A stretch of DNA of 52,789 nucleotides from Candidatus Levyibacteriota bacterium. GTDB lineage: Bacteria > Patescibacteriota > Microgenomatia > Levybacterales > UBA12049. Position numbers and translations under genes: made by a program. Below are positions 1 to 52,789 of the stretch, in pieces. Below the pieces are notes generated by a model. The model ran no database searches, was not told the origin of the DNA, and worked only from the letters and a program-made list of their open reading frames with translations. Location: the NCBI GenBank assembly GCA_027459725.1, contig DAIDHK010000008.1, positions 1-52,789 on the forward strand, written 5' to 3'. Every line of letters begins with the position of its first letter. Positions within the stretch are counted from its first letter, which is position 1.

Positions 1-620
1 ATGATGGAGGCTTGGCTAAGGGAGATTTTGCCTGGACGCTCAATTTTGTGGATGTGAAAGTCCAATGGACTGAGCAAGTAGCAGTAAAAAGCAAAGCGCA
101 GCAATATGTATTTACAGGCATTAAAACAATTCGGGGAAGGTTACCCTTCCCCTTACTTGGATACGATTCTGACTCAGGATCAGAATTTATCAATGACCAA
201 TTATACCGCTATAGTATAGCCGAAAAGATAACCTTTACAAGAGGAAGACCTGGTAAGAAAAATGACAATGCTTTTATTGAAGAGAAAAATGATTCTGTAG
301 TTCGACGTTGGGTTGGATACGGCAGATATGACACACAAGAACAAGTGAATATGTTAAATGAACTTTATGATCTACTCAGAGTCTATACTAATTTTTTCCT
401 ACCAGTACAAAAACTTGTGAAAAAAGAGAGGATTGGGAGTAAAATCAAAAAAATACATGATAAAGCAAAGACTCCATATCAACGAATTATTGAATCAGAT
501 GATGTTACAAAAAAGGTAAAAGATAGATTGAGAACACACTACAAAACGTTAAACCTTGTGAAACTAAAAAAACAAATTGACGAAACTATCAAGCGTTTGA
601 AACCAACAAAGATTAGGTGA
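1..620 (+). CDS. DDE (integrase-core/rve-type) transposase, C-terminal portion; frame is open to the window edge
   Basis: ORF 12..620 has no in-frame stop back to base 3. It contains DSDSGSEFIN and NAFIEEKN, which resemble the second Asp and the Glu of DDE integrase-core transposases. Confidence 0.6.
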   Translation, partial: DGGLAKGDFAWTLNFVDVKVQWTEQVAVKSKAQQYVFTGIKTIRGRLPFPLLGYDSDSGSEFINDQLYRYSIAEKITFTRGRPGKKNDNAFIEEKNDSVVRRWVGYGRYDTQEQVNMLNELYDLLRVYTNFFLPVQKLVKKERIGSKIKKIHDKAKTPYQRIIESDDVTKKVKDRLRTHYKTLNLVKLKKQIDETIKRLKPTKIR

Positions 621-680
621 TTCTTCCCTGAGTCTACGAATCGCTAATTAGGTGATTTATTCGTGAGTCGATATGGGTAT

Positions 681-1322
681 TTAGTCACTTTGATGATCAT
701 AATAAGAATGTCTCTTACGTGCTTTTCTTTCGGCTTGAAGTGCATTTTGTTCAAATGTTGTAGTAGATATTCTACTGTATTGAATACTTAAGGTGTCAGC
801 TGCTGCAGCTGCCATAATACTTTGAATATTTTGTTCGGTTAAATATGAGTTTGGATCAAAAAACCCCCATTCATCTGGAGTCAAATTATGTGGTCCAAAT
901 TTAACTTTTTCTTCTGGATGCATTTCAAAAATAACGACATGACGCGAATGATCATCTTTTCTTCTATGCACTTCATAATATCCTCTTAAGTAAGTCTTTA
1001 TTCGGTCTGTCCCACCCATTTGTTTGTTTAATGCATATAAAGCAACATTATGACGATCCATATTACGCAAGATTCCACCATAGATTGGTTGATCTCCACG
1101 TGGTATCCCAAACATGACCGGTTGTGACGAATGAGGTAAGTATCTTAAGATAGGATATCCCTGATCTTCATCCACTGCATCTATAAACCGCACTCTCCGC
1201 AGGTCAGTAAATTCTCTATCACGGGAAAATGAGGGTAGAGATTGTGACACAACCAAGCCTCCTTCTGTAGTAGAAGATGTAGGACTGGTTATTCTAGATG
1301 GTGCTAATTCGGTTAATCCCAT
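681..1322 (-). CDS. hypothetical soluble protein, no family recognised; lies directly behind a Leu-codon leader attenuator
   Basis: ORF 681..1370. Its first 16 codons overlap a terminator hairpin, so the ATG at 1322 (MGLTELAPS...), right after the U-tract, is the likely start. Confidence 0.6.
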   Translation of the reverse strand: MGLTELAPSRITSPTSSTTEGGLVVSQSLPSFSRDREFTDLRRVRFIDAVDEDQGYPILRYLPHSSQPVMFGIPRGDQPIYGGILRNMDRHNVALYALNKQMGGTDRIKTYLRGYYEVHRRKDDHSRHVVIFEMHPEEKVKFGPHNLTPDEWGFFDPNSYLTEQNIQSIMAAAAADTLSIQYSRISTTTFEQNALQAERKARKRHSYYDHQSD

Positions 1323-1343
1323 AAAAAAACCCGCTTTCGCGGG
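1323..1343 (-). terminator. intrinsic terminator CCCGC-GAAA-GCGGG-U7 (attenuator terminator, copy 1)
   Basis: Minus strand reads CCCGCGAAAGCGGGTTTTTTT. The hairpin and T-run are identical to the element at 5040..5060. Confidence 0.75.
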
Positions 1344-1379
1344 ATGTGATTTTGTGTTCGTTGCACGCAATCTAACCCG

Positions 1380-1430
1380 CTAAAAACGGATAAGAAGGAG
1401 AGCAACTAATACTTGATTTAGATTTGTCAT
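1380..1430 (-). CDS. 16-codon leader peptide MTNLNQVLVALLLIRF (5 Leu, 2 Val, 1 Ile)
   Basis: ATG at 1430, TAG at 1382-1380. The stop overlaps the GCGGG arm (1380-1376) that can pair with the terminator 5' arm (1343-1339). Confidence 0.6.
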   Translation of the reverse strand: MTNLNQVLVALLLIRF

Positions 1431-1437
1431 AGATAGT

Positions 1438-1467
1438 ATTTTACAAAAAATTAGCATTATTTGTCAA
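1438..1467 (-). promoter_or_regulatory. sigma70-like promoter TTGACA-18-TG-TAAAAT for the Leu-leader transcript
   Basis: Minus strand has TTGACA (1467-1462, overlapping the ridA stop) and an extended -10 TGTAAAAT (1445-1438). The leader ATG lies 7 nt downstream. Confidence 0.5.
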
Positions 1468-1844
1468 TTTTTTTTATAAGCTACAACTTCAATTTCTACT
1501 AATGCGTTTTTGGGTAATTGTGAAATCTCAACAGTTGAGCGAGCAGGTTTGTGTTGGCTAAAAAACGATCCATAGATCTTATTTACTTTTGTAAAATCAT
1601 TCATATCTGTTAAGAAGATTGTAGTCTTACAGATAGTTTCTAAACTATAACCTAACTCTTCCAACAAAGATTGAATATTCTCCATTATTTGTTTGGTTTG
1701 GAGCTCAACCCCTGAGGCCAATTCCCCCGTCTTTAAATTTAGTCCTATCTGTCCTGAGCAATAGATAGTTCCATTTTCCAGCATTATAGCCTGTGAATAT
1801 GGTCCGATAGCCTGAGGAGCTTTATTAGTTTGAATTTGTTTCAT
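1464..1844 (-). CDS. ridA: RidA/YjgF/TdcF family reactive-intermediate (enamine/imine) deaminase
   Basis: 126 aa. APQAIGPYSQAI, GQIGLN..TGEL and C-terminal VEIEVVA are the family hallmarks. Confidence 0.9.
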   Translation of the reverse strand: MKQIQTNKAPQAIGPYSQAIMLENGTIYCSGQIGLNLKTGELASGVELQTKQIMENIQSLLEELGYSLETICKTTIFLTDMNDFTKVNKIYGSFFSQHKPARSTVEISQLPKNALVEIEVVAYKKN

Positions 1845-1851
1845 AGTTTAT

Positions 1852-3096
1852 TTATACCAGATATTGATAAAGCATATCATCCTGTCTCAATATTCTATAT
1901 TGTATACCAATCTTATTCATTCTACTAATTAGTGAATCATAGTCCTTTGCGTTTTGTAATTCAATTCCAACTAAAGCCGGACCCTTTTCCTTGTTCGTTT
2001 TCTTTATGTATTCAAATCTAACAATATCATCTGTTGGTCCTAATGCTTTGTCGACAAACTGTCGTAATTGGCCTGGTTTTTGAGCAAACTCTATAATAAA
2101 GTAATGTTTACGACCAAGGTAGATTAGACTTCTCTCCAAAATTTCAGGATAACGCAGTAAGTCATTGTTTCCACCACTCAAGATACAAACTACCGTTTTA
2201 CCTTTTATGTCGTCCTTTACTTTTTCTAATGTAGAGATACTTAATGCACCTGCAGGTTCGGCTATAATACCATCTTTTTGGTATAGCTCAATCATAGTCG
2301 TACAATCCATTCCTTCAGGGATTGTCACAATCTTTGATAAATATTTTTGACAAATGGCAAAAGTCATATTTCCTACAGTTTTTACGGCCGCACCATCGAC
2401 GAAAGTATCTATTGTTTCCAATGACACTACTGATCCGTTAGAGACTGAAGAATGCATACCTGCTGCACCTTTAGGTTCAGTACCAATGATAATAATCTTG
2501 GTGTTCTTTTGTTTAAGATAACTTGAGACACCAGATGTTAGTCCTCCGCCACCAATTGGGGATATAACCATATCAACTTTACCTGCTGTTTGTTCATAAA
2601 TTTCCTTGCCTACAGTTCCTTGTCCTGCAATAACTAATGGGTCATCGAAGGGATGAACATAGACCATATTGTTTTGTTTGGTGTATATTTTTGACTCTAT
2701 ACTGGCGTCATCAAACGTATCTCCAACCAGTTTGACTTCTACATACTTTTGACCAAACTGTTTGACTTTTTCAATTTTTTGGTTAGGTGTTACACGAGGC
2801 ATAAATATAACACCTTTAATTTTTTGTAAATAACAACTTAGAGCTACACCTTGTGCATGATTTCCTGCACTGGCGCACACAACACCTCTTTTTTGCTCTT
2901 CTGGTGTAAGGGAGGCTATCTTGTTGTATGCTCCCCGTATTTTAAATGAACGTACTTCCTGTAAATCTTCACGTTTTAGGTAAATATTAGCTTTATAAAG
3001 CTTTGAAAGGCGTTTTGAGTATTGCAAGGGTGTTTGCAGTACGATGTTTTGCAGAGTTTTTGCAGCCTCTTCAATTTGTTGTGTAGTTACTTTCAT
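1852..3096 (-). CDS. ilvA: threonine ammonia-lyase (biosynthetic threonine dehydratase) with one C-terminal ACT-like domain
   Basis: 414 aa. Has the PLP-lysine motif SFKIRGAYNK, plus GNHAQG and a GGGGL glycine loop. Overlaps ilvN by 4 nt. Confidence 0.9.
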   Translation of the reverse strand: MKVTTQQIEEAAKTLQNIVLQTPLQYSKRLSKLYKANIYLKREDLQEVRSFKIRGAYNKIASLTPEEQKRGVVCASAGNHAQGVALSCYLQKIKGVIFMPRVTPNQKIEKVKQFGQKYVEVKLVGDTFDDASIESKIYTKQNNMVYVHPFDDPLVIAGQGTVGKEIYEQTAGKVDMVISPIGGGGLTSGVSSYLKQKNTKIIIIGTEPKGAAGMHSSVSNGSVVSLETIDTFVDGAAVKTVGNMTFAICQKYLSKIVTIPEGMDCTTMIELYQKDGIIAEPAGALSISTLEKVKDDIKGKTVVCILSGGNNDLLRYPEILERSLIYLGRKHYFIIEFAQKPGQLRQFVDKALGPTDDIVRFEYIKKTNKEKGPALVGIELQNAKDYDSLISRMNKIGIQYRILRQDDMLYQYLV

Positions 3097-3332
3097 ATTA
3101 ATTGAACTTCCTCAACTTCATATATTTTTTCCATCTGTTTGCAAATTACCTGCAGATTTTTTTTCTCGGCAGAAATCTTTATCGTAAATTTTGCTTTTAG
3201 GTTTTTCTCTAAAGCTTTAACTTCTAAATAATCTACATTTATTTTTCTTCTGACAAACATACCAGCAATTCTATATAACACGCCAGGGGTATTAAGTGAA
3301 ATTATTGATATGGTATGCGTTGTGTTAGTCAT
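3093..3332 (-). CDS. ilvN: acetolactate synthase small (regulatory, ACT-domain) subunit
   Basis: 79 aa. HTISIISLNTPGVLYRIAGMFVRRKINV is ACT-domain-like. It lies immediately downstream of ilvB. Confidence 0.8.
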   Translation of the reverse strand: MTNTTHTISIISLNTPGVLYRIAGMFVRRKINVDYLEVKALEKNLKAKFTIKISAEKKNLQVICKQMEKIYEVEEVQLI

Positions 3333-3336
3333 AGCT

Positions 3337-5028
3337 TTAAGACAGTCTTATTTTATCCACGCTTGCACCAGTTGGTATCATAGGAAATACGTTAGTTTCT
3401 TTTATTACCTTTATTTCAAGTAAATAAGCGTTCTTACTTCTCCAGAGTTGTTGTAATGACTTTTTCAGTTCAGATTTTTTTATTACTTTTTTAGCTGAAA
3501 TATTGTATGCCTTAGCCAGTGTGACAAAATCAGGGCTGTCAATATTAACAAAAGAATATCTTTTTGTAAAAAATAATTCCTGCCATTGTCTTACCATGCC
3601 TAAATAATGATTATTCAGGATTACTACTTTGACTGGAATATTCTCTTGCATAATTGTTCCCAGTTCCTGTAACGTCATTTGGAAGCTACCATCTCCAATT
3701 ATTGCGATGACTTCTTTTTCCGGATGAGCTACTTTGACACCTATGGCGGCTGGTAAGGCAAAACCCATTGTACCTGCTCCTCCGGAGGTGATGAAGTGAT
3801 TTGGATATGTATGTTTATAGTAGCGAGCAGTAACCATCTGATGTTGTCCAACATCTGTTACAATGATGGCTTTGCCATTTGTTAATTCAGCTATTTGGTT
3901 TACTACCTCAGACATTGATAACCTATCATTCTCAGAAGGATGAATATCATGTTCGATAACTTGCTTATATTCTTGACTGTGTAGTTTGTGGAATTCTTCT
4001 TTCCAACTTGTATGGCTTTGTTTTTTGATTAAAGGAATCAGTTTCTCCAGAGCTATTTTAGCATCGGCTTGCAAGGATGTAGCTATCCCTACGTTTTTAT
4101 TAAATTCACTGGCGTCTATGTCGATATGAACTATCGTGGCTTGTCTGGCATAGGTTGAGGTGGTGCTTGTTACCCTGTCGTCAAAACGCATACCCAAAGC
4201 GATTATGACATCGGCTCTATTAGTAAGAACATTCGGGGCGTAATTGCCATGCATACCTAACATACCGGCATAATTAGGATGGTTAACGGGTATTGCAGTT
4301 AATCCATGTAATGTACATGCAACTGGTGCATCCATTTTCTCAACTAGCAACTTTAATTCCTTTTCTGCGTTGGCTATTAGAATTCCATGTCCGGCTAAGA
4401 TTAATGGTCTTTCAGCTTGATTTATTATACCTGCAATTTGTTTTAGTAATTTTTTATCTAGTTTTAAATGCGACTGTTTATCCTTTGTTTTTTTAACTGA
4501 TATATAATCACAGATATTTAGTTGTACATCTTTGGTAATATCAATAACGATTGGTCCGGGTCTACCTGAATTAGCAATTTTAAAAGCTTTATGCATTACT
4601 TCACTGATCTCTTCCCCCTTGGTAATCTGGTAGTTCCATTTTGTGATGGGAGTTGTAATGCCGATAACATCTACTTCCTGAAAAGCATCGCTGCCGACTA
4701 GATGAGATGCAACTTGTCCTGTTATACAGACCAGTGGCACTGAATCAAGCATAGCGTCGGCTATTCCTGTCACTAAGTTTGTTGCCCCGGGTCCTGAAGT
4801 GGCAAAACACACACCTGTTTTACCGCTAGTTCGAGCATACCCTTCAGCAGCATGTGCTGCCCCCTGTTCATGTCTAACCAAAACATGCCTTACTTTGTCT
4901 TTATAATCATACAACGCATCATAGATAGGCATTATCGCTCCTCCTGGATAGCCAAAAATAGTATCCACGTTTTCTGCAATTAATGACTCCATGACGGCGT
5001 TGGCGCCAGTTATTTTTTTACCTCTCAT
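3337..5028 (-). CDS. ilvB: acetolactate synthase large (catalytic, ThDP-dependent) subunit
   Basis: Has GYPGGAI, GPGATN and GDGSFQM..NN (ThDP motif). The ORF extends to 5082, but codons 1-18 cover the leader terminator, so ATG 5028 (MRGKKITGANAV...) is the preferred start. Confidence 0.9.
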   Translation of the reverse strand: MRGKKITGANAVMESLIAENVDTIFGYPGGAIMPIYDALYDYKDKVRHVLVRHEQGAAHAAEGYARTSGKTGVCFATSGPGATNLVTGIADAMLDSVPLVCITGQVASHLVGSDAFQEVDVIGITTPITKWNYQITKGEEISEVMHKAFKIANSGRPGPIVIDITKDVQLNICDYISVKKTKDKQSHLKLDKKLLKQIAGIINQAERPLILAGHGILIANAEKELKLLVEKMDAPVACTLHGLTAIPVNHPNYAGMLGMHGNYAPNVLTNRADVIIALGMRFDDRVTSTTSTYARQATIVHIDIDASEFNKNVGIATSLQADAKIALEKLIPLIKKQSHTSWKEEFHKLHSQEYKQVIEHDIHPSENDRLSMSEVVNQIAELTNGKAIIVTDVGQHQMVTARYYKHTYPNHFITSGGAGTMGFALPAAIGVKVAHPEKEVIAIIGDGSFQMTLQELGTIMQENIPVKVVILNNHYLGMVRQWQELFFTKRYSFVNIDSPDFVTLAKAYNISAKKVIKKSELKKSLQQLWRSKNAYLLEIKVIKETNVFPMIPTGASVDKIRLS

Positions 5029-5039
5029 ATTTTTCTCAT

Positions 5040-5060
5040 AAAAAAACCCGCTTTCGCGGG
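5040..5060 (-). terminator. intrinsic terminator CCCGC-GAAA-GCGGG-U7 (attenuator terminator, copy 2, ilv leader)
   Basis: Same hairpin and T-run as at 1323..1343. It lies 12 nt upstream of the ilvB ATG. Confidence 0.75.
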
Positions 5061-5096
5061 GTATTTGTTTGTTTTGCTCCACACAAATACGCCGCT

Positions 5097-5144
5097 TTAA
5101 CGGGTAATAATGAGAGCAACAATAATGTTTTGATTTCTTAACAT
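5097..5144 (-). CDS. 15-codon ilv leader peptide MLRNQNIIVALIITR (4 Ile, 1 Val, 2 Leu, 1 Thr)
   Basis: These are the last 15 codons of ORF 5097..5315. ATG at 5144, TAA at 5099-5097, followed by antiterminator and terminator alternatives. Confidence 0.65.
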   Translation of the reverse strand: MLRNQNIIVALIITR

Positions 5145-5150
5145 GAAAAT

Positions 5151-5180
5151 ATTATAGACTTTCTCAACACAGAAAAGCAA
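5151..5180 (-). promoter_or_regulatory. sigma70-like promoter TTGCTT-18-TATAAT for the ilv leader
   Basis: Minus strand has TTGCTT (5180-5175) and TATAAT (5156-5151). The leader-peptide ATG starts 6 nt after the -10. Confidence 0.5.
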
Positions 5181-5190
5181 GCATCTGTTT

Positions 5191-5871
5191 TTAGCCTGCT
5201 TGTGTAGCCACATTGCGGTCATGGTGCAATAAGAAGGTGGTACCCTCTTTCTTAGCTCTTTGCCAGAAACCATTTTTCTTCTTGCCTTTAATTGCTGCCT
5301 GCCACGCCCCTGCATCTTCTACTTTCATGCGTGCTTGTCGAATAACAGTCAGTACCCACTGGAAAAAACTAACATGATATTTACCTGGATTCTTAGGAGC
5401 CTGAGACATACTAACTTGACTGAATTCCACCTGCAGCATGCTAGAAGAAGAGACCAGTTTTTGTAATTCCATCTGAATTTCTTGAATTGATTGCCTGAGC
5501 TCTGCTTTTTCTTTTGCATGCATCCGTGATTCAACAGTAGCAATTTCACGGTTATAGTCCATCCCCGGTGCGACTTCTTGTTTGTGGGTGGTTTCTTTAA
5601 CTATCTGCTCATTCTGGCCAAACAAAAAGTCACCCCAAGAACTGTCTTTTTTAACAGTCACTTTGCTTTTGCCCAGATGCAATTCTTGTCCTGGTTTTAA
5701 ATCACCTGATTGTGCTTGGGAGGTGAACTCTCCTGAGCCTATAATCTGATCTAAGAAGCCCTTGCTCCACTGTTTAGTTTCTTCGCTTAAGCCGCGTAAT
5801 ATCGAATCGGAAGCTCTTTCTTCCAATTCTAGTGGATTTTTTACCTGATTAGTATGTTTTTTTGAAGCCAT
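5191..5871 (-). CDS. hypothetical protein
   Basis: 226-aa ORF with a coiled-coil-like middle and a basic C-terminus. No family recognised with confidence. Confidence 0.6.
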   Translation of the reverse strand: MASKKHTNQVKNPLELEERASDSILRGLSEETKQWSKGFLDQIIGSGEFTSQAQSGDLKPGQELHLGKSKVTVKKDSSWGDFLFGQNEQIVKETTHKQEVAPGMDYNREIATVESRMHAKEKAELRQSIQEIQMELQKLVSSSSMLQVEFSQVSMSQAPKNPGKYHVSFFQWVLTVIRQARMKVEDAGAWQAAIKGKKKNGFWQRAKKEGTTFLLHHDRNVATQAG

Positions 5872-5887
5872 GATAAGGCCGAGAGTA

Positions 5888-6736
5888 TCATATATTTTTC
5901 AAAAAATCAAGCGTCTTTTGTTGTCTAAGAATACTAGCAAGCATATAGCGATTTTGCTCTAAATAAGTTTTCTCTTCAGGCGATTTAGCTTTGTTGATCG
6001 CTTCTTCTAGTTCTTTGTCTTCTACGGTAATATTTTCATCTTCAGATATCTTTTGCAGTACCAATTCTACCTTGATGTCATTTTCTGCCTTTAGGGTATA
6101 TTCCTGTTTGAGCGTCTCAGGAGTTTTTTTAGTTGAAGACAAATATTGCTCAAGAGTTAAGCCTAGTCGCTTTATTTCATCTAGAGTTTGAGCTAAAAAT
6201 CGATCTACCTCTTGTTCAACCAGCATTTGCGGAATTCTAACTTTAGCTTCTTTAGTCACAATCTCCATCATTTCATCAAAGCTTGGTTCTTTTTGTTCTT
6301 TGCCCGGCACTACAATCTTGCTCTTTGCCGTAAGACTTTTGATCTTATCTTTGTAATCTCCTAATCTCACCTCAGGCATTTCACAGGTAGTAGCCTTGAA
6401 GACCCATGGTTGACCGCTTTCAAGTTTATCAACGTGAATTTGTGGGTTAGCCATAGGCCGGATATCGTGCTCACGCACAGCTTCGCTGTACGCAGCTGGC
6501 AAGAGGTCTCGTAGTGTTTCTTCCTGAAGCTTCTGTGGATCTGTATGCTCTAGAACGACCTTCTTAGGAGCTTTCCCTGGCCGGAAGCCTTGTATATTGG
6601 CACGCTGTACTAATCGATCTATAACTGAATCCTGAGCCTTTTGGACAGTATTCCAAGGGATTTCCACGGTCAATACTATATTACCACTATCTTCCCTTTT
6701 TATTATTGATTTTTTCTCTGTTTTTTTTTCAGTCAT
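5888..6736 (-). CDS. tig: trigger factor, short form lacking the PPIase domain
   Basis: N-terminal ribosome-binding signature GFRPGKAP and a C-terminal-domain-like region. Only 282 aa, against about 430 aa for canonical Tig. Confidence 0.75.
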   Translation of the reverse strand: MTEKKTEKKSIIKREDSGNIVLTVEIPWNTVQKAQDSVIDRLVQRANIQGFRPGKAPKKVVLEHTDPQKLQEETLRDLLPAAYSEAVREHDIRPMANPQIHVDKLESGQPWVFKATTCEMPEVRLGDYKDKIKSLTAKSKIVVPGKEQKEPSFDEMMEIVTKEAKVRIPQMLVEQEVDRFLAQTLDEIKRLGLTLEQYLSSTKKTPETLKQEYTLKAENDIKVELVLQKISEDENITVEDKELEEAINKAKSPEEKTYLEQNRYMLASILRQQKTLDFLKNI

Positions 6737-6824
6737 AGATTGTCAATTATACTATTTTAGGCTTAAAGGCAATTCCCATTTATCTTAAGCACATTTTGCC
6801 TCTATTTCAACCGAATTGGTATTG

Positions 6825-6905
6825 TGCGGACGAAGGGAGTTGAACCCCCACGCCTTACGGCACAAGGTCCTAAACCTTGCGTGTCTACCATTCCACCACG
6901 TCCGC
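6825..6905 (-). tRNA. tRNA-Leu (anticodon UAG), type II with long variable arm
   Basis: Hand-folded cloverleaf: GCGGACG acceptor, anticodon loop TTTAGGA, variable arm TGCCGTAAGGCGT, T-loop TTCAACT. No encoded CCA. Confidence 0.9.
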
Positions 6906-6945
6906 TTGGCCTGCCGCACTTTGTATTGAGTGAATTATACTATGA

Positions 6946-7506
6946 TTAGAGAGAAATTGGAAGTGACTCAGTCTGAAATTTAGTTGAGTAGTCCTGAAGG
7001 TCTTTCATATTGGCTTCTACTCTGACTGCCCAGGTGGGTGAAGCAGCATAAATTCTACCGATTTGATCTACGGTGATAGCTCCTTTATCTATATAGTCAT
7101 TCCTTAAGGCAGCGGAAACTGTGGCAATACCATCATCCCATGAATTGAAATAGCGTACGTTGTCTCCATAAATGCCATAACCGTAACAGTTGTACGAGCT
7201 TACTGGAATTTCCAGACAATAACCTGATTCTAATCCCGCAATAGATGGAATCAATTTCCAGTCTAGTTTGTACTTATCCGCTTCTTGAATAATATAATCA
7301 GCCTCATCAGCTAAAGGTGAGTTTTTAATCTCAAGATAGCTTTTTAGGGCTTGCCCACGATAATCTACCACCTGTTGTGCTGAAACAGTTGAGATTGCGA
7401 GGGTCGCAGAAGAGCCTGATGCGTCATTTGAAGCGAATGCTTCGAGAGGGAATCTCATCGCCAAGAGGAAAGTTGCGATGAGAAACAGATTTACCTTGTT
7501 TCTCAT
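6946..7506 (-). CDS. secreted protein, paralog of 7699..8280; possible cell-wall glycosidase or lytic-transglycosylase-like protein
   Basis: Signal-peptide-like MRNKVNLFLIATFLLA (start moved to 7506). Shares LIPSIAGLESGYC...SYNCYGYGIYG with its neighbour. Confidence 0.55.
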   Translation of the reverse strand: MRNKVNLFLIATFLLAMRFPLEAFASNDASGSSATLAISTVSAQQVVDYRGQALKSYLEIKNSPLADEADYIIQEADKYKLDWKLIPSIAGLESGYCLEIPVSSYNCYGYGIYGDNVRYFNSWDDGIATVSAALRNDYIDKGAITVDQIGRIYAASPTWAVRVEANMKDLQDYSTKFQTESLPISL

Positions 7507-7698
7507 ATTGGGAAGCAAGTTAGGGCGAGCCGGAACTTGGAAGTCCCAGCCCTTCCCTACTATGGGCGATTCTATCATGTAACTATAGGGTTGTCAAGGA
7601 TATTACTATGGGTAAGATGAGGGAATAGCCACGATTTTAGATAGGATTAACGACATTATTTGAATCTTGTTATCCGAATAATTTAATGGATAAATCTA

Positions 7699-8280
7699 CT
7701 ATTGGAGCTTATCCATGAAAGTTTGAACACCATGTGCCCAGCTTCCGTTGCTGGAAGGAGTCCAGTGAGTCATGATTTCAGCTGGGGTGGTTAACCCTTG
7801 GTCTTTATATCTGGTACCTAGAGTTTTGGCTACTTGCCAGATCCCAGTTTTGTAGTTAGGAAATCTAGTTACATGGCCTGTATAGATACCATAACCATAA
7901 CAATTATATGAATCTATAGGAATAACTTTGCATAAATGTGATTCTTGCATCGCTATAGCTGGAATCAAACGATAATCAATTTTATATGCATCTGAAGCTG
8001 CTATTATGTCTGAAGCATATGGTTCCAGGGGCGAGTTATACTCAGCCAAAAATTCACGAACGATCTCTATTCGACCATCTGCAGTGGCTATACTAGTTTG
8101 TATATTATCTGAACTGTCGGTAGCCGGTAGAGCTGCATATGCCGTAGATTGTGGTGTGACCGGGAACATAGTAGCTTTTGGTCCATGCTGATAATCGATG
8201 AAGAGGGTGAAAATAAGCGCCAAAAAAATTATTGAGGGGGTAATTATGAAATAGCTGAAGACAAGGGACAGTTTATTCAT
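7699..8280 (-). CDS. membrane-anchored or secreted protein, paralog of 6946..7506
   Basis: N-terminal TM segment. Has LIPAIAMQESHLC...SYNCYGYGIYTG; the AxxQES resembles the catalytic-Glu motif of lytic transglycosylases. Confidence 0.55.
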   Translation of the reverse strand: MNKLSLVFSYFIITPSIIFLALIFTLFIDYQHGPKATMFPVTPQSTAYAALPATDSSDNIQTSIATADGRIEIVREFLAEYNSPLEPYASDIIAASDAYKIDYRLIPAIAMQESHLCKVIPIDSYNCYGYGIYTGHVTRFPNYKTGIWQVAKTLGTRYKDQGLTTPAEIMTHWTPSSNGSWAHGVQTFMDKLQ

Positions 8281-8407
8281 GTACGCTATACTTTATTATG
8301 TAAAACTAACACAATGCTTGTCAAGTTGCGCGCATAAATCAGGTTTCATTCCAATCTGTCCGATGCTATAATTGTGATAAGTGGAAAATAACAGGGTTCT
8401 CAATTTG

Positions 8408-10009
8408 TTAGATGTAAATTGCTGATAAAATCTGATGCGGATGTGGTGAAATGGTATACACGCAGTGTTCAGGACGCTGTGCCGTAAGGCATGGAGGTTC
8501 AAGTCCTCTCATCCGCACACCTGTTGACTTGGAAGGCGCAATGCTAGCGATTATCTCAAAGGGACGACCTAATCGTTGGTTTGAAAAGTCCTTTCCGTCA
8601 AAGGTTACTCCATCTGGGAAAATTAGCCTCTGATATTTTACCCTTGCTTCAGGAAGGGCGTCATACCAAACTAAATGAGGGGTTTGAATAAATGCGTATG
8701 CATAATTGAGCAGGGCGTCAATATCCAGCTCCTCTGAATGTAATTCTGTTAAACCAATTTTTGCCAGTGTTATCTTTTGTTCGATCTCTTTCAATTGTTT
8801 CTCAAGAAGATTGTCTGGAATAATTCCCTTGCTACCTTTTTGCACAAGCCACTCTTGTTGCTGTTGTAATTCCTTAATATCATCCATTTTTCTCAGGTAA
8901 TCACCATTTATTTCTTGCAACCTCTCTTGATACCTTACACGAAAAACCTTATCAAAAAAGTCAATAAATTTTTGTTTGCCTCGATGGTGACGAAGATACT
9001 CAAAAAAATAATCCTCAAAGTCTTTTTTGGAGATCGTTTTTGAATACATTTTACAGCCTTTGTTATGGCAATAATACTTGGCATACATTCCACCATTTCC
9101 TTTTGTCCAACCTGCTGTCAGAGGTTCTCTACAAAACTTGCACATTGCAAATCTTCTGAGTGTAAAATCAGGATTATCATAAAGTCGTTTATTTATTTTG
9201 TGTCCTGTATTATGAAGAATAGCCTGACATTTTTCCCATAAAGCAATTGTGATAAGTGGCTTTTGTTTTCCCTGAATAATCTTCCCTTCCTGTGTCATGA
9301 GTAATCCTGCATAAAAACGGTTATTGAGAATTTTGTTGATGTATTGTTTGGAAAATTTTATTGTAAAACCTCTGTAATCTTTGAGTTTTCTTTTTCCCAT
9401 CAAAGAACCAAGTTGCGTTTGTGTATATGCACCAGTGCTAAAAAACGTAAAAATGTCAATTACCGATTGGTAACAATTTTCATCCCATTCGTGAGGAGAA
9501 AGTTTTGTGCCAAGCACTTTTACTCTTTTGTATCCTGTGGGAGGTTGCCATGGCCACAAGCCTTCTTCCACACGTCTCCAAATGGCTATTTTTATTCTTT
9601 CTTTACGAACTGCATTGTCATACTCATTTACAGCTGCTAGGACGCCTTCTACAAGTCTTCCTGATGGTGTCTCATCTATTCTCTCAGTTGCAGAACGTAA
9701 GATGATTTGTAGGCGAAGCAATTGTCCTCTGAGCCAATGGTGTTGTTCTTGTGAGCGAGCAAATCTATCCAATTTGAATACAACCAGCACATCAAACTTT
9801 CCCTCGTTACGTTTAGCAAAGTCCAGGAGTTCTGCTACCCGTTTCTCGTTCGTTTCTTTTGCTGAAACAGCTTCATTTTTCATGATATCAACAACTTCAT
9901 ACCCTTCTGTTTCACAGTAGGAACGACAAATCTTTTCCTGTGTATCAAGACTTGTGTTGTCAATTTGTTTATCACTACTGATGCGTAAATAAATAATTGC
10001 CTTTTTCAT
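8408..10009 (-). CDS. large serine recombinase (resolvase/invertase N-domain, recombinase domain, zinc-ribbon)
   Basis: AIIYLRISSDKQ (catalytic Ser), VVFKLDRFARS and the Cys cluster CKFC...CHNKGC. The last ~35 codons are the antisense of tRNA-Leu(CAG). Confidence 0.85.
   Translation of the reverse strand: MKKAIIYLRISSDKQIDNTSLDTQEKICRSYCETEGYEVVDIMKNEAVSAKETNEKRVAELLDFAKRNEGKFDVLVVFKLDRFARSQEQHHWLRGQLLRLQIILRSATERIDETPSGRLVEGVLAAVNEYDNAVRKERIKIAIWRRVEEGLWPWQPPTGYKRVKVLGTKLSPHEWDENCYQSVIDIFTFFSTGAYTQTQLGSLMGKRKLKDYRGFTIKFSKQYINKILNNRFYAGLLMTQEGKIIQGKQKPLITIALWEKCQAILHNTGHKINKRLYDNPDFTLRRFAMCKFCREPLTAGWTKGNGGMYAKYYCHNKGCKMYSKTISKKDFEDYFFEYLRHHRGKQKFIDFFDKVFRVRYQERLQEINGDYLRKMDDIKELQQQQEWLVQKGSKGIIPDNLLEKQLKEIEQKITLAKIGLTELHSEELDIDALLNYAYAFIQTPHLVWYDALPEARVKYQRLIFPDGVTFDGKDFSNQRLGRPFEIIASIAPSKSTGVRMRGLEPPCLTAQRPEHCVYTISPHPHQILSAIYI
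8437..8517 (+). tRNA. tRNA-Leu (anticodon CAG), type II
   Basis: Hand-folded: GCGGATG acceptor, anticodon loop TTCAGGA, variable arm TGCCGTAAGGCAT, T-arm GGAGG-TTCAAGT-CCTCT. No encoded CCA. Confidence 0.9.
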
Positions 10010-10161
10010 AATTTAATGCCTCCGCTGGGTGCACTCAGAACTGATTGGGTTCTGTCCACAACGAAGGCATTAAAAAGCCCAATCATTTACTCTGAGTGCT
10101 TTTTTATTATGTTACTTTTAGGAGTCTTTTTCAACTTCTTTTTGCTCTTAGTTTCTATTTC

Positions 10162-10386
10162 CTAAAAAGGACTGTCTTCCTCAGAAGGATTACCTACTCC
10201 ATATACGTCTGGGTGCATTTTTTGAATATAATACTTCACTTCAGAAAACCATTTAGGAAAATTGTTTTGCGTTAATCTACCTTGTTTGAAAGCAGGCGAT
10301 TCAAAAACATTCAATCCTCTCCTTTGGAGCCAGTCTATCTGTTCTGCATATTTTTCCGACAGTTCTTTCTTTTGCTTTTTTGTCAT
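10162..10386 (-). CDS. hypothetical small protein
   Basis: 74-aa ORF between the iteron-like array and the recombinase. No family recognised. Confidence 0.45.
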   Translation of the reverse strand: MTKKQKKELSEKYAEQIDWLQRRGLNVFESPAFKQGRLTQNNFPKWFSEVKYYIQKMHPDVYGVGNPSEEDSPF

Positions 10387-10427
10387 TATAATTCACCCCC
10401 TTTGTGCGAATAGTAATATGCTAATGT

Positions 10428-10545
10428 CATTGTTACTATTATTGTTACCTTCACTGTAACTATATGGTTACCTGTTACTATATTGTTACTGTTTCAATCA
10501 TGTATGGGGTAACTATCTAATAGTGACAATAAGGTAACAATATAG
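10428..10545. repeat. iteron-like array: 8 copies of (T)TGTTAC(Y)(W)T, 5 direct and 3 inverted
   Basis: GTTAC at 10432, 10444, 10467, 10474 and 10485. GTAAC at 10456, 10509 and 10534. All lie in one ~120-bp intergenic region. Confidence 0.7.
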
Positions 10546-10917
10546 TTAGAATGGTATTTCATCAGGATCAACAGTTACTGCATTAGTTATTCCTGTTGGA
10601 GCGGCATCGCCAACTTGAGAGTAATAGTCTTCCAATATCAGGTCATGTACAGCCTTCCAAAGTGTTTTGTCCTCAAGGATGAATGATGTTTGGAATCCTA
10701 GACCTACTCGAAATCCTGGGTGATCAACAGTAATAACTTCTTTTTCATTAAATGTCTTCTTTTTAATCGTAAATCCTTTCACCTTTATAAGTGGCTCAGA
10801 TGATTTTGATGGAACGAAGTGAAGTTCTGCAAAAGCTAAGATATTATCATCTCTATTTTCTGCTAATTTTACCTTTGAAACGATTTTCTCAATCTCTATT
10901 TGAATAAACTTTTCCAT
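10546..10917 (-). CDS. hypothetical protein
   Basis: 123-aa ORF, tightly packed behind the small ORF 10920..11093. Confidence 0.5.
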   Translation of the reverse strand: MEKFIQIEIEKIVSKVKLAENRDDNILAFAELHFVPSKSSEPLIKVKGFTIKKKTFNEKEVITVDHPGFRVGLGFQTSFILEDKTLWKAVHDLILEDYYSQVGDAAPTGITNAVTVDPDEIPF

Positions 10918-10919
10918 AG

Positions 10920-11093
10920 TTAAATTTTCTTTTTCTTCTTTTGTAAATACGAATCAATTGCCAAATCTGCAATAACTATAAAAATGTTGCGTAAATCTTC
11001 GATTTCTGCATCTGTCATGCTTTTTGCAACATTGCCCAAAAGTTTTCTGCATATATCTAATGGGAGTAACTGTGTCTTTTGCTCACTTTTCAT
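10920..11093 (-). CDS. hypothetical 57-aa protein (below the ORF-track cutoff)
   Basis: Hand translation: MKSEQKTQLLPLDICRKLLGNVAKSMTDAEIEDLRNIFIVIADLAIDSYLQKKKKKI. Its ATG overlaps the upstream stop by 4 nt, and it ends 2 nt before the next start. Confidence 0.4.
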   Translation of the reverse strand: MKSEQKTQLLPLDICRKLLGNVAKSMTDAEIEDLRNIFIVIADLAIDSYLQKKKKKI

Positions 11094-11329
11094 ATTGAAT
11101 TGCTGGAAAAAATCAAGTCTTTTAGGTCATGCAGTCGAGCGAAAAGATCACGAGGATTACAAAGTGCTTTATCTTGGAAGTAGTTATTTACCAATTCTTC
11201 TGCTTTATCTTTTGGAGTAAATGAAAAATATATTTCGCTATTTATTCTTTTTGTTCCAGCAAATTGTAATTTGCAAGAATAAAGAAATGCAGCAATTTGT
11301 AAGTTTTTTGTTGAATACTCGTCTTTCAT
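11090..11329 (-). CDS. hypothetical small protein (possibly DUF5659-like)
   Basis: 79 aa. The pattern LQIAAFLYSCK...YFSF resembles small phage/MGE proteins of that family; recognised by eye only. Confidence 0.45.
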   Translation of the reverse strand: MKDEYSTKNLQIAAFLYSCKLQFAGTKRINSEIYFSFTPKDKAEELVNNYFQDKALCNPRDLFARLHDLKDLIFSSNSI

Positions 11330-11444
11330 TTCAATTCCTCTGAAGACAGTTTGGAAGGAATTTCGTCAGAAAAAAAATTAAGGATGTAAGTTTCTTGAGG
11401 CAAAAAAAGCAAAAATTATTTTTACAGGTAAGTTTTTTGAGTTG

Positions 11445-12119
11445 CTATTCTATTGTGGCAGTAAGATTTTTTAACTGGTAATATCCTCGTTTATAACCAC
11501 TTCCTTTTGCATCTGGTATTATCCATCCATGTTTTTGGAGTTTTTTATTTAGGATAGCTTTCATTTGCCTATAATGTTCTGAAATAGTATTTTTGAATTC
11601 TTTGGTTTTGTGAGACTCAAGATCAGATAAAATGCTGAGAAATTCTGCCTCTTTGCTTTTGAGATTGAGTTTTTTTATAAGCTGTTTTAATTGTCGCTGA
11701 GCATCTTTTTTAGATAGTAATGTTGTTTGTTGCTCAATATCATTGATTGTAGCTGGGAGAATTTTATCCAACCATGCTTTTAGTTTTTCAAAATAAATCT
11801 CAACATATAAATATCCTTTTGGTCTTGGCTCAGTTTTATAAAACCACTTGTCGTCAATAATTTTTAGTACAGCATTTTTTTGTAGCATGTATGGAGTAGT
11901 TGGATTTGCGTAGAGAAGATATGGAATAACTGGAGAGGATTGTGGAAGTAGACCAAGACTGGTTGGTCTTTCTCTTGTGAGATATCTTTTAGCGCCATAT
12001 GGCTCCCACTCTTCCTTAGTGCTTTGAATTTCCAAACAAAGAGCGATAGCGTCATCAATATATTTTTCCATACAAATACGATCTGAATGCAATATAAATT
12101 TGTTGGTGATAATTGTCAA
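11445..12119 (-). CDS. hypothetical protein (alternative start at 12071, MEKYIDD...)
   Basis: 224-aa ORF with a Lys-rich helical C-terminal half. First gene of the minus-strand cluster that ends at the iteron array. Confidence 0.5.
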   Translation of the reverse strand: MTIITNKFILHSDRICMEKYIDDAIALCLEIQSTKEEWEPYGAKRYLTRERPTSLGLLPQSSPVIPYLLYANPTTPYMLQKNAVLKIIDDKWFYKTEPRPKGYLYVEIYFEKLKAWLDKILPATINDIEQQTTLLSKKDAQRQLKQLIKKLNLKSKEAEFLSILSDLESHKTKEFKNTISEHYRQMKAILNKKLQKHGWIIPDAKGSGYKRGYYQLKNLTATIE

Positions 12120-12192
12120 GTTTAGGTTAATATGTCAGCCCAAAGTCTGTCCAACTATTCAAATTAGTTTGATCTTGCTGTATAATTCAAAG

Positions 12193-12373
12193 TAACAATT
12201 TATTTGCCTACAACCCTCTGGTAATGCAGGGGGCATGGCATAAAGACCTGTTAGACCCAGTAAGCTCTTGTGGAGCGTCTAACAGGCTGTATATCGAAAG
12301 GTATGCAGGCGGAGCAATCCGTCGCCACAGGAGCTTTTTGTATGCTCTTGCTGGCACGAAAGGCGGTGAGAAC
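12193..12373 (+). promoter_or_regulatory. long GC-enriched structured 5' leader (candidate cis-regulatory RNA) of 12374..12859
   Basis: Putative promoter TTCAAA-17-TATAAT (-10 at 12181-12186). 10-bp stem CCTGTTAGAC (12247-12256) / GTCTAACAGG (12277-12286) with nested GCTC/GAGC. Second hairpin GGCG (12308-12311) / CGCC (12323-12326). SD-like GGCGGTGA precedes the ATG. Confidence 0.45.
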
Positions 12374-12859
12374 ATGAAAATAACAAAAACAGCAGAAGAA
12401 CAAAACAAAGATATAGTCAAAGGCGGTATTCTTTTTGGCGTTATATTTATTCTTGTTTCACTATGGCTATTTGCATCCCATCATTCATTCTTTGGAGAAA
12501 TGTTTTTAGGAGCAGGAATTCTCTTACCATTACTGATGCTTTCTCGTTATTCAACAGCAGCTGCTAAAACAAGTGGTGTGGTTCTTGGAATTGGCATAGG
12601 GGGCATTCTAGTTGTTCTCGGCATCATTTGTTTCCAAATTCCAGTTATTGGTTGGATACTCGGAATACTTTTTATTCTTTTTGGTATTGTTACTCCATTT
12701 GGTGGATTAAAACTCAATGCCACCAGTTTCCAGAGAATACAAGGAGATTGTCCAAGATGCGGAAATAAACTGATAGCACATAAAACAGATAAAGCGCTTA
12801 CCTGTAAGATATGTCAGAGGAGAGTGTTGGTAACTGAGAAGGGATTTGAATTGGCATAA
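12374..12859 (+). CDS. membrane protein (about 4 TM) with C-terminal zinc-ribbon CPRCG...CKIC
   Basis: ORF 12224..12859 trimmed to MKITKTAEEQ..., which follows an SD-like sequence. The upstream part of the ORF covers the structured leader. Confidence 0.6.
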   Translation: MKITKTAEEQNKDIVKGGILFGVIFILVSLWLFASHHSFFGEMFLGAGILLPLLMLSRYSTAAAKTSGVVLGIGIGGILVVLGIICFQIPVIGWILGILFILFGIVTPFGGLKLNATSFQRIQGDCPRCGNKLIAHKTDKALTCKICQRRVLVTEKGFELA

Positions 12860-12866
12860 CAGACGT

Positions 12867-13370
12867 TTACTCAAAGAAACTGTCATTGCAATTCATATTG
12901 TCTTTGCAAGTTACTTCGAGTAGGTCTACAGGATTTATTTTATCCAGTCCTGTTGCTTTGGCGTATTCTTTTACTTGCTGATCAGTCATGAAGTAATACT
13001 TTTGTTCTTCTTTTTTATTCACCTGTATTATACCCTTCTGGGCAAATTCTTCTGGGTCTTTTCGTTCTAAATACCATTTGGCTGTTTGTACATTTTTGTT
13101 TTTAACAATATCATCTGTTACTACTTCAGCAGCTGCTATTGTTGCAAAATTACGAGCCTGGTCTATTTTGCTGCAAAAATCAGCATCTTCATTATATTTT
13201 CGATAGAATGTAGCTCGATCAATCCGTGCGTAAATGCAGGCTTTTGTGATACTCACTCCTCGTTGCAAAACACTGACTAATTTTGCAACGGTGTCAGGGG
13301 TGAGAACAGTTGGTCTGCCAACTGGATTTAGCGTGAGGAAATTATTCATACAACTATTATATTCAGGCAC
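12867..13370 (-). CDS. HTH DNA-binding protein, phage small-terminase-like
   Basis: GRPTVLTPDTVAKLVSVLQRGVSITKACIYARIDRATFYRK, followed by AKWYLERKDPEEF. This pattern is common in small terminase and HTH proteins of MGEs. Confidence 0.5.
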   Translation of the reverse strand: MPEYNSCMNNFLTLNPVGRPTVLTPDTVAKLVSVLQRGVSITKACIYARIDRATFYRKYNEDADFCSKIDQARNFATIAAAEVVTDDIVKNKNVQTAKWYLERKDPEEFAQKGIIQVNKKEEQKYYFMTDQQVKEYAKATGLDKINPVDLLEVTCKDNMNCNDSFFE

Positions 13371-13432
13371 AATCTTTTTGCATACTGTCCAAGTGTGTAA
13401 ACTAATTGCTTTTCAGGCACAGCTGATGGATA

Positions 13433-13885
13433 ATGCTTCTGATGAAAAAAGTATTTGTTTCGATTTTTATTCTCCTTTCAGCATTGTTTCTGACAACGTC
13501 TGCATCTGCTCATAGTGGTTGTTGTTCCTGGCATGGTGGAGTACGAGCTGATGGATGCGGATGTAATGATGGGACACCTCTTTCTGATACCTGCGCACCG
13601 TACTATACGTGCAATGCTCCACAACAAAATACAGCACCAGCCAATAGTACATCAACGGATACCACAACAAATACATACACTGCACCTGTTTATGTAGCAC
13701 CGACTGATACTCCTACGTCAATTCCAACCAACACACCTATTCCGACTCCCACACTAACGCCAACTCCTACACCAAAACCAGTACATAAAATAGTTGTGAA
13801 GAAACATAACAAACCGAACAAGCCAAAACCAACGCCTACTCCAACTCCTGCAAAAAATTGGTGGCAATGGATATTTGGATGGTAA
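13433..13885 (+). CDS. secreted Cys-rich, Thr/Pro-rich protein
   Basis: Signal peptide MLLMKKVFVSIFILLSALFLTTSASA, Cys cluster HSGCCSWHGG..GCGCNDG, and a long PT-rich low-complexity tail. Confidence 0.6.
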   Translation: MLLMKKVFVSIFILLSALFLTTSASAHSGCCSWHGGVRADGCGCNDGTPLSDTCAPYYTCNAPQQNTAPANSTSTDTTTNTYTAPVYVAPTDTPTSIPTNTPIPTPTLTPTPTPKPVHKIVVKKHNKPNKPKPTPTPTPAKNWWQWIFGW

Positions 13886-13887
13886 TT

Positions 13888-15117
13888 ATGTCAGGCCTGT
13901 ATAAAAATAATCATTATGTTCCACAGTGGTATCAAAAAAGATTTCTGCCTGTCGGTCAAACAAATCAGGAGCTTTATTATTTGGATTTAAAACCTGAGAG
14001 TTTTACAGATCCAAGAGGTACTGTTCATCAAAAATCTGGTATTCACAAATGGGGTTTCAAACAATGTTTTGCAGAAGAAGATTTGTATACAACTACATTT
14101 GGTTCAGAAGAATCTACTAAAATTGAGCAATTATTTTTTGGTGATATTGATAGCAAAGGACGTGGGGCTGTGGAACACTTTTCAAATTTTACTCATCCAT
14201 CCGCAAACTATGAAGCATTTCAAAGCATGATAAATTACATGAGTACCCAAAAATTACGTACACCAAAAGGGTTAGGATTTCTCAGTTGGAAAGCACAAAC
14301 AGCCGACAAGAATGAAATCCTAAGACATATGTTGAGACTCAGAAATCTTTACTGTGCAATTTGGACAGAGTGTGTTTGGCAAATTGCAGATGCATCACAG
14401 TCTAATACAAAATTCATCATTTCTGATCATCCTATTACTGTATACAATCGCGAGTGTGGTCCTCGTTCTCCACAATGGTGCCGAGGGTATAATGATCCAG
14501 ATATTTGGCTTCATGGAACCCATACTATTTTTCCCTTGTCTCTTGATAAGGTACTTATACTTACTAATCTTTCATGGGTGAGAAATCCGTATCAGTCTGC
14601 TAAAAAGCTAAGACCAAATCCAAATCCTTTTCGAGGAGCTATGTTCAAATTTATGGATATACAAGTAATGCGTTATCTTACTGAGCAAGAGGTCAAAGAA
14701 ATAAACTTCATAATCAAAAGTAGAGCATTACGATATATTGGAGCAGCAAAGGAAGAATGGCTATATCCTGAAAAAGATATATCAAAGTCGCAGTGGAATG
14801 TTTATGGAAACGGTTATTTACTTATTCCTGATCCTCGCTCTATGCAATATGGTGGAGAAATAATGATTGGATACAAAGATGGAAGTGTTGATTCATTTGA
14901 TGAGTATGGTCGTAAGCCTTGGCAACCAGGTTACAGTAAGGCAGGTAATACTCCAAATGAATTTGTCACTTTTCACCGTTTCCAAGGGGAATTTGCTCGT
15001 TTATTTGGTCGAAAACGCAGAGGAAGATCATTTCAATTTGCACATTTAGATCCAGAGGAAGATAGCGACCAAGCACATCAATATCATTTGCAACAAGAAA
15101 AAAGGAGAGAAAAGTAA
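13888..15117 (+). CDS. DUF4238-family protein
   Basis: N-terminal NHYVPQWYQKRF matches the HYVPQ-FYL-xF signature of DUF4238. Start moved to MSGLYKNN... Confidence 0.6.
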   Translation: MSGLYKNNHYVPQWYQKRFLPVGQTNQELYYLDLKPESFTDPRGTVHQKSGIHKWGFKQCFAEEDLYTTTFGSEESTKIEQLFFGDIDSKGRGAVEHFSNFTHPSANYEAFQSMINYMSTQKLRTPKGLGFLSWKAQTADKNEILRHMLRLRNLYCAIWTECVWQIADASQSNTKFIISDHPITVYNRECGPRSPQWCRGYNDPDIWLHGTHTIFPLSLDKVLILTNLSWVRNPYQSAKKLRPNPNPFRGAMFKFMDIQVMRYLTEQEVKEINFIIKSRALRYIGAAKEEWLYPEKDISKSQWNVYGNGYLLIPDPRSMQYGGEIMIGYKDGSVDSFDEYGRKPWQPGYSKAGNTPNEFVTFHRFQGEFARLFGRKRRGRSFQFAHLDPEEDSDQAHQYHLQQEKRREK

Positions 15118-15153
15118 ACGATCAATTCGCAGATTTCGTAAATACTCTTAAGT

Positions 15154-15738
15154 TTATTTCTTGCTGCCAACTACTTCTCCGAACGCGTGCTTTTTAGTGA
15201 ATACTTTGTCTGCTGTTAATTTTAGTGTTTCCAATCTTTTGTTGTCTGGGTAAAGTGACGTAAGCCTATCAAGTAAAGCAGATATCCCTATCATTCGCCC
15301 CTGAAGTACTTGCATGCCCGATCTAAGCATTCTTCTGTCATTAGTTACACCGATAAGCTCTGGATGATTTTGGCATAAGAGTATTTGGGCGTAATCGGTA
15401 GCCGATATTTTATTGAGAACAATATACTTAGTTTCTCCATTTTCTGTAACAATAAATCTGTTTTCTTTCCAATCAGGATGCATTGCAGATTCTGCATTGA
15501 GTATATGATTAAAAAACGTCATCATTTGAGCTGGATTGAAATTTTGCCCATTTCCTATAAATTCTTCGAGAACTAAGTTGCAAACAAAAAAGGTAACATC
15601 TGATAATTCATCCAAAGCGGTAAATATGCTTACTCCGCATAATTGATACAATTTTTCAAAATAAAGAATTGTACTGGTGTCAAAAAGAAAATTATGTTTT
15701 TTACCCTGTTCTGAGAAGGTTTTGTTGTTTTGATCCAT
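15154..15738 (-). CDS. hypothetical protein (weak PIN-like N-terminus FLFDTSTI)
   Basis: 194-aa ORF convergent with the DUF4238 gene. The family call is tentative. Confidence 0.45.
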   Translation of the reverse strand: MDQNNKTFSEQGKKHNFLFDTSTILYFEKLYQLCGVSIFTALDELSDVTFFVCNLVLEEFIGNGQNFNPAQMMTFFNHILNAESAMHPDWKENRFIVTENGETKYIVLNKISATDYAQILLCQNHPELIGVTNDRRMLRSGMQVLQGRMIGISALLDRLTSLYPDNKRLETLKLTADKVFTKKHAFGEVVGSKK

Positions 15739-15817
15739 ATCAGAAGCATAACATACTAAATGAAGCTAACAGTAAATTAGTTTACGGACTTGGACACTAG
15801 TTTGCTATAATTACTTC

Positions 15818-16297
15818 ATGGATCAACTTACTGAAAAAACAAAAAGAATTCTTTCAAATAATCTTTTTATGACCCTCGCCACGTCCTCTCTTGATAATCA
15901 GCCTTGGAGTACGCCTGTATTTTATGCAGTTGACGAAAACTACAATTTTTATTGGTACTCAAGAAAAGACACTCAACATTCACTATTCATCAAGGAGAAC
16001 CCAAAGGTTTCGGTGTCTATTTTTAGTATAGGTGGACAAGATGATGGAGTCGGGCTGTATATTCGAGGGAATGCTTCTGAGGTTATTGAAAATGAGTTGG
16101 AACACGCTTTGAAAACCTACTCTGCAAAAGCTGCCTCAACAGAAGAAGCAAGAACGCAACTCACTACGAAAGAAGACTTTCTCGATGAAGCTCCCATCAG
16201 AATGTATAAACTAATCCCTGAGAAAATGTATGTTTCCAATGAAGCAAAAAAATGGAATGGAAAATGGATTGACACAAAAAGTGAGGTAAAATTATGA
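15818..16297 (+). CDS. pyridoxamine 5'-phosphate oxidase-like FMN-binding split-barrel protein
   Basis: LFMTLATSSLDNQPWSTPVFYAVDENYNFYWYS...NPKVSVSIF is the typical PNPOx-like pattern. Confidence 0.7.
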   Translation: MDQLTEKTKRILSNNLFMTLATSSLDNQPWSTPVFYAVDENYNFYWYSRKDTQHSLFIKENPKVSVSIFSIGGQDDGVGLYIRGNASEVIENELEHALKTYSAKAASTEEARTQLTTKEDFLDEAPIRMYKLIPEKMYVSNEAKKWNGKWIDTKSEVKL

Positions 16298-16800
16298 AAA
16301 CAATTCTTTACATGGCTACTACCGTCAATGGGTATATTGCCAGACCAGACGACTCTACTCCCTGGTCTGATGAAGAATGGAATGCGTATGCTGAGATGGT
16401 AAAAAGAGTTGGGAATATCATCATTGGGCGTAAAACCTATGAGATTATGAAAGATGGGGAATTTGACAGAATTGGTAACCCCTTTGTTATTGTTATTACC
16501 CAGCAAAAAGAGAATGAAACTATTCCAAATGTAGTATTTGTCAAAACTCCCGAAGAAGCACTAAAAATTGCAGAAGAAAAAGAATATACAGAAACAATGG
16601 TGAATGGCGGTAGCACCATTATTGATTTATTTGCTCAAAAGAAGCTCTTTGATGAAATTTACCTTGACGTCGAGCCTTTCGTTTTTGGGAATGGTAAACC
16701 ACTTTTTCTTCCAAGTAATTTGGAGTTACAACTTTCTTTGGAAGAAATAAAAAAGATTGGTAATAATTCTTTTCAGGTACACTATAAAGTTTTGAAATAA
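16294..16800 (+). CDS. dihydrofolate reductase-like (RibD C-terminal domain) family protein
   Basis: ILYMATTVNGYIARPDD...IIGRKTYE...GGSTI. Overlaps the previous gene by 4 nt. Confidence 0.7.
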   Translation: MKTILYMATTVNGYIARPDDSTPWSDEEWNAYAEMVKRVGNIIIGRKTYEIMKDGEFDRIGNPFVIVITQQKENETIPNVVFVKTPEEALKIAEEKEYTETMVNGGSTIIDLFAQKKLFDEIYLDVEPFVFGNGKPLFLPSNLELQLSLEEIKKIGNNSFQVHYKVLK

Positions 16801-16803
16801 TCT

Positions 16804-17214
16804 ATGTCAAAAGACTCAAAGGTTTATATTGCTCAATCTCATATTCCAAAAGCAGGACGAGGTGTTTTTGCAGCAGTTAATATAAAGAAAGGTGAAGTAA
16901 TCGAACAATGCCCTGTTTTTATAATGCCACGAAAAGATTATAAAACACTCAAAACTACTGCATTACGAGACTATTATTTCATGTGGGGTAAAACAACTTG
17001 TGTAATCTGCTTTGGATATGGTTCTCTGTACAACCATTCATATCAAGCAAATGCTACCTACAAAAAGTATATCGAGGAACAAACAATCGATTTTATTGCG
17101 ATCAAAGATATCAAAAAGGATGAAGAAATAACAGTTAATTACAACTACGGTAATCCAGAAGACACAAGTACATTATGGATCAAAGAGATAAAACCAGCAT
17201 CTAAAAAATTATAA
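16804..17214 (+). CDS. SET-domain protein (putative protein-lysine methyltransferase)
   Basis: GRGVFAAVNIKKGEVI, SLYNHSYQANA (NH motif) and EEITVNYNY. Confidence 0.75.
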   Translation: MSKDSKVYIAQSHIPKAGRGVFAAVNIKKGEVIEQCPVFIMPRKDYKTLKTTALRDYYFMWGKTTCVICFGYGSLYNHSYQANATYKKYIEEQTIDFIAIKDIKKDEEITVNYNYGNPEDTSTLWIKEIKPASKKL

Positions 17215-18087
17215 CAACGCCCCTTTTAGTAAACGAAACTCTTTTTTTGTATCCCAAATACTCTGTAATTTCTCAAAATTCTCATCTGGATTTTTCATAA
17301 ATCTTGCTAATTCATCAATTTCTTTTAGCTTATCTTCTGAGTTTTTTGGGAAATTTTGGAGCATTGCTAATTCTGGATGATGCAAATAGAGAATTTCACT
17401 ATTCATCAAGCAATGAAAGTCGTAAAATAATTGCCAAGCAATTGTTATTAGTCCTTTGAAACCACCAGCATTATTGAAATAGTCACCATTTCCTCCTTCT
17501 CTTACTGCAAGCCAAGCATCAGCAGACCAATCAAATAAACCTTCTGGAATATCATACATATTAAATCCAGTACGATGTAAACTGCCATCAACGTCCATTG
17601 TTATCCATCTTTGTTCTGTTTTATTCCAGTACTGTGTGATCCAATGATCCCATGCAACTTTTTGCCCTTCAAAGTATCCTGCAAAACCTGCTCGAACTCT
17701 TGCTGGAATTTTCTTAGCCTTGAGTATTGATGCCATGAGAATGGAAACATATCTGCATGTCAGGACAAGTTTATCCTCGACTTTTCTTTCCATTGTTAGT
17801 CCCTTTTGATCCCTATGGAAAAATTCAGCTAACATTGCAGCAGTTGTAGCCAGATTATCGTCCTCTGCCTGTCTGTACCAAGGAACTTTGGTCATATCGC
17901 CATATTTCAAATCTGCATTTGTTCCTATATTGCCAGCATCAAGAGTGGTACGGTGAATGAAGTTTTTACGAAGCAATAATCCTAGTTCTTGTACGTTGTC
18001 GGGCAGGGTTTTCAGATAGTCTTCATACAAACCTGGGTAAGTAAATAATCCAAATTCGAGGTAATGTGCTAAGACTTTGTCTTCCAT
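17209..18087 (-). CDS. transglutaminase-like cysteine protease superfamily protein
   Basis: A candidate Cys (LTCRYVSILMASILKAKKIPARVR), followed by DHW and a downstream Asp, as in transglutaminase-core domains. Confidence 0.6.
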   Translation of the reverse strand: MEDKVLAHYLEFGLFTYPGLYEDYLKTLPDNVQELGLLLRKNFIHRTTLDAGNIGTNADLKYGDMTKVPWYRQAEDDNLATTAAMLAEFFHRDQKGLTMERKVEDKLVLTCRYVSILMASILKAKKIPARVRAGFAGYFEGQKVAWDHWITQYWNKTEQRWITMDVDGSLHRTGFNMYDIPEGLFDWSADAWLAVREGGNGDYFNNAGGFKGLITIAWQLFYDFHCLMNSEILYLHHPELAMLQNFPKNSEDKLKEIDELARFMKNPDENFEKLQSIWDTKKEFRLLKGALL

Positions 18088-18309
18088 CAGACAAGAATAG
18101 CATTTATATTTTTTTTAATCCATAGCTAAATTTATTGCAAAAGGATACTGCTTGAAAATTACTCCCCACTGCTTGATAGCATCAATGAATTCATCTATAA
18201 TTTGGTTTGAAAGAACGAAACGGTAGTGCACTAGAGAGTAAACTGTTGCAAAATTTCATATTTAGCCTCGATAAGGTTCAATGTAAAAATCTAATACTAT
18301 TTATCTTGC

Positions 18310-19098
18310 TCATTTTATTTTTTTGACGTCAAAAAACTCAAAGTAAGTCAATATACTCATTGCAGCTATTACTATGAAAAAGAAGAATTCTTCAAACGGA
18401 AGTCTAACGCCAAATAATTGAACCCATCCAATATAATCTGTACCTGGGAATGACCATTGATTCAATTTTAGGGCTGTAATTTCGTATAGTAATGAGTGTG
18501 CAAAAAAATAAGATGACGTAATGAAGAAGCCTGAGATAAGTTGTCGATAATACGACAACATTGCCAATACTGGTAAAAAGATAAAAATCATACCTAGCCA
18601 AAAGTAATAGAAATGTATAACTAATAATGTTGGTATAAGCAAATATAACAGAAGAAATAGTATAAAAAGAACTATCACGAGTAACATCCCGTATTTTATT
18701 TTTCCTTCTAAAATCGTATGCTTCGCCTTATCTACAAAATGTTCGTAAAATATGACAATGGTATAAGAGAATAAAAAGATCCACATAATATCTTCAATAG
18801 CTACTTTGCCATATATCCTCAATGGAAAGATTGTTGGTACGTACCAAGCATTATCTATATATGCTGGATAGTCAAAAATAAATGCAAAAGCAAATGAGAG
18901 TAACGATGCAAAGATAGTTGTCTTTAGTATTGCTTTTCTTGTTCGGTAAGAGAAGTACAAAAGTAATGGTAGATAAAAAAGGATCAGTGACAGAAAGGTA
19001 TTTGCATGGAGAGCAAATGATATGAGCATAGCCAACAGTGGAAGTGATAGCAAACAGATTATATCTATCCCTTTCCATATTTTGTGTGTTTTATGCAT
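18310..19098 (-). CDS. polytopic membrane protein with lycopene-cyclase-domain-like repeats
   Basis: About 7 TM segments. AIEDIMW and LPFEEFFFF resemble the PxE(E/D) motifs of CrtYc/d-type cyclase domains. Confidence 0.5.
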   Translation of the reverse strand: MHKTHKIWKGIDIICLLSLPLLAMLISFALHANTFLSLILFYLPLLLYFSYRTRKAILKTTIFASLLSFAFAFIFDYPAYIDNAWYVPTIFPLRIYGKVAIEDIMWIFLFSYTIVIFYEHFVDKAKHTILEGKIKYGMLLVIVLFILFLLLYLLIPTLLVIHFYYFWLGMIFIFLPVLAMLSYYRQLISGFFITSSYFFAHSLLYEITALKLNQWSFPGTDYIGWVQLFGVRLPFEEFFFFIVIAAMSILTYFEFFDVKKIK

Positions 19099-19195
19099 AC
19101 TAATATAGTAACAAAAAATATCTATTTAGTATTGACTCACTTCGTCAAAAGATTTATATGATCGCATGAACTTGATAGAATGGTCAATAAATTGC

Positions 19196-19229
19196 TGGAG
19201 CGGTTCAAAATAAATACTCTCATCCGCAC
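19196..19229. repeat. putative attR of island 1: T-arm-like sequence plus 13-bp core repeat
   Basis: TGGAGCGGTTCAAAATAAATACTCTCATCCGCAC, compared with the tRNA 3' end TGGAGGTTCAAGTCCTCTCATCCGCAC. Confidence 0.55.
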
Positions 19230-19261
19230 CCAGCCTAAAATCATCAAACGTATTTTATTTT

Positions 19262-19293
19262 CCGTGGCTGAATAAGGTTCGAGTCCTCTCATG
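19262..19293 (+). pseudogene. orphan tRNA 3'-half fragment (variable-arm/T-arm-like)
   Basis: CCGTGGCTGAATAAGGTTCGAGTCCTCTCAT resembles the tRNA-Leu variable arm and T-arm, but has no 5' half or acceptor. Confidence 0.5.
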
Positions 19294-19442
19294 ACCTAAA
19301 TTGTAATTGGAGGTTTATGTAACGGAAATTAGTAAACTTGGTTATGTGTACCAATATCAATAAGATAAAGTGTTTCTTCGTGCTTATAATATATCACTCT
19401 AATATCACCACATACTTAAAAATATCTTTTATAACCAACGCA

Positions 19443-19841
19443 ATGTGTGGATTGAGTTTTAGAGATTTAATACCAGATGTTTATTTTGCTGATTTTCTCA
19501 GAGGACATTTAGATGGCGATGGTTATAAGACCACATATTGGGATAAAAGATGGAAAAATAGTTATATGCTTTATATAGGTTTTGTATCTGCTAGTAAGAT
19601 TCATTTAGAATGGATTAAAGGAAAAATAAGTGCACTATTTCAAGTTGAAGGTAAAATTAAATATGCAGGTAAGTCGGTATATCAATTAGTCTACGCTAAA
19701 TATGCCTCCATTAAGCTATTACAAATACTCTACTATTCAAGTGGTAATGTATGTCTGTCGCGTAAAAGGTTTAAAATTGAGTGCAGTTTCGCTATAATAT
19801 CCTTGAGCCGGGATGCTGAAATGGTAGACAGGCATGCTTGA
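19443..19841 (+). pseudogene. LAGLIDADG homing-endonuclease remnant (single-motif, truncated)
   Basis: FADFLRGHLDGDGY matches a LAGLIDADG motif. Only ~130 aa from the internal Met, and the ORF tail runs into tRNA-Leu(GAG). Confidence 0.5.
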
Positions 19842-21409
19842 GGTGCATGTGCCAGCAATGGTGTGGAGGTTCGAGTCCTCTTCCCGGCACTAGAGGGGAC
19901 TGTTTGTCCCGAATAGTACTGAATAGCTTGATATATCGGGCTAATTGAATGGTTCAATGTGCCATTATAGTCCCAAGCCAATCCTTCAGGGAACATTGAA
20001 CCTAAGAGCACTTTAGCCTGGGTTAGATTAGATCTTTTGTATGCTTCCCACAAGTCGGCAAGAATAGTTTTCATAAAAGAAGTTACTTCATCTATATTGT
20101 ATTTATCGAAAGTTGTGTCATCTTTTGCTATCTGTGCCTTTGTCATTTCACTTTCAATCATGGTATTCTGCTCCTTAAATATTTCATCAGAATAGATTCC
20201 AGCAAGGTTTTTCTGTACAAGCTGTTTTCTTATGGCTTGAAGTCTAGCAATTTCATCGTCTGCGCTATTTTTAATGTTTAATAACCTCGATTGTCTAGCA
20301 TAATAGGCTTCATATAGAGCGTTCATAAACAGTTTGAGACATTCTTCCTTAGGCGTGGTTTCTTTTAGTACACGTTTTAGTGCATCTTCGAGATCAATTA
20401 CCTTGATGGATTTACTATTGCATGGAGCACCACAGCGATAGTAAGCATATTTGCCACCATGGCCTTTAGTCATTCCCCCAGTTAGTCCTTTGCCACATTT
20501 TGCGCATTTTATAACTCTTCGCAGAGGCAAGATTGGATTATCATGATTTCTGTGAGCTAAGGCGACTTGATTAACATTTCTTCCATCTAAGATCGCTTGG
20601 ACTTTATAATATTGTTGCTCCGTAATCATGGGAACAAGTTGTCCCCTAACTTCCTGCTTATAGGTTTTCGAAGAAAGTATTCCCATATAGAATTTATTTC
20701 TAAAGAGTTTGTTCACTCTCTGAAGGCATAGAGTATATTCTTTTGTGCCTTGCCTTGCCCTTAATCCCCACTCATTCATAATATCTGCCATTTCACGAAG
20801 GCTTTTTGTTCCCGTTGCCATTAAGTCCCATGCTTCTTTCATTTTGTTCCATGTTTTGGGATCTTTAACTGCATACCCTGCTTCTACTTTGTACCCAAGA
20901 GGTGCTTGTCCTGTAACGATCATTCCTGCCATAAACCTGGCTTTTAGACCGTTTCTGGCTCTCTCGCTGCGAATATCATTATCAAGCTGAGCAAATCCAG
21001 CAAGTATTGTTTCAACAAGCTTTTCTGTAGGCGAATCCCCTGTAGGTTCTGTAGCGGATATTATATTAACGCCATTTTCAACCAACTTTTTTCGTATAGC
21101 TAAATAGTCAGCGGTTATCCTTGAAATTCTATCAAGCCTGTATACAAATACTGCTTGAAATTTATTTTTGTTCTTTCGGGAATACTCCAAAAGATTAATA
21201 AGTACTGGCCTTCCGGTAATAGTTTTAGCGGATCGTCCCTCTTCTCGGAAAACTTCAATTACCTCAAATCCTTTCTTTTCAGCTTCCCTCCTACAAATTT
21301 CTTCCTGAGTGTCGAGTGAAAAATTATCAACCTGCTCTTCTGTAGAGACACGAAGGTATAAAACTGCTTTTTGACCATCATCATATATAGTTGGTTTTTG
21401 TAGTTTCAT
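19733..21409 (-). CDS. large serine recombinase (paralog of 8408..10009)
   Basis: AVLYLRVSTEEQ (catalytic Ser), VYRLDRISR and the Cys cluster CAKCGK...YYRCGAPC. The C-terminal ~50 codons are antisense to tRNA-Leu(GAG) and its upstream flank. Confidence 0.85.
   Translation of the reverse strand: MKLQKPTIYDDGQKAVLYLRVSTEEQVDNFSLDTQEEICRREAEKKGFEVIEVFREEGRSAKTITGRPVLINLLEYSRKNKNKFQAVFVYRLDRISRITADYLAIRKKLVENGVNIISATEPTGDSPTEKLVETILAGFAQLDNDIRSERARNGLKARFMAGMIVTGQAPLGYKVEAGYAVKDPKTWNKMKEAWDLMATGTKSLREMADIMNEWGLRARQGTKEYTLCLQRVNKLFRNKFYMGILSSKTYKQEVRGQLVPMITEQQYYKVQAILDGRNVNQVALAHRNHDNPILPLRRVIKCAKCGKGLTGGMTKGHGGKYAYYRCGAPCNSKSIKVIDLEDALKRVLKETTPKEECLKLFMNALYEAYYARQSRLLNIKNSADDEIARLQAIRKQLVQKNLAGIYSDEIFKEQNTMIESEMTKAQIAKDDTTFDKYNIDEVTSFMKTILADLWEAYKRSNLTQAKVLLGSMFPEGLAWDYNGTLNHSISPIYQAIQYYSGQTVPSSAGKRTRTSTPLLAHAPQACLSTISASRLKDIIAKLHSILNLLRDRHTLPLE
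19807..19889 (+). tRNA. tRNA-Leu (anticodon GAG), type II
   Basis: Hand-folded: GCCGGGA acceptor, anticodon stem CATGC/GCATG, loop TTGAGGT, long variable arm, T-arm GGAGG-TTCGAGT-CCTCT. Confidence 0.9.
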
Positions 21410-21780
21410 GCTCCTCCCTTCTCATGAAGTAATTCTTGAAGCGTTAAGCCATCAAATATGCCTCGTTCAAAATCATCAAGCCAGCTAGTGGCTAAAAATT
21501 GAATTTCTGTAACGGCATCTCGTAATTGTTCAGAAGTAAATTCGTTAGCAATGTTTCCTAAAATTTCCTTTGCTTTCTTTAGTTGTTTTTCTTCATAAGC
21601 CTGTTCAGGAAATAAATCATCAAGAGATTTCTTAATGTTTTCTGGTGGCTTAAAGCTATTAGATGGAGCATTTAATACTTCTGTTAAAGGTTGGATTAAC
21701 TTTTCTTCCGTAGTTTTATCAGAATCAGTATTTGTAGTAGTTAAAGGTAGTGAAAATAGAGGTAATTCTGTCATATCCAT
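21406..21780 (-). CDS. hypothetical acidic protein, translationally coupled to the recombinase (candidate directionality or accessory factor)
   Basis: 124-aa ORF with a 4-nt overlap with the recombinase start. No family recognised. Confidence 0.5.
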   Translation of the reverse strand: MDMTELPLFSLPLTTTNTDSDKTTEEKLIQPLTEVLNAPSNSFKPPENIKKSLDDLFPEQAYEEKQLKKAKEILGNIANEFTSEQLRDAVTEIQFLATSWLDDFERGIFDGLTLQELLHEKGGA

Positions 21781-21813
21781 ATTAGTAAAAATTCATAAAA
21801 TCAAGGCTAATTA

Positions 21814-21831
21814 CTATCTATATATAGATAG
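21814..21831. promoter_or_regulatory. perfect 18-bp palindrome CTATCTATATATAGATAG plus an extra half-site ATATAGATAG (21843-21852)
   Basis: Located in the divergent intergenic region between the recombinase operon and the coupling-protein gene. Confidence 0.55.
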
Positions 21832-21884
21832 TTTATATCGAAATATAGATAGTGTCAAGAGCTAATTATCATTTCTGAGATAGT

Positions 21885-24575
21885 GTGATATACTCATTGC
21901 GTTCCTGCCCTAATAATATGGATGTTCAGAAGTATAGGGCAGATTATTTGATAGGAAATCTCTTCCACAACTTTTCTTTTACAACAGTACTATTTTCTCT
22001 TTCTCCTCTGTTTTCTCATGTGCTGGCTATTTTTATTGCTTTAGCTGCTATCACCATCATTATTGTCATTTTACGAGTTGTTGTTTCCTCTATTCTTTAT
22101 CTTCTTGAGAAGTCAGTGTTTTTGGAGATAACTCCACCTGCCTTTACACAAAAGACAGCATACACAACACAGCAGTTATTCTCAGTTCTTCATACAATTG
22201 GTAGTCAGAGAACTGTCTTTGAACGATTAGTTGGGAAAAAGGTTATATTCTCCTTTGAAATTGTTTCCACAAGAGAAGAAGGTATCCGATATATAGTCAG
22301 AACAACGTTAGATCAGGTACAGACGATAGAGCAAATATTGTTATCCTACCTTCCTCAGGTAAAAGTAAAACAAATTGACGAATATTTGCCCTCTCAAATA
22401 AAGGAAAAGTCTAAAGTCATTGAATTTCGGTTAGCAAGACATTACGCATATCCTCTGGCAAAACAAGATTTACTTAACGAGCATGATCCAGTGGCATATA
22501 TAACAGGTATGATGACAAAACTAAAACCAGGTGAACTGATTGCGCTACAAATTGTTGTTTCTCCCGTCAAGCCAAAGGAAGTAGCCATGATTTCTCAAAA
22601 AATATTACACAATGAACATGTCCTTCGTTTTCTGGATAGCCCGCGTTTTCCTTGGTATACACAACCAATTATTATGATTTTTAGTCTTTTTGGTAAAGTT
22701 TTCCAATTTGTTGGGTGGATTATTAATGACTTTTCTTTAACCAGAGAGGATCGTTTAGCACAACGGCAGATGACATATTTTAACCAAATGACCGCAAGTC
22801 ATATAAAACCTGCAAGAACGTTAAGTACATTCGAACAAGAAGCTGTAACTGCAATACAAGCAAAAATAGCACAACCGCTATTTGAAACAACTATTCGTGT
22901 ACTAATTTTGGTTAAGAATAAAAGCGAACAAGCTGAAAGAGTACGAGGAATAACAGCGTCTTTTTCTCCATTTACCGTACCAGGTTATCAGTCGCTACGG
23001 AAACTTATCAATATTTCGTTTCTAAAGACTCTGAGAGAGTTTCCTTTTCAGAGACGACAGTTATCTTTTCTATCAAATAGAACTGATTCTCTTCTTTCTT
23101 CTTCTGAACTCGCAGACTTATATCATTTTCCCTTTATGCAGGTAACTCAGACAGAAAATATTGTGAAAGTATATAGTAAAGAATTGCCTGCTCCTCTTTC
23201 ACTAAAAAAGGATACAAAAAACTTGGATATTATTTTTGCCAAAAACACCTATGGAGAGCAAGACACAATGATTGGATTGACTCAAGAAGAACGAAGACGA
23301 CATATGTATATCATTGGAGCAACTGGAACTGGAAAATCAACTCTGATTCTTTCAATGGTAAATCAAGATTTACAGCATGGAAAAGGTATTGGAGTTATTG
23401 ATCCTCATGGAGAATTAGCAGAAACAATTTTAAATTTAATTCCAGAAGATAGAAAAGATGATCTTGTCTATGTGAATCCTGATGATTTGCAATATCCAGT
23501 GGGTATTAATCTTATGGAATTAACGCCTGGTCTTTCAGAAGAAGATAGTCTTCGGGAAAAAGAATTTATTGCAGAAAGTGTTATTTCTCTTTTTAGAAAA
23601 GTCTTTGCCAGTGATATGAAAGGAAATCCGCATAGAATTGAATATATCCTTCGTAACACAATACATACTGCCTTTACTGTAGAAAATCCTACCCTTTTTA
23701 CCATATTTGATCTTTTGAATAATCCGGTGTTTCAGAAAAAGGTTGTCGCAAAGTTACGGGATGAAAACTTAAAGAATTTCTGGAAATATGAATTCGGAAA
23801 AGCTGGAGATTATCAGAAAGTAAAAATGGTCTCACCTGTCACTGCAAGAATTGGACGATTCCTTTTCTCGCCAAGCGCTAAAAGAATTCTTGAGCAAACA
23901 AAATCAACGATTAATTTTGACGAAATCTTAAATGGGAAAATTCTTCTATGCAATCTGGCGAAAGGAAAGCTAGGAGAAGACACCTCTCAAGTATTGGGAA
24001 TTATGATCTTAAACAAGCTCCAATTGGCTGCATTAAAACGCGCGAGAATAGAAGCTTCTGAAAGAAAAGATTTTTATCTATATGTAGATGAATTTCAACA
24101 CTTTGCTACAAGAAGCTTTGTAGAAATGCTTTCAGAGTCCAGAAAATATAAATTAAATCTGACCATTGCAGAACAATCAACCTCTCAACAAGACGATAGA
24201 GATTTAGTAAATATAATTCTGGCTAATGTGGGAACTGTTGCATGTTTTAAAACCGCAAACCCACAAGATGAAAAACTAATGCTTCCTCAATTTGAGCCGT
24301 ACGTTGTTCAAGGAGAAATTTATAACCTTCCTGCGTTTCATTTCTATATGAAAATTTCTGCACTTAATCCTGAAGAACCATTTTCAGGAGAAACAATGCT
24401 TATAAATGGAGAAAAAGACAAAGATAAGATTCAAAAATTTATTGAAGCCTCTCGTACTAACTATGCACACAAATATGAAACAAAAGCTCAAGTAGTTGAT
24501 GATGAAAAAACAAACGAAGAAGAAAATACTCCTATACCTTCTGTCCCAAAAGGGAAATTTCCTAAAAGAAAATAA
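21885..24575 (+). CDS. type IV coupling protein-like ATPase (VirD4/TraD/TcpA-like, FtsK/HerA superfamily) with N-terminal TM region
   Basis: Walker A GATGTGKST and Walker B-like LYVDEFQHF. N-terminal hydrophobic segments. The ORF starts at GTG 21885; an alternative ATG is at 21918. Confidence 0.7.
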   Translation: MIYSLRSCPNNMDVQKYRADYLIGNLFHNFSFTTVLFSLSPLFSHVLAIFIALAAITIIIVILRVVVSSILYLLEKSVFLEITPPAFTQKTAYTTQQLFSVLHTIGSQRTVFERLVGKKVIFSFEIVSTREEGIRYIVRTTLDQVQTIEQILLSYLPQVKVKQIDEYLPSQIKEKSKVIEFRLARHYAYPLAKQDLLNEHDPVAYITGMMTKLKPGELIALQIVVSPVKPKEVAMISQKILHNEHVLRFLDSPRFPWYTQPIIMIFSLFGKVFQFVGWIINDFSLTREDRLAQRQMTYFNQMTASHIKPARTLSTFEQEAVTAIQAKIAQPLFETTIRVLILVKNKSEQAERVRGITASFSPFTVPGYQSLRKLINISFLKTLREFPFQRRQLSFLSNRTDSLLSSSELADLYHFPFMQVTQTENIVKVYSKELPAPLSLKKDTKNLDIIFAKNTYGEQDTMIGLTQEERRRHMYIIGATGTGKSTLILSMVNQDLQHGKGIGVIDPHGELAETILNLIPEDRKDDLVYVNPDDLQYPVGINLMELTPGLSEEDSLREKEFIAESVISLFRKVFASDMKGNPHRIEYILRNTIHTAFTVENPTLFTIFDLLNNPVFQKKVVAKLRDENLKNFWKYEFGKAGDYQKVKMVSPVTARIGRFLFSPSAKRILEQTKSTINFDEILNGKILLCNLAKGKLGEDTSQVLGIMILNKLQLAALKRARIEASERKDFYLYVDEFQHFATRSFVEMLSESRKYKLNLTIAEQSTSQQDDRDLVNIILANVGTVACFKTANPQDEKLMLPQFEPYVVQGEIYNLPAFHFYMKISALNPEEPFSGETMLINGEKDKDKIQKFIEASRTNYAHKYETKAQVVDDEKTNEEENTPIPSVPKGKFPKRK

Positions 24576-24589
24576 AGTAAGAATTGTTC

Positions 24590-25018
24590 TTAATTTTGCA
24601 TTATTAAAAGAAACTCCTCGGGTTTTACAATAACGACATTTTTAAAAGTATGAAGATCGAGTAAGTCCTTATCTCCAGTCACAACATAATTACATTCTGC
24701 CTCTATTGCTGCTTCTAAAACCCTATTGTCATCTTCATCACGTACAGCATGTAGCGTTTGGGATGGGTGGACAATAACAAAATTTTCTTTAATGACCTCT
24801 TCGACTAAGGTAATTTTATCGGAAGTGAACTTAAATTTTTTCGTCAATATATCCAATAATTCACCAATGAGCATTGGGGTTGTAAAAGCAGTAAGTTTAT
24901 TTTCTTGGATTAACTTAATAATTGTTCTTGGTTTTCCACCAAAAAGTAACGAGGAAATAAAAACATTAGTATCTACAACGATTTTATACGGATTTTTTTC
25001 CATGTCGAGAAGAAGCAA
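24590..25018 (-). CDS. PIN-domain toxin (VapC-like)
   Basis: KIVVDTNVFISSLLFGG...VVTGDKDLL. Overlaps the upstream RHH gene. Confidence 0.75.
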   Translation of the reverse strand: MLLLDMEKNPYKIVVDTNVFISSLLFGGKPRTIIKLIQENKLTAFTTPMLIGELLDILTKKFKFTSDKITLVEEVIKENFVIVHPSQTLHAVRDEDDNRVLEAAIEAECNYVVTGDKDLLDLHTFKNVVIVKPEEFLLIMQN

Positions 25019-25235
25019 CTATGTCGTTAACTTCTTTCTCTGTAGTTATGCTAAGACGTTTCGCAACCGACTTACCATACGTAAATAATTCTTCCCATTT
25101 CTCATTATTTTTAATGTAACTTCTTAACGCTTCTCGAATTAAATCGCTTCGGTTACGAAATTCTTTTTTAGCTAACTCATCAACTTTTTTAACTAAATCC
25201 TCTGGGAGAGCAATATTAAGTGTTTGTGTATTCAT
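24984..25235 (-). CDS. ribbon-helix-helix (CopG-family) antitoxin
   Basis: LNIALPEDLVKKVDELAKKEFRNRSDLIREALRSYI. ATG at 25235 is preferred over TTG at 25241. Confidence 0.75.
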   Translation of the reverse strand: MNTQTLNIALPEDLVKKVDELAKKEFRNRSDLIREALRSYIKNNEKWEELFTYGKSVAKRLSITTEKEVNDIVASSRHGKKSV

Positions 25236-25263
25236 ATACAAAGATTGTATATAAGTTGTATAT
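25236..25263. promoter_or_regulatory. candidate RHH operator: ATACAA-aga-TTGTAT inverted repeat plus TTGTATAT direct repeat
   Basis: The sequence ATACAAAGATTGTATATAAGTTGTATAT lies immediately upstream of the antitoxin ATG. Confidence 0.45.
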
Positions 25264-25483
25264 TTCTGTCAAGTGGCAAAATTCTCCTAGATATTACTTC
25301 TGCTCTTCAAAAAGTTAGTTAAATAGTGTCTATGTGTAGACACTTAATTTTATTAATTTTGAATCTATTTTACTAAATTCCACATCTTCTTTATATCTTA
25401 TATACATATAAGAGGATATGATATATAATCCCAACTGAGTAGTATATATATTCCTCTGCTCATAGTATCTACTCGTCAATACT

Positions 25484-26245
25484 GTGAACGTATTACCTAT
25501 TACTCAAAAACAAAAACAACTTCTTTCCTATCTTTATACTTTTCGCTTTCTTACTGTTTCTCAATTTCAAAATATCTTTCATCATGCACATCCCAATAGA
25601 ATTAAATTGTGGTTAACAGACTTACTTGATAAAAAATTTATAACCAGACTAAAAATTGAAGACGATATAACAAAGCCATATATTTATTGTCTTTCCCAAA
25701 GAGCAAAGTATTTGCTGAAAGATAATGAAGATTATGATGTGTCTTTCTTAAATAGATTGTATAAAGAGAAAAATTTGACTCCCAACTTTATCAATCATTG
25801 CTTATCTCTTGCAGATACCTATTTGTTTTTTCTTACGCAGAAAGAAAAAGATACTGAAATAGATTTTTTTACTAAGCATGAACTTTCGGGATATGACTAT
25901 TTCCCTGAAGAATTACCAGAAGCATATATTGCAGTTGAGGAAAAAGCAGAAACCAACAGATATTTTCTTGATCTCTTTGATGACTATACTCCTGCTTGGG
26001 CTTTAAGAAAAAGAGTGAAAGCATATTTGGAGTATTATGAAAATAATACATGGCAGGAAAGAACGGAAAATAGTGAATTTCCAATTATTTTATTTGTCTT
26101 ACCTAATGAGCGCATGAAGAAACATATCTATTATTTTACAAAAGCACTGCTTGAAAAATCTTTTTATGAAGACATTACTATTTTCTTAACAACAAAAAAT
26201 AAAATAAAAGGAAATGGGCAGGATATTTGGGAAAAAGTAGAGTAA
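25484..26245 (+). CDS. replication-relaxation family protein (putative relaxase or replication protein)
   Basis: ITQKQKQLLSYLYTFRFLTVSQFQNIF is the typical N-terminal wHTH pattern of the Replic_Relax family. GTG start. Confidence 0.55.
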   Translation: MNVLPITQKQKQLLSYLYTFRFLTVSQFQNIFHHAHPNRIKLWLTDLLDKKFITRLKIEDDITKPYIYCLSQRAKYLLKDNEDYDVSFLNRLYKEKNLTPNFINHCLSLADTYLFFLTQKEKDTEIDFFTKHELSGYDYFPEELPEAYIAVEEKAETNRYFLDLFDDYTPAWALRKRVKAYLEYYENNTWQERTENSEFPIILFVLPNERMKKHIYYFTKALLEKSFYEDITIFLTTKNKIKGNGQDIWEKVE

Positions 26246-26265
26246 GGGGACTTTCGTCCCCCGGA

Positions 26266-26604
26266 TTACTCTATTCCATGCATTTTCTTAACCTCTGATA
26301 ATCTGCACGGAGAAAAATATAAATCCCTTTCCAGTGGTAGCGCCTGGATTCCTGCACAATTTTTCTTTGCTGTTTCTAGTTCTCTTAAAGTAAAGTATCC
26401 AAGCTCTGGGAAATCTCCAACAACAAAGCCGAAGAAAAGAAAGTCATCGTCACTTGTCTCCTCTCCTTCAGTTGCATACCATGTCCAAGATCCTGTTGGA
26501 TCAAAGTATTTAATATACACCATTGGATCAGTTTCATTCTCTTGAGAATACAGTGCTGGTAGTGTTTTCTTTAATTCTTCTGTAAGTAAAATCATTTTCT
26601 TCAC
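26266..26604 (-). CDS. DUF2958-domain protein
   Basis: PALYSQENETDPMVYIKYFDPTGSWTWYATEGE...FGFVVG..ELGYFTLRELE matches the pattern seen on conjugative elements. Confidence 0.7.
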   Translation of the reverse strand: MKKMILLTEELKKTLPALYSQENETDPMVYIKYFDPTGSWTWYATEGEETSDDDFLFFGFVVGDFPELGYFTLRELETAKKNCAGIQALPLERDLYFSPCRLSEVKKMHGIE

Positions 26605-26621
26605 CTCCTTCCTTTTGTTTT

Positions 26622-26737
26622 TTCGGGCATGCCCTATGCCCGAATACCTGTTTGAAAAACAAAGCGGGGAAGTGAATGTGCAAGGGCGAGGAACGAGTGC
26701 ATTTTACCCTTGCACAGAGAAACCGAAGGGGTTTCTC
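26622..26737. other. cluster of three GC-rich perfect hairpins (candidate oriT or structured RNA)
   Basis: TTCGGGCAT/ATGCCCGAA (26622-26644), GTGCAAGGG/CCCTTGCAC (26678-26715) and GAGAAACC/GGTTTCTC (26717-26737). Confidence 0.5.
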
Positions 26738-26781
26738 AATGAGTATTACCTAATTATGTAAAAAGCGTTACAATACATAAT

Positions 26782-27663
26782 ATGAGCCAAAATCATAGTT
26801 TTAACACAGGAATTGATAATAAGTTGAAGGTGGGTCTTCTTCTTAACACAGGATTTACTATTTTTGAGTTTGCTGTGGGTATATTCTCAGGAAGTTTGGC
26901 TTTGCTATCTGATGCAGGGCATAATTTAACTGATTCTCTTAGCCTTCTTATTGTCTTTTTTGCTCAAAAAATTGCCAAACGAGAGGCAAATGTAGACCAT
27001 AGCTATGGGTATGGCAGGGCTACCATCCTTGCCGCCTTTGTAAATGGTCTTATCCTTGTTCTCTTAGCACTATATATTTTCTATGAAGCATGGGGAAGAA
27101 TTATGCAGCCAGAGCATGTTGCTGGTAGCTTAGTTGCCGGAGTTGCTTTTGTTGGGATAGTGGTGAATACTTCTATTGCATTACTTTTTCGCAAAGATCA
27201 AGACAGTATGCACATTAAAAGCGCATACATAAATATGTTTTTTGATGCGCTTGCATCAGTTGGAGCACTTATAGCAGGAGTTCTTATTATCCTCACAAAA
27301 CAGACTATTTTTGACTCACTCATCAGTATTCTCATTGGGATACTTCTACTTCGCAGTAGTTGGGAGGTTGTTCGGGATGCAATGCACGTGCTATTGGAAG
27401 GCGTGCCATCTGGAATAAATACAAAAAAAGTAAAGGGAGTCATTCTTGGTAATTCTTTGGTAAAACATGTTGATGATTTACATATTTGGGCAATTTCTTC
27501 CCAATATGCAGCATTGAGTTGCCATGTGGTTATTGAGGACTGTGATTTAGAAAAAAGCACACAGTTAGTCAAAGAGATAAAGCAGGAGCTTCAGAGCAAG
27601 TGTAATATAGAACACGCAACCATTGAAACAGAATTAAAAGAATGTCCGCCAGATAACAATTAA
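26782..27663 (+). CDS. czcD: cation diffusion facilitator (Zn/Co/Cd efflux) transporter
   Basis: SLALLSDAGHNLTDS (TM2 HxxxD) and the typical six-TM plus C-terminal-domain layout. Confidence 0.85.
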   Translation: MSQNHSFNTGIDNKLKVGLLLNTGFTIFEFAVGIFSGSLALLSDAGHNLTDSLSLLIVFFAQKIAKREANVDHSYGYGRATILAAFVNGLILVLLALYIFYEAWGRIMQPEHVAGSLVAGVAFVGIVVNTSIALLFRKDQDSMHIKSAYINMFFDALASVGALIAGVLIILTKQTIFDSLISILIGILLLRSSWEVVRDAMHVLLEGVPSGINTKKVKGVILGNSLVKHVDDLHIWAISSQYAALSCHVVIEDCDLEKSTQLVKEIKQELQSKCNIEHATIETELKECPPDNN

Positions 27664-27677
27664 AAAAGAAGGAACAC

Positions 27678-28232
27678 TTACTTTCTCCCTATTCTTCTCA
27701 AGAGGAAAATACCTAAAAGAATAAGGTCAATAAAGCCAACAAGCCAAAAAAGGAATGCAAAGACACCAAATGCTCCAAACCAATTGCCTCCCATCATGGA
27801 ACCTGTCCAACCTCCCCAATCTCCCATCATACCAGTTACACCTCCTTGCTGATTATTTGTTGTAGTGCAATTCGTAACACTTCTGCCAATTTGAATATGC
27901 ATTTGCTCTTCACCAGTATCCCCGCGCATTTGCTGCACACGTTGGTTCATGGCAATATGTGCGGCAGTATTTCCTCCAAACATTTGGCTCATGGAATATT
28001 CTCCAATTTTTTCAAAGTCACTATCTGTTAATTTTGCACACGTTGTCTGGTTATTCTGTAATTGATCAAATAACCGTTTGCCTTGTGCTTCATCTTGCTG
28101 CTGTTGCTGTACTTCTGTAGGATTTGGCGTAACGGAGGGAGTACCAAACATCATCATTTGCGCATTGGCATGAGAGGCAAAACTTCCCACAAGAAGGAAA
28201 GCTACGACTAATATAATTATCTTTCTATACAT
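27678..28232 (-). CDS. secreted Met/Gln/Gly-rich protein with C-terminal TM anchor
   Basis: Signal peptide, QQQQQ tract, several MM/MMG motifs and a C-terminal hydrophobic helix. No family recognised. Confidence 0.5.
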   Translation of the reverse strand: MYRKIIILVVAFLLVGSFASHANAQMMMFGTPSVTPNPTEVQQQQQDEAQGKRLFDQLQNNQTTCAKLTDSDFEKIGEYSMSQMFGGNTAAHIAMNQRVQQMRGDTGEEQMHIQIGRSVTNCTTTNNQQGGVTGMMGDWGGWTGSMMGGNWFGAFGVFAFLFWLVGFIDLILLGIFLLRRIGRK

Positions 28233-28250
28233 AATTTTATCCTACTCCTC

Positions 28251-28640
28251 TTAAGAAATGTTTTCAATGATTCTTTGCAACTTTCCTTCAATCTCTTGTG
28301 CTATTGGCGCAATTTCAGGATTCTCGACCATTTCCATTGCCACAGTAGGACGAATTGCTTCAACAGTAACTGTATTTCCTGCTTGGTAAACAATGACATT
28401 GCAGGGAAGAAGTAGCCCAATTGATGGCTCTTTTTGTAAAACTTGATATGCTGATTGTGGGTGGCAGGCTCCTAAGATAATATACTTCGTATAATCCACG
28501 TTTAACTTTCTCTTGAGCGTTTCTGTTACATTAATATCCGTTAGTACTCCAAATCCTTCTTTTGTAAGCTCTGCTTTTACTTTTGCAAGAACCGTTTCAA
28601 AATCACCTGTAACCTCTTTTTGTATTCCATATCTATTCAT
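28251..28640 (-). CDS. DUF302-domain protein
   Basis: FETVLAKVKAELTKEGFGVLTDINV...YIILGACHP...LLPCNVIVY. Confidence 0.75.
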   Translation of the reverse strand: MNRYGIQKEVTGDFETVLAKVKAELTKEGFGVLTDINVTETLKRKLNVDYTKYIILGACHPQSAYQVLQKEPSIGLLLPCNVIVYQAGNTVTVEAIRPTVAMEMVENPEIAPIAQEIEGKLQRIIENIS

Positions 28641-28642
28641 AG

Positions 28643-28981
28643 TTATTTACTCACTGGATATACTTTTGCGCTCCAAGCAAGCATGCCTCCCTTCATATTT
28701 TCCACATTAGTAAAACCAAGTTGTTGTAAAAGTACCACTGCATGAGCACTGCGTGATCCGCTCCTGCAATATACATACATTTTCTTAGATTTATCTGTGA
28801 ATTGTGTCACATTTTGCTGCAAGGTCTGCAGAGGCATGAGCACACTTCCTGGAAGGTGTCCTTCTGCATATTCATCAGGTGTCCTTACGTCCAAAAGTAT
28901 AACGTTTTCCTTTGTATCAATTGTTTTTTTAACCTCAGTTGCGTCTACTTGTGGTATGTTTGGTTGAAAAAAATTAAACAT
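28643..28981 (-). CDS. rhodanese-like sulfurtransferase domain protein
   Basis: ILLDVRTPDEYAEGHLPGS and the active-site loop YCRSGSRS. Confidence 0.8.
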   Translation of the reverse strand: MFNFFQPNIPQVDATEVKKTIDTKENVILLDVRTPDEYAEGHLPGSVLMPLQTLQQNVTQFTDKSKKMYVYCRSGSRSAHAVVLLQQLGFTNVENMKGGMLAWSAKVYPVSK

Positions 28982-28986
28982 CGAAA

Positions 28987-29487
28987 TTACATTCCCATTG
29001 CATCACTGCCATGATCTGATAGCTGTGCGTCAAACCATGTATGAATACTGTTTATCAGGTTTGTATCGTTCGTATTGTAGGTAATTTGTCCCCCATTTGG
29101 TAGGTCAACATACGAAATTGCTATATTTTTTGCTCCCTGAGATAGTTCTTGCACGCCAGGCATGGAATTCCCATGTAATGTCATAGGGTCTCTGAAGTCT
29201 CCTTTTTGAAAAAGACCTGCTTCCATTTGTAGATGCATTCTAATAAGAGAAATTTGCTGGGTATTTTTTGGATCTTTTGCAATCACTTGCTGAATACCGC
29301 CAGTATCTGTTTTCTTGAAAATATGGGTTGTCTGGGAAAGATCAAATGGCATTACGCTTTCCCCTTTGTTATGGATTATTGCTTGCCTTTGTGCAAGAGA
29401 AGAATAATGGTAAAACATAAAAGCTCCTATGCCACCTATAGCAAGAAGGGAAGCGATAATGAGTGGTAATAAAAATTTATTCTTCAT
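28987..29487 (-). CDS. hypothetical membrane-anchored protein
   Basis: 166-aa ORF with an N-terminal TM. Overlaps the csoR stop by 4 nt. Confidence 0.5.
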   Translation of the reverse strand: MKNKFLLPLIIASLLAIGGIGAFMFYHYSSLAQRQAIIHNKGESVMPFDLSQTTHIFKKTDTGGIQQVIAKDPKNTQQISLIRMHLQMEAGLFQKGDFRDPMTLHGNSMPGVQELSQGAKNIAISYVDLPNGGQITYNTNDTNLINSIHTWFDAQLSDHGSDAMGM

Positions 29488-29750
29488 TTTTTGTGTAAAT
29501 TCAACAGTTGTTCAAGTTGCCCAAGTTTTTTATCCGAGACTTCTTTCCCATCAAGTAATTCATACTTAATAAATCCCCGTAGTGTTCGAGCTCTAAGGGT
29601 ATCAAAGGATTTAGCAATTGAGGTGGCAAGAGAAGAAATGTCTTCACAGGAGTGATTTCCTTCAACATATTTTTTCAAGGTTTCAATTTGTCCTTGAATA
29701 CGGTTAATGTGGTTGAGTGTTTCTTTGTGGTCTTGATGTTGTGTGTCCAT
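29484..29750 (-). CDS. csoR: CsoR/RcnR-family metal-sensing repressor
   Basis: INRIQGQIETLKKYVE...SCEDI...is the four-helix-bundle family pattern with a conserved Cys. Confidence 0.8.
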   Translation of the reverse strand: MDTQHQDHKETLNHINRIQGQIETLKKYVEGNHSCEDISSLATSIAKSFDTLRARTLRGFIKYELLDGKEVSDKKLGQLEQLLNLHKK

Positions 29751-29846
29751 ATACCCCTATCCCTATACTACTGTTGTTAATGTATGGAGTCAATGGGTAA
29801 AAAGGAAGAAGCTGCACAAAAGTAGATATTTTACCTGAAGAGGTCT

Positions 29847-30068
29847 TTATTCTTGTATCTCTGCTGTATATCCTGTTTTTTTAATTTGTTGCATAATCTT
29901 CTCTGGATTAGTTGCTTTTTCATCAAACACAACTTCAGTTTCTGCTTTTGCGTAGTTAGTGCTTGAAGTTGTAACGCCTTTTACATAATCTTCCAAATCT
30001 CCATCTATATTCATGGCACAACTCGTACAATGCATGCCTGTAATTTTTAGTTTAATTTTTTTTGCCAT
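29847..30068 (-). CDS. copZ: heavy-metal-associated (HMA) domain metallochaperone
   Basis: GMHCTSCAMNI (MxCxxC). Start moved to MAKKIKLKITG. Confidence 0.8.
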   Translation of the reverse strand: MAKKIKLKITGMHCTSCAMNIDGDLEDYVKGVTTSSTNYAKAETEVVFDEKATNPEKIMQQIKKTGYTAEIQE

Positions 30069-30073
30069 ACATT

Positions 30074-31141
30074 TCACCCCCCCAATATTAATTGGAATTG
30101 CCCTCGATACATTCCCATACTACACATAAATGGTAATACTCCCGGTTGAGATGGTGCGGTAAAGGTAAGCGTGTCTGATTGACCAGTAGGGACAACTTTT
30201 TGCACCCCAAGACTTGGAATAGTAAATGATTGTGTGCAGCCAACTCCACCAGTATTTTTTAAGTGAAGTGTTACCGTAGACCCAGCTTTAATTGCAAGGT
30301 TATTTGGATTGTAGCCGGATGCAGTTATTTCTATCGTTGGATTGTTTACTACTGTTCCTGCAGCTTGAGCAGTACCGTCACCAATGCCGTTATTCCCGCA
30401 CCAGCTCACTGTACACCAAAAACCCCTTGCTAAACTTCCTACAGTACTTCCAGCATTTTCAAGCGTTATATTGCTTCCCAACAATGCTGAAGCATTATTT
30501 GCATTAAAGATTGCTAAAAGAATAATGGCAATTGCTGCCAATTTCATAAAACCTTCCTGAAACATATCTCCCAGTTTTGTTGCAAAGTAACCTAAAATAA
30601 AAAACACAGGAGAAGTCCCAAGCACAAAAGCAAATAAAATTGCTGCCCCATACAGAGGTTTGCCTGATGCAACAGCGAGTGCCATCATGGCTTGGGTTGT
30701 CCCACAAGGAATAAAGATAGTAAATGCACCCAAAAGGGCGGGAGCAAAGACTGCCTGACTCTTTGATTGTTTACGAACCAGTCTGGTCAAAAATTTTGGC
30801 GGCTGGATAACAAAGTAGCGAAAGATTGGGTGAACATTAAGTATGTTTAATGCAGTCCCAACCATAAAAACTGCAACAGCAATTTGTAAAATTGCCCGGA
30901 ACTCTATGGATAAAGAGAAAAAAGAGCCAAGCATGCCAAGCAGGGCTCCAAGAGCAGTATAGGCAATAAGTTTTGCAGCAAGGAAAGCAAGGATTGGAAG
31001 CGCATTGCCTCCTTTTGCTTTATCCTCCAATTTTTGTTCTTCACGTTGTGCAAGTGTTGCAGCCAACAACCCCCCTTGTACTGCCATACAAGTAAGACCA
31101 CCTGTAATAAGTCCTGTTAAAAAAATAGCCCACAAATTCAT
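30074..31141 (-). CDS. polytopic permease (SO_0444/DsbD-like metal efflux type) fused to a C-terminal cupredoxin-like domain
   Basis: N-terminal LITGGLTCMAVQGGLLA. The C-terminal ~100 aa have a beta-rich cupredoxin-like pattern ending in FMCSMGMYRG. Confidence 0.6.
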   Translation of the reverse strand: MNLWAIFLTGLITGGLTCMAVQGGLLAATLAQREEQKLEDKAKGGNALPILAFLAAKLIAYTALGALLGMLGSFFSLSIEFRAILQIAVAVFMVGTALNILNVHPIFRYFVIQPPKFLTRLVRKQSKSQAVFAPALLGAFTIFIPCGTTQAMMALAVASGKPLYGAAILFAFVLGTSPVFFILGYFATKLGDMFQEGFMKLAAIAIILLAIFNANNASALLGSNITLENAGSTVGSLARGFWCTVSWCGNNGIGDGTAQAAGTVVNNPTIEITASGYNPNNLAIKAGSTVTLHLKNTGGVGCTQSFTIPSLGVQKVVPTGQSDTLTFTAPSQPGVLPFMCSMGMYRGQFQLILGG

Positions 31142-31153
31142 ATGAGTGTTCCT

Positions 31154-31170
31154 ACTACTTAGTGTAGTAT
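31154..31170. promoter_or_regulatory. CopY/BlaI-type box TACTACT-TAG-TGTAGTA
   Basis: Inverted repeat 13 nt upstream of the ATG of 30074..31141. One of five related boxes. Confidence 0.6.
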
Positions 31171-31205
31171 ATAAACAAAGGCATTACAAGAGATTATTTT
31201 GCTAT

Positions 31206-31919
31206 TCACAATGCCAATGCCTGATCTATCACTGTTTTCATTACGTCAAAAGATTGATTTCCTGAAAGGAGAATGGTATTCCCTTTAGAATCAATAACAA
31301 ACGTACCAGGTAATTGAAAAACGCCAGCAGAACTCCCGTCGGTTTCTTCAAATTTAACTGTGGATGCCATCGCTCCGGAGCTTAAACATTTCTCAAAATC
31401 ACTTTGATTTATGCCTACTTCTTTTGCAAAAATCGGAAGTTCATTCAGTGCTAATCCTGTTCCTCCTTCTGTTGGTAATACTTTCTCAAAAATTTTCTCA
31501 CTGAATTTCCAAAATGCGGTATTTCCCCCCTGCTTCCCTGCGCAGAGTGCAGCTTCTGCTTCTTTCTCTGCATTTTGATTTTGTGGGAGTGGAAAACGTC
31601 TGGAGACTAAACGTATTTTATCTCCATAATAGGAAAGTAGTTTACTGAGTGTCGGATGAAAATATTGGCATTGTGGGCATTCAAAATCTGAATACTCAAC
31701 CAAGGTGACTTTTGCTTGTGGGTTTCCCTCTATGTAATCGCTTTTTGTTACAGGTTCTATTTTTCCAGTTGGAGTTTGCCCAGCCTTTTCAAATTTACTT
31801 TTCGCTTCTAGATAGTTTACTTTCAAAAGCAGTGCAACAATCACAAGAATAACAAATGACAGCCCAGCTACCTTAGCGTAAGGTAAAAGGTGATTATTTT
31901 TTTTTGCTTCGTGGTACAT
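31206..31919 (-). CDS. membrane-anchored thioredoxin-fold (DsbA-like) protein
   Basis: CPQC active site (DFECPQCQYFHP). Start moved to MYHEAKKNN..., which precedes a TM anchor. Confidence 0.7.
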   Translation of the reverse strand: MYHEAKKNNHLLPYAKVAGLSFVILVIVALLLKVNYLEAKSKFEKAGQTPTGKIEPVTKSDYIEGNPQAKVTLVEYSDFECPQCQYFHPTLSKLLSYYGDKIRLVSRRFPLPQNQNAEKEAEAALCAGKQGGNTAFWKFSEKIFEKVLPTEGGTGLALNELPIFAKEVGINQSDFEKCLSSGAMASTVKFEETDGSSAGVFQLPGTFVIDSKGNTILLSGNQSFDVMKTVIDQALAL

Positions 31920-32409
31920 CACAATAGGCCTCCTTTTTTTGACTTCGAAGCAGAAGAAATAGTGAAAGAGAAAGTAACATAATGGAAAGAATAGGTAGTT
32001 CTGCTCCCTTAAAAGGAAGGTATAAAAGGCTTCCACTGAGTCCCAAAAGCGATAATAACGGTAATCCACACGAAACACATCCACCACTTACTATTCCAAG
32101 TAGTGCACTTCCTCCGGTAACAACATGAACATTGCCCATTTGTCTTAATAAAAAGATTTTGCGAAATGTTAAGGAAAGTGTTATCCCAGTTAAGCATGCG
32201 TTAATTACTAAAAGGACAAGGCTGGTTGTTGTCATAGTTGTTGTTAAACCTTGAAGAAGTGCTAAAAATAGCTTGAGCTTAAAATTGAGCGGAAAGTTTC
32301 CAAAGAGTGTTGTTCCAAGAAGTGAGCTATTCATCACAAATACAACAAACAGAAGATATAGAAGAGCAATTATAAGTGAAGAAAGAAGAATTTTCTTTGT
32401 GATACCCAT
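31894..32409 (-). CDS. small polytopic membrane protein with intramembrane CxxC (GGCVSCG)
   Basis: 171 aa, about 5 TM segments, sandwiched between two DsbA-like genes. Confidence 0.55.
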   Translation of the reverse strand: MGITKKILLSSLIIALLYLLFVVFVMNSSLLGTTLFGNFPLNFKLKLFLALLQGLTTTMTTTSLVLLVINACLTGITLSLTFRKIFLLRQMGNVHVVTGGSALLGIVSGGCVSCGLPLLSLLGLSGSLLYLPFKGAELPILSIMLLSLSLFLLLRSQKKEAYCDVPRSKKK

Positions 32410-32418
32410 ACTTTCATA

Positions 32419-33222
32419 TTATTTTTTTGTTAACTCTTGGTCAATAAGTGTTTGGAATGCAGAGTATGGTTGTGCACCAACAACTGGCAACCCATTGATA
32501 AATACTGTTGGTGTTCCACTTACTCCTGCTTTTTGTCCTGCTGCTAAATCGTCTTGAACATTCTTGTCATACTTTTTACTGTCAAGACAAGAGCGGAACT
32601 GATCAGTATTCATTCCGAGTTGCCCTGCAATTGTTGTCAAATTATCTGTTGTATACATGGAAGTATCTGATTCTGAGGGTTGGTTCTGGTAGAGATAATC
32701 ATGGAATTGCCAGAATTTCTTTTGTTCATTTGCACATTCAGAAGCATTTCCTGCAACTATTGAAGCTGGACCTAAGAATTGGTACTGGCGGTAATATAGA
32801 ACTGCCTTTCCTGTGTCAACATAGTCTTTAATAATTTGTGGTTCGGTATTTTTAAACCACTGATCGCAGAATGGACAACGCCAGTCTTCAAATGCAATAA
32901 TTTTTACTTTTGCATTTGGATTCCCTTGAGGAGGCAAGTGTCCAATATCTACATTCTGTCGTTGAGTAGGATTTGGAGCTTGAGGCTGATTGGGTGCTGC
33001 TGCTTGCTGTCCAGTTCCATAGGTTGATGGAGTACCACCACCAGATGATTGTAAATATTGAACCTTTGTAATAAGCATGCCAATAAGAAATGTCGCAATA
33101 AGAAGAAGCACCATAAGGAATGGGGTATAGCTTTTTGGCATAGGAATACTAAATGTTTTTACTACACTAGGCATAGTTACTTTACGTTCTTCTTTATGAG
33201 GAGATAATTTGGCTGCTTGCAT
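32419..33222 (-). CDS. membrane-anchored DsbA-family thiol:disulfide oxidoreductase (alternative start 33174)
   Basis: CPFC active site (WRCPFCDQW) and C-terminal GTPTVFING. Confidence 0.75.
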   Translation of the reverse strand: MQAAKLSPHKEERKVTMPSVVKTFSIPMPKSYTPFLMVLLLIATFLIGMLITKVQYLQSSGGGTPSTYGTGQQAAAPNQPQAPNPTQRQNVDIGHLPPQGNPNAKVKIIAFEDWRCPFCDQWFKNTEPQIIKDYVDTGKAVLYYRQYQFLGPASIVAGNASECANEQKKFWQFHDYLYQNQPSESDTSMYTTDNLTTIAGQLGMNTDQFRSCLDSKKYDKNVQDDLAAGQKAGVSGTPTVFINGLPVVGAQPYSAFQTLIDQELTKK

Positions 33223-33223
33223 A

Positions 33224-33240
33224 TACTACATATTGTAGTA
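33224..33240. promoter_or_regulatory. CopY/BlaI-type box TACTACA-TAT-TGTAGTA
   Basis: Perfect 7-bp arms, immediately upstream of ORF 32419..33222. Confidence 0.6.
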
Positions 33241-33267
33241 GTAATAAAATATGCTTGTCAAGTACTA

Positions 33268-34281
33268 TTATTTTAGAGGCGTATACATGTGAGAAGCGCT
33301 CTCTGCTGGAGAGTATGGAACAACTGTATTATGTTCTTTACACCAACTAGCGCAGTTATTCCCTTCCAAGCAAACCATCATCGAATCTTGTCTACTTGTA
33401 TGTACTTCAGTCGCATGTACGGGGACAGCAATACTGGCAATAAGTAATCCAAAAGAAAAAATACTGATAATAATGTTTCTTTTTTTTATTCTGGGAAGTG
33501 GTGGATTCTCATTAATGAGAGAACGAATTCGTGATTCAAGAGTTATACTCTCGCCGATTGCTGAAGCAAAAAGAAGAGAAGAAGCAGGAGTTTGTAAAAG
33601 TTTTTTTAAAACATTTATAAGCGGCTCTTTTGTTTCTAATTTTTTAATTGCCATATTGTCTGCCTGTATTTCTCGTTCAATTTTATATTGCTGCAACAAA
33701 TCAGTAATGATAGGAAAGAATGGGAAAAGAAACTGTGCTAGAAAAGCAATAAATAGAGTAAGCGAATCTTTATGTTCTAAATGATACTTTTCATGCCAGA
33801 GAATTGCCTCTAATTCTTGTTGATTCATCGTTTGTATCACCTTTGTCGAGAGATAAATGTGAGGACTTCTCAGTCCCAAACAAAAAGCAAACGGATGCGT
33901 ACTATTAACAACGGATACCTGTTTTTGTAAGCGTAGCTTCTTCAAAAGTGGCATTAGGGCTGCATATGCAGTAACATTTTTTACTAAGCTTTTTCTAAAG
34001 AAGTATTGTTTCCACAAAGTGTGGGAAAGTTTAATAAAAAAACTCAAAAGGAATAAACCCGTAAGACTAACAAATAAAAATGTAACTTGTCGAGGAATCT
34101 GAAGAGAATATGTACGAAAGACCTGCTGGCAATAGTATACCGTATGCCAAAAAAATAACGGGAGCAGTTTGTATAAGACAATCATACTAGATATTCCCAA
34201 AAAGGAGGCAATAAAAGAAAATTTTAGAAAGTTATTACTTAGTATCTGCTTCATGTTCAAGTAGTTTAAGAAAGTATTCAC
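33268..34281 (-). CDS. BlaR1/MecR1-like M56 membrane metalloprotease sensor without a penicillin-binding domain
   Basis: HEKYHLEHKD (HExxH zinc motif) and multiple TM segments. The short C-terminal tail has C-x5-C-x3-C. Overlaps the repressor gene. Confidence 0.7.
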   Translation of the reverse strand: MNTFLNYLNMKQILSNNFLKFSFIASFLGISSMIVLYKLLPLFFWHTVYYCQQVFRTYSLQIPRQVTFLFVSLTGLFLLSFFIKLSHTLWKQYFFRKSLVKNVTAYAALMPLLKKLRLQKQVSVVNSTHPFAFCLGLRSPHIYLSTKVIQTMNQQELEAILWHEKYHLEHKDSLTLFIAFLAQFLFPFFPIITDLLQQYKIEREIQADNMAIKKLETKEPLINVLKKLLQTPASSLLFASAIGESITLESRIRSLINENPPLPRIKKRNIIISIFSFGLLIASIAVPVHATEVHTSRQDSMMVCLEGNNCASWCKEHNTVVPYSPAESASHMYTPLK

Positions 34282-34624
34282 GTTTTTCTTTAGGCAATTC
34301 TTCTATACTTTCTGCAAATGAAGCAATTGCAGCATCTCCAAAGGAAGAAACAAAATTATGGAGAAAAGACGTTGCAATATTTTTACTATATGTTTTTTTG
34401 GAAAGAACAGGTTTATAAATATATGCTTTCCCTTGTTCTTGTTTTTTTATCATACCCTTTGCTTCAAGCCTATTAAAAAGCGTTGCAACGGTGGTGTAAG
34501 CAATAGATTTATTTTGATTAAGTTTGTTAAGTACATCTCGTACAGAACACTCTTTAAGCTCCCAAATAATATCCATTACTTCTTGTTCTAATGTACTAAT
34601 TGTTTTTAGTTTCATTTTTTTCAT
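34235..34624 (-). CDS. BlaI/MecI/CopY-family winged-helix repressor
   Basis: EQEVMDIIWELKECSVRDVLNKLNQNKSIAYTTVATLFNRLEAKGMI. Confidence 0.8.
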   Translation of the reverse strand: MKKMKLKTISTLEQEVMDIIWELKECSVRDVLNKLNQNKSIAYTTVATLFNRLEAKGMIKKQEQGKAYIYKPVLSKKTYSKNIATSFLHNFVSSFGDAAIASFAESIEELPKEKREYFLKLLEHEADTK

Positions 34625-34654
34625 AACTTTTGTATTGCAATAGTTAGTATATTC

Positions 34655-34671
34655 TACTACAATTTGTAGTA
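34655..34671. promoter_or_regulatory. CopY/BlaI-type box TACTACA-ATT-TGTAGTA
   Basis: Perfect 7-bp arms in the divergent region between the repressor operon and the M23 peptidase gene. Confidence 0.65.
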
Positions 34672-34693
34672 CACTTCCACTGGCTTAATTGTT

Positions 34694-35911
34694 ATGAGTA
34701 GAAAGATTGCCCTAATACTCCCCGTTTTATTTATTACTCTTCTTATTTTTACTACATCTTCTGCCTTTGGTCAAACAGTTACACCAACACCTACTCCAGA
34801 CATGTCCTTGCAAACTCAAGCACTCCAAGCAAAAATTGATGATCTTCAAAACAAAGTAAGTGGCTTACAAGGACAAGAAAAAACTCTCTCCTCACAGATT
34901 AAAATTATGGATAGTCAAATAACATTGACTCAGTTGCGTATTGATAAGACGCAACAAGACATTAGCAATTTAACGCTGGATATTGATACTGCAAGTAAAA
35001 AAGTATCAACACTGACCAATTCTCTGACAGAGCTAACAAATGTACTCCTTAAACGAATGGTCGCAAATTACGAAGTAGGAAGTCAGAACTCTTTTCTAAC
35101 GCTTCTGAGTTCTAGTGGTATTACTGATTTTTTCAAAAAGGCGAATTATTTGCATATTGTTCAAGAACATGATAGAAAGCTTGTCTATGACACAGTGCAA
35201 GCCAAAAACGACTACGCAAATCAAAAATCAATTTATGAAGATAAGAAGAAGCAGGTTTTGGGACTCCAAACGCAACTACAATCATATACAGATGAGCTTA
35301 ATCAACAAAAACAAGATAAACAATCTCTTTTAACAATTACACAAAACTCAGAAAGTGTTTATCAGCAACAACTTGCTGAGGCGATGAAAGAACTGCAGCA
35401 AATTCAGCAAGCCGCACAAACCCTTGTCTCAACAGCTCCTCATCATGTGAATAAAGGAGATATTATTGGCCTTATGGGAAATAGCGGTTATTCTTCAGGA
35501 GCGCATTTACACTTTGGGGTCTACGATATAACATCCCTTTCCCAGTACAGCTATTACGCAAACTATGAAAACCCGGCAAATGTGCTTAGTGCAACGAGTG
35601 TTGATTGGGAAACAGGATGTGGAGGAGATCCAGTCGGAAAAACCACAACAGGGAACGGAACTTTCGCCTGGCCACTAGCAACTGATAATCTTCATATTTC
35701 TCAAGGGTATGGAAAGACCTGTTATACTGGCGCCTTATATGGAGGTAAACCTCATCCAGCATTCGATATGTATAACAACACAAACATCGCTATCCACGCT
35801 GTTGAAGAAGGAGAAGCATATATCTGTCGCAATTGTACTGGTGATGGTGGCAATGGCGTATTTATCTTCCACCCTGATGGTAAGATGACACTCTATTGGC
35901 ATTTACAATAA
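34694..35911 (+). CDS. secreted coiled-coil M23 (LytM-type) peptidoglycan metalloendopeptidase
   Basis: Signal peptide, a long Q-rich coiled coil, and GNSGYSSGAHLHFGVYD. Confidence 0.75.
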   Translation: MSRKIALILPVLFITLLIFTTSSAFGQTVTPTPTPDMSLQTQALQAKIDDLQNKVSGLQGQEKTLSSQIKIMDSQITLTQLRIDKTQQDISNLTLDIDTASKKVSTLTNSLTELTNVLLKRMVANYEVGSQNSFLTLLSSSGITDFFKKANYLHIVQEHDRKLVYDTVQAKNDYANQKSIYEDKKKQVLGLQTQLQSYTDELNQQKQDKQSLLTITQNSESVYQQQLAEAMKELQQIQQAAQTLVSTAPHHVNKGDIIGLMGNSGYSSGAHLHFGVYDITSLSQYSYYANYENPANVLSATSVDWETGCGGDPVGKTTTGNGTFAWPLATDNLHISQGYGKTCYTGALYGGKPHPAFDMYNNTNIAIHAVEEGEAYICRNCTGDGGNGVFIFHPDGKMTLYWHLQ

Positions 35912-35919
35912 ATCTTTGT

Positions 35920-36498
35920 TTATCGCATAGAATGGAGCATTTCAACCATCTGTTGAACTTCTTGCCCTTGCTCTGTAATTGTTTTTTGTGCAAACCCAAG
36001 AAGTTCAGAATGTCCTCCCCCTACAACTTCCATCCGAGCCATTGCAATTGCTTGCTGGTGATGGGGTATCATCAATTCTACAAACGTTCTATCAACGTCA
36101 GAACTGCTTTGCAGCTCCTGTACCATGCTCATATCCATGCTTTGCATCTTAGGTTCGTCTCGAAACCACTGAACATACCAATTCTCTAACTGTTCAATCT
36201 CAGCTGTTTGGCTTGTCTTAATCTGTGCTGCCATTGCTTTGACATCTGCATTTGCCCCTCTTGTTAACTCAATGTCTGCCATTGTAACAGCCATTTGATG
36301 ATGAGGAATCATCATTTCAATAAAATGGCGATCCATCATATCTTGCTGCATAGGCATTCCTTTTATTTGTTGCATTGTGTTCATTTGCATAGAAGAGCTC
36401 GCATTTGCACCCGAAGAAGGCAATGAAGGAACAATAAGCAAACCTACAATTACTAGTGAGATACTTCTGGCAATAATCTTTAATTTCATAGTTTGCAA
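35920..36498 (-). CDS. DUF305-domain (ferritin-like, copper-resistance-associated) secreted protein
   Basis: Duplicated MMIPHHQMAV and LMIPHHQQAI motifs. Signal peptide present. Confidence 0.75.
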   Translation of the reverse strand: MQTMKLKIIARSISLVIVGLLIVPSLPSSGANASSSMQMNTMQQIKGMPMQQDMMDRHFIEMMIPHHQMAVTMADIELTRGANADVKAMAAQIKTSQTAEIEQLENWYVQWFRDEPKMQSMDMSMVQELQSSSDVDRTFVELMIPHHQQAIAMARMEVVGGGHSELLGFAQKTITEQGQEVQQMVEMLHSMR

Positions 36499-36582
36499 TA
36501 TTCACCTCCTTTACCACGAACAATTATTTTCCATAAGAAGTTTGAAAAGAAATAAAAAAACTTGTAAGAACTATGGCACATC

Positions 36583-36599
36583 TACTACAAAGTGTGGTA
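36583..36599. promoter_or_regulatory. CopY/BlaI-type box TACTACA-AAG-TGTGGTA (one mismatch)
   Basis: Lies in the divergent region between the DUF305 gene and the CAP-domain gene. Confidence 0.5.
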
Positions 36600-36609
36600 T
36601 GGTAAATGT

Positions 36610-37554
36610 ATGGTACGAAATTTGCATCATTTTATTCTCCCTCACAAGCATAAGAAAAAACATAGAAAAGCACATTTGCTGTCTATCCATGCACTTACTG
36701 TATATGTCTTTCTCTTTATTTTCATGCAGGTAGGCTTCCTTACTCTTCGTAATTTTGCTCCAGGTGTTTTAGGAACATCCTCAAGCATTACCAGACAACA
36801 AGTTATCGATTTAACAAATCAAGAGCGGCAACAATATGGTGATGCACCAGTTAAAGAAAACTCACTTCTAGATAAAGCAGCAGAAGAAAAAGCACAAAAT
36901 ATGTTTGCAGATAACTATTGGGCACATGTCAACCCAAAAACAGGTCAGACTCCATGGTATTGGATGCAACAAGCAGGGTATGGCTATATTTATGCTGGGG
37001 AAAATCTTGCGAGAGGATACAGTACATCTCAGGATGTCATGAATGCTTGGATGGCTTCAAAAATGGGACACAAAGAAAATGTGTTAGGCACTCACTACCA
37101 AGAAATTGGCGTTGCTGTTGAAGATGGAGTCATTGATGGAGAAAAAACAACACTTGTTGTTCAGATGTTTGGAGCACCAATAAATCCTCTAGCAAAGAAG
37201 GATGTTGGCAATGATGCAGCAGCAGTGCAGGATACAAATAAATTAGCAACGAATATTCCTAACACATACCCCGCGCAACCAGTGGCTCAAGAGGTGCATA
37301 GTGCAAGTACGCAAAGTGTTCCTGCTCCCTCGTTGTTAAATCAATTTAAATTGACCATTAATCCATATGCTCTTACCAGAAACTTTAGCATTGTTCTTAT
37401 GATGATGCTTAGTGTTCTTGCATTTCTTGACTTATTCCTCACAAGTAGAAGAAATGTTGCAGTAAAGTTACATTTACGTCATTTACCTCATGCTGGAGTA
37501 TTTGTCGCCGCAATGGCGATCCTTCTTATTGTACAAGCAGGATCAATTATTTAA
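36610..37554 (+). CDS. CAP/SCP (YkwD-like) domain protein with N- and C-terminal TM segments
   Basis: NQERQQYG...AEEKAQNMF...YWAH...GENLARGY...GHKENVL. Start moved to MVRNLHHF. Confidence 0.65.
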   Translation: MVRNLHHFILPHKHKKKHRKAHLLSIHALTVYVFLFIFMQVGFLTLRNFAPGVLGTSSSITRQQVIDLTNQERQQYGDAPVKENSLLDKAAEEKAQNMFADNYWAHVNPKTGQTPWYWMQQAGYGYIYAGENLARGYSTSQDVMNAWMASKMGHKENVLGTHYQEIGVAVEDGVIDGEKTTLVVQMFGAPINPLAKKDVGNDAAAVQDTNKLATNIPNTYPAQPVAQEVHSASTQSVPAPSLLNQFKLTINPYALTRNFSIVLMMMLSVLAFLDLFLTSRRNVAVKLHLRHLPHAGVFVAAMAILLIVQAGSII

Positions 37555-37596
37555 AATTCACGAAAAAAGCTTGTCTTTCCACATTTAAGTATATTT

Positions 37597-39822
37597 TTAT
37601 ACCGTAATTAAGCTTTTCTCCGCTCTATTCAATAAAACAGCATTAGTCGCGACAATAATTGATGAAAGACTCATCAAAAGCGCTGCCCATTCTGGACGAA
37701 GCTCAATACCAAATCTTGGATACAGAACTCCTGCGGCAATAGGAATTGCAAGCAGATTATAAATTGACGCCCAGAAAAGGTTTTGTTTCATTTTTCTAAC
37801 TGTTGCTTTGGAAAGCCTGATTGCTCGCAAGATATCTGCTGGGTCTGATTTCATCAGTACCACTTTTGCAGTTTCTATGGCAACATCTGTCCCTGCCCCA
37901 ATTGCAATACCGATATTTGCTTGAGCTAAAGCTGGCGCATCGTTGACCCCATCACCTACCATCGCAACAAATTTCTCCTCATCTTGCAGTTGTTTCACAT
38001 ATTTTGCTTTATCTTGGGGCATAACTTCTGCAAAAATTCGCTTTATACCAAGCTGTTTGCCAATTGCTTCTGCCGTTTGCTTGTTATCACCTGTAATCAT
38101 CGCAACCTCAAGCCCTAACTCCTGCATACGCTCAATAGCAATCTTTGCAGTTGGTTTGATTGGGTCTTGGGCTGCTGCAACACCAGCAACTTTACCATTA
38201 ATTGCCAAAATCATTAGTGTTTTTCCTTCACTAAGCAGCCTATCAATGTCTTTTTGAAGAGGCATAAGATCAACTTTTCTCTCCTGCATAAGCTTTTGTG
38301 TTCCAACCAAAATGCGTTTTCCCTCAACTGTTGCCTCAACTCCTAAGCCTGCAAGGGATTTAAATTCTGTTACTTTTTCTGGGACTATGGTCTTTCTTCT
38401 TGTTGCTTCTTCCATGACTGCTTTACTTAATGGGTGTCCTGATTTTGCTTCTGCTGCACTATCAAATCGAATTACATCGTCTTCTGAGAAGCCTTTCATT
38501 GCTACTACATCTGTTATTTTTGGTTTCCCTTCAGTAAGCGTCCCTGTTTTATCCAGTACAATTGCTTGGATTTTAGAAACCTGCTCAAGAGTTGGCGCAT
38601 CCTTAATAAGTATGTTATGTTTTGCCCCAAGACCAGTTCCAACAGCTACAGCGGTAGGCGTAGCAAGTCCCAGCGCATCAGGACATGCAATAACAACTGC
38701 TGAGATAGCAAAGGTCAGAGCAAAAAGCAGTGGTTGCCCTAAAACTAAAAACCAGACTAGAAACGTCAAAAGTCCGCCACCTACTGCAACAATCACTAAA
38801 TATTTTGCAAACCTGTCTGCAATTTTTTGCCCTGGAGCCTTGGAGTTCTGTGCAGTTTCAACCATTTTGACAATTTGGGCAAGCGCCGTATTTCCTCCTA
38901 TTTTTGTTGCCTTAAACGTAACTGATCCAGATTGGTTGATTGATCCGCCAATGACTTTGTCTCCTTTTCCCTTGGCAACAGGAATAGATTCACCAGTAAC
39001 AAGCGATTCATCTATTGCCGTATCTCCCTCGATAATTTCTCCATCCACCGGGACTTTATCTCCAGGTTTCAGAAGGACAATATCATTAAGTTTAACTTCT
39101 GAGGTCGGAACAAGTTGCTCTTTTCCATTTCGTATTACCCTGGCTTGGGGTGGAACAAGATTAAACAATGCTTGCAGAGCATCAGTTGTTCCTCTGCGTG
39201 ATTTCATTTCCATCCAGTGTCCAAAAAGTACAAACGTAATCAGCATAGCTGCTGCCTCATAGTACGAGTCCTGACTACCAAGAAAGGTAAGCACTACACT
39301 AAATCCATAGGCGGCAGTAATTCCAACTGCAATCAAAACTGCCATATTTAGTGTTTTCTGCTTAAGTGCTTGATAGGTAGAATACAGAAAAATCCATCCA
39401 GCATAAAAGTAAACGGGTGTTGTAAGAATAAGAAGCATCCATGGAACAGGTATTGGCGTAGGAAGCGTTATGCGAAAAATTTTTTCTCCAAGGGGTGAGT
39501 AAAGAATAATTGGAATTGTTAAAATTAAGGAAAAGAAGAACTTATTCCGAATATCTTCTTCCATAAGCTTTGCCATTTCTCGACCTGCAAGCCCTGTATG
39601 CTCCATGCCCATAGACATGGACATACTCATTTTGAATTTTTCCCAAAATGACATTTCAGATACAGGCTTCATCACGTGCTCTCCATGTTTCATGGTGCTG
39701 TGATCCATTTCCTCATGGTTCATTTTCATTTCAGTCTCAATAAACCTCATCCCGCACTTTGGGCAGGTGCCAGGTTTTTCTTGTTGTACCTCAGAATGCA
39801 TAGGACAGGTATACATTTTCAT
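37597..39822 (-). CDS. P1B-type heavy-metal ATPase with N-terminal YTCPMH..CPKCGM domain, Met/His-rich tract and unusual CPD transmembrane motif
   Basis: DKTGTLT, GDGVNDAP and ITGDN. The TM motif reads VIACPDALGLATP. Confidence 0.85.
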   Translation of the reverse strand: MKMYTCPMHSEVQQEKPGTCPKCGMRFIETEMKMNHEEMDHSTMKHGEHVMKPVSEMSFWEKFKMSMSMSMGMEHTGLAGREMAKLMEEDIRNKFFFSLILTIPIILYSPLGEKIFRITLPTPIPVPWMLLILTTPVYFYAGWIFLYSTYQALKQKTLNMAVLIAVGITAAYGFSVVLTFLGSQDSYYEAAAMLITFVLFGHWMEMKSRRGTTDALQALFNLVPPQARVIRNGKEQLVPTSEVKLNDIVLLKPGDKVPVDGEIIEGDTAIDESLVTGESIPVAKGKGDKVIGGSINQSGSVTFKATKIGGNTALAQIVKMVETAQNSKAPGQKIADRFAKYLVIVAVGGGLLTFLVWFLVLGQPLLFALTFAISAVVIACPDALGLATPTAVAVGTGLGAKHNILIKDAPTLEQVSKIQAIVLDKTGTLTEGKPKITDVVAMKGFSEDDVIRFDSAAEAKSGHPLSKAVMEEATRRKTIVPEKVTEFKSLAGLGVEATVEGKRILVGTQKLMQERKVDLMPLQKDIDRLLSEGKTLMILAINGKVAGVAAAQDPIKPTAKIAIERMQELGLEVAMITGDNKQTAEAIGKQLGIKRIFAEVMPQDKAKYVKQLQDEEKFVAMVGDGVNDAPALAQANIGIAIGAGTDVAIETAKVVLMKSDPADILRAIRLSKATVRKMKQNLFWASIYNLLAIPIAAGVLYPRFGIELRPEWAALLMSLSSIIVATNAVLLNRAEKSLITV

Positions 39823-39825
39823 ATA

Positions 39826-40347
39826 TTAACTTCCACAGGTTATACTTTTCTTTGCCATTTTTTCTATATAATCTTTGGTAACAGCTTGTCTCACCAATTT
39901 TTGGTCTTCCTTACCAATAAAAACAACCAAAATATCGTCAGGTTTGATTGGTTGCAGTTGATAATTCGCAACCTTTTCGCCATTAATATAACCCGTTGTC
40001 TTTGAATAATTGATAAGGAAGTGGATATTGGTAAATAAATCTTGCCACTTTGCCCCAGTACGCTCTATATGCACAACATCTCCCACGTTATCATGTAAAT
40101 GTGCTTTTTCAATTTGAATATCAGTAGGAGAATTATCATTATTTTTATTAAGAGTGCATGGTTCTAAAAACATATATTTAACATCAGAAAAATTTATCTT
40201 TTTATCATTCTTAAAAACCACAAATCCAGCGTGGTAATGAGTTTTTTGAGGAATAAAAAGTTTTTTTGAGATAAAGAGCATAGTGATACTTAACAGTACT
40301 ACAGCAATAAAGGGAATAAAAAGTATAACTGGTCTTTTTATTTTCAT
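39826..40347 (-). CDS. hypothetical membrane-anchored protein
   Basis: 173-aa ORF with an N-terminal TM, located 3 nt upstream of the ATPase start. Confidence 0.5.
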   Translation of the reverse strand: MKIKRPVILFIPFIAVVLLSITMLFISKKLFIPQKTHYHAGFVVFKNDKKINFSDVKYMFLEPCTLNKNNDNSPTDIQIEKAHLHDNVGDVVHIERTGAKWQDLFTNIHFLINYSKTTGYINGEKVANYQLQPIKPDDILVVFIGKEDQKLVRQAVTKDYIEKMAKKSITCGS

Positions 40348-40366
40348 ATATAAAATATCATACAGA

Positions 40367-40879
40367 TTAAAATAACTTTCTCAACATTGACTGATATTTT
40401 TGTGGGTTTTCAATTCCTGTTAATACTATATCATCCTGATATCCTCCTGATGCACTTGTTTTAAGAATTATATCTCCATAATGGAATAGTTTTCCAAGCC
40501 ATGATTGATTAATCGTGATAGAGCGAATATTATCATAGTGATACATTTCTTCATTCACATGCAATGTGCCAGTTCTTTTCACAATATGTCTATCAGTAAA
40601 AAAATAAAGATTGTTTGCCCAAGCTAACACGACATGTAACAAAAGTACCATTTGCAAAATATTTTTTATTAGTTGCAAGCCAAATAATAATTCAGATATA
40701 TGATGATGCAGATCAAATGGTAAAGAGATACCCAAGGTTAAGAGATAGAAAATCAGTGAATATATTCCATCAAATAATACCAGTATCATCAAAAGTTTGA
40801 CTATCAATATTGCAATGCTCCCTCGGACAGGTTCAAAGAATTTTTCTTTCTCGTCATGCCTACTACTAAATATTTCCAT
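40367..40879 (-). CDS. membrane protein with bacterial PH (YdbS/YdbT-like, bPH_2) domain
   Basis: Two TM segments followed by FFTDRHIVKRTG...ITINQSWLGKLFHYGDIIL. Confidence 0.55.
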   Translation of the reverse strand: MEIFSSRHDEKEKFFEPVRGSIAILIVKLLMILVLFDGIYSLIFYLLTLGISLPFDLHHHISELLFGLQLIKNILQMVLLLHVVLAWANNLYFFTDRHIVKRTGTLHVNEEMYHYDNIRSITINQSWLGKLFHYGDIILKTSASGGYQDDIVLTGIENPQKYQSMLRKLF

Positions 40880-40880
40880 G

Positions 40881-41216
40881 CTACTTTGCCCATTTGTTAT
40901 ACAATGCTGCTGAACAATAGGTCAAAATCCAGATTGTTGCTCCTAAAGCTAATACTCCGATAATGACTGAGCCAAAACTAATTTGTGTTGCGGCTGCATG
41001 CACAGAGCCTACGTTGAGAAAATGAAACCACGTTTGCGTGATAGAAAATGATAAATCTGGCAATAAAACGACGAACAAAGCACAAAGTGTGTAAGCGATC
41101 ATCCAGACTGTTGTTACTGCATTTGCTAAAATTCTTGGTTTTATCATATGGATGTCACCTTCTCTCCTTAAACCCATTCCCTCATAAATATCAGTATTAT
41201 TCGGTATGTGCTTCAA
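40881..41216 (-). CDS. small hydrophobic membrane protein (alternative start 41147)
   Basis: 111-aa ORF with 3 predicted TM helices. Confidence 0.5.
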   Translation of the reverse strand: MKHIPNNTDIYEGMGLRREGDIHMIKPRILANAVTTVWMIAYTLCALFVVLLPDLSFSITQTWFHFLNVGSVHAAATQISFGSVIIGVLALGATIWILTYCSAALYNKWAK

Positions 41217-41220
41217 ACAT

Positions 41221-43443
41221 TTATAATTTCACTTTCTTAAGAAGGAGAGAGTTAGAAACAACCGAGATACTAGACATTGCCATTGCAGCTGATGCAAAAA
41301 TCGGATTTAAAAGAACATGAAAGAAAGGATATAAAACACCCATTGCTACAGGAATTAAAACAATGTTGTACCCAAATGCCCAGACCAGATTTGTTTTGAT
41401 CGTCCTCATGGTTCTCTTAGAAAGAATTACCGCATCTGCAACTGAGTGTAAGTCTTTGTTAATAAGCGTGATATCTGCCGCTTCTATAGCAACATCTGTA
41501 CCCGTTCCCATTGCAATACCCACATCTGCCGCTGCTAAAGCTGGAGCATCATTAATGCCATCTCCAATCATTGCTACTTTTTTACCTTCTTTTTGTATCT
41601 TTCGCACTTCTGCTTCTTTTTGATCTGGAAGAACTTCAGCAAGAACTCTTGTTATACCAATCTTACGAGCGATCGCATCTGCTGTTCTGTGATTATCTCC
41701 TGTTATCATGGCAACTTCTATGCCCATGTTTTGTAGCTTTTGGACTGCATTTTTTGCTGACTCTTTAACTGTATCAGCAACTGCAATAAGTCCAACTAAT
41801 TTCCCTTCCTGTGCAAGCATCATAACGGTTTTTCCTTCGTGTTCAAGTTGCGCTATTTGTGTATTAAACGCAGTAATAGAGATACGTTCTCTTTCCAGTA
41901 GTTTTCTATTTCCAAAATAAAGCTGCTTTTCCTCCACAACTCCTTCAATACCATGTCCCGCAACAGCATGAAATTTAACAACAGAACCTAATTTCATTTT
42001 TCGTTTCTCTGCTTCTTTTACTATTGCATCTGCCAGAGAGTGCTCCGAACCTTTTTCTAACGAAGCGGCAAGCTGCAAAATACCTTCTTTACGTAATTTG
42101 CCTGTAGCGATAATATCTGTCACTTCAGGTTTCCCATTTGTTAATGTTCCTGTTTTATCAAAAACAACGGTATTAATTTTATTAGCAATTTCCAAGCTCT
42201 CAGCATCTTTAATAAGAATTCCATGTTCTGCTCCTTTTCCTGTGCCAACCATTATTGCAGTAGGCGTTGCAAGTCCCATTGCGCACGGACAGGCAATAAT
42301 AAGAACTGCAACGGTATTCAAAAGGGCAAATACAAACGCTTGATGGACACCAAAGATATACCAAACAGCAAAGGTTACAATAGCAAGCATAATAACAACT
42401 GGTACAAAATATGAAGAGATAAGATCGGCAATGCGCTGAATTGGTGCTTTAGAACCCTGGGCTTCCTGAACCAGTTGTATAATTTGTGCAAGCATTGTCG
42501 CTGAGCCCACTTTTATTGCTTTATAAGTAAATGTCCCGGACTTATTCATTGTTGCGCCAACTACAGTATCTCCTTGCACCTTATCAACTGGCATGCTTTC
42601 CCCTGTTATCATTGATTCGTCAATTGAAGACTCTCCATCAAGGATAATTCCGTCAACAGGTATTTTTTCTCCTGGCCTAACACGAATAATATCTCCAACT
42701 TCTACTTGATTTATCGGTATATCAATATCTTTTCCATTCCGAATAACTCGCGCTGTTTTTGCCTGTAATCCCAAAAGTTTTTTAATTGCATCCGATGTGC
42801 CTAATTTCGCTTTTGCTTCAAAATATCGACCCAAAAGAATAAGACCAATCACAATAGTCGCAACGTCGAAATACGGCATTGGGTCAAGACCAATCCTCAT
42901 AACTACTTGCGGGAAAATTGTTACAAAAGCAGAATAAAAATAGGCAACGGTTGTTCCTAATGCAACGAGAGTATCCATATTAGCAGTTCTGTGTTTTAAT
43001 GCAGGAATGGTTGCTCTATAAAAATCAAGCCCTGCCCAAAACTGGACTGGTGTCGCAAGTAAAAGAAGAATCCATGAATTATGGAGAATGGGTGGAGAAA
43101 TCTTTATAAGACCAGGAAAACTACCCCAAAGGATAAGGCTACCAAGTCCTAAACTTACCATCACTTTATTTTTCAGTATTTGCAGTTCTTGTTTTTTTTC
43201 AGTTGCTTGAGTAGTATCACTTTTTTCTTCAAGTTCTAATGTATAGCCGGTTTTTGCAATGGAGTCAGCTAATTGCTGTGGTGTACAAGAGTCTGTATTG
43301 TACGAAACAGTTGCTTTTTCTGTTGCTAAGTTGACTACTGCTTCTGTAACTCCGGGAACTTTTTTCAGTGCACGTTCTGTAACACGTACACAAGAAGCAC
43401 AATGCATGCCTTTTAATAAAAATGTTTTTTTTGTTGTTGCCAT
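41221..43443 (-). CDS. copA: copper-translocating P1B-1-type ATPase
   Basis: N-terminal HMA domain [24 protein letters not shown] and GDGINDAP. Confidence 0.9.
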
Positions 43444-43448
43444 ACGTA

Positions 43449-44003
43449 TTAAAACATTGGAGTCTGCTCAGGACCCCTATTACTGTTTATTACAAAGAAT
43501 GCTTTAATTGTTTTTTCGTCAATTGTTTGCAACTTGTAGAGTCTCCCCCAGGAAGTTAATGCAACCGGCACGTCTAAATTCTTTCGAGGAACCATAATAC
43601 CTTTTCCTGTTGTTTGTCGAAAGATTTGTTTTAGTTTTTCAACATCACTTGCCGAAAGAGAAGCATTATATGAAAGAATAACTGCTCCATGCTCCAAACT
43701 ATGCACAAGAAGCTCATCCGGTACTTCTGTATCATGAATTCCTGCTCCACCAACACCATCGCCATAATGCCATCCAGAAGTTGGGGGATTAGAATTGTAC
43801 GGCGGATGACTTTCGCCCCGTTTTATGTGAGTTTCCCCTTGTATAGTAATTGCTTCACCCATAAGAGGTTTCGTAGATGTTTGTGCAGAGATCGAACTTT
43901 GGTTTTGATTGCTATCTTGCTGGTTTGTGAAAAACACTCCGCCAACAATAATAAGAAGTGTTGCCAAACCTATGCCTAAAAATACTTTATGTTCTATTGT
44001 CAT
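43449..44003 (-). CDS. DUF3105-domain protein, membrane-anchored
   Basis: [15 protein letters not shown]...[10 protein letters not shown]. Confidence 0.7.
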
Positions 44004-44004
44004 A

Positions 44005-44364
44005 TTAGGTTACAATAATTTTGCCATGAAACATGTTCATTCCACACGCGTAGTCAAACTCACCTGTTTTTTCAGGAGTAACTACAACAGCTACTTTTTT
44101 GTTGAGAGGTAAATTCTTTCGTATACGAAAATCTCCAAGAACAACTTCCTCCAAACAACTTGAGGGATCTTTACGAATAAAATTAAGTGTTGTTTTCTTT
44201 CCTTTGGGAATAGAAATAACATTGGGAAAATATCCACCTTCAACAGTAATATCAATGCTACTGGTGTTCACTACTACTGCATCTTCCTCTTTTTTCATGA
44301 GAAAAAACCAATAAACAAATAGTATTCCACTAATACTTGCAATCGCTACAATAATTTTATCCAT
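44005..44364 (-). CDS. membrane-anchored cupredoxin-like domain protein
   Basis: N-terminal TM, then ITVEGGYFPNVISIPKGKKTTLNF...YACGMNMFHGKIIV. Similar to the C-terminal domain of 30074..31141. Confidence 0.65.
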   Translation of the reverse strand: MDKIIVAIASISGILFVYWFFLMKKEEDAVVVNTSSIDITVEGGYFPNVISIPKGKKTTLNFIRKDPSSCLEEVVLGDFRIRKNLPLNKKVAVVVTPEKTGEFDYACGMNMFHGKIIVT

Positions 44365-44372
44365 ATACCTAT

Positions 44373-44389
44373 TACTACAAACTGTAGTA
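44373..44389. promoter_or_regulatory. CopY/BlaI-type box TACTACA-AAC-TGTAGTA
   Basis: Perfect 7-bp arms, 9 nt upstream of the cupredoxin-gene ATG (head of the cupredoxin-DUF3105-copA operon). Confidence 0.65.
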
Positions 44390-44425
44390 GATGACTCATC
44401 TATTTGTCAAGGGTTTTCGTCACAA

Positions 44426-44698
44426 CTATTTTTGCTTTTGAAAAACAGTCATAATTTCTGTAATTGCCTCATCTTTTTTCCCTTTACTGATTGCATCTGC
44501 AACACAACCCTTCAAATGATTTTCTAAAAGTACATTTCCAGTTCCTTTTAATTGGCTTTCTACAGCTTGCAGCTGAGTAAGAATATCAATGCAGTATACG
44601 TCATCTTCAACCATCTTCATGACGTTTTCTATTTGTCCTTTGGCAATCTTGAGTCGGTGTAGAATTCTTTCTTGTGTATTTTTTGGTCTATATGCCAT
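44426..44698 (-). CDS. csoR: CsoR-family copper-sensing repressor
   Basis: ILHRLKIAKGQIENVMKMVEDDVYCIDILTQLQAV...HLKGCV. Confidence 0.85.
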   Translation of the reverse strand: MAYRPKNTQERILHRLKIAKGQIENVMKMVEDDVYCIDILTQLQAVESQLKGTGNVLLENHLKGCVADAISKGKKDEAITEIMTVFQKQK

Positions 44699-44719
44699 AT
44701 ATACCCCCTAGGGGTATAT
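44699..44719. promoter_or_regulatory. CsoR-type operator ATATACCCC-CTA-GGGGTATAT
   Basis: 9-bp perfect inverted arms with a G/C tract, starting at the base adjacent to the csoR ATG. Confidence 0.7.
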
Positions 44720-44784
44720 TACGTCTAAGAAAGATTTCTGTCAAGAGAACATAATTCTTCCAAAAGAAAACCATACTTCTTAAA

Positions 44785-44836
44785 AATAGCTTATCAAATC
44801 AAGCTATTGACAATTACTATCTTGCAGTGCTATAAG
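44785..44836 (+). promoter_or_regulatory. promoter TTGACA-18-TATAAG of the T4SS-like operon, overlapped by inverted repeat AATAGCTT-N8-AAGCTATT
   Basis: -35 at 44807-44812 and -10 at 44831-44836. The inverted repeat spans 44785-44808. Confidence 0.55.
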
Positions 44837-44847
44837 TTTGAATACTT

Positions 44848-44874
44848 AAAGCTGCCTCACTTGGCGGCTTTTTT
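44848..44874 (+). terminator. terminator-like 5' hairpin GCTGCC-tcactt-GGCGGC-T6 between the promoter and the pilin gene
   Basis: 6-bp GC-rich stem flanked by AAA and TTTTTT, about 20 nt upstream of the AAGGAGG-GTG start. Confidence 0.45.
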
Positions 44875-44894
44875 GTGTGAAAGGAGGTGTTATT

Positions 44895-45236
44895 GTGAAG
44901 AAATTAGCTATTTTCTCATCAGTTGCTTTATCCATGCTTGTTATGGCTACTCCCGTTTTTGCACAAACCGCAACAACAGGTGGCGTTTCTCAGATTGAGA
45001 CATTCATCAAAAGTGTTATTCAAGTCTTTATTACTCTCGCTGGAATTGTCGCTGTAGGATTTTTTGTTTTTGGAGGATTTCGCTACATTACCTCAACAGG
45101 TAATCCAGAATCTCTTGATAAGGCAAAACATACAATTCTCTATTCAGGAATCGGATTAACCATTGTTCTTGCAGCGTTTGTCTTAATGAATATTATCACA
45201 CAGTTGGCAACCAGTGCTTTTGGGGCAGCCCAATAA
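44895..45236 (+). CDS. VirB2/TrbC-like pilin
   Basis: A strong SD (AAGGAGG) precedes GTG 44895. Signal peptide ...ATPVFA, then two hydrophobic helices separated by YITSTGNPESLDKAK. Confidence 0.65.
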   Translation: MKKLAIFSSVALSMLVMATPVFAQTATTGGVSQIETFIKSVIQVFITLAGIVAVGFFVFGGFRYITSTGNPESLDKAKHTILYSGIGLTIVLAAFVLMNIITQLATSAFGAAQ

Positions 45237-45256
45237 AATAAGTTTCTTGAAAATAT

Positions 45257-46552
45257 ATGAAACGTATTGTCGCCATATTGTCGGTTGTTTTTGCGTACTT
45301 AATAATTCCTTCAGTGGCCTTTGCAGCAACAAGTAGCGTTATTACCGATTACACAAATAACACCCTACAACTTATCACGGTTATTGCATCTGCTCTTACA
45401 GTATTTTTCCTAGTGAAAGGAGGATATCTCTATATAACTTCTGCTGGTAATCCTCAGTCTTTGGAAAATGCAAAAAAGACAATTAAAAACGCCATTATTG
45501 GATTACTCTTGGTTCTTGGGGCGCATGTTATTGTTTCAACACTCACGGCAGCCTTAGCAGGAACAGTATCTAACACTAACACCGCAGCTATTCCACTTTC
45601 CCCTATTGAAACTGTTAAGCCAAATGATGGACTTACCCAGGTTCTTATTGATGCAATTTCAGGAGTACTCCAAAATATTGTTCAAAGTGCAACAAAACCA
45701 ATTATTGATGGAATTATTACGTATCTTACAACAACACCAAGCTTGCTTTCAAATTCTGTTGTATTTAATTTCTGGTTAGTCATTGTTGGCATTACAGATA
45801 GTCTTTTTATTGTTGTTGTGGCACTTTTAGGACTGCACGTGATGAGTGCTGAAAGTCTTGGATTTGAGCAAGTTGAAATTAGGACACTTCTTCCAAAAAT
45901 AGGATTTGCCTTTTTAGGGGCAAATGTCTCACTTTTCTTAGCAGATTATGTAATTACCACATGCAACGCATTGGTCAAAGCAGTTATAGACTCAACCGGC
46001 GGGATTGCACAGGCATGGATAGTAAATGCAATTACGCTCCCTACTTTATCGAGTGGACAAACGTTTTCACTTATTACCTTATTATTTCTCGTCTTGTTTC
46101 TCATTTTGGCAATAGTCCTTCTCTTTATGTATATTGGCAGGCTTATTTTTATTGCCTTGGCAGGAGTTCTCGCCCCGTTAATCTTTCTTTTTTGGGTGTT
46201 GCCAAAGTTTTCAGACTTTGCGGAAATCGCAGTCAAAACATATATTGTCACTGTCTTTGTTATCTTTGTTCATGTAATAGTGATTCAATTGGCAGCATCA
46301 TTTTTGGCTATTCCAGCAAATAACCAGAATTCACTTTTAGCAATTGCCGTTGCCATTGGTCTTTTCTTTACGCTTCTAAAAATCCCCGGCATGATGTATC
46401 AAATGGTTTTTTATAGCTCAGGACTCAGATCCTTTAGGCAGTTAGGCGGGCAAATTATAAATGTCATTAGTAGCAGTAATAGCTCATCGGCAACTAGATC
46501 TGAAGCAGCAAGTGGCGCAGTAAAACTTGCCAGAAAGAGAGTAATGGCATGA
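45257..46552 (+). CDS. pilin-like N-terminal module fused to a VirB6/TrbL-like polytopic membrane protein
   Basis: Residues ~30-95 (YITSAGNPQSLENAKKTI...) are homologous to the preceding pilin. They are followed by at least 6 TM helices. Confidence 0.6.
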   Translation: MKRIVAILSVVFAYLIIPSVAFAATSSVITDYTNNTLQLITVIASALTVFFLVKGGYLYITSAGNPQSLENAKKTIKNAIIGLLLVLGAHVIVSTLTAALAGTVSNTNTAAIPLSPIETVKPNDGLTQVLIDAISGVLQNIVQSATKPIIDGIITYLTTTPSLLSNSVVFNFWLVIVGITDSLFIVVVALLGLHVMSAESLGFEQVEIRTLLPKIGFAFLGANVSLFLADYVITTCNALVKAVIDSTGGIAQAWIVNAITLPTLSSGQTFSLITLLFLVLFLILAIVLLFMYIGRLIFIALAGVLAPLIFLFWVLPKFSDFAEIAVKTYIVTVFVIFVHVIVIQLAASFLAIPANNQNSLLAIAVAIGLFFTLLKIPGMMYQMVFYSSGLRSFRQLGGQIINVISSSNSSSATRSEAASGAVKLARKRVMA

Positions 46553-47055
46553 GAACAACTGTTATTCCAGCACAAATCACAACAGTTGAGGATAAGATTG
46601 TTGGAAGCTTAACGCTTTCACAAATTTTTATTTTACTTATACCAGTTCTTTGGACAACACTTGTTTTCGGAGTTCTTCCTCCAACTACTCATCTTGCGTG
46701 GTATAAAATTCCTCTGATTCTTTTTGTGCTGGTAGCTTGTTTGATTCTTTCTTTAAGAATTAAAGGGAAAGTGGTTATTAATTGGTTGGTTGTAATTCTG
46801 CAATATAACCTTAGACCACAATATTATCTGTTTGACAAAAATGATACATATCTACGTGATATAGAGGTTGTAGAAAAGGTAGTGCAGCAAAAACCTGTTG
46901 CAGTAAAAAAAGAAATTGCTATTGCAGCCAAGAAATTTACTATCAAAGATCTGAAGGAGCTAGAGAAATTTATTCACAATCCAAATTACACATTTAGTCT
47001 TAAACCGGACAAGAAAGGAGGATTATATGTGGCTGTTGCACAAATCCAAAAATAA
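46549..47055 (+). CDS. PrgI-like (VirB3-analogue) small membrane protein
   Basis: IPAQITTVEDKIVGSLTLSQIFILLIPVL followed by 2 TM segments. 4-nt overlap with the previous gene. Confidence 0.55.
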   Translation: MRTTVIPAQITTVEDKIVGSLTLSQIFILLIPVLWTTLVFGVLPPTTHLAWYKIPLILFVLVACLILSLRIKGKVVINWLVVILQYNLRPQYYLFDKNDTYLRDIEVVEKVVQQKPVAVKKEIAIAAKKFTIKDLKELEKFIHNPNYTFSLKPDKKGGLYVAVAQIQK

Positions 47056-47647
47056 GGTTTCCAGTAGACGTCAAATGCAAATAAAGGAAGTCAAAGATGA
47101 TATTCTTGTGCTTCCTAATAATGAGTATCGACTTATCGTTGAAACATCATCAGTAAATTTTGAATTGAAAAGTGAAGTCGAACAAGATGTCTTAATTGAT
47201 AGTTTTCAGAATTTCCTTAATTCCCTCTCAACACCAATTCAAATCCTGATTCGTGTCCGGGAAGTGGACATTGACCACTACGTTGAGCAAATCAGTAAAA
47301 GCAAGGTAACTGAGAAAGAAAAAGTCTACAAAGAACAGATTGATAATTATTGTGAGTTTATTGAAGAACTTGTATCGGGAAATAAAATCCTCTCAAGGAA
47401 ATTTTATGTTGTTATTCCCTATCATCACACAGGATCAAATAAAGATTTTCAACTTATTAAAGAACAATTATATGTTAGTCGGGATATTGTTATGCGAGGT
47501 ATGGAAAAACTTGGCATGAAAGTGCGAACGTTGGATAGTTTGGAAGTTCTTAATCTTTTCTATAGCTTTTACAATCCAAGCCAAGTGAAGACACAAGAAT
47601 TGAAAGCAGAGACAGTCAAAGCAATTTTTCAACAAGCATATGTTTAA
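47027..47647 (+). CDS. VirB4/PrgJ N-terminal-domain-like protein (separate ORF; alternative start 47075)
   Basis: QIKEVKDDILVLPNNEYRLIVETSSVNFELKSE..Q resembles the N-terminal domain of Gram-positive VirB4 ATPases. Overlaps the next ORF by 8 nt. Confidence 0.55.
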   Translation: MWLLHKSKNKVSSRRQMQIKEVKDDILVLPNNEYRLIVETSSVNFELKSEVEQDVLIDSFQNFLNSLSTPIQILIRVREVDIDHYVEQISKSKVTEKEKVYKEQIDNYCEFIEELVSGNKILSRKFYVVIPYHHTGSNKDFQLIKEQLYVSRDIVMRGMEKLGMKVRTLDSLEVLNLFYSFYNPSQVKTQELKAETVKAIFQQAYV

Positions 47648-49445
47648 CCTAAATAAAAAAGAGTTAAAAAATCGAACAACGTTGCGCCGCGACGTTGTTA
47701 AACGGTCTTTTCAGTATAATTTTGGAGAACAAGATCAAGTTGATTTAATTTCTTACTCAGGGCTTGAGGAAAACACAACATATCTTCAGATGGGAGATAA
47801 ATATGTTCGTACACTCTTTGTGTCTGGATATCCATATGTTGGCTCGACTGGTTGGCTGAACATGCTTATTAACTTTAATCATAATATTGATATCTCCTAT
47901 CATATTGAACAAGTTGATCCAATTCATGCACTGCCTAAGCTCAATAGAAAAATTACTGAGCTTGAATCAACCAAACGAACCATGTTGAAAGCTGGTAAAG
48001 TTATTGGTTCTGAAATTACTGATCCATTAGAATCTGCGATGGAACTAAAAGACAAAATCCAACGAGGACAAGAAAAACTATTTCAAGTATCAATATATAT
48101 GGCAATTACTGCAAATAGTTTGGCAGAATTAAATAAAGTTACAACGCTTTTGGAGACTGTCATGTCAACGAGGCTATTTTATATTAAGACCGCAACATTC
48201 CAACAACTAGAAGGACTTCAGTCAAGTCTTCCTCGCGGAGAAAATTTACTTGCACAAAAACGCAATCTTGATAGTTCAAGTGCTGCGCTTACCTTCCCTT
48301 TTGTTTCTTCTGAATTAGTGCAAGAATCAGGAATTTTGTATGGTATCAATAAATCAAATAACTCATTAGTTATTGTTGATAGGTTTTCTTTAAATAATGC
48401 CAATTCTATTGTCTTTGCTCAATCAGGGAGTGGGAAAAGCTACACAGCAAAAGTGGAAATCTTAAGACAACTTATGCAAGGAACAAAAGTAATTGTCATT
48501 GATCCAGAGCGGGAATATAAACAGCTTACCTACTCAGTGAACGGGACGTATATAAAACTTTCAGCAAAATCAAAAGAGAAAATTAACCCGTTTGATTTCG
48601 CAACTACGGTCAAAAACGGCGATGAATTGGCAGAACATACGCAGGACTTAACAGAAATTATTTCCTTGATGGTTGGAGGGCTGAATGCTGATGAAAAAGC
48701 AGCAGTTGATAAAGCAATACTACAAACCTATAAGCAATTTGGTTGGTTGCTCAATCCAACATACACGCCAAAAAAGAAACGAGATTCAAGAGGTAGAAAA
48801 CCAAAAGAAAAAGCGTATCCGCTACTCAAAGATTTCTATAAAACCCTTAAGCAGATGAAGCAGAAAACGCTTTGTAATAAACTTGAGAAATTTATTAAAG
48901 GCTCACTTTTCGCTGTATTTGACTCTCCAACCAATATTAAGTTGGATAACAGGCTTGTTGTATTTGATATCAAAGACCTCAACGAATCCCTCAGACAAAT
49001 TATGATGATGGTTGTTGCTAATTTTGTTTCAGCACAGGTCAAAGAAAGTCCCCAGAAACGCATTTTAATCATTGATGAGGGTTGGATGCTCTTGCAACAC
49101 GAAGAGAGCGCTAGATTCGTTGCAGGGCTCACAAGAAGGGCAAGAAAATATTACCTGGGTGTTACCATTATCTCTCAACAGGCAAATGATTTTTTGACCC
49201 AGGATTATGGTCGTGCCATTGCTTCGCAATCTGCACTTAGAGTTTTAATGAAGCAAGATACAACAACAATTAAGAAGGTCGCAACAGAATTTAACCTCAG
49301 TGAATATGAACAGCATTTTCTTTTAACGTGTGATCGTGGAGAGGCATTACTAATTGCCGATCAAAATCATGTAGCTGTCAAGGTTGTTGCATCAGAAAAA
49401 GAACATCCTCTACTTACTACTGATCCAAAAGAGATTTATTTATAA
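47640..49445 (+). CDS. virB4: VirB4-like T4SS ATPase (ATPase domain)
   Basis: Walker A QSGSGKSYT and Walker B ILIIDEGW. 601 aa. Confidence 0.8.
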   Translation: MFNLNKKELKNRTTLRRDVVKRSFQYNFGEQDQVDLISYSGLEENTTYLQMGDKYVRTLFVSGYPYVGSTGWLNMLINFNHNIDISYHIEQVDPIHALPKLNRKITELESTKRTMLKAGKVIGSEITDPLESAMELKDKIQRGQEKLFQVSIYMAITANSLAELNKVTTLLETVMSTRLFYIKTATFQQLEGLQSSLPRGENLLAQKRNLDSSSAALTFPFVSSELVQESGILYGINKSNNSLVIVDRFSLNNANSIVFAQSGSGKSYTAKVEILRQLMQGTKVIVIDPEREYKQLTYSVNGTYIKLSAKSKEKINPFDFATTVKNGDELAEHTQDLTEIISLMVGGLNADEKAAVDKAILQTYKQFGWLLNPTYTPKKKRDSRGRKPKEKAYPLLKDFYKTLKQMKQKTLCNKLEKFIKGSLFAVFDSPTNIKLDNRLVVFDIKDLNESLRQIMMMVVANFVSAQVKESPQKRILIIDEGWMLLQHEESARFVAGLTRRARKYYLGVTIISQQANDFLTQDYGRAIASQSALRVLMKQDTTTIKKVATEFNLSEYEQHFLLTCDRGEALLIADQNHVAVKVVASEKEHPLLTTDPKEIYL

Positions 49446-49450
49446 TCGTT

Positions 49451-50074
49451 ATGAATTTTTTCATGTTTGGTAGCGTTTGGTCTTTTCGACGCGAATTAAA
49501 ATTTGTTATTTTGACCATTGTTCTTATACTCCTCCTCCCTATTTTTGCAGTTATCCTTTTAACCAATGCCGGAATTGATATTGTTTCGGATAAACTTGCC
49601 ACACATAACACACAAACTAACAAAGTTGAGATTCATAATCCTGCTGATGGCTCAGTAGTTACTGAGGTATCTTCTGAAAGAGAGTGGCCAGTGCATGGAG
49701 TTGTAACGCTTGAGTTTGGAGCAATAGACCTTCCGTATCAGCCCTTGCACACAGGAATTGATATAGCTAACCCCCAAGGACAAATTGGTGATTCTGTCAC
49801 TCCTTTTATGGATGGAACGGTAATTTATGCTGGAGAGATATTTTGGGGTTACGGCAAACATATTATTATTGACCATGGAAGCAATATTACTTCTCTTTAT
49901 GGACATTTAGACAAAATATTCGTGTATGTTGGAGAAAAAGTGCATTTAGGACAAGTTATCGGGCATGAGGGAGAAACAGGTTGGGCAACAGGACCCCATG
50001 TGCATTTTGAAACAAGAGTGTATGGTATTCCTGTAAATCCAAGAACATTTTTGGCTGGCGACCCAGCACAATAG
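49451..50074 (+). CDS. membrane-anchored M23 peptidase (T4SS-associated cell-wall hydrolase candidate)
   Basis: HTGIDIA...GHLDKI...GETGWATGPHVHFE. Confidence 0.8.
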   Translation: MNFFMFGSVWSFRRELKFVILTIVLILLLPIFAVILLTNAGIDIVSDKLATHNTQTNKVEIHNPADGSVVTEVSSEREWPVHGVVTLEFGAIDLPYQPLHTGIDIANPQGQIGDSVTPFMDGTVIYAGEIFWGYGKHIIIDHGSNITSLYGHLDKIFVYVGEKVHLGQVIGHEGETGWATGPHVHFETRVYGIPVNPRTFLAGDPAQ

Positions 50075-50099
50075 GCTTGTTATGTTATAATATAGATAT

Positions 50100-50318
50100 A
50101 TGGATAGTCCTCAATTTAGGAAACAGGTTGGAGAAGGAATTAAAAAAGCACGAATTAAAGCTAAGCTTACTCAGGCAGAAGCTGCCAAAAAGGCAGGGAT
50201 AAATGTTAATTACTTTGCAGTTATTGAGCGTGGGGAGGTAACCACCTCTGGTGAAAAATTAGAGAATATAAGTAAAGCACTAGGAACAACCGTAGATGAA
50301 TTAACAAAATCTAAATAA
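50100..50318 (+). CDS. XRE-family helix-turn-helix transcriptional regulator
   Basis: IKKARIKAKLTQAEAAKKAGINVNYFAVIERGE. Confidence 0.8.
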   Translation: MDSPQFRKQVGEGIKKARIKAKLTQAEAAKKAGINVNYFAVIERGEVTTSGEKLENISKALGTTVDELTKSK

Positions 50319-50326
50319 GCACCACC

Positions 50327-50581
50327 TTATTTCTTCTTTATAAATCCTTTGGCAAAAAGTTGCATAATGTCTGCTAGCTTTTCTGCTCTTTCTAGAGTTG
50401 CATGTTCTGGATCGGTTTGCTGAAGCATTTTTAAGGTAGATTTCGTTACTTTAGATTTATTGCCTTGATTTGCTGCGAAATTAAATGTGGATGCACTGAT
50501 TTTTTCTAGCATCTTCTTAAACTTGCTTTTTTCAAGAATCTGCTTTATTTCATTCCATGGCAAAGCCTTATTAGCTGTCAT
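50327..50581 (-). CDS. hypothetical small protein
   Basis: 84-aa ORF downstream of the PLD-like gene on the same strand. Confidence 0.45.
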   Translation of the reverse strand: MTANKALPWNEIKQILEKSKFKKMLEKISASTFNFAANQGNKSKVTKSTLKMLQQTDPEHATLERAEKLADIMQLFAKGFIKKK

Positions 50582-50628
50582 ATTGGCTAAATTCTATCAG
50601 AAATTCATTACTGAGGTAAAGCGGAAGC

Positions 50629-51087
50629 TTACAAAAGCCTTTTATATTTCAGAAAAGTAAACATTTCCATAGCAGTTTCTCCGTTTTCTATTCGTCTCAT
50701 AATTTCTCGACTGTGCGTTTGGGAAAGAATATTGAGGCTTCCTTCCCAAAGAATTTGTCTATCTAAAATGGCTAGCTTTCTGTGATGGTTGCCTGAACAA
50801 AGTAAAACCTGAATTCCTACAGTTTCACACCATCTAATTGCATCTTCAGATTGTGTCTCCATACTCTCCTCATGCTCTTTTGGGTCTCTGGTTATTATGT
50901 ATACTTTTACCCCACGGTCTAATAGTTTTTGGAATATGCGATCAAACGTTTTCATCCGTTTTGTAGTAATGTATGGGCTTTCAATGAAAACTTCGTTTTT
51001 GCATTTAGAAAGATCTTTGGTAAAGGTTTGATAAAAAGTGGTTTCATCAAAGAGATCAGAGGATGATAAAGAATTATTTGTCCTCAT
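50629..51087 (-). CDS. phospholipase D-superfamily (Nuc-like) single-HKD nuclease
   Basis: HHRKLAILD...GSLN (HxKxxxxD...GSxN). Has the ~150-aa size typical of Nuc-type endonucleases. Confidence 0.7.
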   Translation of the reverse strand: MRTNNSLSSSDLFDETTFYQTFTKDLSKCKNEVFIESPYITTKRMKTFDRIFQKLLDRGVKVYIITRDPKEHEESMETQSEDAIRWCETVGIQVLLCSGNHHRKLAILDRQILWEGSLNILSQTHSREIMRRIENGETAMEMFTFLKYKRLL

Positions 51088-51147
51088 CTTTATCCTCCGC
51101 AGCTTGATAAGCCTCCATGAACCTGGTAAAATGAGTTAATAACGTGA

Positions 51148-51180
51148 GAAGAGGTTCAAAATAAAACCCCTCTTCCGCAC
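51148..51180. repeat. putative attR of island 2: T-arm-like hairpin plus core
   Basis: GAAGAGGTTCAAAATAAAACCCCTCTTCCGCAC. Shares GGTTCAAAATAAA with the island 1 attR, and CCTCTTCC..GCAC with the tRNA-Leu(GAG) 3' end. Confidence 0.5.
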
Positions 51181-51772
51181 TACAGTGAACATATTGTCTC
51201 CAAATTATTTTTAGTCTCAAAATATGGTTCAATATGATTTTTGTGTACTCAGTTCTTTGTGCTTAATTTTTTAAGATATTGTCTTGATTAGAGCTTTTTA
51301 GATTTGTATAAACAAACACTGCCAATTCAATGAGTAGAACTAAATTCTACGGAAAATCAAGCTAACATTGGCTTAGTTGGAATTCAAAATCGCCAATCGG
51401 CATTACAGAATCACGAGTTTATTGAAGATTCTAAAGCTGGTGTTGAAGTTGGACTGGATTACTTACCTTTATAGTAGGATGTTGAATATCAGTAAGTGCT
51501 GATTCTTATCTAATGTAAAATTATTTATATATCATCATGTAAATCTACAAACAACATTCTGAAATTTATAATTATCTCAGACGTTGTAGTTGTATTAGTA
51601 TAAAATGTGACTTTTGTGTTAAAATTCGTGGTAGAGTTGTATTGGATTTATAAAGTATCAAAGTCTGCAAAGATATTGTTAAAACTGAAGAAATGTTATA
51701 GTATATTTTACTATTACTACAAGATCACTAGATAGATTGCTAGATTTATAAAAATTAGAAGTTATTAATAAC

Positions 51773-51848
51773 GGACGATTAGCTCAGTTGGTAGAGCGCT
51801 TCATTTACACTGAAGATGTCAGGGGTTCGAGTCCCTTATCGTCCACCA
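51773..51848 (+). tRNA. tRNA-Val (anticodon UAC) with encoded CCA
   Basis: Hand-folded: GGACGAT acceptor, D-arm GCTC-AGTTGGTA-GAGC, anticodon loop TTTACAC, T-arm AGGGG-TTCGAGT-CCCTT, ACCA end. Confidence 0.9.
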
Positions 51849-52134
51849 TTTGGTGCTGAGACTGTTTAAAAAAGATTGATTAGGCTGATATAAGGCTCCA
51901 AACTAGATGTTCCAGACTTCAATTCGTTATATGTTGGCTGCTCATTGAATAGTACTTCCAAATAAGCAGCTCTTTTAAAAGGATTAGATTTTCCAAGCAA
52001 AATAACTTCTGAGCATAAATATATAGAGACCTTCAAAAAAGATTGTGCCATATCATTTTCCGCCCTACCCTCTCTTGCATACTCATTTCAACACTATGTA
52101 TACTGAATATGTAGTAGAGGTAAGAAAGAGTTAT

Positions 52135-52789
52135 ATGGATAATACCCCCGGGTTATTGAACACAGTACGTAACTGGATAGTTTCGCATAAGAAAGAGAGT
52201 ACTGGTGTTGTAATTGTTATTTTCGTTTTCCTTATTTTTCTAATAACGCTTCTCTCTCATTCTGCGATTAATCAATCGACTCCACTACAATCTGCTTCCC
52301 ATAAGACCTCTAAAACTGCCTCCTCTGCTACTGAGTCCAGCTATCCTGCACCAATTGTTAACTTTACCTCATATACTCCTGCTACTACTTCTACTATCTT
52401 AAATGCACTTCCTCAGGTTTCCCTCTCCAGCTACTCTTTCATGTATAACTTTACCAAAGATCAGATAGTGAGTTTTGCCGGTAAGCTGGGATTAACTGAT
52501 TTTAAAACCACCTCAACCAATTACGATCTGGTTACCAATATGACGGATATGCATCATAGAGGAATGCTGGTATTTGATCATTTGAATGGGTACTTTGTCT
52601 ATCAATCTTACGCTGATACAATGCCTGCTAACTATACAGCAGGGATGTCTCCTACAACTGAAGCTCTTTCTATGCTAAATACTCTTGGACTGTCAGATCC
52701 AACTCTTTCCTGTCCTGTAACCTATCAAAGGAAAGATACTCCATTTACCTATGTAGAGTGTCATAGGGATTGGGGAAAAATTGGTGCTC
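52135..52789 (+). CDS. membrane-anchored Ser/Thr-rich protein, 3' end beyond the window
   Basis: Hand translation from ATG 52135 (MDNTPGLLNTVRNWIVSHKKESTGVVIVIFVFLIFLITLL...) has no stop up to the window end. Absent from the ORF track, presumably because it has no stop. Confidence 0.5.
   Translation, partial: MDNTPGLLNTVRNWIVSHKKESTGVVIVIFVFLIFLITLLSHSAINQSTPLQSASHKTSKTASSATESSYPAPIVNFTSYTPATTSTILNALPQVSLSSYSFMYNFTKDQIVSFAGKLGLTDFKTTSTNYDLVTNMTDMHHRGMLVFDHLNGYFVYQSYADTMPANYTAGMSPTTEALSMLNTLGLSDPTLSCPVTYQRKDTPFTYVECHRDWGKIGA

Follow-up and report, generated by a model that had tools for sequence, protein, structure and literature searches.

The 52.8-kb stretch of DNA analysed here (the window) carries genes for copper proteins, thiol-disulfide enzymes and secreted proteins around several copies of one inverted repeat, raising the question of which regulator reads the repeat and which signal relieves it. 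The account that we consider quite probable as a whole combines BlaI-type operators, release by a BlaR1-like protease, a copper or thiol signal, and CsoR as a second layer.

A palindrome at five promoters

A search of both strands with up to two mismatches found exactly five matches to TACTACANNNTGTAGTA in the window, each with at most one mismatch to TACTACA-N3-TGTAGTA and each intergenic (Table 1). Only 0.17 are expected by chance at this stringency, and none of 100 dinucleotide-preserving shuffles reached five. The five-copy repeat of the preliminary description is thus real, with two corrections: the first site, placed there at 31154-31170, lies one base away, and two sites rather than one are imperfect, the first also being mismatched (T for A, position 7). 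Allowing three mismatches added matches at 1268, 20366 and 37484, each within an ORF and together close to the chance number (2.58 expected). Lone half-sites were not in excess in the window (21 found, nine of them within the five boxes; 11.4 expected).

The boxes share a common register, in which a sigma-70 -35 hexamer is followed after 17-18 nt by TACAnT at box positions 4-9. With start codons 1-22 nt past the box, the mRNAs are predicted to be leaderless or nearly so, and that of the Box 2 operon to be leaderless given its closely placed ATG. No RNA reads fell on the locus. The left arm holds the -10 hexamer (TAC-TACAnT), and the conservation of this arm is partly due to the hexamer itself. 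The right arm would lie over the discriminator and transcription start. In all likelihood, operator and predicted leaderless promoter overlap from -10 to +1.

Box 3 is placed next to the candidate -10 of blaI-blaR1, which implies autoregulation. The -35 of the blaI promoter is poor in the window. The same order of box and then TATAAT ahead of blaI is seen again in L081, L082 and L083. Family HMM matches among six-frame ORFs are confined to 34238-34684 (-), so the gene at 34235..34624 is, as had been proposed, the sole BlaI/CopY-family repressor in the window. Pfam also bore out the earlier gene labels.

Table 1. Predicted operators, promoters and genes of the window
Feature	Coordinates	Strand	Description	Promoter and start codon
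Box 1	31153..31169	-	TACTACTTAGTGTAGTA, 1 mismatch; predicted operator, DsbD_2-cupredoxin/copZ promoter	-35 TTGTAA 31189-31184, 17-nt spacer, -10 TACACT 31166-31161; ATG 31141, 11 nt past box
Box 2	33224..33240	-	Perfect; predicted operator, DsbA-like/CxxC membrane protein/DsbA-like promoter	TTGACA 33261-33256, 18-nt spacer, TACAAT 33237-33232; ATG 33222, 1 nt past box
Box 3	34655..34671	.	Perfect; common to two divergent promoters (M23 peptidase; blaI-blaR1)	M23 (+): TTGCAA 34635-34640, 17-nt spacer, TACAAT 34658-34663; blaI-blaR1 (-): box just upstream of candidate -10 TATACT 34651-34646
Box 4	36583..36599	+	TACTACAAAGTGTGGTA, 1 mismatch; predicted operator, CAP-domain gene promoter	TTGTAA 36562-36567, 18-nt spacer, TACAAA 36586-36591; in-frame ATG 36610
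Box 5	44373..44389	-	Perfect; predicted operator, promoter of 6.8-kb cupredoxin-DUF3105-copA operon	TTGACA 44410-44405, 18-nt spacer, TACAGT 44386-44381; ATG 44364, 8 nt past box
DsbD_2 permease fused to cupredoxin	30074-31141	-	Box 1 operon (29847..31141)	
HMA (CopZ-like)	29847-30077	-	Box 1 operon	
DsbA-like	32419-33222	-	Box 2 thiol-redox operon (31206..33222)	
CxxC membrane protein	31894-32409	-	171 aa; Box 2 operon	
Second DsbA-like	end at 31206	-	Box 2 operon	
BlaR1-like M56 zinc metalloprotease	33268..34254	-	328 aa from ATG 34254	
BlaI/MecI/CopY-family repressor	34235..34624	-	129 aa; Penicillinase_R, 98 bits	
Secreted M23 peptidase	34694..35911	+	Coiled-coil N-terminal part (PcsB-like); predicted member, Box 3	
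DUF305 protein	35920..36498	-	Own Shine-Dalgarno GGAGG; possible member	
CAP-domain (SCP-like) protein	36610..37554	+	Membrane-anchored; predicted member, Box 4	
Cupredoxin	44005-44364	-	First gene, Box 5 copper operon (37597..44364)	
DUF3105	43449-44003	-	Box 5 operon	
CopA-type P1B ATPase with HMA	41221-43443	-	Box 5 operon	
DUF5676	40881-41216	-	Box 5 operon	
bPH_2	40367-40879	-	Box 5 operon	
Unknown	39826-40347	-	173 aa; Box 5 operon	
Second P1B ATPase, with HMBD	37597-39822	-	Box 5 operon	
csoR1	44426-44698	-	Canonical CsoR (C36/H61/C65); 44426..44744 with promoter; upstream of Box 5, same direction	Own predicted leaderless promoter: TTGACA 44744-44739, 17-nt spacer, TAATAT 44721-44716
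CsoR-type operator	44702-44716		TACCCCCTAGGGGTA, GC-rich; at csoR1 promoter	

Conservation of the box in relatives

In at least 61 of 80 related loci, a blaI homologue has the box no more than 40 nt upstream, strong comparative support for the earlier proposal that one repressor would act through these sites to coordinate secreted proteins and thiol-redox enzymes with copper efflux. For most blaI orthologues the start codon falls -1 to +5 nt past the box. A second box follows blaR1 in 52 of the 80 loci, usually ahead of a DsbA-like gene. Across 1.19 Mb of related loci plus the window, the box occurs 59 times in perfect form and 59 times with one mismatch; 200 palindromes with permuted half-sites gave means of 0.005 and 0.335, respectively, in the same DNA, an enrichment of about 10,000-fold. 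The box-and-repressor module occurs in dozens of uncultured Patescibacteria genomes, and the element is present in soil, mine-drainage and groundwater metagenomes. Palindromes of the form TAC(T/G)AC-N5-GT(A/C)GTA lie upstream of actinobacterial homologues, and Sala et al. in 2009 reportedly described an M. tuberculosis BlaI motif with 6-5-6 geometry. The 6-5-6 geometry of the box is not unique to the Patescibacteria lineage.

Homologues of most window targets (DsbA, DsbD_2-cupredoxin, CAP, M23, DUF305, HMBD ATPase and CsoR) are preceded by a box elsewhere. Box 1 has an orthologous box in L081 at 7670, and a DsbD_2-cupredoxin homologue is box-driven in L035; an M23 homologue is driven by a box at L008:17888; the CAP gene and blaI run divergently in L082 and L083, with a box at 5073-5089 and 4541-4557, respectively; and cupredoxin, DUF3105 and HMBD-ATPase genes are box-driven in other genomes. 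Membership of the DUF305 gene is uncertain: its start is 84 nt from Box 4 on the opposite strand, its promoter is ill-defined and the box faces the CAP gene, but a DUF305 homologue is driven by a box at L014:5482.

The window also contains conjugation genes (Replic_Relax, T4SS pilins, PrgI and a VirB4/TraG-like ATPase), and the short inverted repeats are restricted to its 13-kb cargo region, as might be seen if they were termini or relics of a mobile element (MITE, attC-like or recombination sites) dispersed through a conjugative element's metal island. This origin is extremely improbable. The boxes are single 17-bp units and not paired termini flanking an insert, their register to the -35 hexamer and start codon is fixed at the five sites and at more than 200 in other genomes, and they occur beside the repressor gene in chromosomal contexts in many lineages.

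Another explanation would make the palindrome chiefly an element of the promoter or of RNA polymerase (a special -10/discriminator for leaderless genes or an alternative sigma site), associated with blaI only through use of such a promoter by blaI. The -10 hexamer at box positions 4-9 has a fixed distance to the -35 (perfect TTGACA at 51 of 107 target boxes, spaced 17 or 18 nt from these positions), and the T at position 9 breaks the dyad symmetry, as TAnnnT would. However, the right arm (TGTAGTA) matches the reverse complement of the left exactly and is 82-100% conserved at positions 11-17, which a sigma-70 promoter does not require, so its conservation goes beyond what sigma-70 contacts explain. 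At the other predicted leaderless promoters of the window (csoR1 and csoR2), the -10 hexamers are ordinary and the palindromes after them are different ones. Both in the sub-lineage of the window and at relatives' csoR promoters, the box is shifted into the spacer and a separate -10 is used, showing that box and -10 are separable. The TACA/TGTA core, moreover, is the known recognition element of the BlaI/CopY repressor family (PMC7253601). A promoter element is thus very improbable, and we are highly confident in the prediction that the boxes are operators of the BlaI-family repressor.

A BlaI-type repressor with a BlaR1-like protease

The closest solved structures to the repressor are MecI, BlaI, M. 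tuberculosis Rv1846c (2g9w) and L. lactis CopR. In its invariant SFGD-AIASF motif, S102-F103 aligns with the BlaI scissile bond N101-F102, and homologues almost always retain S102 and without exception F103. At P1 of the presumed cleavage site, Ser stands here in place of the Asn of BlaI.

A CopY-type repressor would bind Cu(I), displacing Zn, and leave the DNA, with no signalling part for the M56 protein. Shared membership of the Penicillinase_R family and the presence of copA, copZ and cupredoxins in the regulon agree with this, and CopY_TcrY is the best NCBIfam match by E-value; that match, however, scores 61.8, where the cut-off is 121.95, and extends only over positions 1-95 of the 130 in the profile. 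The CxCx4CxC or C-terminal CxC motif that defines CopY (PMC11672702, PMC7253601) is absent from the repressor, whose only cysteine, Cys26, is in the DNA-binding domain and is not invariant. Without such a motif, CopY-like metal sensing by the repressor would be impossible. The spacer of the box is 3 nt, as against 2 nt in S. aureus bla operators and in the published cop box RNYKACANNTGTMRNY (PMC7253601), a difference already recognised in the preliminary description, and in virtually every relative the M56 and repressor genes overlap. We therefore regard CopY-type sensing as very unlikely. Of the earlier designation, a BlaI/CopY-type regulon, the BlaI half stands, in its proteolytic BlaI/BlaR1 form, and the CopY half does not.

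The protease gene start and the blaI stop overlap by 20 nt, and the longest protease ORF begins at GTG 34281. The protein has the motifs HEKYH and ExxAD; HExxH is found in 64 of 64 homologues, and E195, A198 and D199 are invariant. Its AF2 model (pLDDT 81) has the S. aureus BlaR1 cryo-EM structures 8EXS, 8EXQ, 8EXP and 8EXR as top folds (probability 1.0). The penicillin-binding (beta-lactam) sensor domain is absent from the protease, and NCBIfam blaR1_generic matches it only over profile positions 104-339 of 585 (47.8 bits, cut-off 400). A tail of about 50 aa after the last TM helix instead contains H, M and C295/C301/C305 in the pattern H-x4-D-x2-M-x-C-x5-C-x3-C, and C-x(4-9)-C-x3-C is found in 54 of 64 homologues. 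The TM1-TM2 loop contains H37 and C42, the latter invariant among homologues. The Cys-rich tail is lacking in about 10 of the 64, which retain the box-DsbA arrangement, so the tail cysteines cannot be the sole sensing element.

Regulon content and the inducing signal

Near blaI, 91 box-downstream proteins were collected in a repressor-anchored census, of which 48 are Thioredoxin_4/DsbA, four cupredoxin, three each multicopper oxidase, CsoR and YtkA, two HMBD ATPase, and one each DUF305, DsbD_2, DsbB and M23. A metagenome scan anchored on the promoter, and independent of blaI, yielded 102 downstream proteins: Thioredoxin_4 (52), DsbD_2 (13), HMA (10), Penicillinase_R (9), cupredoxin (8), CsoR (2) and DUF3105 (1). 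DsbA-like and DsbD-like thiol-disulfide enzymes make up the conserved core of the regulon, to which copper efflux is a recurrent addition.

The M23 and CAP genes have no obvious connection to copper, and the signal could accordingly be envelope stress in a broader sense. Such a general cell-envelope or peptidoglycan cue, acting through BlaI/BlaR1 operators in place of copper or thiol redox, would be in keeping with the recurrence of M23 and CAP-domain genes in the regulon here and in relatives, with the Cys tail missing from some BlaR1-like proteins, and with the atypical BlaIR systems of M. tuberculosis, M. abscessus and P. aeruginosa, which have no assigned signal (bioRxiv 10.64898/2026.08.03.742534). 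It is nevertheless unlikely. Both censuses consist mostly of thiol-disulfide oxidoreductases, thiol transporters and copper proteins, neither contains a beta-lactamase or PBP gene downstream of the box, and four extracytoplasmic Cys, a His and a Met are conserved in the protease. Copper and/or thiol stress, to which the regulon and the sensor tail point, is the somewhat favoured inducing signal.

In the proposed mechanism, a repressor dimer on the boxes would occlude RNA polymerase at five promoters: those of DsbD_2-cupredoxin/copZ; DsbA/CxxC protein/DsbA; M23 with the divergent blaI-blaR1; CAP; and the operon from cupredoxin-DUF3105-copA to the HMBD ATPase. Extracytoplasmic copper and/or disturbed thiol-disulfide status may act on cysteines in a protease module made up of the TM1-TM2 loop (C42, H37) and the C-terminal tail. 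By homology with BlaR1, derepression is likely to occur through this translationally coupled M56 membrane protease, which would cleave or inactivate the repressor near S102-F103.

CsoR as a second layer

Cytoplasmic Cu(I) sensing by CsoR, with its own operator and directly upstream of the copA operon, would form a second layer. The window was described as having two CsoR repressors. Both genes are of the CsoR family, but only csoR1 has the C-H-C Cu(I) ligands; the other (29484-29750) has a single Cys and lacks them. At the csoR promoters of L006, L021 and L013, a BlaI box and a CsoR operator occur in tandem. CsoR regulation of the copper operon is separate from that through the TACTACA box, which CsoR does not recognise.

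Comparison with known systems

S. aureus BlaI/BlaR1 and MecI/MecR1, which confer beta-lactam-induced proteolytic derepression, share with the present pair a winged-helix Penicillinase_R repressor. Also in common are a neighbouring M56 membrane zinc protease that has HExxH and ExxxD, here predicted to be co-transcribed, a TACA/TGTA-core dyad operator over promoters including its own, and a Phe conserved at the scissile position of the repressor. Unlike S. aureus BlaR1, the protease has no penicillin-binding sensor domain. The operator has TACTACA arms and a 3-nt spacer, compared with TATTACA arms and 2 nt, the promoters are predicted to be leaderless, and the regulon comprises DsbA/DsbD and copper genes, whereas that of S. 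aureus comprises beta-lactamase or PBP2a.

A BlaR lacking the beta-lactam sensor domain also characterises the atypical BlaI-BlaR systems (M. tuberculosis Rv1846c/Rv1845c, M. abscessus and P. aeruginosa PvmSR), whose regulons reach beyond beta-lactam resistance (bioRxiv 10.64898/2026.08.03.742534). The present system differs in its conserved Cys/His/Met ectodomain and a regulon pointing to a specific signal, in a box merged with the stretch from -10 to +1 of predicted leaderless genes, and in its Patescibacteria lineage. Firmicutes CopY/CopR share the repressor family, the TACA..TGTA dyad and copA/copZ-type targets, and L. lactis CopR also has a multi-operon regulon (PMC7253601). CopY senses Cu(I)/Zn(II) directly by C-terminal CxC motifs (PMC11672702, PMC7253601) and has no protease partner, whereas the repressor here lacks CxC and has one. 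Like Cu(I)-sensing CsoR repressors, csoR1 has C-H-C ligands and a GC-rich operator at its own promoter.

Copper stress is linked to periplasmic thiol-disulfide enzymes by Scs (suppressor of copper sensitivity) and DsbC, which in enterobacteria are under the control of CpxR/CueR-type systems. Here, too, co-expression of DsbA/DsbG-like and DsbD-like proteins with copper defence is predicted, though under a BlaI/BlaR1 pair and with no regulator homology implied. This precedent provides a functional rationale for a single regulon that joins Dsb and Cop genes. The locus very probably represents a known type of repressor-protease pair, BlaI/BlaR1, that lacks the beta-lactam sensor and is placed on a DsbA/DsbD and copper regulon.

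Five promoter-embedded palindromes

A search of the window with TACTACANNNTGTAGTA, allowing up to two mismatches, returned exactly five sites of the 17-bp palindrome TACTACA-N3-TGTAGTA (boxes 1-5, numbered by position), compared with 0.17 expected from 100 dinucleotide-preserving shuffles, none of which reached five. The preliminary description had also listed five sites, with the first at 31154-31170; this box in fact occupies 31153-31169 and, like box 4, has one mismatch. In all other respects that account of the sites is accurate. Allowing three mismatches added three matches, all within ORFs and at the chance rate, and lone half-sites are not enriched in the window. One lone TACTACA half-site (33160-33166) falls within the coding sequence of the first DsbA, at a distance of 57 nt downstream from box 2 (64 nt between the two starts), and may be due to chance, as lone half-sites occur at the expected frequency.

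All of the boxes contain the core TACA-N3-TGTA, and the dyad overlaps the regulated promoters, including that of the repressor gene, blaI. Read toward their genes, the five boxes have an identical layout, in which a -35 hexamer (TTGACA, TTGTAA or TTGCAA) is followed, after a 17- or 18-nt spacer, by TACAnT, corresponding to box positions 4-9. The distance from the box end to the start codon is 1 nt for DsbA, 8 nt for the cupredoxin operon, 10 nt for CAP, 11 nt for DsbD_2-cupredoxin and 22 nt for M23. In this layout the box covers the -10 hexamer and the discriminator as well as the transcription start, which is predicted at box positions 16-17. The box-driven mRNAs are predicted to be leaderless or almost leaderless, and occupancy of the dyad by a protein of any kind would shut out RNA polymerase. 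On the plus strand, box 3 belongs to the promoter of the M23 gene, and on the minus strand it is directly upstream of a TATACT hexamer (34651-34646) ahead of blaI. The interval from box 4 to the DUF305 gene contains no convincing -35/-10 pair, and DUF305 is a possible member of the regulon. The sequencing runs that contain the locus are DNA or mislabelled runs, and a search of mine-drainage metatranscriptomes gave zero coverage of the locus.

Features of the window discussed in the text
Feature	Position	Strand	Basis or remark
Conjugative hallmark genes	25484-26245, 44877-49445		
CDF cation-efflux gene	26782-27663		
Operon headed by second CsoR-family gene	27678-29750	-	
Second CsoR-family gene	29484-29750		
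Box 1	31153-31169		one mismatch; DsbD_2-cupredoxin/HMA
DsbD_2-cupredoxin fusion and HMA protein			Pfam
171-aa CxxC membrane protein	31894-32409	-	
Two DsbA-like genes			Pfam; either side of the CxxC membrane protein
Box 2	33224-33240		DsbA/CxxC/DsbA
M56 BlaR1-like protease (blaR1)	33268-34254	-	Pfam; directly downstream of the repressor
Penicillinase_R repressor (blaI)	34235-34624	-	Pfam
Box 3	34655-34671		M23 and blaI-blaR1
M23 peptidase	34694-35911	+	Pfam
DUF305	35920-36498	-	Pfam
Box 4	36583-36599		one mismatch; CAP
CAP-domain protein		+	Pfam
Two P1B ATPases, DUF5676, bPH_2, DUF3105, cupredoxin		-	Pfam; single operon
Box 5	44373-44389		copper (copA) operon
CsoR (csoR1)	44426-44698	-	Pfam
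CsoR-type GC-rich operator (putative)	44702-44716		TACCCCCTAGGGGTA; directly before csoR1 ATG 44698
csoR1 promoter (predicted, leaderless)	TTGACA 44744-44739; TAATAT 44721-44716	-	17-nt spacer; ATG 44698

Gene content of the island

The gene labels of the preliminary description were confirmed by Pfam. Neither NCBIfam nor Pfam returned anything for the 171-aa CxxC membrane protein, for the 173-aa and 166-aa unknowns, or for a 497-aa box-driven family. The 171-aa protein is polytopic and carries a GGCVSCG motif, and its gene separates those of the two DsbA-like proteins. A domain of this protein recurs in a 484-497-aa family (L084:945-2435, with further members at related loci L046, L050, L053, L057 and L060) that is among the commonest box-driven genes on Roizmanbacteria-like contigs. 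The 171-aa protein is a candidate for the missing redox partner of the DsbA-like proteins, as a DsbB/VKOR analogue.

The metal/thiol island is surrounded by conjugative hallmarks (Replic_Relax, two T4SS pilin genes, a PrgI-like gene and a VirB4/TraG-like ATPase), and a cation-efflux gene of the CDF type is also present. The island is probably carried by a Patescibacteria mobile element; a megablast of positions 30000-45000 against PLSDB plasmids gave no match. DNA of the window is present in soil, mine-drainage and groundwater metagenomes, an occurrence that fits metal exposure. On a public aquatic metagenome contig from one run (90-95% similar), position 43410 is joined to 44005 with 35 unrelated bases between them, which would represent a related copper operon without the DUF3105 gene.

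A BlaI-family repressor distinct from CopY

The blaI product matches Penicillinase_R (PF03965) over residues 9-122 with 98.4 bits against a cut-off of 22.6, and has the winged-helix DNA-binding and helical dimerisation domains of that family. Its only sequence matches in the PDB are MecI, BlaI, M. tuberculosis Rv1846c and L. lactis CopR. The family profile matches no other ORF in the window, in agreement with the preliminary claim of a sole BlaI/CopY-family repressor.

That description had called the regulon CopY/BlaI-type, and the CopY_TcrY equivalog (TIGR02698) does align to the repressor, at profile positions 1-95 of 130, the DNA-binding part, but with 61.8 bits against a cut-off of 121.95. 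CopY proteins are defined by a C-terminal CxC-type motif (PMC11672702, PMC7253601). Neither CxCx4CxC nor CxC occurs at the C-terminus of the repressor, which ends in ...KLLEHEADTK and has C26 as its sole Cys, and CxC is absent from every homologue in the repressor alignment. The lack of CxC and the sub-cut-off score place the repressor in the family but not among the CopY proteins, and the CopY part of the earlier label is dropped.

The most conserved stretch of the C-terminal half is SFGD-AIASF-AE. In the alignment S102-F103, with F103 invariant and S102 almost so, falls at N101-F102 of BlaI/MecI, the scissile bond in the dimerisation domain that is cut upon signalling; the P1 residue would here be Ser, not Asn.

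A BlaR1-like protease without the penicillin sensor

The partner protease has 328 aa (homologues, 325-335 aa), and its gene shares its first 20 nt with the end of blaI. This overlap, also found in the related locus L081, suggests translational coupling of blaI and blaR1. The longest blaR1 ORF begins at a GTG at 34281 and encodes 337 aa; the homologues begin at the equivalent of ATG 34254. The protein matches the M56 family (PF05569, 68.6 bits), and H154, E155, H158, E195 and D199 of the HExxH and ExxAD motifs are invariant. For an AlphaFold2 model built on 60 homologues (mean pLDDT 81, pTM 0.78), Foldseek ranked the cryo-EM structures of S. aureus BlaR1 highest among PDB folds.

The penicillin-binding (class D beta-lactamase-like) sensor domain is absent, as the protease ends about 50 residues past the last transmembrane helix, and the NCBIfam model blaR1_generic covers only positions 104-339 of 585 (47.8 bits against a cut-off of 400). 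Those roughly 50 residues form a tail with the consensus PV-A-E-H-x4-D-x2-M-x-C-x5-C-x3-C, whose Cys pattern occurs in 54 of 64 homologues, and the loop between helices one and two has an invariant H..YYC (C42). In the model the loop and the tail are each predicted as a beta-hairpin, followed by a short helix with C301 and C305. Both would be on the membrane face opposite the protease domain, where they may pack together.

Boxes and targets in related genomes

Repressor homologues occur in Patescibacteria, chiefly Microgenomates (Gottesman-, Woese-, Levy-, Roizman- and Daviesbacteria) and WWE3. Among 80 loci retrieved on the basis of repressor similarity, with boxes counted at up to two mismatches, at least 61 have a box no more than 40 nt upstream of the repressor gene, and the start codon is usually -1 to +5 nt past the box. 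A second box, usually perfect, is found just past the protease gene in 52 of the 80, before a ~250-aa membrane-anchored protein. The 1.19 Mb of related loci contain 59 perfect and 59 one-mismatch boxes, compared with means of 0.005 and 0.335 for 200 palindromes with permuted half-sites.

The position-frequency table gives a target-box consensus of TACTACA.T.TGTAGTA, and in 51 of 107 target boxes a perfect TTGACA is 17 or 18 nt upstream of TACAnT. The consensus of repressor-proximal boxes is t.CTACAaT.TGTAGTA, with a degenerate outer left arm that may make autoregulation leakier. Conservation of the right arm (82-100%) greatly exceeds the needs of a sigma-70 promoter.

The loci L081, L082 and L083, whose repressors are 78-79% identical, belong to the same sub-lineage as the window and have a separate TATAAT after the box before blaI; there, too, CAP and blaI are transcribed divergently, and a box covers the -10 of the CAP gene. 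Synteny with L081 extends to the genes for the ATPase, blaI, blaR1, DsbA, CxxC protein, DsbA, DsbD_2-cupredoxin and HMA, and the orthologous promoters carry boxes.

At repressor-anchored loci, 48 of the 91 distinct box-downstream proteins are Thioredoxin_4/DsbA-like, and the remainder includes cupredoxins, multicopper oxidases, CsoR, YtkA, HMBD P-type ATPases, DUF305, DsbD_2, DsbB and one M23 peptidase. BLAST identified box-driven homologues of the M23 peptidase (L008), DUF305 (L014), the HMBD ATPase (L021, L056), CsoR (L006, L013, L021), DsbD_2-cupredoxin (L035) and the CxxC membrane protein (L060). To remove the bias of anchoring on the repressor, metagenomes were scanned for TTGACA-N14/15-box (20 specified bases), which gave at least 120 loci. 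Among the matches listed there are 102 distinct downstream proteins, including Thioredoxin_4 (52), DsbD_2 (13), HMA (10), Penicillinase_R (9), cupredoxin (8), CsoR (2), DUF3105 (1) and about 10 of the 484-497-aa family without a Pfam match. Frequent targets also include proteins of ~466-509 aa in which an HMA domain comes first (…GMHCASCEILIEK…; L088, L116, L129, L149, L165, L173); their ATG overlaps the last box base, so their transcripts are predicted to be leaderless. Their N-termini, a length of about 509 aa in several of them and the set-wide Pfam counts suggest HMA-DsbD_2 fusions. No beta-lactamase or transpeptidase family was found in the regulon of the window or among the 193 box-downstream proteins of the matches listed.

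The regulon is coherent, because its targets cluster in thiol-disulfide and copper families in both censuses. With this coherence, and with a box before blaI across most of the fetched loci, the preliminary proposal of a single-repressor regulon is supported and extended on comparative grounds, and there is a strong case that the boxes are the operators of the blaI repressor. The conserved core is predicted to be extracytoplasmic thiol-disulfide enzymes, to which copper genes appear to have been recruited repeatedly. The window would be a rich example, with a whole copA operon, an M23 peptidase and a CAP protein under putative box promoters.

An additional CsoR layer

The preliminary description had placed two CsoR repressors beneath this regulon, and one of these stands. 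CsoR proteins are recognized by PF02583 and an x-C-H-C signature (Cys36, His61 and Cys65 in M. tuberculosis numbering); csoR1 has both (93 bits; ligands C36/H61/C65 in YC36ID...NH61LKGC65), and its best NCBIfam match is RicR. No terminator is predicted between csoR1 and box 5, so the copA operon can be transcribed both by read-through from the CsoR promoter and from the box promoter itself. In three relatives (L006 ~13450-13560, L021 ~3620-3720 and L013 ~15060-15170), a box lies in the -35/-10 spacer of csoR, followed by a CsoR-type palindrome (e.g. ATCCCCATAAGGGGGAT) and the ATG. Since the box is within the promoter, csoR is predicted to be under BlaI control in these loci, and the tandem operators make dual BlaI/CsoR control a recurring design.

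The second CsoR-family gene encodes C35 as its sole Cys, lacks the His/Cys partners and has weak FrmR/RcnR matches. The operon it heads also encodes a 166-aa unknown, a rhodanese, DUF302 and a 184-aa unknown, and its predicted leaderless promoter consists of TTGACT, a 17-nt spacer, TAGTAT, AGGGATAGGGGTAT and the ATG. Judging from these residues, its product does not qualify as a copper sensor, and may be a sensor of sulfur or of another non-copper signal.

Proposed mechanism and signal

Copper catalyses wrong disulfides and binds free envelope thiols, and this gives biological sense to a regulon that combines Dsb and Cop proteins; Scs and DsbC of enterobacteria provide precedents for Dsb proteins in copper defence. 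Sequence and comparative evidence supports a model in which a repressor dimer occupies each of the five boxes and thereby keeps the predicted leaderless promoters shut. By homology to BlaI/BlaR1, the activated M56 partner would then cleave or inactivate the repressor, leading to derepression. The nature of the regulon and of the sensor points to extracytoplasmic copper and/or a disturbed thiol-disulfide state as the signal, which would be perceived via the Cys/His/Met module.

More tentatively, and somewhat short of probable, this could be a pathway widespread among Patescibacteria, in which a sensor-less BlaR1-type protease reads extracytoplasmic copper or disulfide state via a four-Cys/His/Met mini-ectodomain (the TM1-TM2 loop plus the tail), cleaves a BlaI-type repressor and turns on leaderless dsb/cop genes. 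If so, a signal could for the first time be assigned to an 'atypical BlaIR' system, and bacteria would have a fourth type of copper/thiol-stress sensor, next to the one-component CueR/CsoR/CopY and two-component CusRS/CopRS systems.

Comparison with known systems

BlaI/BlaR1 is the textbook switch of beta-lactam resistance. Atypical pairs without the antibiotic-sensing domain exist in many bacteria, and the regulon of the pair described here can be read from sequence: the 17-bp box marks targets in dozens of uncultured genomes, overwhelmingly disulfide-bond enzymes and copper-defence proteins. This provides a testable signal hypothesis for one atypical BlaIR clade, and a rare predicted transcription network in Patescibacteria, which cannot grow alone and whose regulation is almost unstudied. 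The promoter anatomy indicates that these bacteria may use leaderless, operator-embedded promoters for a stress regulon. The box is also a practical annotation marker for such genes, including several families of no known function.

Palindromes of the form TAC(T/G)AC-N5-GT(A/C)GTA were observed upstream of repressor homologues from Actinomycetota and one Sporosarcina (L068 at 9892 and ~9946, L074, L075, L077). On this basis, the 6-5-6 operator geometry is common to a wide sensor-less BlaI clade beyond Patescibacteria. Sala et al. reportedly described, in 2009, a motif of the 6-5-6 kind for M. tuberculosis BlaI. The motif of Anabaena TrcR, ATACTACACTTGTATTAC, matches TACTAC/GTAGTA as text and is unrelated, as TrcR is a ribbon-helix-helix protein. 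Sensor-less 'atypical BlaIR' systems are described in mycobacteria and P. aeruginosa, and their signals are not known (bioRxiv 10.64898/2026.08.03.742534). A limited literature search returned no link of BlaI/BlaR1-type systems to copper or Dsb genes, nor any such system in Patescibacteria.

As the preliminary description had stated, the boxes differ from known operators in spacer and arms. The S. aureus bla operators (TATTACA-NN-TGTAATA) and the 16-base cop box of CopY/CopR, RNYKACANNTGTMRNY (PMC7253601), have a 2-nt spacer, whereas all boxes here have 3 nt, and the arms differ from those of the bla operators. CopY/CopR carry a C-terminal CxC metal motif that the repressor lacks. Like BlaR1/MecR1, the M56 partner is a polytopic protease (HExxH plus a downstream Glu/Asp), but it is without their C-terminal penicillin-binding sensor domain, and the beta-lactamase or low-affinity PBP target of the BlaI/BlaR1 switch is not among the targets here. 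What appears to be new, judging from these comparisons, is a switch of the BlaI/BlaR1 type in which the sensor differs, the regulon consists of Dsb and copper genes, and the operators are built into predicted leaderless promoters; it is conserved in a large radiation of uncultured bacteria.
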